Shown here: positions 1 through 32,000 of the stretch, one piece after another
How positions within the stretch are numbered: position 1 is the stretch's first letter
Layout: each line of letters begins with the position of its first letter
From: an uncultured Kangiella sp.
GTDB taxonomy: Bacteria > Pseudomonadota > Gammaproteobacteria > Enterobacterales > Kangiellaceae
Direction of reading: 5' to 3'
NCBI GenBank assembly: GCA_964454125.1
Contig: CAYVSL010000009.1
Location: 38,475 to 70,474 of the forward strand
DNA length: 32,000 bases
The notes under the pieces: model-generated
Databases searched by the model: none
What the model saw: only the letters and a program-made list of their open reading frames with translations
What the model was told of the DNA's origin: nothing
Made by a program: the position numbers and the translations under genes

Positions 1-815
1 ATCTTAGCCAATATCAACCTAATAGTGTAAAAGCATTGCATTACTTTACTCAAGCTTCTCGGCTCGCATTTGCTGATCGCGATGTTTATATGGCTGATCC
101 TGACTTTATTCAGGTGCCCGTTTCGGCATTGTTAAATGATCAATATATTAAATCTCGTCAATTACTGATTAATAAAACTGACATGGGAAAAGCCATAGCC
201 GGACACCCACCACTTTCATTAAGCTGGGCCAAAGATGATTCATTCGAAATGCCTTCAACCAGCCATATTTCAATCGTTGACTCAAAGGGGAATGCTGTAT
301 CCATGACAACATCCATTGAAATGGCGTTTGGATCAACCTTGATGGTAAATGGTTATTTGTTAAATAACCAATTGACCGATTTTGCTTTGTCTCCCACTCG
401 CAATGGGAAAATGCTAGCCAATCGTGTGGAAGGGAAAAAACGGCCTCGTAGCTCTATGACACCAGTAATGGTTTTTAATCCCGATGGTTCATTACGTCTG
501 GTTGTAGGTTCCCCTGGAGGGAGTCGTATTATCAATTATGTCGCACATGTCATTGTGGGGGTTTTAGACTGGAATTTAACCGCACAACAAGCGATTAATT
601 TGCCTCGTATTACAAACAGAAATGGCAATACTACTATAGAAAAAGATACTGAAATTGTTAATCTAAGTACCGCATTTAGAAAAATGGGACATGATATCAA
701 AGTACGAAATTTGAATTCGGGTCTTCATGCGGTAGAGATAATCGATAGTAAACTATATGGTGCGGCTGATCCGCGTAGAGAGGGGGTTGCCTTGTCGGAA
801 ATTGAAAACAGATAA
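1..815 (+). CDS. ggt: gamma-glutamyltransferase, C-terminal ~270 aa (5' end lies upstream of the window)
   Basis: The reading frame is open from the window edge (phase starting at nt 3), with no stop before the listed TTG at 36. The translation has the Ntn-hydrolase processing site and small-subunit start PSTSHISIVDSKGNAVSMTTSIEMAFGS, plus GSPGGSRII, both typical of GGT. Confidence 0.88.
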   Translation, partial: LSQYQPNSVKALHYFTQASRLAFADRDVYMADPDFIQVPVSALLNDQYIKSRQLLINKTDMGKAIAGHPPLSLSWAKDDSFEMPSTSHISIVDSKGNAVSMTTSIEMAFGSTLMVNGYLLNNQLTDFALSPTRNGKMLANRVEGKKRPRSSMTPVMVFNPDGSLRLVVGSPGGSRIINYVAHVIVGVLDWNLTAQQAINLPRITNRNGNTTIEKDTEIVNLSTAFRKMGHDIKVRNLNSGLHAVEIIDSKLYGAADPRREGVALSEIENR

Positions 816-891
816 TTTTTATCTAACGTGACGGTCTTCATTCCCACTGCGAAAGTGAGAATGGAAATTGATTAGATTATTTTTGAACGAT

Positions 892-1536
892 CTAGTTTTC
901 TTCATCGGTTTCTATAATGATCACCTTGCTTTCCATATGGAGCTTGCCATTGTCGTCATCTATTTTTATAATTTTTACATTTTCACTGTCTTTGGAAAGC
1001 CATTCCTGAACATGTTCTAAATCACCCTCGTTGCTGTCAGATGAAATAAAAAAGTGCATCTCATTGCCTTTACTAAAATTCACTTCTTTTTCAACTCCGG
1101 CAGCTGCAAATGCATCTTTAACGATAGCAATTTGCTCATCGGTTAGATCACCGATCACTTGGATCCCTTCGCTAACATTAGTAAGTAAAGGCATTCCATT
1201 TTTCATAAAGTGAGCAGCCATATCTCCACCAACGGCTGGAAGATTGATTTCCTCGCCATCTAGAGAAACTGAAATACTAGACTCTGTTTTGGTTACAGAA
1301 ATAGTGCTTCCTGACTCGGTGACGATATCTTTTGTTTCACCAATTGCAAGGTCTGGTAAATTGAAAACCTGGGTATCGCCGTTAAAATTTAAGTCAACTT
1401 TTGTTTTATTGTCGCCTAGTTTGTGAATTTGAACCATCACATTTTTTTCTTCAAGTTCATCCGCGCCGATTGAAATAGCGCCAAAACCTACCATTCCCAC
1501 AGCCATTGCTACGAGAGTTGATTTGAATGTTTTCAT
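892..1536 (-). CDS. hypothetical secreted acidic protein (214 aa)
   Basis: Intact ORF. The N-terminus MKTFKSTLVAMAVGMVGFGAISIGA looks like a Sec signal peptide. An AAGGA Shine-Dalgarno lies about 8 nt upstream of the ATG at 1536. The mature part is D/E-rich. No family recognised by eye. Confidence 0.6.
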   Translation of the reverse strand: MKTFKSTLVAMAVGMVGFGAISIGADELEEKNVMVQIHKLGDNKTKVDLNFNGDTQVFNLPDLAIGETKDIVTESGSTISVTKTESSISVSLDGEEINLPAVGGDMAAHFMKNGMPLLTNVSEGIQVIGDLTDEQIAIVKDAFAAAGVEKEVNFSKGNEMHFFISSDSNEGDLEHVQEWLSKDSENVKIIKIDDDNGKLHMESKVIIIETDEEN

Positions 1537-1587
1537 TTAATTGATCCTTTTAGTTTTCATTGCAGTTATGTTTATTCAGCCTAGGTT

Positions 1588-1605
1588 ATTCAATTTGCGT
1601 GCCAA
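1588..1605 (-). promoter_or_regulatory. candidate sigma-54 (-24/-12) promoter for the 892-1536 gene
   Basis: The minus strand reads TTGGCACGCAAATTGAAT, i.e. TGGCAC-N5-TTGA versus consensus TGGCAC-N5-TTGC (one mismatch in the -12 GC). It lies ~50 nt upstream of the ATG at 1536 and directly downstream of a sigma-54-dependent activator gene. Confidence 0.4.
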
Positions 1606-1665
1606 TACCGAAAATAGTGAATGGGTTTTGAACCACGGAGGATTTAGGGAAAAATGAAGTTAATA

Positions 1666-1703
1666 TATCCTTATATGGGAAATCGATTCTCTAAATAAGG
1701 ATA
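1666..1703. promoter_or_regulatory. 9-bp inverted repeat (TATCCTTAT-N20-ATAAGGATA), possible enhancer-binding-protein site
   Basis: Perfect 9-bp arms at 1666-1674 and 1695-1703. They lie ~65-115 bp upstream (in minus-strand sense) of the candidate sigma-54 promoter, the usual distance for an upstream activating sequence. Confidence 0.3.
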
Positions 1704-1813
1704 ATTTTTATCGCCATGAGGATTGAACCGATCTTATTTAAAAAATTAAGATGCTAGATTTTTGGTAGGAGGCACGCTTCTACTAACCAATGTGTACGAA
1801 AGCCAGCCTGAAC

Positions 1814-3163
1814 CTAGATCTTATATTTCTCCAATCGATATAAAAAGGCTTTATATCCAAGCCCTAATAATTTAGCTGCCTGAGTTCGATTATTATTACA
1901 ATGACTTAGCGCTTGCAATAAACATTCTTTTTCATGTTCTTCCCATTGCAATCCCTGTTCGGGTAATAAGAAAGCTTGCTTTGGATTATGGTTGGACAGT
2001 TCCAACTCTTCGACGTCTTCGGCTGAAATGGTATCACCAAAAGACAGCAGTACTAGTCGTTCTAGGCTGTTTCTCAATTGCCTGACATTGCCCGGCCAGG
2101 GATAGGCCAATAACATCTTTAAAGCCGAACTTGATAGAGACTTTTTTTCGCTTTGATATTGCTTGCAAAAATGTTGTAAAAAATGAGAAATCAATAGAGA
2201 AACATCTTCCTGTCTTTGACGAAGTGGTGGGATAGTGACTGGAATGACATTTAATCGATAGTACAAGTCCTCTCTAAAATTACCGTTTTCGACTTCTTCC
2301 ATTAAATTCCGATTAGTCGCAGCTACGACTCTGACATTGAGTTTAATTTCATCATTCGAACCGACTCTTGTAATGGTTCCTTCTTGCAGAAAACGTAATA
2401 GTTTACTTTGTAATATGAGTGGTAGTTCGCCAATTTCATCAAGAAAAATAGTGCCATGATCTGCCGCTTCAAATTTTCCCAGCCGGGTTTTGTTAGCACC
2501 GGTGTAAGAGCCTTTTTCTGCGCCAAACAATTCAGCTTCAGCTAAACTTTCTGGAATAGCGGCACAGTTAACCGGCAAAAATATATTCTTAGAGCGATTA
2601 GATAATTGATGAATAGCTCTTGCGGCAAGTTCTTTTCCTGTACCACTCTCACCGGAGATTAATAAAGTAGCACTAGTTGGTGCCGCTTTTTCTATTCGGG
2701 TAAACAAGCGATTCATGGCGGTTGAATGGCCAAGCATATCAACAAGCTTGTCTCGGTGTTTGGATTGTTGTTTGAGTTGTTGGTTTTCATTTTCAAGAGA
2801 CTTAGTGTAGATTAATTTCTTGACTGTAAATAACAATGACTGCTTGTCAAAAGGTTTTGGCAGGTAGTCGTCAGCACCATCACGAATGACATTGATTGCA
2901 TGGGATGCATCGCTATGGGCTGTAATTAAAATAAAGCCACAGCTTGGGGCTATTTGAGATATTTTTTTTAGTAGTAATTCGCCATTCATACCTGGTAGCT
3001 GCCAATCAGATATCACTAGGTCGATTGAGCGATGGTTAAGGATGTTAACGGCTTCTTCAGCAGTGGCAACGGCATCCACTTGATACTTCTCTGAAAGCAA
3101 AATCGACTGTATAATTTTTCGTTGATCGGCTTCATCTTCAACCAGTAAAATTTGTATTGACAT
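1814..3163 (-). CDS. sigma-54-dependent response regulator (NtrC/AtoC/ZraR class)
   Basis: N-terminal receiver domain (ILLVEDE...DLVISDWQLPGMNG). AAA+ sigma-54 interaction domain with Walker A GESGTGKE, GAFTGA-like loop GAEKGSYTGA and Walker B IFLDEIGEL. C-terminal Fis-type HTH (NRTQAAKLLGLGYKAFLYRLEKY). Confidence 0.92.
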   Translation of the reverse strand: MSIQILLVEDEADQRKIIQSILLSEKYQVDAVATAEEAVNILNHRSIDLVISDWQLPGMNGELLLKKISQIAPSCGFILITAHSDASHAINVIRDGADDYLPKPFDKQSLLFTVKKLIYTKSLENENQQLKQQSKHRDKLVDMLGHSTAMNRLFTRIEKAAPTSATLLISGESGTGKELAARAIHQLSNRSKNIFLPVNCAAIPESLAEAELFGAEKGSYTGANKTRLGKFEAADHGTIFLDEIGELPLILQSKLLRFLQEGTITRVGSNDEIKLNVRVVAATNRNLMEEVENGNFREDLYYRLNVIPVTIPPLRQRQEDVSLLISHFLQHFCKQYQSEKKSLSSSALKMLLAYPWPGNVRQLRNSLERLVLLSFGDTISAEDVEELELSNHNPKQAFLLPEQGLQWEEHEKECLLQALSHCNNNRTQAAKLLGLGYKAFLYRLEKYKI

Positions 3164-3167
3164 GTAT

Positions 3168-4511
3168 CTACATCCTACTATTTAAGCTTATAATGATTCG
3201 GCTGCCAGGATGTTTTCTACCAGCCTGGTTTGGGTTTTTACTAATTGTAATATCACCATTATATTTCAAGGTGACAACTCGGTGGGCAAGATAGAGCCCC
3301 ATTCCTGCACCGTAGGTTTTGTTAGTATTATGAGGGAAAAATAGTTTTTCTTTTATTTTTTTGTTAAATCCAATCCCTCGATCGCTTATGATTATTTTAA
3401 TAGTATTATTTTTTTGAGTGAGTTTGATGACTACCGAATCATTACTGCTGATTGCTTCTGTCGCTTCGACCGAATTACTGATCATGCTTTGTAAAAGGCT
3501 TTTCAACTCCGGCCTGATCGCCTTAAGTTGATAACTGTTATTGCTATTCGCTTTTGACGGTTCAACCAATAATTCAATTTTAATATTCGCCGTACTACTA
3601 AGGTTAATATCAGCGATACAAGATTGAAGTAAGGTGTTAAGGTTAATCGATTCGATTAAGCTAGTATCGCTTGACATTATATCCATTAAAGAACGTACCC
3701 ATTTATCAATTCTTTGAATTTGAAATTTCGATATGCGTGAAAGTTTCTTTTTTTGTGTATTGTCGCTTGTTGAACTAAGTTCATCGACAGCTAAACTTAA
3801 GGTATTTAATGGATTGCGGATAGTATGCGCAAGTCCGCGGGTTATTTCTGATAGTTCAGATAGTTGTGCTTGCTTTTGAAGGGTTTCATTTTCTTTTTGT
3901 AATACATCGATTTTTTTAGACATCTCGTTAAAAGCTGTAATCGTGTTTTGTAACTCGATGCTTTGAAATTTTTTATTGTTATTGACCTGAAATCCAAATT
4001 CACCGCGACCCACACGGTATGAGGCTGTTTGAAGTTCTTTGAGTGGTTGAGATAGTCGTCTTGAAAAATATGCTGCAGCGAGTAATCCAATAAAAATAAA
4101 TACAAAGGCACTAATCAGTATTTTTTGTGACATGGCATCTAATGATTTTTCAATACCTGTTCGAGGTATGTCTATTTTGAAAGTGGAACCAGCAGTATCG
4201 ATAGTTAAATAATTATCTTTTTGCTCATCCTTTAGACTGATATTAATATCGTTTGTTAAACTTGCTAGGGAGTTAAATATTTCTGTTTGCTCTATGACCG
4301 AAATTTGGGATAATACTGCGAATTTTCTGACGGGTTGTTTGGGTTGTTTAAAAAGCAATGTTTCAATGGTTGAGTGACTAACTTCAAAAGCGGCTTGACC
4401 AATTTTGCTGGAAACATCTTTGGTGAAATTTTGAATTAGCCAAAATTGTAGTAGAAAAAGCATGCTCAGTAATAATGCGATAAAAATAAAGGTGATTTTT
4501 CTGAACGTCAT
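3168..4511 (-). CDS. membrane sensor histidine kinase, partner of the downstream response regulator
   Basis: Two hydrophobic helices flank a ~110-aa predicted periplasmic segment. H-box EITRGLAHTIRNPL and ATPase boxes (ISDRGIGF, GAGMGLYLAH) are present. The gene ends 4 nt before the regulator start. Confidence 0.88.
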   Translation of the reverse strand: MTFRKITFIFIALLLSMLFLLQFWLIQNFTKDVSSKIGQAAFEVSHSTIETLLFKQPKQPVRKFAVLSQISVIEQTEIFNSLASLTNDINISLKDEQKDNYLTIDTAGSTFKIDIPRTGIEKSLDAMSQKILISAFVFIFIGLLAAAYFSRRLSQPLKELQTASYRVGRGEFGFQVNNNKKFQSIELQNTITAFNEMSKKIDVLQKENETLQKQAQLSELSEITRGLAHTIRNPLNTLSLAVDELSSTSDNTQKKKLSRISKFQIQRIDKWVRSLMDIMSSDTSLIESINLNTLLQSCIADINLSSTANIKIELLVEPSKANSNNSYQLKAIRPELKSLLQSMISNSVEATEAISSNDSVVIKLTQKNNTIKIIISDRGIGFNKKIKEKLFFPHNTNKTYGAGMGLYLAHRVVTLKYNGDITISKNPNQAGRKHPGSRIIISLNSRM

Positions 4512-4616
4512 GACTCGTGCTCCCCGGCTTGTTAAGGCTTTATTTTAAGTTTATTATTTTTCTGATTCTCCAGAGGTTTGTATAGCAGGATATATGCCAA
4601 TTTTGAAGAAGTTGAT

Positions 4617-5396
4617 TTACAATGTTAAGTGTAATATCAACATTGTAGTCAAACCAATCAAGATGCCTAGCGATTCCCACTGATCGGGTATTTTATTTTT
4701 TACTCTATCGAATAGACTATTGTCGTGGGATGCAGAGTGTTCGGTCTTATGTTGATGATGATGTGAATGCTCATGAGTCAAACTGGTATGCATGCAGCCA
4801 TCAGCGTGCGGTTTATGAAGAATAACATGCATCAGGGAGCCACTGATAAAAGCTTGCAGGGCAGCGAACGAGGCACTGGAGTGATATTCACTGAGCTGCA
4901 TGCTCAGAGCAAAGCCACCACTGGTCGCTGCGGCCATGGTGACCAAGGTAAGCAAGGCATAACGTTCTCCAATTAATGGTTTTAATAACCACCAGATAGT
5001 AAGGCCAACGGGTAATCGATGTAAAATAATCGCCAATGTAAAGTTTTCATGTTGACTGCTGAAACTAGCATTTTGTAGCGCCACACCGTCAATACTGGCA
5101 TGCAATACTAGGCCCAAAATTCCCAGTAGTATGGTCATCAAATGAGTTTTGTTGGCTAACTTGGTAAATAATTTTTCAATTAAGGTGGGACCGACAAATC
5201 CCAATAGCGCTAGAACAATCGCTAGGTAGCCGATGCTGTTAAAAGTCAGAGGTAATACTTCAATAAACAAGGTTGCGGTGATTACTACCAGTATAAAACC
5301 GCTTACAATACGATCAGTACGACGCATTGGACCAAAGGTTTGATAGATTAAAGGCCCGACACCTAAAGCAAAAACACTGGCAATTAATGCGATCAT
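4617..5396 (-). CDS. ZIP-family-like metal cation transporter with His-rich loop
   Basis: Polytopic membrane protein. It has ZIP-like motifs HASIDGVAL (cf. HxxxDGxA) and HRLPVGLTI (cf. HNxPEGL), and a His-rich segment HKPHADGCMHTSLTHEHSHHHQHKTEHSASH. Its start overlaps the upstream gene's stop (ATGA). Confidence 0.62.
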   Translation of the reverse strand: MIALIASVFALGVGPLIYQTFGPMRRTDRIVSGFILVVITATLFIEVLPLTFNSIGYLAIVLALLGFVGPTLIEKLFTKLANKTHLMTILLGILGLVLHASIDGVALQNASFSSQHENFTLAIILHRLPVGLTIWWLLKPLIGERYALLTLVTMAAATSGGFALSMQLSEYHSSASFAALQAFISGSLMHVILHKPHADGCMHTSLTHEHSHHHQHKTEHSASHDNSLFDRVKNKIPDQWESLGILIGLTTMLILHLTL

Positions 5397-6778
5397 TTTA
5401 GTAATTTTCCCGGATTCATAATATTAGCTGGATCAAAGACTTTTTTAATGGCTTTCATAAACTCAATTTCCGCTGAACTCCTGCTAAATTGTAAATAATC
5501 TTTTTTCACCAATCCAACGCCATGTTCTGCCGAGATACTACCGTTAAAGTCTTTTAGAATGGCAAAAATTTCTGGATTTGCTTGGGCGCATTGTTGTTTA
5601 AATGTTTCAAGATCCAGCTCTTTAGGTTTTAAAATATTTAAATGTAAATTGCCATCACCAATATGACCAAACCAGATATTTTCAAAATCAGGGTAGTTTG
5701 CATTCACAAATGCATCCACTTTTAATAAAAATTCTCCAACTTGTGATGGTTTAACCGCAATATCATTCTTGTAAGGTGGATAGTGGGATATCGATTCCGA
5801 GATCCCCTCGCGATATTGCCACATCTCTTTAGCTTGTTGTTGGCTTTGGCTTATCAAACCATCGATCAACCATTCGTTTTTAGCAGCTGTTTCAAATGCG
5901 ACAAATGCCTTATCCATTGCTTCTTCGCTACCCCCTTCAAACTCCACCAGCACATAGAAGTTAGCGCTGTTTGCAAAAGGCTGTTTAAGAGAGCGATGTT
6001 CAATCACTTTGTCTAACGCTTGTTGTGAAAAAAATTCGAATGCCAGTAAGTCGATGGAGGATTGAAAATGGTCCAGCAAATTGGAAACATCTTCCAGCCC
6101 ATCTAATGCTAAAAGCATAACGGTCGGTTCTTTGGGGGGGGTGGTTAATGCCATTTCTGCCTGAGTAATGATACCAAGCGTTCCTTCGCTGCCAATCATC
6201 AAGTGCCTTAGATCGTAGCCAGTGGCATTTTTTACCAGACCGTTATTTAGTTTCAGTATTTCACCTTTGGCTGTAACAAGGGTTAATCCAACGACCCAAT
6301 CCCTCGTCAATCCGTATTTTAGGACTTTTATTCCACCTGCATTAGTCGCGATATTGCCACCTATCTGGCTGGAGCCTGCTGAAGCAAAATCAACCGGGTA
6401 ATACAAGCCTTGTTCTTCAGCGAAATGTTGTAATTGCTCGGTGATTACTCCTGCGCCACAAGTAACCGTTCGATCAATGGGGTTAAAACTGGAAATTTGA
6501 TTAAGTCTGTCCAGTGATAGCACCATTTCTCCATTTGTGGCAACAGCGCCACCACTCAGTCCTGTTCGACCGCCAGATGGCACAATAGCCATTTTATTTT
6601 TGTAGGCCAAAGCCACAATTTTAGCGACCTGCTCGGTATTGGCAGGTTTTACAATAAAGGAGGGAGCAGGGGGGTATAATCGACTCCAATCTTGACCATA
6701 GGTGTCTAAATCAGAAGCATCGGTTAATAAGTGATCGGAGCCAACAATGGCTTCGATCTGACTGGTGAAACGGGGCAT
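5393..6778 (-). CDS. FAD-linked oxidase (GlcD / D-2-hydroxyacid dehydrogenase family)
   Basis: 461 aa with the FAD-binding PCMH-type N-terminal half (VPSGGRTGLSGGAV, GGNIATNAGG) and a C-terminal FAD-oxidase domain (SAEHGVGL, DPANIMNPGKL). Confidence 0.85.
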   Translation of the reverse strand: MPRFTSQIEAIVGSDHLLTDASDLDTYGQDWSRLYPPAPSFIVKPANTEQVAKIVALAYKNKMAIVPSGGRTGLSGGAVATNGEMVLSLDRLNQISSFNPIDRTVTCGAGVITEQLQHFAEEQGLYYPVDFASAGSSQIGGNIATNAGGIKVLKYGLTRDWVVGLTLVTAKGEILKLNNGLVKNATGYDLRHLMIGSEGTLGIITQAEMALTTPPKEPTVMLLALDGLEDVSNLLDHFQSSIDLLAFEFFSQQALDKVIEHRSLKQPFANSANFYVLVEFEGGSEEAMDKAFVAFETAAKNEWLIDGLISQSQQQAKEMWQYREGISESISHYPPYKNDIAVKPSQVGEFLLKVDAFVNANYPDFENIWFGHIGDGNLHLNILKPKELDLETFKQQCAQANPEIFAILKDFNGSISAEHGVGLVKKDYLQFSRSSAEIEFMKAIKKVFDPANIMNPGKLLK

Positions 6779-6973
6779 TTATATTCCAAATTAAGGGGGG
6801 TATTTGTCAGGGATTGTAGCAGATAAGTGATATAGCTTTCGATAGATTATTCAGATTGGTTATGATTGGTTTTGCAAGTAGGAAGTTGGCGCACATCTTC
6901 CTTCAAATTAACCTTAGATCCCAAAATGACTTAATTAAGTTATGATAAACACCTTTCAACGACAGTTGAGAGG

Positions 6974-8680
6974 CTATTTTGTATTCTTATAGTTCACATA
7001 ATGGCTCATAAGTCCCGATGTAGAACAATCATGAAATGATTTAACTGAGTCGCGGTCTTGTAGCTCATCTAGAATATTGCTCGCTAGTTGCTTACCGAGT
7101 TCAACGCCCCATTGATCAAAAGAATTAATATTCCAAATAACCCCTTGGACAAATATTTTGTGCTCATACGTAGCAATGAGTGAACCTAGTGTTTTAGGAT
7201 CAAGTTGGTCAAACAAAAAGGTATTGCTCGGTCGATTACCGGGAAACATTTTATGAGGTGATAATTTATTAATTTGCTCTGGCGATAAATTAGCAGATTG
7301 TAATTCAGACTCTACTTCCTGTTTGGTTTTGCCGCGCATTAAAGCTTCCGTTTGAGCCAATATATTCGACATCAATGCATCTTGATGTTTCGATCCGCCA
7401 TTGATATTCGATAAAGATGTCAGTACATCAATCGGCACTAACTTAGTCCCTTGATGCAGTAATTGATAAAATGCGTGCTGGCTAGGGTTGCCTAGTTCAC
7501 CGAATAATACGGGACCAGTTGAATAGTCTATTGGTTGACCATTCAAGTTAACGGATTTACCGTTACTTTCCATATCAGCCTGTTGAAGATATGCGGGAAA
7601 TCGATGCAAATGTTGGCAGTAGGGCAGAACGGCCATTGCCTCTGACTGATAAAAATTGTTGTACCAGATCCCCAATAACCCCATTAGTACGGGAATATTT
7701 TGATCAAAAGGTGCTGTTTTAAAGTGCTCATCGATTTCATAGGCACCACATAATAGTTGTTTAAAATTTTCCATACCAATCGCAATCATTACAGAGAGGC
7801 CTATGGCAGACCATAATGAATAACGACCACCAACCCAATCCCAAATGGCAAAAACATTTTGTTGCTCGATCCCGAATGAGAGCGCTGCTTCTAAATTGGT
7901 GGAAACAGCAACAAAGTGTTTCGATAATTGAGAGTCATCGGATATTTGGGACAAGAACCAATCTCTAGCGGTATTGGCGTTGAGCATGGTCTCCTGAGTG
8001 GTAAAAGTCTTAGAGCAGATGATAAAAAGTGTACTGGCGGCTTCAAGATTTTGCAGTGTGTCATTAATTTGATTCTCATCAATATTGGCAACAAAATGCA
8101 TGTTGAGGTTTTTAGCGGCAAAAGGTTTTAACGCTTCGGTTACCATTTGTGGTCCTAGGTGAGAGCCGCCAATACCAATATTTACGACGTCGGTAATAGG
8201 CTTCCCCGTTGCTCCTAACCAGCCTCCATTTCGAACTTTGTCGCATAGTAGTTTGATCCGCTCTAGCTCATTCGATACTTCAGCGCGCACATCAACGTCA
8301 TCAACAATGAGAGGTTCAGTTCCCTGATAACGTAACGCGCTATGCAGTACCGAACGATCTTCAGTTGTATTGATCCTGTCTCCATTAAACATCGCTTTAA
8401 TTTTCTCACTTAACTGGCATGCTGTTGCGAGTTTACTGAGAAGTTTGATCGTTGTTTGGTCGATTCTATTTTTAGAATAATCAAATAAGATAGTATTTAA
8501 GGTAATCGAAAAACGATCAAAACGTTGACTATCCTGATTAAATTGTTCACGCATATGCACCTGATGAGTGGATTGATAATGATCAACTAGCGCTAGCCAT
8601 TCGGGCATGTCTTTGAGATTTTGTTCTGAGGATTTCAATTGCTTAGGACCTTGAATATCTGGTTTTGCGGATCTTAACAT
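6974..8680 (-). CDS. pgi: glucose-6-phosphate isomerase
   Basis: Collinear by eye with enterobacterial Pgi: VVNIGIGGSHLGP, SKTFTTQET, DWVGGRYSLWSAIG, MESNGK, FDQWGVELGK. The start is uncertain, because an internal Met (MPEWLAL) 24 codons downstream is also possible. Confidence 0.95.
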   Translation of the reverse strand: MLRSAKPDIQGPKQLKSSEQNLKDMPEWLALVDHYQSTHQVHMREQFNQDSQRFDRFSITLNTILFDYSKNRIDQTTIKLLSKLATACQLSEKIKAMFNGDRINTTEDRSVLHSALRYQGTEPLIVDDVDVRAEVSNELERIKLLCDKVRNGGWLGATGKPITDVVNIGIGGSHLGPQMVTEALKPFAAKNLNMHFVANIDENQINDTLQNLEAASTLFIICSKTFTTQETMLNANTARDWFLSQISDDSQLSKHFVAVSTNLEAALSFGIEQQNVFAIWDWVGGRYSLWSAIGLSVMIAIGMENFKQLLCGAYEIDEHFKTAPFDQNIPVLMGLLGIWYNNFYQSEAMAVLPYCQHLHRFPAYLQQADMESNGKSVNLNGQPIDYSTGPVLFGELGNPSQHAFYQLLHQGTKLVPIDVLTSLSNINGGSKHQDALMSNILAQTEALMRGKTKQEVESELQSANLSPEQINKLSPHKMFPGNRPSNTFLFDQLDPKTLGSLIATYEHKIFVQGVIWNINSFDQWGVELGKQLASNILDELQDRDSVKSFHDCSTSGLMSHYVNYKNTK

Positions 8681-8749
8681 ATTAGCCGTGTTGGCTTTCA
8701 GCTAAATATGCCTTCAATACGAGGAGTTTACATCGTGACTTGTTGAGTA

Positions 8750-8839
8750 ACAAAACCTAATGGCGTTGAGGTACGAAACCAAACAGTCAATGTCCAGATT
8801 AATCCAAACATTTGGGTTTCGCTACGCTCCACACCATTA
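8750..8839 (-). terminator. long imperfect hairpin followed by a U-tract, candidate terminator/attenuator after gap
   Basis: Arms at about 8758-8783 and 8811-8839 pair as two helices (~13 bp with one mismatch, plus ~7-10 bp) around a 27-nt loop. On the minus strand the stem is followed by GGTTTTGTT. It lies ~65 nt downstream of the gap stop. Confidence 0.4.
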
Positions 8840-8906
8840 ACCTACGATGGGTGTATACACTATCAACGCTGTGATATGGACAAGGTTGAATTAAATAACA
8901 AACAAA

Positions 8907-9956
8907 TCAAACGGCTTTCTTTAATTTGTTTTCTACTTCACATGCGATCAATGCAATACAGGTATCTAACATGCGATTGGAAAAGCCCCACTCGTTGTCG
9001 TACCAAGACATAATTTTAACCATACGTCCTTCCACTCGTGTTTGAGCCGCATCAAAGCTGGAAGATGCGGGATCATGATTGAAGTCGATTGAAACCAGAG
9101 GTTCTGTTATATAGTTAAGCACGCCTTTTAATTCGTTATTAGCGGCATTCTGTATTGCTTGATTGACTTCTTTTACGCTGGTATCTCGTGAAGCTAAAAA
9201 AGTTAGATCCACCACTGATACGTTGATGGTTGGAACTCTAATAGCCATACCATCCAATTTACCTTGCAATTCGGGTAATACCAGCCCAACGGCTTTTGCC
9301 GCACCGGTTTTTGTCGGGATCATAGAATGAGTCGCTGAGCGTGCACGATAGATATCACTATGTGCAGCATCAATTAATTTTTGGTCATTCGTGTAAGCAT
9401 GGATCGTAGTCATTAATCCTGACTCAATACCGATTACATCATTAAGTACTTTTGCTACCGGTGCTAAACAATTTGTAGTACAAGACGCATTTGAAATAAT
9501 CGTGCTGTCACTATTTAGAATGTCGTGATTGACTCCGTAAACTACGGTAGCATCTACATTTTTGCCAGGTGCTGAAATGATGACTTTTCTGGCACCAGCT
9601 TCGATATGTTGGTTGGCCGATTCACGATCGGTAAAAAATCCGGTGCACTCAAATACAATATCGATATCCAATTCTTTCCAAGGAAGATTTTTGGGTTCTC
9701 TTTCGCTGCAAATGGTAATGACATCACCATTTACAACCATTCGATTTTGTTGTTCTAGTTCTTCTGGCATTAAGCTTACATCGGCACTAAATCGGCCATG
9801 TACCGTATCATATTTAGTTAGATGAACATTGTTTTTGGCATTGCCTAAATCGTTAATGGCCACTATTCTAATCTGTTTACGATAATCACCTTCATAAAGT
9901 GCACGTAAAATATTTCTGCCGATTCGGCCATATCCGTTGATAGCAACATTGATCAT
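8907..9956 (-). CDS. gap: glyceraldehyde-3-phosphate dehydrogenase (type I)
   Basis: NAD-binding N-terminus [10 protein letters not shown], active-site [12 protein letters not shown], and WYDNEWGFS near the C-terminus. Confidence 0.95.
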
Positions 9957-10025
9957 TTTTGGGTCCTCGTTAAGATAAATTAATGATTGGTTTATGTCAG
10001 GTTTTTTATATTCAATTGAGTCAAT

Positions 10026-10649
10026 TTAAAGTTGGCTTGCTTGTTTGGCTAACCGAGTAATTTCAGGCCAGTTTTTGTTAGCAATTAATTGTTTGTCTAA
10101 CATCCAAGTTCCACCTACACAAGCTACATTAAATAACGTTAGAAATTCGGTAGCATTTTTTAGGTTAACTCCGCCAGTAGGGCAAAAAGTTACCTGAGGT
10201 AATGGACCTCCGATAGATTTCAGCATATTGACGCCGCCAGCGGCGGCTGCGGGAAAAAATTTCATCGTATCAAATCCATTGTTTAGAAGATTCATGACTT
10301 CCGATGGTGTGGCTGCTCCCGGTAATAAAGGGGCAGAATTTTGCTTAACGGCTTCTAATAATTCAGGCGTTGTTCCGGGACTTACCATAAAATCTACATT
10401 CGCGTTCAGAGAGGCTTGCATTGTTTCGATACTGATCACTGTGCCACTTCCTACAATGCTCTGCGGAAGTGCTTGTTTGATTTCAGTGATCGCCTTTATG
10501 GCCATCGGTGTTCGTAATGTTATTTCAAGAACGTTTAAGCCACCGTCAACTAAAGCTGCCGCTAAAGGCACTGCATCTTCAATTCGGTCAATAACCACTA
10601 CCGGAATAACACGAGTTTTCTGCATGATTTGTTTGATACTAAGTGACAA
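10026..10649 (-). CDS. eda: 2-dehydro-3-deoxyphosphogluconate (KDPG) aldolase
   Basis: 207 aa of Eda type: PVVVI...GLNVLEITLRTP, GAGTV-like GSGTV, and the Schiff-base lysine context MKFFPA. Sits in the ED operon. Confidence 0.9.
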   Translation of the reverse strand: MSLSIKQIMQKTRVIPVVVIDRIEDAVPLAAALVDGGLNVLEITLRTPMAIKAITEIKQALPQSIVGSGTVISIETMQASLNANVDFMVSPGTTPELLEAVKQNSAPLLPGAATPSEVMNLLNNGFDTMKFFPAAAAGGVNMLKSIGGPLPQVTFCPTGGVNLKNATEFLTLFNVACVGGTWMLDKQLIANKNWPEITRLAKQASQL

Positions 10650-10697
10650 AATATTTCTCTCTCTATTTTTTAAATTCAGATAACGTCATTAAAATAA

Positions 10698-11417
10698 CTA
10701 AGCCGCCCAGAAAATTTCAACCGGTGTGTTGGTTTGGTTTAGCAGTCCACTGACGGGATATTTTTCGGGTTTGTTTTCTTTTTTTGCCAAGTTGATAACC
10801 TCTAATTTGGCTTCGCCAGTCAGGAGCAAAATTATTAAATCACTGTTTAGAATGGCTGCCAGTGTTAAACTCATTCGTTCGGGATAATCACCGGCTACAG
10901 GACAACCACTACCATCAATTGCGATGCAAATATTCGAATTAGTTAAATCAAGTGCTTGGTTAATGGGTTTTGAATTTGGAAATAAGGATGCTACATGCCC
11001 ATCGAGCCCCATACCAAGCATTGTCAGGCTGAAAGGGGAGGAAAATTCAAGATAGTCTCTATTGCATTGTGCCTCGCCGTCAATGGCTCTATCGTGCGGG
11101 TTTTTCATTGCAACGTATTTTGCTTCTTTCGCGTTTTCAATCAAAAAGGTTCGCTCGGTCAAACCTTGATTACTTTGTGGGTGGTTGGATGGCAACCAGC
11201 GCTCATCGGACTGAGCAACGGTTATTTTTTTCCAATCAAGGGATGAGTTTGCAAGTTGTTTAAAAGCTGGCCCTGGTGTAGAACCGCCGGGTATAACAAA
11301 ACTTGCTTCATTATTTTTATCCAAGGTGATCTTAAGTTGCTCTTGACAGCGATCAGCAACGGCAGAAAATAGTTCATCCCGGCTTGTATATTTATGTATT
11401 TGTATATTATTCATCAA
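10698..11417 (-). CDS. pgl: 6-phosphogluconolactonase
   Basis: IPGGSTP, the DERW motif (SDERWLP) and GMGLDGHVASLFP are hallmarks of Pgl/DevB. Located between zwf and eda. Confidence 0.9.
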   Translation of the reverse strand: MMNNIQIHKYTSRDELFSAVADRCQEQLKITLDKNNEASFVIPGGSTPGPAFKQLANSSLDWKKITVAQSDERWLPSNHPQSNQGLTERTFLIENAKEAKYVAMKNPHDRAIDGEAQCNRDYLEFSSPFSLTMLGMGLDGHVASLFPNSKPINQALDLTNSNICIAIDGSGCPVAGDYPERMSLTLAAILNSDLIILLLTGEAKLEVINLAKKENKPEKYPVSGLLNQTNTPVEIFWAA

Positions 11418-11460
11418 TCGATTTCTTTGTATTTTTCAATAATGATTTTGAACCTAGAAG

Positions 11461-12936
11461 CTATTTCTCTATGTCAATCCATTCACGCTTATCTGCGGCT
11501 AAAAGCTCATCAGATTCACTCGGCCCCCAACTACCCGCTCGATATAAATAAGGAACGACATCATTTTCTCTCCAATAATCAATAATAGGGTCAACCCAGT
11601 GCCAAGCAGCGCTACCCTCATCTCTATGGATAAACAGTGAAGCGTTTCCAGAAATTGCATCGAGTAATAACCGCTTATATCCAAAACTTTTAAATCCATT
11701 AGATGATTTGGTAAAGTTTAAATCTAACTTAACGGGTTTTAAAACGGTTTTAAGTTGAGTCATATCTTTTGCCATTAACAAAAGCTGCATTCTTTCTTCT
11801 GGTTGTAGTTGGATAATTAACCTGTTAGGTACTAATGGCCCAGCCTCAGCGTCAAATGCATTGTGTGAGACGTTTTTAAATTGAATAACAATTTCCGCAC
11901 TACGTCGTTTAAGTCGTTTGCCTGTTCTCAAATAAAAGGGGACTTGTGCCCAGCGCCAGTTATCTATGTTGGCACGGATCGCAACAAAGGTTTCGGTTTG
12001 ACTTGTTCCAGAACCTAGCTCTTCAAGGTATCCAGGTTCTAATTTTCCTTCAACATTCCCTGCCACATATTGTCCGCGAACCGTATATTTTTTAACATCA
12101 TCGCCGGTAATTGGTCGAAGTGCTTGAAGTACTTTAATTTTTTCTGTGCGAATATTGTCTGCGCCCATTTTGTTGGGTGATTCCATCGCAACCAGTCCAA
12201 GTAATTGAAGTAAATGATTTTGTACCATATCGCGCATTGCGCCGGCGCCATCATAAAACCCCGCTCGTCCTTCCAATCCAACTTGTTCGTTAATGCTGAT
12301 TTGAATATGGTCAATAGATTTAGCATCCCAAAACTGTTCAAACAAAGAATTACTAAAGCGTAATGCTAATAAATTCTGTACGGTTTCTTTACCTAAATAA
12401 TGATCAATACGATAGATTTGTTCTTCCTGAAAGTGATTGGCTATTTTCTGATTGATAGCTTCAGCAGAAACTTGGTCATAACCAATTGGTTTTTCTACAA
12501 CGACACGAGAGTCCGTTGTAATAAGATCCGCTTTGTCTAGGTTTTCACAACAGTCGCCATAAATACTCGGAATAATTGCGAGATAAAAAATTCTGGGGAA
12601 AGAAGCACGCCCCTCAAAGAGGGTGATAAATTCCTTCCAGCCTTTTTGATAGTCTGCAACATCAACGATTGCCGGTTGAATGAGTTTGGTAAATTGCTTA
12701 AAACTCTTGGTGCAAAACTCATCCTGCAACATAAATTTTTTGAATGCCGTTTCGACAATGGATAAAGTATTATCGTAATCTTTTTGTTTTCTTGAACACA
12801 CCAATATTCTAGAGCCTTGTGGAATTTCCTCTTCCATAAATGCGCGATACATAGAGGGCAGCAGTTTCCGCAGCGATAGATCGCCCGTTCCGCCAAATAA
12901 AACTAAATCAAAAGGTTTATCTAATACAGTTGTCAA
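11461..12936 (-). CDS. zwf: glucose-6-phosphate 1-dehydrogenase
   Basis: LFGGTGDLSLRKL dinucleotide-binding motif and the G6PD signature RIDHYLGKE. TTG start with AAGAG ~8 nt upstream; no upstream ATG is available before the edd stop. Confidence 0.95.
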   Translation of the reverse strand: MTTVLDKPFDLVLFGGTGDLSLRKLLPSMYRAFMEEEIPQGSRILVCSRKQKDYDNTLSIVETAFKKFMLQDEFCTKSFKQFTKLIQPAIVDVADYQKGWKEFITLFEGRASFPRIFYLAIIPSIYGDCCENLDKADLITTDSRVVVEKPIGYDQVSAEAINQKIANHFQEEQIYRIDHYLGKETVQNLLALRFSNSLFEQFWDAKSIDHIQISINEQVGLEGRAGFYDGAGAMRDMVQNHLLQLLGLVAMESPNKMGADNIRTEKIKVLQALRPITGDDVKKYTVRGQYVAGNVEGKLEPGYLEELGSGTSQTETFVAIRANIDNWRWAQVPFYLRTGKRLKRRSAEIVIQFKNVSHNAFDAEAGPLVPNRLIIQLQPEERMQLLLMAKDMTQLKTVLKPVKLDLNFTKSSNGFKSFGYKRLLLDAISGNASLFIHRDEGSAAWHWVDPIIDYWRENDVVPYLYRAGSWGPSESDELLAADKREWIDIEK

Positions 12937-12964
12937 AATATTTGTCTCTTAAAATGAATGCTGA

Positions 12965-14833
12965 TTAACCGAAACTAGTTGCACCGTGTTCTGCGCTGGT
13001 CACATTTTTTCTAAAATTCTTAAACAATTCTCTCCCCATACCAACTTGATCTTGGTCGTTGGGCTTTAGAGCTTGTTTACGTTTAGATAAAGTATTTTCT
13101 GTGACCATTAATTCGAGTGTTCCCTGTTTTGCATCTAGTCGAATCATGTCACCATTGGCAATTTTTCCGATCAGTCCATTATCTAACGCTTCCGGTACGA
13201 GATGAATAGCAGCCGGAATTTTTCCAGAAGCGCCTGACATTCGCCCGTCAGTGACTAGTGCGACAGAGAACCCCGCATCTTGTAATGAGCCTAAAATAGG
13301 AGTGAGTTTGTGGAGTTCCGGCATGCCGTTGGCTTGTGGGCCTTGAAAGCGAATGACCGCAATAAAGTCCTTTTGTAATTTGCCTTGCTTAAATAAATTA
13401 ACCAAATCATTTTGATCATCGACGACCACCGCTTGAGCTTCAACCACCAACCGATCTTCAGCCACCGAAGAGGTTTTGATTACTGATCGGCCCAGATTCC
13501 CGGTTAATAATTGCAATCCACCCTGTTGACTAAACGCTTTTTTTGTTGGGCACAAAACAGATTCATCCAAGCTATCCTGAGGAGCCTCTTTCCATTGAAC
13601 CCATTTACTTTCAGATCCAACCTGATGATTCTGTCTGAAAATTTCCGCTTGATTGTTATCAATTAATTCAGGTTCTTCAAAATAATGGCAAAGACCTTTC
13701 CCCATCACGGTATAAACATCTTGATGTAAATATCCTGCATCACTGAGTTCCCTAATTAAAAAGGGCATACCACCAGCGGCCTGAAAATGATTGATGTCGG
13801 CGCTACCATTAGGGTAAATTCTACAAAGCAATGGCACGGTCGCGGAGATATTGGCCATATCTTGCCAATCAATAATGATCCCTGCGGCTCTAGCGATAGC
13901 GATAATATGAATCGCGTGATTAGTCGATCCGCCAGTGGCAAATAAACCGACTAATCCATTAACGATCGTTTTTTCGCTAATAATTTTGTAAAGAGGAACT
14001 TGTTCGGATTTATTTTGCTGTAGATTATTGAGCAATATTTCAACCGCTTTACTCGATAAACAATCCCTTAGTTCTGTACTTGGTGGTACAAAAGAGCTGC
14101 CAGCTAAATGTAACCCCATTATTTCCATTAACATCTGATTGCTATTGGCAGTACCGTAAAAAGTACAGGTTCCCTCACCATGATAGGACGCGCTCTCGGA
14201 GGCTAATAATTCTTTTCTACCCACTTTACCTTCGGCATAGGCTTGTCGGACTTTTGCCTTGGCGTCATTACTTTGTCCGGTCAACATAGGTCCGGCAGGT
14301 AAAAAGATAGTGGGTAAATGAGCAAAACTTAATGCTCCGATAAGTAGTCCAGGAACGATCTTATCGCATACGCCTAAACAAATAATTCCATCAAACATGT
14401 CATGTGATAATGAGACAGCTGTGGCCATTGCAATTAAATCGCGACTAAAAAGTGACAATTCCATGCCAGCCTGTCCTTGGGTCACTCCATCACACATTGC
14501 CGGGACACATCCTGCTAGCTGCGCGGTAGCTCCCAATCGAGATGCGGTGGTTTTAATTAGGTCGGGGTAGTTACCGTAAGGATGATGAGCAGACAGCATA
14601 TCGTTGTATGCACTAATAATTGCTAGGTTTGGCGCGTCTTCTTTGGCTAAGATTGATTTTTCGGTCGAATTGCAAGCGGCCATACCATGAGCCAAATTGC
14701 CGCAACTTAATGCTGAGCGTGTTCGGCCGGTTGTAAGTGCAGCCTCCATTCGCACAACGTATCTCTCTCTTGTTGGCTTACTTTTAGCCATGATAGATTG
14801 GGTGATACGATCAATATTGTCCGTTAATGTCAT
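12965..14833 (-). CDS. edd: phosphogluconate dehydratase
   Basis: Collinear with E. coli Edd by eye: [51 protein letters not shown]. Confidence 0.95.
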
Positions 14834-14934
14834 TTAAATGTCTCTATAATGGCTGTATTGCACTTTTCAAAAGTAGATCTAGTCAAAATTGAAGTAGGAG
14901 CTTTGTTATATCCTATTGTATACGTGACTTTTCT

Positions 14935-14963
14935 ATTAACTCATGTTATGACACCGGTGTCAA
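14935..14963 (-). promoter_or_regulatory. sigma-70-type promoter for edd operon (TTGACA-17-GTTAAT) overlapped by LacI-type operator TGACACCGGTGTCA (14949-14962)
   Basis: The minus strand reads cTTGACAccggtgtcataacatgaGTTAAT. The perfect 14-bp palindrome covers the -35 hexamer and spacer. It lies 116 bp upstream of the edd start. Confidence 0.55.
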
Positions 14964-15139
14964 GAAGCTTTAAATTAGATTTTGACATTGATATAGGGAG
15001 TAACGGTTTAGGTGACGGGTTTCGAATCAGTTGAAATTGAGTTTTATGAGTTAATTCAGAGTGTTAATAGATATGAATTCGATTTGGACAATTAATGGGT
15101 GCTGGATGGTTACTCTTTCCATGACTTCAACTGATTATT

Positions 15140-16168
15140 CTAGGTTAAACCATTCTTTGGTGCTGGTGCGCTAGATTCTCTAACGATTAGCTCGTCCTTA
15201 AATGTCACTATTCGGTTTTCTAATGGTTTGTTTTTAATGGTCCTGATTAACATTCTTGCTGCTTCAAAAGCCATTTCGGTGATTGGTTGCTTTATGGTGG
15301 TTAAAGACGGCCAGATATAACGTGACGCTGGCGCATTGTCAAACCCGGTAACGGTTAGATCATTGGGGATTGAAAGATTTTTTTGGGTCGCGACTTTAAC
15401 AATACCGGCCGCCATGTAGTCATTTGAGGCAAAAATAGCCGTTGGTCGATTTACCAGTGAAAGTAGTTTTCGGGCACAGTTTTCTCCAGATTCAAAAGTA
15501 AAATAGCCTTGTTGAATATAATCGTCCTGAACGGGAAGCCCTGCCTCTTGTAAAGCTTTTTGGTAGCCTAACAATCTCTCATGGGATGCCGCATGGTCAG
15601 GGTGACCCATTATAATAGCAATTTTGGTATGTCCGAGAGAGACCAGATATCGACACATTTCATAAGATGCTTCGGCGTCGTTACTATAAACGCTAGGAGT
15701 GCTTTTAATAGACAGATCGCCACCGATGCGGATAGTCGGGATCCTTTTTTCAGTTAAAAATTCTAATAGTGGCGCCATGTCAGAAAAAGGTGGCGTTAAA
15801 ATAATACCGTCAAGATTAGCACTCATTAAGCCTCTCTCCAGATTCGTTAATAAGTCATCATTTTCATGATCTTCCGGATAAATGATCAAATTATAACCGT
15901 CTATCTTACAACGCTTTAATGCACCGCTTTGAATTTTTGAAACAAAACTATTGCTGGGGCTTGCATAGACTAGTCCGATTAAAAATGACTGGTTACTGGC
16001 AAGCGCTCTAGCTTGAGGATTGGGGCGGTAACCGAGTTCTTCGAAGGCGTTGTGGACTTTAATTTTTGTATCGGGACTAACGTTTGCTTCGTTGTTGAGT
16101 ACTCGAGAAATAGTTTTTTTAGAAACACCTGCGTGTTCGGCGACGTCATTTATAGTAACTTTTTTCAA
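15140..16168 (-). CDS. LacI-family transcriptional regulator (likely repressor of the adjacent ED/sugar-acid operon)
   Basis: N-terminal HTH VTINDVAEHAGVSKKTISRVLNN followed by a periplasmic-binding-protein-like sugar-binding core. Placed immediately upstream of edd on the same strand. Confidence 0.9.
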   Translation of the reverse strand: MKKVTINDVAEHAGVSKKTISRVLNNEANVSPDTKIKVHNAFEELGYRPNPQARALASNQSFLIGLVYASPSNSFVSKIQSGALKRCKIDGYNLIIYPEDHENDDLLTNLERGLMSANLDGIILTPPFSDMAPLLEFLTEKRIPTIRIGGDLSIKSTPSVYSNDAEASYEMCRYLVSLGHTKIAIIMGHPDHAASHERLLGYQKALQEAGLPVQDDYIQQGYFTFESGENCARKLLSLVNRPTAIFASNDYMAAGIVKVATQKNLSIPNDLTVTGFDNAPASRYIWPSLTTIKQPITEMAFEAARMLIRTIKNKPLENRIVTFKDELIVRESSAPAPKNGLT

Positions 16169-16306
16169 TGATTGACCTCTTGCTCTGGCTTTTGCTGATA
16201 TTGATAAAACAAAGCTTGATTACTCTGGGATTTTGGGTTGGTAAAATCAATCAAACTTTCAGCAAGTTTGTAATAAGATTAATCAATTGGTAATCGGTAT
16301 ACCGCC

Positions 16307-16336
16307 ATGATACCGGTGTCATTATGCTAATGTCAA
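16307..16336 (-). promoter_or_regulatory. sigma-70-type promoter of the LacI-family gene (TTGACA-18-TATCAT) overlapped by operator TGATACCGGTGTCA (16308-16321)
   Basis: The minus strand reads TTGACAttagcataatgacaccggTATCAT. The 14-mer is 13/14 identical to the edd-proximal palindrome and covers the spacer and -10. A separate 10-bp palindrome CGGTATACCG lies at 16295-16304. Confidence 0.5.
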
Positions 16337-16505
16337 AATAGTTACGATATTTGTAGGGATGTTTGGGGATAAAATAACGAGGATTTTTGTATGTTAATGT
16401 TATAAGTCAATTTTTCCAATATTTAAAATTGATAAATAGAACAAGCTGTAGCATGATTGGTCGCAAGTAAACTGAGCGGGACTAAACTAAAAGGTTAATA
16501 ATAGG

Positions 16506-17231
16506 ATGAGTGGATTTGATAAAGTAGTGACCAGCTATAAAGAAGCGATGGCAGGTCTAGAGGATGATATGACGGTTATCGCTGGAGGCTTCGGTTTATG
16601 TGGTATTCCAGAAAATTTAATCGCCGAAATTAAACGCAAACAGACTAGGGGTTTGACGTTTGTTTCAAATAATTGCGGAGTGGATAATTTCGGTTTAGGC
16701 GTTCTTTTACCTAACCGCCAGATCAAAAAAATCGTTGCGTCGTATGTCGGTGAAAATGCTGAATTTGAAAGACAAATGATGGCTGGAGAACTAGAGGTTG
16801 AATTGACACCTCAAGGCACATTAGCTGAAAAAATGCGTGCTGGCGGTGCCGGTATCCCTGCTTTTTATACAGCGACCGGGGTTGGGACACCCGTTGCTGA
16901 AGGAAAAGACCAACGCCAGTTTAACGGCCGCGATTATATTCTGGAAGAATCTATCACTGGCGATTTTGCCATCATAAAAGCCTGGAAGGCCGATCGTTAC
17001 GGTAATCTAGTATTTCGACAAACGGCGCGTAATTTTAATCCTATGGCAGCGACCGCTGGCAAAATCACTGTCGTTGAAGTTGAAGAAATTGTTGAACCTG
17101 GTGAACTTAATCCAGATGGAATCCATACTCCTGGGATTTATGTCAATCGTCTGATCCAAGGCACCTTTGAAAAACGTATCGAGCAACGCACCATCCGCCC
17201 CCCACATTCGACTTCGGCAGCAGGAGAATAA
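16506..17231 (+). CDS. scoA: 3-oxoacid CoA-transferase subunit A (class I CoA-transferase alpha)
   Basis: Typical subunit A sequence ([39 protein letters not shown]). Followed 2 nt later by subunit B. Confidence 0.9.
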
Positions 17232-17233
17232 TC

Positions 17234-17890
17234 ATGGCTTTATCCAGAGATCAAATTGCAAAGCGTGTTGCTCAAGAGTTACGAGATGGTTATTACGTCA
17301 ACCTAGGTATTGGTATACCTACTTTAGTGGCAAATTTTATACCCAAAGAAATGGAGGTGATGTTGCAGTCCGAAAATGGACTGTTAGGTATGGGACCATT
17401 TCCAACCGAAGAAGAAATTGATGCAGACTTAATTAATGCAGGCAAACAAACCGTGACCATGGCAACCGGAGCTTCCATTTTCGATTCTGCAGAATCTTTT
17501 GCGATGATCCGTGGTGGTCATGTGGACTTAACGGTATTAGGCGCTTTTGAAGTTGATGTGAATGGTAATATTGCTTCTTATATGATCCCTGGAAAACTAA
17601 TTAAAGGTATGGGCGGTGCGATGGATTTAGTCGCTGGAGCAGACAATATTATCGTGACCATGACTCATGCATCAAAACACGGTCAGTCTAAGCTATTAGC
17701 TAACTGCACTTTACCGCTGACCGGTAAAGGCTGTATAAAGTTGGTACTGACGGATTTGGCGTTTATTAAAATTGAAGACGGTAAATTTCATTTGCTTGAA
17801 AGAGCGCCCGGAGTATCCGTTGAAGAAATTGTTCGATTAACGGATGGAGAACTAGTGGTTCCAGACAAAGTTCCGGAAATGCGGTTTTGA
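17234..17890 (+). CDS. scoB: 3-oxoacid CoA-transferase subunit B
   Basis: Contains the catalytic-glutamate motif QSENGLLGMGP and GGAMDLV, characteristic of beta subunits of class I CoA-transferases. Confidence 0.9.
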   Translation: MALSRDQIAKRVAQELRDGYYVNLGIGIPTLVANFIPKEMEVMLQSENGLLGMGPFPTEEEIDADLINAGKQTVTMATGASIFDSAESFAMIRGGHVDLTVLGAFEVDVNGNIASYMIPGKLIKGMGGAMDLVAGADNIIVTMTHASKHGQSKLLANCTLPLTGKGCIKLVLTDLAFIKIEDGKFHLLERAPGVSVEEIVRLTDGELVVPDKVPEMRF

Positions 17891-17919
17891 ATTTCTTTTT
17901 GGCTTTATGAAACCAAAAA

Positions 17920-17952
17920 GGCCTGAAATTAATGATTTCAGGCCTTTTTTTT
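17920..17952. terminator. rho-independent terminator shared by convergent scoB and tRNA-Val
   Basis: Perfect 10-bp stem GGCCTGAAAT / ATTTCAGGCC with a 5-nt loop. It is flanked by an A-run on the left and an 8-T run on the right, so it could work in both directions. Confidence 0.75.
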
Positions 17953-17957
17953 AAATG

Positions 17958-18033
17958 TGGTGGGCGCTAGTGGGCTCGAACCACTGACCCTCGCCTTGTA
18001 AGGGCGATGCTCTCCCAACTGAGCTAAGCGCCC
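17958..18033 (-). tRNA. tRNA-Val (anticodon UAC)
   Basis: The reverse complement folds as a full cloverleaf: acceptor GGGCGCT/AGCGCCC, D stem GCTC/GAGC, anticodon stem TCGCC/GGCGA with loop CTTACAA, T arm AGTGG-TTCGAGC-CCACT, and encoded CCA. Confidence 0.95.
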
Positions 18034-18079
18034 ACATTTTCCGGGTCTCTTAATAGGTGTTGCGTCTCAAGAGGAGCGC

Positions 18080-18108
18080 ATTCTAGAGCCAATCAACTAT
18101 TCGGTCAA
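18080..18108 (-). promoter_or_regulatory. sigma-70 promoter of tRNA-Val (TTGACC-17-TAGAAT, GC-rich discriminator)
   Basis: The minus strand reads TTGACCgaatagttgattggctcTAGAATgcgctcc. It is preceded by an A/T-rich UP-like tract, and GCGC follows the -10 as in stringently controlled stable-RNA promoters. Confidence 0.6.
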
Positions 18109-18190
18109 CCCCTAAATTAAATATTTTTTTGGTATACGATTTGATAGAATAGAGCCAATTTATAGCGATCTTTATAAAAGTGAAATAACA

Positions 18191-19609
18191 ATGGTAGTTA
18201 AAACCCGATTTGCACCTTCTCCAACGGGAGATCTCCATATTGGTGGTGCTCGTACGGCGCTCTATTCATGGCTGCATGCACGTGCCAATGATGGTCAATT
18301 TATATTACGTATTGAAGATACTGATATTGAGCGTTCTACCCCTGAAGCGGTTCAAGCTATAATAGACGGCATGAAATGGTTGGAACTGGATTGGGATGAA
18401 GGGCCAATCTATCAAACTCATCGTTTTGATCGCTACAAAGAGGTCATCGCCCAATTGGTCTCTGAACGAAAGGCATATCCTTGTTTTTGCTCAAGAGAGC
18501 GTTTAGATAATCTTCGAGAAACACAAATGGCGAACAAAAAGAAACCTCGCTATGATGGTAAGTGTCGCGATCTTTCTGCTACTGAAATTGACTTATCTAA
18601 AGACCATGTTATTCGTTTTAAAAATCCTCAACATGGCGTTGTCACCTTTAAAGATGTCGTAAAAGGCGAAATAACAATTGCTAACAAAGAACTCGACGAT
18701 TTGATTATAGCCCGTACTGATGGCGCACCTACGTATAATTTTACCGTAGTGGTCGATGACATGGATATGGGCATTACCCAGGTAGTAAGAGGGGATGATC
18801 ATATCAATAATACGCCGAGGCAAATAAACATATTTGAAGCACTTGATACGGTGGCTCCGGAATACGGTCATGTGCCGATGATATTAGGTGATGACGGAAA
18901 AAAACTTTCTAAACGACATGGTGCGGTAAGTGTCATGCAATATCGTGATGATGGTTATTTGCCGCAAGCCGTCCTCAATTATCTGGTAAGACTCGGTTGG
19001 TCTCATGGTGATCAGGAAATTTTTTCTATCCCTGAAATGAAACAATTATTTGATATTAATAACATCAATAAAGCACCTTCTGCCTTTAATACCGATAAAC
19101 TAAAATGGTTAAATCAACAATATATAAAATCAACACCCGTGAAAGAATTAATGCCTCATTTACAGTGGCACTTAGATCAACAAGGTGTTGATTTGGCTAA
19201 AGGTCCAAAGATTGATAAGTTGATCCCTGAATTTGCCGAAAGAGCGCAAACCTTAAAGGATTTAGTCAGTGCTATAACAACCTATTATCAAGATTTTGAA
19301 GAGTTCGAGGCTAAATCGGCTAAAAAACATTTACGGCCAGTCGCAAGACCTGTACTTGAATTAGTCAAATCGAAACTGGCTGGATTAGACCATTGGGACG
19401 CGGAAGCGATCCAAAAAGCGGTTGATGAAACCGCTGCCGAACTAGAAATAGGTATGGGAAAAGTGGGTATGCCTTTGAGGGTTGCAGCCACTGGTGGAGG
19501 TATGTCGCCTGCGATTGATATCACGCTTAATTGGATTGGCAAAAATCGTACATTAGATCGGATTGATAAGGCACTTGATTTTATTTCAAAGCGAGAAGAA
19601 CAAGGATAA
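18191..19609 (+). CDS. gltX: glutamate--tRNA ligase
   Basis: Class I synthetase motifs HIGG ([14 protein letters not shown]) and KLSKR, with overall GltX collinearity. Adjacent to a divergent tRNA-Val gene, as in enterobacteria. Confidence 0.95.
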
Positions 19610-19722
19610 ATAGTAGACACAAAAGAACGATTACCGCAGAATATGGGAATAACGAAGGAGTTTTTTACATGTTTTTTTCCGCATCTTCTGTAGTAATAAA
19701 ATTTAGTGTTTAGGGAAACAAT

Positions 19723-20559
19723 ATGAACCTCAATATATATATTAAATATCTAGTGTCTTTGTCTACTCTGGCAATCATTTGCCAGTTTGCTATTGCTTCA
19801 CAACCAGTGGTTCAAATCTTCACTAAACAACCCCAACAAGGAAGTATGATTGTTGGCCGTATGTTGGTAGACGGCGATATTTATTTTAATGATAAAAAAT
19901 TACTTTTGACAGAAACCGGTGAATTTGTTTTTGGTGTTGGTCGAGAAGCTCAACATCAAGTTCAATTAATGATCCGCTCAAATCAACAGACAATCAAATA
20001 TCCGATTGAAATTGAAAAACGCCAATGGAAAGTTGAAAAAATCGATGGCCTAGCCAATGAAAAGGTTAATCCTAAATCAAAGGAAACCCTTGTTAGAATA
20101 AAAGCCGAAGGTGAAAAAGTCCGCAAGGCAAGAGCTTCTTCTACCGGACAAAATGCGTTTTTAATGGAATTTATTAGACCTGCTAAAGGTCGAATTTCTG
20201 GTGTGTACGGAAGCCAACGAATATTAAATGGTGAAGCCAAACGACCTCATTTTGGCCTTGATATTGCCAACAAAGTAGGAACAAAAGTGCTGGCTCCAGC
20301 AGACGGTATTATCACGTTGGCTGAAAGTGACCTGTTTTTTTCAGGTGGCACCATTATTATCGATCATGGATTTGGCATTAGCACGACTTACCTACATTTG
20401 AATACTATCGAAGTAAAAGTAGGCCAGGAAATAAAACAAAAACAAAGAATTGCCACCATTGGTTCAACGGGACGCGCGACGGGGCCTCATTTAGACTGGC
20501 GATTAAATTGGTTTTCAACCCGGCTGGACCCTCAATTGCTTATTCTCGAACCTTTCTAA
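19723..20559 (+). CDS. M23-family (LytM-type) metallopeptidase, secreted
   Basis: Signal-peptide-like N-terminus. The HxxxD motif is present (PHFGLDIA). The second motif reads GPHLDW rather than the usual GPHLHF, so the second His of HxH is Asp. Confidence 0.82.
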   Translation: MNLNIYIKYLVSLSTLAIICQFAIASQPVVQIFTKQPQQGSMIVGRMLVDGDIYFNDKKLLLTETGEFVFGVGREAQHQVQLMIRSNQQTIKYPIEIEKRQWKVEKIDGLANEKVNPKSKETLVRIKAEGEKVRKARASSTGQNAFLMEFIRPAKGRISGVYGSQRILNGEAKRPHFGLDIANKVGTKVLAPADGIITLAESDLFFSGGTIIIDHGFGISTTYLHLNTIEVKVGQEIKQKQRIATIGSTGRATGPHLDWRLNWFSTRLDPQLLILEPF

Positions 20560-20581
20560 AGATGTTGAGTGTCAATAGCCT

Positions 20582-22990
20582 ATGAGGTTGTTCGCTAGAC
20601 AGTTTGATTTACTTCTAGTGATCGTTTTTATCTTTTTATTTACTTTTCATTTCGAGTCGATGAATGAATTTAAGTTAAAATTGGTACCGACTCAGGTGTA
20701 CACCTTTAATCTGACCATGACCTATCAAAGTGATGATTCAGATATCAATATTCGCACTTATATCCCCGAAGAAAATGAAAGGCAAAAAATTTTAAACGAG
20801 CAGATTATCAGTAATGGCCTCGAATATCTTGCAACCAATGAACTGAGTGGAAAAAAAGCTAACTGGAGCGGTTTTAGCGCGAGTCAACAGCTGGCTTTTC
20901 GATATGTGCTTTCACTCCAAGCGATTAAGTACAATTTAAGCTCGTCATTAATTATACCCAATCAATATAATCAGGAGTTGTCTCTTTATCTGGCTGCTAC
21001 GGATGCCATTCAAGTTAATCATCCTGAAATTAAAGCTTTGTGGCAACTGATCAAACCGAATGATCGTCGTAATTTACTCAGTGTTTTAAGGACTATATAC
21101 CAATATACCTATTTGCAAATTAAGTCGGCACCTTTTAAAGGCGTGACGGACGCGTTGACCGCACACCGTTTGAATACTGCCAGTTGCAATGGTAAAAGCC
21201 GGTTGTTCATTGCGCTTGCTCGGTTAAATAATATTCCCGCCAGGCTGGTAGGCGGCGTTATCCTCAATGGTATAAACAAAAAAACTTCCCATCAATGGTT
21301 AGAGGTTTATGTACAAAATCAGTGGATCCCATTCGGACCGACCAATGGTAATTTTGCAGAACTCCCCGCTAATTATTTGGAGCTTTATCGCGGCGATGAA
21401 AATCTATTTAGGCATACAGTCGATATTAACTTCGACTATCAGTTTTCCTCTCAACAAAGCTTAGTTGCATCAGCCGTTTATAATCATCAAGAAATAACGG
21501 TTAAAAATAATGTTGATATCACCGGATTATTACTAACTATGGGATTAGAACCGAAAACTATCGGATTATTTTTATTATTTCCTATTTGTACATTGTTGAT
21601 TACATTCTTAAGAAATTTAGTTGGAATAAAAACATTCGGTATTTTTTTGCCTATGCTAATCTCTGCGGCTTGTATTTTTATTGGTTACTTAAAAGGGGTG
21701 GGTGGTTTCGCCTTTATTTTGTTAACTAGTTTTATTGCTTATCATTTTTTGGATAAGTTAAAATTACTCAAAGTGCCACGTTTAGCGGCTATTATTACCA
21801 TCAATACTATTATCTTTGTTCTTGGTTTGTTATTTGTAGGTGCTAGCAATCGATTGGAATTTGGTATGCTTTCGCTTTTTCCTGTGATTATTATTAGTTT
21901 TATTGCAGAAAAAATCCATCGAATAACAGAGGAAAGGGATTGGCAGGAATTATTCAACCGAATTTTTGGAACGATCTTATCTATTACAGGTTGTTATTTA
22001 TTGCTTGCTTCATTTATGTTGCAGGGGTTGTTTTCCTATTACCCTGAGAGCTTTTTATTAGTGCTGGCAGGGCAGATATATATTGGTCGTTGGACAGGGA
22101 TTAGAATTAGTGAAATGTTTCGCTTTAAGAAAATTCTAACCAATTCAGATTATCCCGTTATTGGGATTAATAGCCGTAACAAGGAGTTTATTTACCCGCT
22201 AAATGATAAAGTTCTGCTTGATCTGGCGACTGATAAATTGGCGACTAAGGTTCGTTTGATTGAATATGGTGTGCCGGTACCAAAAACGATTTGTTATGTC
22301 GACAAGCTTTCAAAAATTGATTCTATCACGCAAAATATATTACGCCCGGAAGGTTTTGCTCTTAAACCCAATCAAGGTTCGCAAGGCAATGGCATAATAA
22401 TAATAAAGTCTTATCAAAACGGTATTTTTAATACGGCATCAAACAAACAGCTATCACTCAATGATATAAAAAGGCATTGCCAAGAAATCCTCGCGGGAAG
22501 CTTTTCTCAAACGGGAGAGGAGGATGTAGCTTATTTTGAACCATTGATCCTACAGTCGGAAATGCTACAAAAAATATCTCCTTTTGGTCTTTGCGATATA
22601 CGAGTTATTTTATGCAAAAGTAAAGTTATTAGTGCAATGCTGCGGATGCCCACTCAAAATTCATCAGGCAAGGCCAATTTACACCAAGGCGCCATTGGTA
22701 TAGGCGTCAATATTGAAACAGGAGTTACACAAACCGCTAAAAACAAGAAAAAAAATATTGAAAACCATCCAGATACTCAAGAACCTTTGATCGGTTTTCA
22801 AATTCCTTTTTGGCAAGAAATAATCGATATCTCAAAAGTTTGTCAAGAGGCTGTTCCGTTAGGGTATATTGGTGTTGATATTTGTCTGGACCGCCATCTT
22901 GGTCCATTGGTATTAGAGGTTAACGGCAGACCGGGCATTGAAATTCAGAACATTCAGGAAAGAGGGTTTTATCATGAACTCTCCCAGTGA
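20582..22990 (+). CDS. fusion protein: N-terminal anchor + periplasmic transglutaminase-like domain + 7-TM module + cytoplasmic RimK-related ATP-grasp (alpha-L-glutamate-ligase-like)
   Basis: Transglutaminase-core-like segment ASCNGKSRLFIALARLNNIPARLVGGV...SHQWLEVY...WIPFGPT (aa ~190-255). Seven hydrophobic helices by eye (aa ~325-505). The C-terminal ~280 aa resemble the glutamate-ligase-like ATP-grasp family (VIGINSRNKEFIYPLNDK, LKPNQGSQGNGI, DIRVIL, GKANLHQGA, LEVNGRPG). Confidence 0.8.
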   Translation: MRLFARQFDLLLVIVFIFLFTFHFESMNEFKLKLVPTQVYTFNLTMTYQSDDSDINIRTYIPEENERQKILNEQIISNGLEYLATNELSGKKANWSGFSASQQLAFRYVLSLQAIKYNLSSSLIIPNQYNQELSLYLAATDAIQVNHPEIKALWQLIKPNDRRNLLSVLRTIYQYTYLQIKSAPFKGVTDALTAHRLNTASCNGKSRLFIALARLNNIPARLVGGVILNGINKKTSHQWLEVYVQNQWIPFGPTNGNFAELPANYLELYRGDENLFRHTVDINFDYQFSSQQSLVASAVYNHQEITVKNNVDITGLLLTMGLEPKTIGLFLLFPICTLLITFLRNLVGIKTFGIFLPMLISAACIFIGYLKGVGGFAFILLTSFIAYHFLDKLKLLKVPRLAAIITINTIIFVLGLLFVGASNRLEFGMLSLFPVIIISFIAEKIHRITEERDWQELFNRIFGTILSITGCYLLLASFMLQGLFSYYPESFLLVLAGQIYIGRWTGIRISEMFRFKKILTNSDYPVIGINSRNKEFIYPLNDKVLLDLATDKLATKVRLIEYGVPVPKTICYVDKLSKIDSITQNILRPEGFALKPNQGSQGNGIIIIKSYQNGIFNTASNKQLSLNDIKRHCQEILAGSFSQTGEEDVAYFEPLILQSEMLQKISPFGLCDIRVILCKSKVISAMLRMPTQNSSGKANLHQGAIGIGVNIETGVTQTAKNKKKNIENHPDTQEPLIGFQIPFWQEIIDISKVCQEAVPLGYIGVDICLDRHLGPLVLEVNGRPGIEIQNIQERGFYHELSQ

Positions 22991-24896
22991 AGATCAAAAA
23001 AAAATAAACCCTGATCTACAGCATAAAATGAAACTGGCCAACGCATTACCGATCACCATTATTTTCATTGGACTGGCGACTACCGGTTGGTTGTTTGAAA
23101 GCGAATTGAAAGCAACATATTCCAACACGATCGCGATTAATTTATTGCCCAATAGTAAGGAAAATAACGAAGAAGAAATCGTACAGGAAATAGGTGAGGT
23201 AAATGATAGGACCAATGAGGCTGCTAGTCTACTTTATGAAATCATGATTACAGAGCGCCAAGATAGCAAAAATTCGGGTTATAGTGACTTGCTTTCTCAT
23301 TTATCGGATGCTGAAAAATTGATGGCAAAAACTATAGCGGTTAAGCGATTGAAATCTAATCGATATTATGAGCAAGCTTTAGAGATATTGGTTGGCATGA
23401 CTCAGAAACAACAAGAGTCCCAACAGCTTATTTTTTCTAAGGCATATGTTTTGGCTAAATTAGGTGATCGCTCTGCTGCAATTATAAGTTATGAATATTT
23501 ACTTTCACTACAGAAAAACCACCAAGCCGCGAATATAAACTTGGGATTGTTGTATTTGGCACAAGGCGAGATGAAAAAGGCTGAACAAATTTTTAATCGA
23601 GGTGTTTTGCAAACCGCAGGCCTTAAAAAAGCAAAAAATTATTTTGGTTTAGGTGATGCATATCTGCAACAGAAAAATTATCCTTTAGCGCTTGATAGTT
23701 ACACAAAGGCTATCGAGTACTTTCCAGCTTATGCACCAAGTTGGCGGCGATTAGGTAAGGTTGCAAGGATTATGGATAATCATAAACTGGCTTTAGATGG
23801 TTATCATAACTCCATTTCTCTTGACAAAAACAATATTAAAACTAGGATGGAGTTCGCTGACTACTTAAATAGCCGTTTGCAATACGAAAAGGCTATAGAT
23901 CAACTAAAAAATGCCAAGAGAATTGATCGGGAAAGTTTTTCTATCCGATTGAACTTGGCGTTTAGTTTTTTGCGAGCAGGTAAACCGATCAATGCCAAAA
24001 AACAGCTTAACCTAGCAAAAAGAAATATTCAAAATGAAACGCAAAAAAGACAAAGTGAGGCAATACAAAAATACCTAGTAGAGAGATATTCGGAAACAAT
24101 AAAAATACTGAAGGGAAATATAAAAAAAGGAAGTAATAATGACTTTGAATATTACTTACTCGCGCTCAGTTATACATCACTTAAAAAATATAATGTTGCC
24201 CAAAAATATATTGAAGAGATCGCTTTAGATTCCGATTATTATTATCAAGGCAGATATTTACTAGCCAAATCCCTTCTCGACAATGAACAATTTGCCGAGT
24301 CTGTTGAAGTTTTTCGCACCATTACATCAACAATTGATGATAATTTCATTGTTTTGAACCAGGCTTCCAAAGCAGAGCAGATGTCAAAAAACTATCAACA
24401 AGCTATCGAGCTGGTTAATATAGCGTTGAAGCTAAGGAAAGACCGAAAATTGCTTCTGCGAAGAGCTGATCTTTATTGGGTGTTAGGTAAGCAAAATGCC
24501 GCCATTGAGCAATTGAAGAAAATTGTACAAGATTATCCCCGTTATTTGCGAGCAATTTACCACCTGTCCAGCTATAATCACCAACTAAACAATCGTTCGG
24601 AAGCCATAGACGGTTTCGAAAAGCTGCTGGAAAAGCGTGCAAGCTACGGTGACGCACAATATCAGTTGGCGGTAATTTTCTTTGAACAGTCCGATTTTCT
24701 ATTAAGTCAGGATTTATTGGCCGCTTATTTGCTGAAAAAACCTGACTCCAAACGAACTAGACTGCTATATGCTCGTACGTTTTGTGAAACCGGTCAATCT
24801 CAAGCATGCAAAGAACAGTTAGAATTAGTACTCAAGATAGCGCCTGGTTACCAGCCCGCGCTAGAATTACAACAATCAATTGATTATTTAGATTAA
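22974..24896 (+). CDS. membrane-anchored TPR-repeat protein (~640 aa)
   Basis: The preferred start is the ATG at 22974 (AAGAGGG upstream), which overlaps the preceding gene by 17 nt. There is one N-terminal hydrophobic helix (LPITIIFIGLATTGWLF). Many 34-aa TPR-like repeats follow (e.g. AYVLAKLGDRSAAIISYEYLLSLQKNHQAA, GLGDAYLQQKNYPLALDSYTKAIEYFPAYA). Confidence 0.8.
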   Translation: MNSPSEDQKKINPDLQHKMKLANALPITIIFIGLATTGWLFESELKATYSNTIAINLLPNSKENNEEEIVQEIGEVNDRTNEAASLLYEIMITERQDSKNSGYSDLLSHLSDAEKLMAKTIAVKRLKSNRYYEQALEILVGMTQKQQESQQLIFSKAYVLAKLGDRSAAIISYEYLLSLQKNHQAANINLGLLYLAQGEMKKAEQIFNRGVLQTAGLKKAKNYFGLGDAYLQQKNYPLALDSYTKAIEYFPAYAPSWRRLGKVARIMDNHKLALDGYHNSISLDKNNIKTRMEFADYLNSRLQYEKAIDQLKNAKRIDRESFSIRLNLAFSFLRAGKPINAKKQLNLAKRNIQNETQKRQSEAIQKYLVERYSETIKILKGNIKKGSNNDFEYYLLALSYTSLKKYNVAQKYIEEIALDSDYYYQGRYLLAKSLLDNEQFAESVEVFRTITSTIDDNFIVLNQASKAEQMSKNYQQAIELVNIALKLRKDRKLLLRRADLYWVLGKQNAAIEQLKKIVQDYPRYLRAIYHLSSYNHQLNNRSEAIDGFEKLLEKRASYGDAQYQLAVIFFEQSDFLLSQDLLAAYLLKKPDSKRTRLLYARTFCETGQSQACKEQLELVLKIAPGYQPALELQQSIDYLD

Positions 24897-24947
24897 TTCA
24901 GGAATTAAGTGGACAATTTATGAAGTTACTAAAGGCTACCCCATTAC

Positions 24948-26084
24948 ATGGTTAATTTTCGTAAATTGTTGATTTTGGCTTTAATCGCTAGCCCTTCGGT
25001 TGTTATTGCTTCAGATAACGAATCGGTCAATGCGACAGTTGTGTATGGTTTGGATACTAATCCACACCAGTTGTCCAGCGGACTGATGCCTGTCGAACAA
25101 AAATTTGTTGCGGGCGAATTTAAATTGCGCAGTGATATATATAAAACCTTCTATTTTAGCGCCAAAGCAGAAAAATCGGTTTATTTTGATGACGCCAGAG
25201 CCGATCAACTTAATGCTTCTGCCAATTTGGCATTAAAATCAGATTTTAAGATATTTAAACAAAAGTTTAAATACAAGATTGCTGCGAACTATCGCGCTAA
25301 AGACAAGACCTACGTAAGTAAAACAACGGGGTTAGTGGCAACCTTTGGTGGACGATCGATTGCTGATCGTTATGATTCTACTCAAATTAATTATCTAGGT
25401 GAGCTCTCTTATAAACTTCATAAATTCCTCAAGTTGGATATTTCTTATCAATCCAGAGAAAAAATATACCAAGACTATGATATAGCCGGTCTCAGTAATT
25501 TGGACTACGCTCAGCAATTTGTTCAACTAGGAATGCAGTATAAGGCTTCTGACGTAGGACGGTTTTATCTCAATCTAGCGGTCAAACAGCGCGAATATAT
25601 AGACAAACGGATCAAAGACCTAGAAGGCATAGACATCGCTGCTACTGATTTAATTTATGACTACCATACGGTTAATATTGGTTATATTTTTCGACCCGGC
25701 AAGGATATTCGCTGGAAATTTGCCTACAACTACGAAGATCGTGCCGATAATGGCTTAGGATATTTCAATGCAAACAGTGGATATCTGTCGATCGCTGGCA
25801 AATACCGTTTTGGCAATTACCATTTTTTAAAAAGCCGGGTAAAATATTCACAGTTTTCCTTTGTGAATCAACTCGATCAAGGCGAAGATCCATTAGATGA
25901 AGAAGCCAAAGAAAAACAAGGTGTGTCCTTGATGGTAGGGTATGAATGGGTGGTTGCTACCTTGTTTGATTCAAATTTTGCTGTTTATCTTGAACTTGAG
26001 TATTCCAATTTTGACAATACCAACACCATTTATACCTATGAGAGAAGCATGGCATCAATTGGTATACGTTGGTCAGCTTTTTAA
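24948..26084 (+). CDS. predicted outer-membrane beta-barrel protein
   Basis: Signal peptide MVNFRKLLILALIASPSVVIASD. The sequence shows an alternating aromatic/hydrophilic strand pattern and is rich in Y/F/N/D. The C-terminal ...GIRWSAF ends in Phe, as in OMP beta-signals. Confidence 0.62.
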   Translation: MVNFRKLLILALIASPSVVIASDNESVNATVVYGLDTNPHQLSSGLMPVEQKFVAGEFKLRSDIYKTFYFSAKAEKSVYFDDARADQLNASANLALKSDFKIFKQKFKYKIAANYRAKDKTYVSKTTGLVATFGGRSIADRYDSTQINYLGELSYKLHKFLKLDISYQSREKIYQDYDIAGLSNLDYAQQFVQLGMQYKASDVGRFYLNLAVKQREYIDKRIKDLEGIDIAATDLIYDYHTVNIGYIFRPGKDIRWKFAYNYEDRADNGLGYFNANSGYLSIAGKYRFGNYHFLKSRVKYSQFSFVNQLDQGEDPLDEEAKEKQGVSLMVGYEWVVATLFDSNFAVYLELEYSNFDNTNTIYTYERSMASIGIRWSAF

Positions 26085-26093
26085 GATATTGAT

Positions 26094-26121
26094 TTGATTC
26101 AATGACATTTTAGTTTATTAT
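26094..26121 (+). promoter_or_regulatory. candidate promoter of tRNA-Arg (TTGATT-16-TATTAT, then GCGC)
   Basis: The hexamers and spacing were read directly from the sequence, with a GC-rich discriminator after the -10. It lies ~55 nt upstream of the mature tRNA 5' end. Confidence 0.4.
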
Positions 26122-26176
26122 GCGCACTGCTTTTTCTAGCATACTCATTTAAATCAGGATTGTAGCAAATTAATAG

Positions 26177-26253
<77 letters not shown>

Positions 26254-26257
26254 TATT

Positions 26258-26292
26258 AAAGGCTTTCAGCCTTATTCACATTTTTTCTCATA
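26258..26292 (+). terminator. small hairpin plus T-tract after tRNA-Arg
   Basis: AAGGCT-TTC-AGCCTT stem-loop at 26259-26273, followed within ~10 nt by TTTTTT. Confidence 0.45.
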
Positions 26293-26425
26293 CTTATCTT
26301 AGTGCTCTAAAATAGCAATTGAAGATAAACTGTTTTATAGATTACTACCTATCCCCAAACTATCGATCAAACTGGGATGTGCGGTCATAACATCTGCTCA
26401 ACAATACTGCTGAATTAGAATCTAA

Positions 26426-26707
26426 ATGAAAGAACTTCACGAATTATTAGACCAAGTAAAAGACTCAAAGACATTCATCATATTTGCGAAAGCATTGCAA
26501 GATGATCGTGAGCCCCATGAAGATAGAGAATCTGATGATGTGGGATTTTGCGGTGACTGGGCGAACAACGATATCTGGGGTTTTTTGGAAGCAGGAATTT
26601 CTTGGGCTGAATCTTCAAAGTTTGGAGAGAACACAGAACAGAATATTGGCGACAATCCATGGAAGCAGTTTGCTACTTTCTTGTATTGTGGAAAAACTTA
26701 TGAATAA
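26426..26707 (+). CDS. small hypothetical protein (93 aa)
   Basis: Intact ORF just downstream of tRNA-Arg. It is acidic and Trp-rich (WANNDIWGFLEAGISWAES...NPWKQFATFLYCGKTYE). No function could be assigned by eye. Confidence 0.5.
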   Translation: MKELHELLDQVKDSKTFIIFAKALQDDREPHEDRESDDVGFCGDWANNDIWGFLEAGISWAESSKFGENTEQNIGDNPWKQFATFLYCGKTYE

Positions 26708-27089
26708 CTTTCCATCTGAAATAGAAATGCAGTCTCTTATCGAAAAAGAAATTTGTTCGATGGATTCTGGACTTAAGAAATATGCTAGCTCAATTCTCAT
26801 TCCATTAAAGAGAAAAAAACTAAAATGGGAGTACGGGAATGATGAGGAGTTTACTTCTTGGATTTTTGCTGACTTTGGAGAGCGTAATGTTGCTGCAGCT
26901 TATTGTTTAGGCGGGCATGGCGAGAATGGGAATTCTTGGGGATTGATATTCACAAACGATGATTCCTTCGGTATGGATGCGACGAAGCCATTAAAGTACA
27001 AAGAATCCTTGATAGGTTTTATCCGTATTTTGGCTTTGATAAGATTAATTCAACTTACACATATATTAACGAGAACTAATCAATTGTAG
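26700..27089 (+). CDS. small hypothetical protein (~129 aa), possibly frameshifted near its 3' end
   Basis: The ATG at 26700 overlaps the previous stop by 8 nt. The upstream part of the 201-aa ORF-track entry overlaps 26426-26707 out of frame and is discounted. After ...SFGMDA another frame (...DEAIKVQRILDRFYPYFGFDKINSTYTYINEN) also reads protein-like, so the true 3' end is uncertain. Confidence 0.4.
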   Translation: MNNFPSEIEMQSLIEKEICSMDSGLKKYASSILIPLKRKKLKWEYGNDEEFTSWIFADFGERNVAAAYCLGGHGENGNSWGLIFTNDDSFGMDATKPLKYKESLIGFIRILALIRLIQLTHILTRTNQL

Positions 27090-27379
27090 ATGACAAAAAA
27101 GACGATCAATAGAACATGTGACCTAAAAAGGGTCGTATTCAAATAGTCGATTTTTAGACATTAAGTGATCATGCAAAACTGTAATATTCATAAAGTGTGG
27201 TCACGTTTTGGTCACAAATGGCAAATCAAAGGATTTAGCAACGCTAAAAATAGACGTTTTTTTGGTCAAAATTCAGACTGAGATCGAGCAATTGTCGATG
27301 TGTAATATTGACCGATAAAAATTAACAATGAAGGAGAAATTGAAGCAAAAACAGAGCTAAAAAAGGAAGAAATTTATAA

Positions 27380-27403
27380 TGGTGCCCGGGGCCGGAGTCA
27401 AAA
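27380..27403 (-). other. tRNA 3'-end-like fragment (att-type scar)
   Basis: The reverse complement TTTTGACT-CCGGC-CCCGGGC-A-CCA parses as T-loop end, T-stem 3' strand, 7-nt acceptor 3' strand, discriminator A and CCA. No 5' half of a tRNA is present. The acceptor GCCCGGG resembles tRNA-Phe-type genes. Confidence 0.5.
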
Positions 27404-27853
27404 TAGCGAATAGATTCAGTAACTTATAGAGCCTCAGTCGTAGTATAGTCGCAATGAAAGTGAGATTGTGCCAGCTCAGCGCCGACAGCACATTGTACAA
27501 TGAAAACGCTTATCAATTCAATGTTGCTTGGGAATCGAACCCGTGTTAACAAGTAACTCTACTTTTTTATCGAATTTTTTATATTTAGCGAATTGATTGA
27601 ATAATTCTAAATAAGCATTTAGCATGTCTTATCATAATAAAATAAGTGCTTTCGACGCAAAGCGGACATCGAGTTTTTATTCTGACCTTAGAATAATTAG
27701 TGAATTTAATACAAGGAGTTCTATTCTAATGAGCCACACTTTCAAAGTATGCCAACGACCTCAGATTCTGCTTAAAATCCTAGCCAATATTGGTATGATG
27801 ACTAGGGTTTGGATGAAAAATATTTGCCGCATCAAAACTGTGAGCACAGAATA

Positions 27854-29371
27854 ATGTTTTTTTCTATTTCCAATAGCGTTCTAACAGGAGTTTTTAGTCA
27901 AGCTTTTCTAACAGAAGACAATTGGGATGATTGGGGTAAATACAGAACTCAATTTTATCTTCGAGTAGCTGATGAATTGGGTGCTGTTCATGATATAGGA
28001 TCAGTAAAGATTGGAAAGGTGGGATTACGGTCAGGTCGGACTGTTGAACCGGAGCAAAGAGCACCGCAGCCGCCCTCACAATTTGATGCATTAAACCCGA
28101 CTTATTTTTCTCTTGGGCAAGGAGAAGATTACTACGAGGCTTTGAACAAACTTAGCGAGGATCTCAGGCTAAGGGTACTGATTGGCCTGCAGGATATTGC
28201 GAACAACTTACAATTACTGGATGCAAATGAAGCAGAAGAGGTCATGGGTGAATCACTCTTGCGGAGTGTTCAGGCGACCAACGTAAGAAATAGATTACAT
28301 CGAATCACTCAAGGGAATGCGGCACTTACACGATTTAGTTTTCAATATACTTTGCCTCATCTAGAAAATATGGCCTCCCCAATTACAACGTTTGATGTTA
28401 TTCCTGAATCTGTACCTCCTACCAATGTGCATGTGTTAATTGGTCGGAACGGCGTAGGCAAGTCTAGGTGTATCCGTGGGCTAGTAGAAGCATTGTTAGA
28501 GAGGGAGGGTGAAGCAAACAATACACCTGGAAGGATAGAACTATTCTCCGATGGAGGTGCAAATGATTGGTCCTTCGCAGGTTTAGTACTAGTTTCATTT
28601 AGTGCGTTTGATGATTTCAATCTGTATCCTCAAGAACAAGATGCTATTGGCGCAAACCAGATAGGATTAAGTAAGTCTGGGAGCACAGGCTTAAAATCTA
28701 TACCAGAGCTTGCAATTGATTTTAGAAAAAGCCTCTTTAATTGCCGGCAGAGCCTCAAGGCAGCCCGGTGGCGTGATGCTGTACATAAACTTGAAAAAGA
28801 TGATTTATTTGCTGAAGCAAATGTAACAACTCTTTTCGATCAGCCGCCAGATGCTAATTGGAGTCAAAGAGCTGAGGCCTTATTCAAACGGCTCAGCTCC
28901 GGACACGCAATAATTTTATTAACGATTACTCGTTTGGTTGAGTTGGTTGATGAAAAGACACTGGTATTGCTTGATGAACCGGAAGGTCATTTACATCCTC
29001 CATTGCTGGCAGCTTTCATTCGGGCTCTGTCAGATTTGTTGGTAAAAAGAAACGGCGTGGCAATTATTGCAACTCATTCACCTGTCGTTTTACAAGAAGT
29101 GCCCCAAACTTGCGCTTGGAAACTTCGACGTAGTCGAGATGTATCTGTAGTGGAAAGGCCAAGCCTCGAGACTTTTGGAGAAAATATAGGGCTATTAACA
29201 CGGGAAGTTTTTGGTTTAGAGGTTACACATGCAGGATTTCATGATCTTCTCAAAGAGGCTGTTGAAGCAAATATGAGTTTTAATAAAGTCCTTCAGCATT
29301 TTAATGGGCAGCTCGGTATGGAGGCACAGGCAATCGTGCAGGCTCTCATCTCTCTGCGAGATCAGGTATAG
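27854..29371 (+). CDS. ABC/SMC-like ATPase (DEPExHLHP class, as in OLD/GajA/AriA/PtuA) with a ~190-aa uncharacterised N-terminal domain
   Basis: Walker A GRNGVGKS (nt 28442-28465), signature-like LSSGH (28892-28906), Walker B LVLLDEPEGHLHP (from 28961) and H-loop IATHSP. The ATG at 27854 is preferred over the TTG at 27809 listed in the ORF track, but neither has a strong Shine-Dalgarno. Confidence 0.8.
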   Translation: MFFSISNSVLTGVFSQAFLTEDNWDDWGKYRTQFYLRVADELGAVHDIGSVKIGKVGLRSGRTVEPEQRAPQPPSQFDALNPTYFSLGQGEDYYEALNKLSEDLRLRVLIGLQDIANNLQLLDANEAEEVMGESLLRSVQATNVRNRLHRITQGNAALTRFSFQYTLPHLENMASPITTFDVIPESVPPTNVHVLIGRNGVGKSRCIRGLVEALLEREGEANNTPGRIELFSDGGANDWSFAGLVLVSFSAFDDFNLYPQEQDAIGANQIGLSKSGSTGLKSIPELAIDFRKSLFNCRQSLKAARWRDAVHKLEKDDLFAEANVTTLFDQPPDANWSQRAEALFKRLSSGHAIILLTITRLVELVDEKTLVLLDEPEGHLHPPLLAAFIRALSDLLVKRNGVAIIATHSPVVLQEVPQTCAWKLRRSRDVSVVERPSLETFGENIGLLTREVFGLEVTHAGFHDLLKEAVEANMSFNKVLQHFNGQLGMEAQAIVQALISLRDQV

Positions 29372-29373
29372 TT

Positions 29374-30210
29374 ATGCGTCGGTTGCCTAAACCTGAAATA
29401 TCTGCAGGCATAGTTTTTAATCTATGCATTGATAGTATTACGGATCCAAACCTCAAAATGAGATTGTGTCGCTCACGTCATATTGTTGAAGCCGCTGAAG
29501 CAGTGTATATCACACAGGCTGAACTCACTGCATTGCATTCAATTCCTGATACAAACGGAATTGGCGGTATTGTTACAAACGCGGAAATGAAGCGTGTATA
29601 CAATGGGACGTTCGTTCGCAGTGTCAGTACTCGTGACATATATGGAGCACTAAAATCAGCACCTGAGAACGACATTTGCCCTCTATGCTCCCAAAGAGCA
29701 GTCAGTCAACTGGATCATTATCTACCTAAATCGCGTCATTCATCGCTTGTTGTGACGCCAGTTAACCTTGTGCCTGCTTGTGGAGAGTGTAATAAAGTAA
29801 AGCTAGATTTGCAGGTTACGCAGGCAGAAGACCAGACTTTTCACCCGTACTTCGAGGATGCGGATGATGCCCGATGGCTTTATGCAAGAGTCGAACAGTC
29901 AAATGGCGGAGCACTTGTATTTTTTGCGCAGCCTCCAAATGAGTGGAGTAACATCAAAAAGCAAAGAATCGCAGTTCATTTTAAGACCTACAAATTGGCC
30001 AATCTTTACGCCTCTCATTCGGCTGTTGAACTCAAGGATATGCAGTTTGGGTTGAGACAAATGAAATTGCGAAACTCTCCTCAAGAGATCAGTAATCATT
30101 TGCGTAAGGTAGCTGAGAGTCGTGCAGCCGCACATGATAACTCTTGGAGAAGGGCTGCCTACGAAGCACTCGCAGATTCTGTTTGGTTTTGTGAAGGGGG
30201 TTTCGACTAA
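29374..30210 (+). CDS. HNH endonuclease-domain protein (278 aa), coupled to the upstream ATPase
   Basis: Zinc-finger HNH core CPLCSQRAVSQLDHYLPKS...VNLVPACGECNKVK (nt 29677-29796). The start is 2 nt after the ATPase stop codon. Confidence 0.85.
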   Translation: MRRLPKPEISAGIVFNLCIDSITDPNLKMRLCRSRHIVEAAEAVYITQAELTALHSIPDTNGIGGIVTNAEMKRVYNGTFVRSVSTRDIYGALKSAPENDICPLCSQRAVSQLDHYLPKSRHSSLVVTPVNLVPACGECNKVKLDLQVTQAEDQTFHPYFEDADDARWLYARVEQSNGGALVFFAQPPNEWSNIKKQRIAVHFKTYKLANLYASHSAVELKDMQFGLRQMKLRNSPQEISNHLRKVAESRAAAHDNSWRRAAYEALADSVWFCEGGFD

Positions 30211-30343
30211 TTTTCGTGACTTTCGATAAAGATATTCAGGGGCGTCAATTAAACGGACGAAGCAATAAATAATTAAATGTCTGTTTATTGCCGTTAACTC
30301 GAATTTATAAATAGAGCATCCCTGCCCATTATTTTATTTAATC

Positions 30344-30381
30344 AGGATGAATGGGGACGTGTCTTGAATTGCCGGTTTTAA
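30344..30381 (+). repeat. 38-bp direct repeat, copy 1 (AGGATGAATGGGGACGTGTCTTGAATTGCCGGTTTTAA)
   Basis: Identical at 37 of 38 positions to 31963-32000, in the same orientation. The sequences upstream of the two copies are unrelated. Confidence 0.9.
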
Positions 30382-30420
30382 GATGGTTGTTTAATTTATA
30401 AAAAAGAAATATCTGCCCCT

Positions 30421-30459
30421 AAAGCCCAAGTCAGTGATGAATTGGGCTTTTACTTTTTA
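30421..30459 (+). terminator. hairpin AAAGCCCAA-N12-TTGGGCTTT followed by T-rich tract
   Basis: Perfect 9-bp stem at 30421-30429/30442-30450, then TACTTTTTAT on the plus strand. It sits between repeat copy 1 and the XRE remnant's stop. Confidence 0.45.
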
Positions 30460-30624
30460 TCCTCTAACTTGAGACCAACGCCTAGCATCATGTTTTAGCA
30501 AAATACCATCAATCATTTCTTTGATGATTTCTTTCTCACGCCGATCAAGTTTAGCAACCGCTTCAAATTGAAGAGGTAGTTCTTCATCATCTTTGGCACC
30601 CTGATGCGTCGCTACAGCGCGAAT
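30457..30624 (-). pseudogene. C-terminal remnant of an XRE-family HTH regulator (HTH part missing)
   Basis: The minus-strand frame reads ...GAKDDEELPLQFEAVAKLDRREKEIIKEMIDGILLKHDARRWSQVRG*. This resembles the conserved C-terminal tail of a widespread XRE regulator family. It has no start codon or HTH region, and the frame closes at 30625-30627. Confidence 0.4.
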
Positions 30625-31407
30625 GAATCACCTCGCGCCAAGGCTTTTCGCTTTGGCTCAAATTCGCTACGCGAAGAGAGGTATCTTATAGCGTTAAGTT
30701 CAAAAACTTTACGCCGCAAGCGGCTGGGAATTAAACCCGTTCAGATTAAAAAATTTATACTCTGGTGTGATGAGCGAGAGTTAAACCAGCCATAAGACAT
30801 CACCAGACCGATTTTAGAGCGTTACAAAAGTTATCTCTATTACTATCGAAAAGCGGACGGTCAACCTTTAAGCTTTAGCAGCCAACATGTGATGCTCACC
30901 CCCATCAAAACTTTTTTTAAATGGTTAACGAGAGAAAATTATTGTCTTTACAATCCGGCCAGTGAAATGGAGCTACCGAAGAAAGCCAAAAAGCTCCCAC
31001 AATATATTCTCAGTATTGAAGAGATCGAAACCATTATGCAGCAACCGGACATCACTAGTCCCAAAGGCATTCGTGATAGAGCTATCCTCGAAGTGCTTTA
31101 TTCCACCGGTATGAGACGAATGGAAATGACCAATCTCTCCATTTATGATATTGATGTGAAACGTGGTGACCTGGATCAGAGAAGGTAAGGGCATGAAAGA
31201 TCGACTCATATGCTAGAAAATGGCGCGGATATCCGATTCATTCAGGCGATGCTCGGCCATGAAGATTTAGCGACCACCGAAATTTATACGCACGTGTCGA
31301 TTGAGAAATTGAAAGAGATCCATACGTCGACCCATCCGGCTAGAGGTATGAATAAGGAGGGCAGTAGTCATGCTGATGATGAGTTTAAGTCGGACGACTG
31401 TTTATAA
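30604..31407 (+). pseudogene. disrupted XerC/XerD-like tyrosine recombinase
   Basis: Recombinase-like sequence lies in three pieces. There is an in-frame TAA at 30793-30795 (..FILWCDERELNQP*DITRPILERYKSYLYYYRK..). A frameshift occurs near 31165-31190 (another frame reads [11 protein letters not shown]). An internal deletion joins ...KDRLI directly to [38 protein letters not shown], removing most of the catalytic core between the GKGxKxR and HxLRH regions. Confidence 0.8.
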
Positions 31408-31408
31408 T

Positions 31409-31448
31409 GCACTTTATAGAGTATGATTGATCGTACTCTATAAAGTGC
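31409..31448. promoter_or_regulatory. 15-bp perfect inverted repeat upstream of the antitoxin gene (candidate TA operator; alternatively a recombinase terminator)
   Basis: GCACTTTATAGAGTA (31409-31423) and TACTCTATAAAGTGC (31434-31448) are separated by a 10-nt spacer. The repeat ends 5 nt before the AAGG Shine-Dalgarno of the antitoxin. No T-tract follows it. Confidence 0.45.
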
Positions 31449-31464
31449 TATTAAGGTGATAAAA

Positions 31465-31716
31465 ATGACAAGTATTACAGCTAATGAGTTAAAAACTAAG
31501 GGGATCTCGGCTTTGGAAAATGCTTTAGAAAGTGATGATGAAGCGATTATTACCGTGCGAGGAAAGGATAAATACGTGATTGTTGACCTAAAAAAATACA
31601 GTAAAATGAGAGAATATGAACTAGAAGTCGCGTTGCTTGAAGCGAGGGCAGATATTGCTAATGATCAAACCCAAAAAGAGACAGTTACTGAGCATATGAA
31701 ACGAGTACTCGACTAA
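31465..31716 (+). CDS. Phd/YefM-type antitoxin
   Basis: Small acidic protein beginning MTSITANELKTKGISALENAL...AIITVRGKDKYVIVDLKKY, typical of Phd/YefM antitoxin N-domains. ATG at 31465 with AAGG 8 nt upstream. Its stop overlaps the toxin start (TAATG). Confidence 0.72.
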   Translation: MTSITANELKTKGISALENALESDDEAIITVRGKDKYVIVDLKKYSKMREYELEVALLEARADIANDQTQKETVTEHMKRVLD

Positions 31717-32000
31717 TGACTTACATGCTTATTTATCCTGAAAGCTATATTAAACGAGCCAGAAAGTTTTTACGTAAGCATCCTGAAATACATAACCAGT
31801 ATCAAAAAACGCTTGAATTATTAGAGCTTGATCCACATCACCCCTCACTTCGGTTTCATCATTTATCAGGTCGATTAAAAGATTTGTCATCTGTCTCGAT
31901 CAATATGAGTTATCGGATCACTTTAGAATTAGAGATCCGAGACAAGGAAATTATCTTGGTTAAGGATGAATGGGGACGTGTCTTGAATTGCCAGTTTTAA
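31716..32000 (+). CDS. RelE/ParE-superfamily toxin with a non-native C-terminus encoded by repeat copy 2
   Basis: MTYMLIYPESYIKRARKFLRKHPEIHNQYQKTLELLELDPHHPSLRFHHLSGRLKDLSSVSINMSYRITLELEIRDKEIILV follows the RelE/StbE fold pattern. The last 12 codons (KDEWGRVLNCQF*) are encoded entirely by the 38-bp repeat, and the stop is the last codon of the window. Confidence 0.7.
   Translation: MTYMLIYPESYIKRARKFLRKHPEIHNQYQKTLELLELDPHHPSLRFHHLSGRLKDLSSVSINMSYRITLELEIRDKEIILVKDEWGRVLNCQF
31963..32000 (+). repeat. 38-bp direct repeat, copy 2 (AGGATGAATGGGGACGTGTCTTGAATTGCCAGTTTTAA)
   Basis: See copy 1. There is a single G/A difference, and this copy runs to the window edge, so its true length is unknown. 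Confidence 0.9.

Follow-up and report, generated by a model that had tools for sequence, protein, structure and literature searches.

A conserved cluster of a fused RloB-RloC-type ligase, a TPR protein and an outer-membrane barrel in Kangiella: a possible envelope-spanning variant of the Rlo system

In the 32,000 nucleotides of DNA analysed here, from an uncultured Kangiella sp. (the window), a single polypeptide is predicted from its sequence and its structural model to combine three parts: in the periplasm, a domain of the transglutaminase/papain fold with a Cys-His pair; in the membrane, a module of seven helices; and in the cytoplasm, an ATP-grasp ligase of the RimK type. Judged by conserved gene order, it belongs to a cluster with a core of three genes, which encode this fusion protein, a TPR protein and an outer-membrane beta-barrel. 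By analogy with the Rlo system of Pseudomonas aeruginosa, the cluster might be an envelope-spanning Rlo variant in which an acidic peptide made by the ligase is exported or displayed rather than degraded, a reading that falls a little short of an even chance.

Gene organization

Four open reading frames, all on the plus strand, are packed within positions 19723-26084 of the window, and their coordinates agree with the tight one-strand arrangement (a 22-nt gap, a 17-nt overlap and a 51-nt gap between successive frames) described in the first-pass annotation. Gene 1 (19723-20559, +, 278 aa) matches Pfam Peptidase_M23. Gene 2 (20582-22990, +, 802 aa) encodes the RloB-RloC-type fusion, identified by Pfam and NCBIfam matches, and gene 3 (22974-24896, +, 640 aa from its ATG) encodes a TPR protein matched by multiple TPR Pfam families. 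Gene 4 (24948-26084, +, 378 aa) is recognized as an outer-membrane beta-barrel by its AlphaFold2 model and has no Pfam match. The longest reading frame of gene 3 starts with a TTG at 22938, and a ribosome-binding site, AAGAGGG, is located upstream of the ATG at 22974.

The downstream boundary of the cluster is a tRNA-Arg(CCT) gene (26177-26253, +; ARAGORN), which is also the attachment point of a defence island; the PDC-M01A/B defence candidates lie 3' of it, and integrase fragments and toxin-antitoxin genes are present on the parent contig. A scan for promoters and terminators yielded matches at chance level (23 vs 26.7 and 11 vs 7.2), and thus internal transcription units are neither supported nor excluded.

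Distribution of the cluster

A survey of 80 genomic loci resolved two clades, 51 loci of the classical Rlo type (clade B) and 29 loci of the clade to which the window belongs (clade A). The split system of the classical type corresponds to RloB and RloC of the P. aeruginosa rloABC operon (Lormand et al., mBio 2025, PMC12239564). Clade A contains fused as well as split forms of the ligase from many phyla, including Gamma-, Alpha-, Beta- and Zetaproteobacteria, Myxococcota, Bdellovibrionota, Campylobacterota, Bacteroidota, Fibrobacterota and Spirochaetota.

The two clades differ in the genes that accompany the ligase. A TPR gene is located directly downstream of the ligase gene in 27 of the 29 clade-A loci vs none of the 51 classical loci, and barrel homologues were found at 18 of 29 vs 0 of 51. 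Conversely, an adjacent RloA retropepsin, detected with the RloA HMM, is present at 45 of the 51 clade-B loci and at none of the 29 clade-A loci. The absence of the small protease had already been remarked upon for the window, and the six-frame translation of the whole 32 kb indeed contains no RloA-like retropepsin. Thus, among the 80 surveyed loci, the TPR/barrel set on the one hand and RloA together with an RloB devoid of the Cys-His pair on the other hand are mutually exclusive.

More than 450 homologues of the fusion protein were found, the best 120 of which are all fusions of about 800 aa, and in a neighbour-joining tree the fused forms are monophyletic and nested within the TPR-associated clade. 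Some clade-A ligases that have the same TPR and barrel neighbours are split, and therefore the fusion is not the defining feature. The earlier description of the protein as two known proteins fused holds in so far as it is a single polypeptide, but it misses that Cys and His are kept, unlike in classical RloB, and that split forms share the same partners. Likewise, of the neighbours that had been grouped with the ligase, the TPR and barrel genes recur at the clade-A loci, whereas the M23 gene does not. The cluster thereby withstands the conservation test that the first-pass annotation had set for the TPR and barrel genes.

The fusion protein

The Pfam matches of the fusion protein comprise Transglut_core (aa 168-253, 52.9 bits, E 5e-14), 7TM_transglut (PF14402; aa 318-518, 120.3 bits vs a cutoff of 25) and ATPgrasp_ST (PF14397; aa 532-801, 223.8 bits vs a cutoff of 31.4). 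Scores below the respective cutoffs were obtained with TIGR02291 rimK_rel_E_lig (257 bits over model positions 11-286 of 317, with a full-length cutoff of 314), with PF14400 Transglut_i_TM, the model of the catalytically inactive domain (18 bits, cutoff 25), and with the NCBIfam RloB model NF052267 (105 bits, cutoff 900). The AlphaFold2 model (pLDDT 81.4) consists of a helix (residues 8-23), an alpha/beta domain (37-300), seven helices (324-502) and an ATP-grasp domain (531-785). Pfam and AlphaFold2 thus agree on the architecture that had been proposed, an anchor followed by a transglutaminase-like domain, seven helices and a RimK-related ATP-grasp domain. The seven modelled helices also fit the proposed topology, with the ATP-grasp domain in the cytoplasm and the transglutaminase-like domain in the periplasm, as does a positive-inside pattern of K/R-rich loops (at about 386-400 and 444-460, and the stretch that follows TM7) on the predicted cytoplasmic side.

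The predicted N-terminal membrane anchor (aa 8-23; 20603-20650, +), with its N-terminus inside, is a hydrophobic helix in the model, and the pLDDT of residues 11-20 is about 90. The public gene call for the contig starts the protein at Met27 (776 aa) and omits the anchor; the 802-aa reading is preferred because the N-terminal hydrophobic helix is kept in homologues.

The periplasmic transglutaminase-like or papain-fold domain (aa about 35-300; 20684-21481, +) is assigned by its Transglut_core match and by Foldseek, which retrieves 3isr, a putative Cys protease (E 1.9e-14, TM 0.71 on the target). In the alignment with 3isr, Cys202 (nt 21185-21187, +) and His237 (nt 21290-21292, +) pair with the catalytic Cys and His, and Gly252 (nt 21335-21337, +) is found opposite the Asp; all three codons were checked. 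Cys202 and His237 are invariant in the window protein and at 29 of 29 clade-A loci and occur in 0 of 51 classical RloB proteins. The third triad position, Gly in the window protein, is Asp in most clade-A relatives and Cys in some, and the nearby Asn255 is invariant in the clade-A homologues. Given the Gly at the third position, the domain could be a binding module or have an altered chemistry.

The seven-helix membrane module (aa about 324-502; 21551-22087, +), supported by the 7TM_transglut match and the helices of the model, is followed by a conserved juxtamembrane motif (G502..G506, R508, E511, R514 and F515), and most of the residues common to both clades lie within this module and its motif.

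The RimK-like ATP-grasp domain (aa about 531-802; 22172-22987, +) is predicted to be cytoplasmic and is assigned by ATPgrasp_ST, TIGR02291 and PDB profile and fold matches to RimK, LysX/ArgX, Ddl and cyanophycin synthetase; RimK is also the best PDB sequence match (7qys, E 2.6e-9), and the Foldseek matches include 5zk6 and 5zct. Invariant among the homologues are K595, a GSQGNG loop, D766, E779, N781 and a GKANLHQG motif. This invariance of Mg/ATP-site residues and RimK-type motifs supports the predicted competence of the domain as a ligase. It should be noted that the glutamate specificity of RloC-type ligases is derived solely from distant homology to RimK, with which RloC shares 24% identity (PMC12239564).

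The neighbouring genes

The gene 3 product is predicted to be an inner-membrane-anchored periplasmic protein with roughly 15 TPR repeats by length. TPR Pfam families span aa about 100-630, a hydrophobic segment is located near the N-terminus (aa 23-41, 19-21 residues), and the protein has no lipobox. A hydrophobic N-terminal helix is kept in most clade-A TPR proteins, and in the long TPR proteins of three surveyed loci (L048, L071 and L075) TPR motifs extend over the whole length. The start of the TPR gene overlaps the stop of the ligase gene by 4 nt in at least 12 of the 27 clade-A loci with a TPR gene, and the sequence predicts that the two genes are translationally coupled. An assignment of the protein to AlgK, PelB, BcsC or PgaA by sequence was rejected, the PDB matches being designed or generic TPR proteins, OGT, MamA and PilF.

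The AlphaFold2 model of the gene 4 product (pLDDT 86.4) has 16 strands behind a signal-like helix, consistent with an outer-membrane barrel with a signal peptide, and the protein ends with a C-terminal Phe. Foldseek against the PDB retrieves generic outer-membrane barrels with a TMq of at most 0.48 (AlgE and PelB 0.48, OmpG, CymA and CdiB similar), and the best E-values belong to the uptake channels FadL and TodX, at TM-scores of 0.36-0.39. An attempt to place the barrel in a known porin family failed since Foldseek does not separate polymer porins from FadL, OmpG and general porins. In a strand-parity heuristic, which is not a structural calculation, the predicted lumen-facing residues comprise 31 K+R vs 12 D+E at a net charge of 0 for the mature protein, and thus the lumen is probably basic.

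The barrel family is small and has no Pfam model; it has 363 representatives among 1.84 billion proteins, and the Pfam matches, obtained for 12 of 39 family members, are only generic OMP ones. No TPR-barrel fusion proteins, which would have about 1000 aa, were found among the best 150 of the 363 representatives. When the search was reversed and started from the barrel, a distant representative (P0200) was again found after a fused ligase and a TPR gene. Two other distant members are located directly 3' of AlgI/AlgX/AlgF-type acetylation genes, with a 4-nt overlap with the preceding gene, which ties the barrel family to the secretion of anionic polymers; three further sampled relatives have unrelated gene contexts. 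A TPR gene without an adjacent barrel gene occurs at the clade-A loci of Kangiella spongicola (L002), at the Henriciella-type loci L004-L007 and at L030, L048 and L075.

Gene 1 encodes a predicted secreted M23 metallopeptidase of the Pgp3/MepM type (Peptidase_M23, 94.5 bits; NCBIfam Pgp3, 143 bits), with 2hsi as the best PDB match (E 3.6e-32). Its HxxxD motif is present as HFGLD, and the HxH motif reads H-L-D (within GPHLDW), also in the orthologue of the closest relative (L001). Close structures have HMH or HLH at this site, and the peptidase activity of the gene 1 product is therefore uncertain. Among the 80 loci, searched with phmmer, an M23 gene is adjacent to the ligase gene solely in L001; at a further locus (L032), it is 6 kb away on the opposite strand. 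The peptidase was therefore rejected as a core component, and its earlier inclusion in the cluster is not upheld. It is a lineage-specific neighbour outside the conserved machine, although it may be co-transcribed.

Possible function

The original comparative-genomics description of the split proteins is reportedly that of Iyer et al. in 2009; a search of the accessible literature with the Pfam names returned nothing relevant. The statement of the first-pass annotation that no function is known for the split form has been superseded, since RloB and RloC have genetic phenotypes and the RloA protease cleaves polyglutamate in vitro (PMC12239564). The rlo genes of P. aeruginosa have been connected with hypo-osmotic tolerance, antibiotic susceptibility, biofilm and cell shape, RloA residues predicted to coordinate glutamate are required for complementation in vivo, and deletion of rloB or rloC suppresses the hypo-osmotic lethality of a triple rloA mutant (PMC12239564). 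The suppression, together with the cleavage of polyglutamate by RloA, fits a harmful product of RloBC that needs to be removed from the periplasm.

The proposed export variant would operate as follows. RimK and the polyglutamate-cleaving activity of RloA serve as analogies for the first step, in which the ATP-grasp domain would assemble, at the expense of ATP, an acidic peptide or peptide tail rich in glutamate; the seven-helix module would carry or present the product to the periplasm; the Cys-His domain would, in the place of RloA, cleave or transfer it; the TPR protein would guide it to the barrel; and the barrel, with its predicted basic lumen, would release or display it outside the cell. 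The periplasmic product would thus be cleared by RloA-mediated degradation in classical Rlo systems and by export in clade A.

A bolder version, which we regard as unlikely while granting it a substantial chance, is that clade A constitutes an unrecognised Gram-negative trans-envelope pathway for a non-ribosomal homopolypeptide made by an ATP-grasp enzyme, for example, poly-alpha-glutamate. The ligase-translocase with its Cys-His domain would make the chain, the TPR protein would bridge the periplasm and an anion-selective 16-stranded porin would release the product. Such a pathway would parallel synthase-dependent polysaccharide secretion, with a peptide as its cargo. In that case, rloABC would be derived from it by the loss of export and the recruitment of a protease that destroys the product in the periplasm.

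Clade A makes it testable what RloB and RloC produce and where this product goes, because it offers three leads: a periplasmic domain with intact catalytic-type residues, a dedicated partner that spans the periplasm and a pore in the outer membrane. When the strict either/or relation to RloA at the surveyed loci is added, the prediction from these leads is that the product passes the inner membrane and must then be either degraded or exported. If this is true, a peptide-polymer export route would join the known envelope secretion systems, and a barrel family that lacks a Pfam model would obtain a function. The presence of the module in Bacteroidota, Myxococcota and Campylobacterota indicates that it is not a curiosity of a single lineage.

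Alternatively, the Cys-His domain might attach the ligase product to a target in the periplasm, for example, to the stem peptides of peptidoglycan or to a protein of the periplasm or the outer membrane, with the TPR protein and the barrel as scaffold or target and without any conduit. Transglutaminase-fold enzymes perform acyl transfer as well as hydrolysis, and the Cys-His pair is invariant in clade A. An attachment would also be compatible with the lack of a barrel at some clade-A loci, and it would give functional sense, in the window lineage, to the M23 peptidoglycan peptidase that is encoded 22 nt upstream here and also in L001. Furthermore, rlo mutants of P. aeruginosa have cell-shape and beta-lactam phenotypes, for which a link to peptidoglycan has been discussed (PMC12239564). 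However, outside the closest relative the M23 gene is not retained next to the module, and a dedicated barrel that has a predicted basic lumen and relatives in polysaccharide acetylation operons suits passage better than anchoring. Export, as another way of clearing the product, is also the simpler explanation of why the module and RloA exclude each other. Attachment is thus an unlikely explanation, with a modest chance of being correct.

Seven-helix modules with extracytoplasmic domains are often receptors in bacteria, and the module could accordingly be thought to control the action of the ATP-grasp domain on a cytoplasmic target, as RimK acts on RpsF, with the TPR protein and the barrel delivering or sensing an external ligand. 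This would be in line with the clustering of the residues conserved in both clades in the membrane and juxtamembrane region that joins the ligase, and with insertions in PA1766-PA1768 that came up when P. aeruginosa flagellar mutants were screened for suppressors of their exopolysaccharide-overproducing colony phenotype (PMC7314104). Nevertheless, an invariant, catalytic-type Cys-His pair across many phyla is unexpected in a pure sensor domain, and receptors are not typically coupled in translation to a TPR protein and a dedicated barrel. In addition, the secretion of classical RloA, which cleaves polyglutamate, locates the relevant substrate to the periplasm. A signalling role is therefore improbable.

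The direction of transport might also be reversed. In this case, a peptide or polymer from outside would be taken up by way of the barrel and the TPR protein and cleaved by the Cys-His domain; its fragments would be imported by the seven helices and then religated or trapped by the ATP-grasp domain. Hydrolases are common among papain-fold domains, and the best Foldseek E-values of the barrel are those of uptake channels, but these matches are generic, as their low TM-scores indicate. FadL and TodX are 14-stranded barrels with a plug domain, vs the 16 strands of the window barrel model, and, judged by the suppression genetics in P. aeruginosa, RloBC are the source of the harmful species rather than its consumers, making import very improbable. 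Finally, although the chance-level promoter- and terminator-like matches speak neither for nor against internal units, a fortuitous adjacency of unrelated genes with the fusion protein as the sole functional unit can be dismissed as barely credible, because the ligase-TPR-barrel order with overlapping stop and start codons is conserved across many phyla that share no other common synteny, and because the reciprocal search from the barrel recovers the same neighbourhood.

Comparison with known systems

The closest counterpart is RloABC, in which a seven-helix protein with a periplasmic transglutaminase fold (RloB) and a RimK-related cytoplasmic ATP-grasp protein (RloC) are encoded by consecutive genes. 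With 185-228 bits, the scores of the ATP-grasp parts hardly differ between the two clades, and the membrane and juxtamembrane motifs are common to them. In contrast to RloABC, the RloB and RloC parts form one polypeptide in the window and the Cys and His are kept, which 51 of 51 classical RloB proteins lack; no RloA retropepsin is present, genes for a TPR protein and an outer-membrane barrel are added, and the clade extends far beyond the Proteobacteria.

RimK/RimB, a poly-alpha-L-glutamate ligase with an aspartic protease, resembles the cluster in its ATP-grasp fold and motifs and in the combination of a ligase with a processing activity. However, RimK is soluble, works in the cytoplasm and has ribosomal protein S6 as its substrate, whereas the predicted window ligase is tethered to the membrane and has periplasmic and outer-membrane partners, and no protease of the RimB or RloA type is present. 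Among the transglutaminase-like cysteine peptidases (PF01841), 3isr of Cytophaga hutchinsonii superposes on the whole periplasmic domain, with Cys and His aligned. It is a soluble, stand-alone protein with a full Cys-His-Asp triad, while the window protein has Gly for Asp and is fused to the seven helices and the ligase.

The analogy to AlgK/AlgE, PelB, BcsC and PgaA drawn in the first-pass annotation holds for the architecture, in which an inner-membrane enzyme that makes a polymer is followed by a periplasmic TPR array and a beta-barrel in the outer membrane. The barrels of PelB, BcsC and PgaA are, like the modelled barrel, 16-stranded, while that of AlgE is 18-stranded; the lumen of AlgE is basic, as is predicted for the window barrel by the strand-parity heuristic. 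The analogy does not extend to the components themselves. The enzyme is a predicted ATP-grasp peptide ligase, with neither a glycosyltransferase synthase, which c-di-GMP usually regulates in those systems, nor a c-di-GMP receptor, and no glycosyltransferase was found among the annotated window genes or in the core of the surveyed loci. The TPR protein is separate and anchored in the inner membrane, rather than fused to the barrel or a lipoprotein, and the generic Foldseek matches of the barrel give no specific sequence or fold match to the synthase-dependent porins (TMq 0.48).

PgsBCA/CapBCA and CapD of Bacillus mediate the membrane-associated, ATP-dependent synthesis of a glutamate polymer, its export and its extracytoplasmic processing or anchoring, and thus share with the proposed variant the combination of a membrane-associated glutamate-polymer system with an extracytoplasmic enzyme. 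The folds are unrelated, PgsB being Mur-ligase-like and CapD a gamma-glutamyltranspeptidase; furthermore, PgsBCA/CapBCA operates in a Gram-positive envelope without a TPR or outer-membrane component, and its product has gamma linkages, whereas alpha linkages would be expected for a RimK-like enzyme.

Gene cluster and surroundings

Four genes are packed on the same strand, encoding an M23 peptidase (19723-20559, 278 aa), the RloB-RloC-type fusion protein (20582-22990, 802 aa), a TPR protein (22974-24896, 640 aa counted from an ATG that has AAGAGGG just 5' of it; a TTG at 22938 starts the longest ORF) and a barrel protein (24948-26084, 378 aa), and the spacings read in the first-pass annotation (22-nt gap, 17-nt overlap, 51-nt gap) are exact. 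The cluster is flanked on its 5' side by gltX and a reverse-strand tRNA-Val and on its 3' side by tRNA-Arg(CCT) (26177-26253). Promoter and terminator scans of the window gave match counts at chance level. The window stems from a 151-kb metagenome contig (ENA ERZ27262693); the nearest genome relative, an uncultured Kangiella with 69% identity over the fusion protein, also has the order gltX-M23-fusion-TPR-barrel.

The genes at window 6974-17890 are ordinary housekeeping genes without relation to the cluster, namely the reverse-strand Entner-Doudoroff/glycolysis genes pgi, gap, pgl, zwf and edd with a LacI-family regulator, followed by both CoA-transferase subunit genes (Pfam CoA_trans on the parent contig) and tRNA-Val. 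Immediately 3' of tRNA-Arg(CCT) lies a genomic island (window 26426-30210; L081 11479-20800), which carries genes for a DUF7660 protein (26426-26707) and for the PADLOC candidate defence pair PDC-M01A (27809-29371, 633 bits, also PtuA-like) and PDC-M01B (29374-30210, 322 bits); past this pair, the parent contig has integrase fragments and then PhdYeFM and ParE toxin-antitoxin genes.

Domains and topology of the fusion protein

Pfam assigns Transglut_core (aa 168-253, E 5e-14), 7TM_transglut (aa 318-518, E 1e-34) and ATPgrasp_ST (aa 532-801, E 3e-66) to the fusion protein, and the NCBIfam models TIGR02291 'alpha-L-glutamate ligase-like' and RloB reach 257 bits (cutoff 314) and only 105 bits (cutoff 900), respectively. 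In the AlphaFold2 model (pLDDT 81.4, from a 19-sequence alignment), a helix at 8-23 and an alpha/beta domain at 37-300 are followed by seven helices within 324-502, a low-confidence linker at 517-533 and the ATP-grasp domain at 531-785. In Foldseek searches, the N-terminal domain was matched over its full length by the putative transglutaminase-like cysteine protease 3isr (E 1.9e-14; target TM-score 0.71), and the C-terminal domain hit RimK, LysX/ArgX, Ddl and cyanophycin synthetase; PDB profile searches concur.

The topology argued for at first reading holds. With one anchor and seven more helices, the transglutaminase-like domain comes to lie in the periplasm, and the domain that depends on ATP is cytoplasmic. 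The protein has a basic N-terminus, and its K/R-rich loops (~386-400, ~444-460) and the segment that follows TM7 lie on the cytoplasmic side. It should be noted that the public gene call (776 aa) begins at Met27 and thereby omits the anchor (window 20582-20659); this N-terminal helix is conserved among homologues and is needed for export of the transglutaminase-like domain. More than 450 database homologues were found; each of the top 120 is a fusion with a length near 800 aa, and their sources include Kangiella, Aliikangiella, Cycloclasticus, Cellvibrionaceae and Henriciella.

Two clades of loci

A scan of GTDB species genomes, in which ORFs were called and searched with the window proteins and iterated HMMs, yielded 80 loci. 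The score of the RloB part splits them cleanly in two, at >200 bits versus ~100 bits; for the ATP-grasp parts, scores are about the same in the two clades. Clade A, to which the window belongs, comprises 29 loci, 8 of them fused (Kangiella, Henriciella and gammaproteobacterial MAGs) and 21 split (Gamma-, Beta- and Zetaproteobacteria, but also Myxococcota, Bdellovibrionota, Campylobacterota, Bacteroidota, Fibrobacterota and Spirochaetota), whereas clade B, the classical Rlo form, comprises 51 split loci from Pseudomonas, Vibrio, Aeromonas, Photobacterium and others. In a rough neighbour-joining tree of the ATP-grasp part, used unrooted, both clade B and, within clade A, the fused forms are monophyletic.

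The survey shows a conserved, translationally coupled set: the ligase, the 7TM module and the Cys/His domain, in fused or split form, together with a TPR protein anchored in the inner membrane and, in most cases, a dedicated outer-membrane barrel. The expectation that TPR and barrel genes would recur beside homologues of the fusion was borne out, as a TPR gene lies immediately 3' of the ligase in 27 of the 29 clade A loci and in none of the 51 of clade B, and a barrel homologue is present in 18/29 and 0/51, respectively. Ligase stop and TPR start overlap by 4 nt in at least 12 clade A loci, and most of the TPR proteins at these loci have an N-terminal hydrophobic helix. The barrel gene is located 3' of the TPR gene in 16 of the 18 loci that have it; in the remaining two (Flavobacteriia) it directly follows the ligase, without a TPR gene. 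An RloA-like retropepsin is encoded near 45 of the 51 clade B loci and was found neither in the 29 clade A neighbourhoods nor in the window. At the surveyed loci, the ligase-TPR-barrel set is mutually exclusive with RloA and with an RloB that lacks the Cys/His pair.

Several loci depart from this arrangement. No barrel homologue adjoins the TPR gene in Kangiella spongicola (L002), in the Henriciella-type group (L004-L007; in L006 a phage-type integrase is next after the TPR gene) or in the MAGs of a Myxococcales (L030), a Spirochaetaceae (L048) and a Fibrobacterota (L075) member. In three Myxococcota loci the TPR and barrel genes are separated by an additional gene, which encodes a BamD/YfiO-like TPR lipoprotein in L016 (12264-13418) and L057 (12231-13469) and occupies the same position in L014 (12299-13447). 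A Sulfurimonadaceae locus (L028, 7965-17256) is duplicated, with genes for a transglutaminase-7TM protein, an ATP-grasp, a TPR protein, a second transglutaminase-7TM protein, a second TPR protein and the barrel.

The Cys-His pair

Cys202 ('ASCNGK') and His237 ('TSHQW'), which are aligned to a Cys and a His in 3isr, are kept in the window protein and in 29 of 29 clade A sequences, whereas both are gone in 51 of 51 clade B sequences. At the third triad position, most clade A proteins have Asp and some have Cys; the window protein, like its closest relatives, has Gly there. Asn255 is strictly conserved. Judged by the retained Cys and His, the transglutaminase-like domain of this clade would not be of the 'inactive' type. 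Most residues common to the two clades belong to the 7TM module or to the juxtamembrane stretch toward the ligase; membrane module and ligase therefore form the common core, and the aligned residues place the difference between the clades in the predicted chemistry of the periplasmic domain.

The M23 peptidase

The first gene encodes a Pgp3/MepM-like secreted M23 peptidase, in which the HxH motif reads H-L-D ('GPHLDW', versus 'GPHMHW' or 'GPHLHF' in close structures), the second His, a zinc ligand in LytM-type enzymes, being replaced by Asp. The change is kept in the orthologue of L001, the closest relative of the window locus, so that the enzyme may differ in activity or metal binding. Assignment of this gene to the cluster could not be upheld, because it adjoins the ligase only in L001 and therefore lies outside the conserved module; the 22-nt gap indicates that it may be co-transcribed with the fusion gene here.

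The outer-membrane barrel

The 378-aa protein was modelled as a 16-stranded barrel after a signal-like helix (AlphaFold2, pLDDT 86.4), and its last residue is Phe. Foldseek searches of the PDB returned generic outer-membrane barrels only (TMq <=0.48), with AlgE and PelB level with OmpG, CymA and CdiB, and with FadL and TodX giving the best E-values; such matches to a predicted model neither support nor argue against a role as polymer porin. By strand parity, a heuristic estimate only, the lumen side would carry 31 Lys+Arg versus 12 Asp+Glu, and the net charge of the mature protein is 0. Pfam has no model for the family, which is small (363 representatives at E <=1e-3 among 1.84 billion proteins) and consists almost entirely of stand-alone proteins of 370-400 aa. 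The genomic context was taken for six distant representatives: one again comes after genes for a fused ligase and a TPR protein, two (L085, 924-6532; L088, 1-4926) directly follow AlgX/AlgF/AlgX-type genes for polysaccharide O-acetylation with a 4-nt overlap, and three have uninformative contexts. In L085, an MBOAT (AlgI-type) gene precedes the AlgX/AlgF/AlgX genes, and a ManC-like gene is nearby.

Discussion

The initial statement that no function is known for such genes is outdated, as the split form is the P. aeruginosa operon named rloABC by Lormand et al., mBio 2025 (PMC12239564), which encodes a secreted protease of the retropepsin type with polyglutamate-cleaving activity in vitro (RloA), an 'inactive transglutaminase' 7TM protein (RloB) and an ATP-grasp (RloC), and for which genetic phenotypes have been described. 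The hypo-osmotic lethality of a triple rloA mutant is suppressed by deletion of rloB or rloC, and antibiotic, biofilm and cell-shape defects are partly rescued by either deletion (PMC12239564). In addition, a Shewanella mutant in a 7TM-transglutaminase gene overproduces membrane vesicles (PMC12096838), and insertions in PA1766-PA1768 came from a suppressor screen on the exopolysaccharide-overproducing colony phenotype of P. aeruginosa flagellar mutants (PMC7314104). In the searchable literature, which does not cover the 2009 comparative-genomics paper, no description of the TPR/barrel-linked, Cys/His-retaining clade without RloA was found.

The RimK-like domain might synthesize an acidic, glutamate-rich peptide, which the 7TM module would pass to the periplasm, the Cys-His domain would process, and the TPR protein and the barrel would convey through the outer membrane. 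The mutually exclusive distribution suggests two solutions to one problem, namely how the periplasm is cleared of what RloBC makes: in classical Rlo the product would be degraded by RloA, and in clade A it would be exported. Degradation or export fits the P. aeruginosa genetics, in which RloBC activity is harmful without RloA. The main rival, that the transglutaminase-like domain covalently modifies the envelope, appears less likely than export, and signalling, import or a chance adjacency of the genes are less likely still.

The trans-envelope amino-acid ligation machine proposed in the first-pass annotation is partly supported, with respect to conservation and topology, and has to be amended in its account of prior knowledge and in its inclusion of the M23 peptidase. 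The analogy drawn to polysaccharide-export systems applies to architecture, but not to homology, and the window cluster is a variant of the Rlo system.

Follow-up and report, generated by a model that had tools for sequence, protein, structure and literature searches.

We found that two adjacent genes in the window (the whole 32,000-nucleotide stretch of DNA that was analysed) almost certainly constitute an autonomous operon of the phage lambda Ea59/Ea31 family, which is listed in PADLOC as candidate system PDC-M01. Its members form a branch of the Septu (PtuA/PtuB) systems that is distant and has an architecture of its own. The two proteins probably act as an ATPase-controlled HNH nuclease in defence against phages or other mobile elements, by a mechanism similar to that of Septu. 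The original prediction had raised the prospect of an undescribed system. The module is real, but it is not a new kind of system, because the family is large and already catalogued. The locus adds one member, from an uncultured bacterium with ~39% GC, to a family of thousands.

Gene pair and family membership

ORF1 (27854..29371, + strand) begins with ATG and encodes an Ea59-like or PtuA-like ABC-type ATPase of 505 aa, corresponding to PADLOC PDC-M01A. Translation could alternatively begin at an in-frame TTG at 27809. ORF2 (29374..30210, + strand) encodes an Ea31-like or PtuB-like HNH nuclease of 278 aa, corresponding to PDC-M01B. Both genes are intact and full length. As had been claimed, they are spaced by 2 nt: ORF1 ends at 29371, ORF2 begins at 29374, and the junction reads TAG-TT-ATG (29369..29376, + strand). 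This junction is consistent with translational coupling. The genes are far beyond chance, with full-length profile matches (E-values of 1e-190 and 1e-96) and thousands of homologues. An ORF of 76 aa (27624-27854) runs into the start of ORF1; it was rejected as a component of the system, because it has no homologue and is not conserved.

The PADLOC models for PDC-M01 match both proteins from end to end. ORF1 aligns with PDC-M01A (PDLC04235, E-value 1.2e-190) over aa 15-503, on profile positions 18-506 of 510, and ORF2 aligns with PDC-M01B (PDLC04264, E-value 1.1e-96) over aa 1-277, on positions 1-278 of 282. The best 25 PADLOC matches listed for ORF2 are all to PDC-M01B. The A and B genes of PDC-M01 are adjacent and co-oriented, as are ORF1 and ORF2, and structurally nothing differs. 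PDC-M01 has been described as an “unpublished candidate” (PMC11811056). Some Bacillus protein pairs of this type are called PDC-M01 by PADLOC and Septu by DefenseFinder (PMC11811056 supplement).

The same order of ATPase and HNH genes occurs in the b region of phage lambda, where ea59 and ea31 (NC_001416, 25396-26973 and 24509-25399) overlap by 4 nt. ORF1 and Ea59 share 40% identity across 97% of the ORF1 length, including the N-terminal domain (BLASTP E-value 1e-121). The nuclease partner is far more diverged from its lambda counterpart than the ATPase is, with 23% identity between ORF2 and Ea31 from end to end (BLASTP E-value 6e-23). Ea59 and Ea31 match the same PADLOC and PHROG models as ORF1 and ORF2, the PHROG models being phrog_8066 for ORF1 (E-value 9e-149) and the HNH endonuclease phrog_10378 for ORF2 (E-value 7e-54). 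The lambda proteins have 525 and 296 aa, compared with 505 and 278 aa here. The two copies differ in their setting: that of lambda is phage-borne and lies beside att and int, whereas that in the window is chromosomal and belongs to a tRNA-Arg-linked island of a ~39% GC bacterium.

The idea that the pair was possibly undescribed had to be given up in view of this shared layout and of the full-length matches to PDC-M01A, PDC-M01B and the PtuA1 model discussed below, which include the N-terminal region of the ATPase. We found no literature linking ea59, ea31 or the lambda “ben” gene to defence, and no published phage or plasmid phenotype for any member of the clade.

Conserved motifs and domains

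All of the motifs named in the original prediction are present in the two proteins, and those of ORF1 lie where it had placed them. ORF1 contains a Walker A motif, GRNGVGKS (28442..28465, + strand, aa 197-204), which agrees with the claim that this motif occurs ~195 residues into the protein. It is followed by an ABC signature-like LSSGH (28892..28906, + strand, aa 347-351), by the Walker B and D-loop sequence LVLLDEPEGHLHP (28961..28999, + strand, aa 370-382) and by an H-loop, ATHSP (29069..29083, + strand, aa 406-410). In an alignment of 120 homologues, all catalytic residues of ORF1 are invariant. The invariant positions are G197, R198, N199, G200, G202 and K203 in Walker A, S348, S349, G350 and H351 in the signature, D374, E375, P376, E377, H379, L380, H381 and P382 in Walker B and the D-loop, and H408, S409 and P410 in the H-loop. 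Pfam assigns ORF1 to AAA_21 (50.8 bits, cut-off 27) and AAA_15 (34.3 bits, cut-off 32.1). Its AlphaFold model has a pLDDT of 90.

Upstream of Walker A, ORF1 has an N-terminal domain of about 190 residues (~aa 1-190; 27854..28420, + strand), which is beta-rich at 1-90 and helical at 91-152 and is modelled with pLDDT >90. This domain is strongly conserved, clade-specific and missing from canonical PtuA. Its invariant residues include G49, K52, F85, S86, G88, E91, Y93, Y94, S134, L135 and R137. A 388-aa PADLOC model of PDC-M01A starts at ORF1 aa 129, which shows that the domain is modular. Pfam searches with the isolated N- and C-terminal extensions gave zero matches, and a Foldseek search of BFVD with the ORF1 model yielded nothing beyond generic viral ABC ATPases and missed Ea59.

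The HNH core of ORF2 (aa 102-143; 29677..29802, + strand) has CPLC (aa 102-105), eight further residues, DHYLPKS (114-120) and then NLVPACGECNK (131-141). It contains a four-Cys zinc site (C102, C105, C136 and C139) and the predicted catalytic residues H115, N131 and N140. C105, D114, H115, N131, C136, C139 and N140 are invariant among the 120 homologues. The core is preceded by ~100 aa and followed by ~135 aa, in good agreement with the extensions of ~100 and ~130 aa reported earlier. Within the C-terminal extension, the secondary structure of the model delimits a helical C-terminal domain (~aa 193-276; 29950..30207, + strand). The AlphaFold model of ORF2 has a pLDDT of 95. The Pfam HNH model scores 16.1 bits, under its cut-off of 21.4. 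NCBIfam searches gave no match above cut-off for ORF1 or for ORF2.

Relationship to Septu and other systems

The original description of a Septu-like layout is borne out: an AAA_21/AAA_15 ABC-type ATPase is followed directly by an HNH nuclease in a stand-alone two-gene module. The Septu PtuA/PtuB systems of E. coli (ATCC 25922, EcB88; PDB 8EE4, 8EE7 and 8EEA) likewise consist of two genes for an ABC ATPase and an HNH nuclease. The HNH residues of E. coli PtuB are H75 and N91 (PMC13096335), and the spacing from H to N is 16 residues in both PtuB and ORF2. Moreover, in Septu as in the new pair, the nuclease has a helical C-terminal domain and the ATPase has C-terminal helices. [quoted passage not shown] By analogy, the C-terminal domain of ORF2 is a candidate dock for the C-terminal helices of the ATPase (ORF1 aa 461-502).

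The ATPase is nonetheless atypical for Septu, as had also been recognized. E. coli PtuA has its Walker A near aa 43, compared with aa 197-204 in ORF1, which carries the additional conserved ~190-aa N-terminal domain. The residues K43 and D316 of E. coli PtuA are 273 aa apart (PMC13096335), whereas the Walker A lysine K203 and the Walker B aspartate D374 of ORF1 are separated by only 171 aa. ORF2 has ~85 extra N-terminal residues relative to PtuB.

Several searches connect the ATPase to Septu at a distance and suggest the same for the nuclease. ORF1 matches the PADLOC model PDLC00282 (“PtuA1|PtuA”) with an E-value of 1.1e-167 on profile positions 14-517 of 520, with the N-terminal region included, and lambda Ea59 also matches this model. 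When the ORF1 model was compared with the PDB using Foldseek, places 1 to 28 were occupied by PtuA chains from retrons Ec78 and Ec83 and from E. coli Septu. The top five results for ORF2 were all PtuB chains, with probabilities from 1.0 to 0.38 and TM-scores of 0.28-0.48. Overall, the models superimpose on the solved PtuA and PtuB structures with TM-scores of 0.24-0.48 and sequence identities of 12-16%. Alignment of the ORF2 family to the TIGR02646/PtuB family with hhalign gave an E-value of 6.8e-5 and a probability of only 63%, over 168 columns that cover nearly the whole of PtuB and pair ORF2 aa 85-267 with PtuB aa 27-210. The ORF1 family aligns to Ec78 PtuA with 91% probability from Walker B to the C-terminal region.

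Curated models and sequence searches of the PDB reach less far. The NCBIfam PtuA equivalog NF041760 scores 40.1 bits on ORF1, compared with a cut-off of 500, and neither NCBIfam PtuB nor TIGR02646 matches ORF2 at E ≤ 1. Searches of PDB sequences, whether with single sequences or with profiles, aligned ORF1 to no more of PtuA than its C-terminal ATPase half, and for ORF2 found PtuB at a non-significant E-value of 1.2. Given the low TM-scores and the scores below the curated NCBIfam cut-offs for PtuA and PtuB, the pair is a distant relative of Septu with its own architecture.

For both proteins, the nearest solved relatives in sequence and structure belong to the PtuAB effector of type I-A retrons (Ec78/Eco7 and Ec83). 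These retrons also have a reverse transcriptase and a ncRNA, and the pair has neither. An Rfam scan of the window identified only tRNA and no retron ncRNA. It had been noted earlier that there is no reverse transcriptase or other partner; indeed, none occurs nearby among the called genes and ORFs or the PADLOC matches.

The ATPase head of ORF1, which is an ABC head of the DEPExHLHP type, is also common to OLD, Gabija GajA and PARIS AriA, and ORF1 has weak matches to AriA (1e-14), to DUF2813 and to an OLD structure. OLD, Gabija and PARIS use Toprim, whereas the nuclease of the pair is a separate HNH protein. Profile searches found no Toprim domain in ORF1 or ORF2.

Proposed function

Canonical Septu defence requires both the ATPase and the HNH activities (PMC13096335). 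For the new pair, we infer a comparable course of complex formation, triggering, cleavage and defence. ORF1, as an ABC/SMC-type ATPase, would probably form a dimer or oligomer through ATP-sandwich heads. Its C-terminal helices would probably grip the helical C-terminal domain of ORF2, so that the nuclease stays silent in uninfected cells. The nuclease would then be released or activated by a signal that comes from an invading phage or another mobile element; the clade-specific N-terminal domain of ORF1, or the nucleotide state, could serve to sense this signal. The active nuclease would cut nucleic acid, perhaps by nicking DNA, or by cutting tRNA as in E. coli Septu. This action would stop the invader and might impair the growth of the host.

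The module is very common and strictly composed of two genes, occurs in phage lambda, on plasmids and in the chromosomes of many phyla, and is a “candidate” in defence databases. It is set apart from the solved Septu systems by one conserved extra domain per protein. The clade might even be a mechanistically separate immune module, with the conserved 190-aa domain, which falls in no known fold family, as a dedicated sensor of a cue from phage or DNA structure, although we regard this as doubtful. If true, the orphan genes ea59 and ea31 of lambda would be assigned a function about fifty years on, and would represent a phage-borne defence system or a system for competition between phages. A compact member such as ORF1/ORF2, or lambda ea59/ea31 itself, would be a convenient entry to the presumed defence role and sensing of the clade.

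Distribution and genomic neighbourhoods

The B gene is directly downstream of the A gene in 80 of 80 genome loci. These loci span Proteobacteria, Actinobacteria, Bacteroidota, Cyanobacteria, Firmicutes, Planctomycetota and Chloroflexota. Of 78 loci, 76 have a distance from the A stop to the B start that falls within -14 to +12 nt, the most frequent values being -4 and -1. All-against-all clustering of the flanking ORFs in the 80 loci revealed no conserved third gene. In the closest relative (83% aa identity), nucleotide homology spans exactly positions 27851-30211 of the window, which indicates that the two genes move as a unit.

The 128 ORFs that are nearest neighbours of the pairs include type I restriction endonucleases (4), LmuB (3), type IV restriction endonucleases (2), Mokosh (2), AbiEii (2) and integrases (4), as well as methyltransferases and SIR2 and PLD domains. 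This evidence for a defence neighbourhood is qualitative. In the window, no other recognized defence genes adjoin the pair. The surroundings are those of the island described originally: they contain a tRNA-Arg(CCT) at 26177-26253 and, near the pair, a tyrosine recombinase in two fragments, followed by genes for a Phd/YefM antitoxin and a RelE-like toxin. We searched the 3.7 kb of contig past the window for a second tRNA-Arg 3′ end, which would delimit the island on its far side, and found none.

Some of these surroundings suit the idea that the pair is an accessory module serving the mobile element that carries it, either in competition between elements or in the element's own DNA processing. 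The homologues in the lambda b region, the best-known members of the clade, adjoin att and int, integrases are found next to the pair in 10 of 79 loci, a homologue is present in 125 plasmid records, and the tRNA-linked island of the window also contains a decayed recombinase and toxin-antitoxin genes. We nevertheless consider this role unlikely. Most of the 80 loci have no phage or plasmid genes alongside, and a homologue occurs in only 24 of 50,697 phage records, nearly all of which are lambda itself. Lambda grows without ea59 and ea31, which are non-essential (PMC10695390). It is, in any case, difficult to distinguish competition between elements from “defence”.

A narrower role, which we judge to be less probable still, would be that of a reserve weapon linked to type I restriction-modification (R-M). 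An R-M complex would keep such a weapon latent until a phage inhibits restriction, in the manner of PrrC/EcoprrI, in which an anticodon nuclease resides inside a type I R-M locus. The pair in the window would then be an orphan whose R-M partner has been lost. A minority of the relatives do sit in a type I R-M operon. In the closest relative, the start of the ATPase gene and the stop codon of hsdS overlap. Among 79 loci, 8 have type I R-M genes at most 8 kb away, and in some cases HsdR is directly adjacent to the pair, with a spacing of -3 to +3 nt. The best NCBIfam match of ORF1, although weak, is TIGR04435, a “restriction system-associated AAA family ATPase”. However, about 90% of loci have no R-M genes nearby, including lambda and the window, in which no R-M genes occur. 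The link to R-M is therefore optional, a pattern shared by many defence genes that simply cluster in islands. PrrC has no sequence relation to the pair. Defence with a Septu-like mechanism remains our preferred reading.

Sequence composition and flanking elements

The GC content of the pair is 0.434, which exceeds both the 0.395 of the whole 32-kb window and the 0.359 of the 1.6 kb that precede the pair. The pair is therefore richer in GC than its flanks, as had been noticed, and the excess is mild. Its GC3 of 0.32-0.37 equals the level of neighbouring host genes, which gives no strong sign of recent acquisition. Promoter-like sites upstream of the pair are no commoner than in shuffled sequence.

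This lack of promoter enrichment, the fragmented recombinase next to the pair, and the rearrangements suggested by repeats and an assembly variant would fit a silent remnant, intact in sequence, whose expression or use has been lost in a decaying island. We regard such a remnant as very unlikely, because the full-length ORFs keep every family-invariant residue, the GC3 fits host genes and the coupled junction is intact. A housekeeping DNA-repair complex analogous to Rad50-Mre11 or SbcCD is less likely still: the ATPase does share the ABC/SMC fold with Rad50 (PMC12819146) and has a nuclease partner encoded downstream, but the family is patchy across phyla and found on plasmids, in a phage and beside integrases, the location in a tRNA-linked island next to the remains of a recombinase speaks against it, there is no long coiled coil or Mre11-type phosphoesterase, and the strongest profile matches all come from models of defence systems.

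Downstream of ORF2, a hairpin of the form AAAGCCCAA-N12-TTGGGCTTTT is followed by a T-rich tract (30421..30451, + strand) and is a possible terminator of the operon. The terminator scan left it unflagged because its loop exceeds 8 nt. The hairpin lies inside a 122-nt repeat. We dropped an interpretation of this repeat as an integron attC site, because it consists of the 3′ end of a toxin gene and a hairpin.

The gene pair and its family

We found both predicted ORFs on the forward strand: an ATPase gene (ORF1, ATG at 27854 to TAG at 29371, 505 aa) and an HNH nuclease gene (ORF2, ATG at 29374 to 30210, 278 aa), joined as TAG-TT-ATG. ORF1 could also begin farther upstream, at an in-frame TTG (27809). 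Every motif of the original prediction is also present, namely GRNGVGKS (aa 197-204), LSSGH (aa 347-351), LVLLDEPEGHLHP (aa 370-382) and ATHSP (aa 406-410) in ORF1, and CPLC-x8-DH-x-LPKS...NLVPACGECNK (aa 102-141) in ORF2. The pair was also described as GC-richer than its surroundings. Its GC content is indeed 0.434 versus 0.395 for the window, but its GC3 (0.32-0.37) equals that of neighbouring host genes, so the compositional contrast is real but weak.

In Pfam, ORF1 matches AAA_21 (50.8 bits) and AAA_15 (34.3 bits) with its C-terminal ATPase half only, and ORF2 reaches the HNH family below threshold. A search of NCBIfam yielded nothing over the cut-off for either protein. PADLOC's candidate-system models for the ATPase (PDC-M01A, PDLC04235) and the nuclease (PDC-M01B, PDLC04264) match ORF1 with E 1.2e-190 (profile positions 18-506 of 510) and ORF2 with E 1.1e-96 (entire length). 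ORF1 also matches the PADLOC profile PtuA1|PtuA (PDLC00282) with E 1.1e-167 (positions 14-517 of 520); this match takes in the ATPase N-terminal region, which had been considered unusual. We regard the PADLOC matches as decisive for the family assignment of the predicted proteins. PDC-M01 is among PADLOC's unpublished "phage defence candidate" systems, and in genomes of the Bacillus cereus group DefenseFinder names as Septu the very protein pairs that PADLOC names PDC-M01 (PMC11811056). The window proteins additionally match phrog_8066 (E 9e-149) and phrog_10378, "HNH endonuclease" (E 7e-54).

ORF1 aligns with Ea59 of phage lambda at 40% identity over 97% of its length (tblastn of phage records; BLASTP E 1e-121), and ORF2 aligns end to end with lambda Ea31 at 23% identity (E 6e-23). 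The lambda genes encode an "AAA family ATPase" (ea59, 525 aa) and, downstream with a 4-nt overlap, an "HNH endonuclease" (ea31, 296 aa), in the b region adjoining att and int. The ATPase-then-HNH order is the same in the window, although the lambda genes are phage-borne and the window pair is chromosomal. These alignments, the PADLOC models matched in common by Ea59, Ea31 and the window proteins, and the PHROGs together show that the pair belongs, as a chromosomal copy, to the Ea59/Ea31 family. The suggestion that it was possibly undescribed is not supported, because PADLOC (PDC-M01 and the PtuA1 model), PHROGs and lambda already contain the family. Its type members are the long-known ea59 and ea31, and the window locus is a further member of a catalogued family. 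What remains of interest is a very common clade with no published phenotype or mechanism, and the clade's conserved uncharacterised domain.

Lambda ea59 and ea31 are non-essential (PMC10695390). Our literature searches found no paper tying either gene to defence. We considered that the pair might be an accessory nuclease serving its mobile element, as the lambda b-region position suggests. The lambda "ben" enzyme, presumably mapped to the b region and equated with Ea31, is a lead only. PMC5241400 cites 1982 work on this enzyme.

Two further records have a match score and position identical to those of lambda ea59: the Salmonella enterica plasmid NZ_CP082339.1 (48,502 bp) and the phage entry MW057783.1 (48,361 bp), titled "Campylobacter phage CJLB-4". 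Their lengths equal or approach the 48,502 bp of lambda, and both look like lambda DNA under other names, e.g., sequencing control DNA.

Relationship to Septu

The prediction of a Septu-like defence module whose ATPase is atypical finds support. The pair is remotely related to Septu and has an architecture of its own. When the PDB was searched by sequence, ORF1 aligned only with the C-terminal ATPase half of PtuA from retrons Ec78/Ec83 (profile E ~1e-6), and the PtuB match of ORF2 was non-significant. When AlphaFold models (pLDDT 90 for ORF1 and 95 for ORF2) were compared with the PDB using Foldseek, PtuA chains of retron I-A and of E. coli Septu filled ranks 1-28 for ORF1. The best five for ORF2 were all PtuB chains (9vhl_F, 9nnh_K, 9u9y_H, 9nnb_J, 8eea_G), beyond which no probability exceeded 0.4. 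The PtuA/PtuB matches have low TM-scores (0.24-0.48) and identities of 12-16%. In profile-profile comparisons, the ORF2 family matched the TIGR02646/PtuB alignment (61 sequences) over 168 columns with E 6.8e-5 and a probability of only 63%; ORF2 aa 85-267 correspond to PtuB aa 27-210, which is nearly all of PtuB and extends beyond the HNH core. The ORF1 family matched Ec78 PtuA from Walker B to the C-terminal region (91% probability).

The HNH motif has the same H-to-N spacing in ORF2 (H115-N131) as in E. coli Septu PtuB (H75-N91; PMC13096335). By contrast, ORF1 differs from canonical PtuA in its Walker A position (K203 versus K43), in its K-to-D distance (171 versus 273 aa) and in a strongly conserved N-terminal domain of ~190 aa that matches no Pfam family, and ORF2 has ~85 additional N-terminal residues relative to PtuB. 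Both N-terminal extensions are modular, since shorter PADLOC models start at aa 129 (a 388-aa ATPase model) and aa 69 (a 216-aa nuclease model). The pair is Septu in the broad database sense, outside the canonical and retron-type PtuAB families.

Septu and retron PtuAB offer a precedent for a mechanism. The ABC ATPase PtuA oligomerises, its paired C-terminal extensions clamp the helical C-terminal domain of PtuB, and PtuAB, once released or activated, nicks supercoiled DNA (PMC12819146). Cleavage by E. coli Septu is directed at tRNA-Tyr, and the system depends on Walker as well as HNH residues (PMC13096335). In the AlphaFold models, three helices follow the ATPase head of ORF1 (aa 461-502) and a helical bundle (aa 193-276) makes up the C-terminus of ORF2, an arrangement that is compatible with PtuAB-type docking. 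Given this precedent and the matching helices, we propose that ORF1 and ORF2 may form an ATPase-gated HNH nuclease. ORF2 would be silent before an invader cue, for which the clade-specific N-terminal domain of ORF1 would be the most likely sensor. The genes themselves, with their motifs, coupling and homologies, are seen directly; the complex, and with it a trigger, a substrate and a phenotype, is what we infer for the pair.

Conservation and genomic neighbours

This is a large family, for which more than 7,500 ATPase homologues are a lower bound. Among representatives of 50%-identity clusters, 3,126 match the nuclease at E <= 1e-3 and 613 do so at E <= 1e-30; almost all are 275-290 aa long. 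The nuclease gene lies directly downstream of the ATPase gene in all 80 genome loci compared (Proteobacteria, Actinobacteria, Bacteroidota, Cyanobacteria, Firmicutes, Planctomycetota, Chloroflexota and others), with a junction of -14 to +12 nt in 76 of 78 (modes -4 and -1). We found no conserved third gene in these related loci. Nucleotide homology to the closest relative (83% aa identity) covers exactly 27851-30211, with unrelated flanks; the two genes travel as a unit.

Of 79 loci, 8 have type I R-M genes within 8 kb of the pair and 10 have integrases. Among 128 nearest-neighbour ORFs are type I REase (4), LmuB (3), type IV REase (2), Mokosh (2) and AbiEii (2), as well as methyltransferases, SIR2 domains and PLD domains, and 125 plasmid records carry a homologue. 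With neighbour counts taken as qualitative, this distribution is patchy, mobile and defence-adjacent, as expected for an immune module. We also considered a back-up weapon linked to type I R-M and orphaned in the window; this reading and that of an element-serving nuclease both overlap with defence and are less probable alternatives. A housekeeping DNA-repair complex and a silent remnant within a decaying island both agree poorly with how the pair is distributed and how its sequence is conserved.

In the closest relative (locus L084), the stop of hsdS (type I R-M specificity) overlaps the ATPase start. A minority of relatives have the pair within a type I R-M operon (L084 2-745, L006, L013, L020, L028, L033, L047, L061, L075), and HsdR abuts it at -3 to +3 nt in loci other than L084. 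A Xanthomonas translucens pv. cerealis locus (L014) has a second, diverged pair at 19943-21426 on the minus strand, ~8 kb downstream of the first and on the opposite strand (ATPase fragment E 1e-36, nuclease E 1e-25). In a Cyclobacteriaceae MAG (L019), the nuclease gene appears to be in two pieces ~2.2 kb apart (11467-11895 and 14089-14604), as if interrupted by an insertion.

Surroundings of the pair

The tRNA-Arg, recombinase and toxin-antitoxin setting was seen in the window as predicted. A tRNA-Arg(CCT) is called at 26177-26253. Downstream of the pair, a tyrosine recombinase in two pieces (30889-31188 and 31210-31407) lacks the central part of its catalytic domain, covering only positions 4-55 and 140-169 of Pfam Phage_integrase, and is a decayed integrase gene. 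Phd/YefM antitoxin and RelE-like toxin genes occupy 31456-32000; a ParE toxin and a second integrase-family gene lie farther downstream on the contig, beyond the window. No gene neighbouring the pair in the window matches PADLOC.

Immediately after the tRNA-Arg, the region 26426-27089 holds a gene of the DUF7660 family (93 aa, E 1.4e-8) and next, overlapping it, a 129-aa ORF without family. A 76-aa ORF (27624-27854), called as a gene in one assembly, has a stop overlapping the ORF1 start (TAATG). Pfam, PHROG and PADLOC give no match for this ORF, which is absent upstream of every related pair and is probably not a real component.

The window matches metagenome contig ENA ERZ27262693 k141_473879. 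A direct repeat of ~120 nt (89% identical) occurs at 30344-30465, 134 nt past ORF2, and at 31964-32000, where the toxin ORF has the second copy as its 3' end and the copy runs past the window end; the same copies lie at 12491-12612 and 14627-14748 of locus L001. The repeat comprises the last 11 codons of the RelE-like toxin gene (DEWGRVLNC[R/Q]F, followed by the stop) and a hairpin (30421-30451). Since ~516 bp of the otherwise identical ENA contig are missing from the window precisely at the repeat, the difference suggests recombination between the repeat copies, or an assembly variant.
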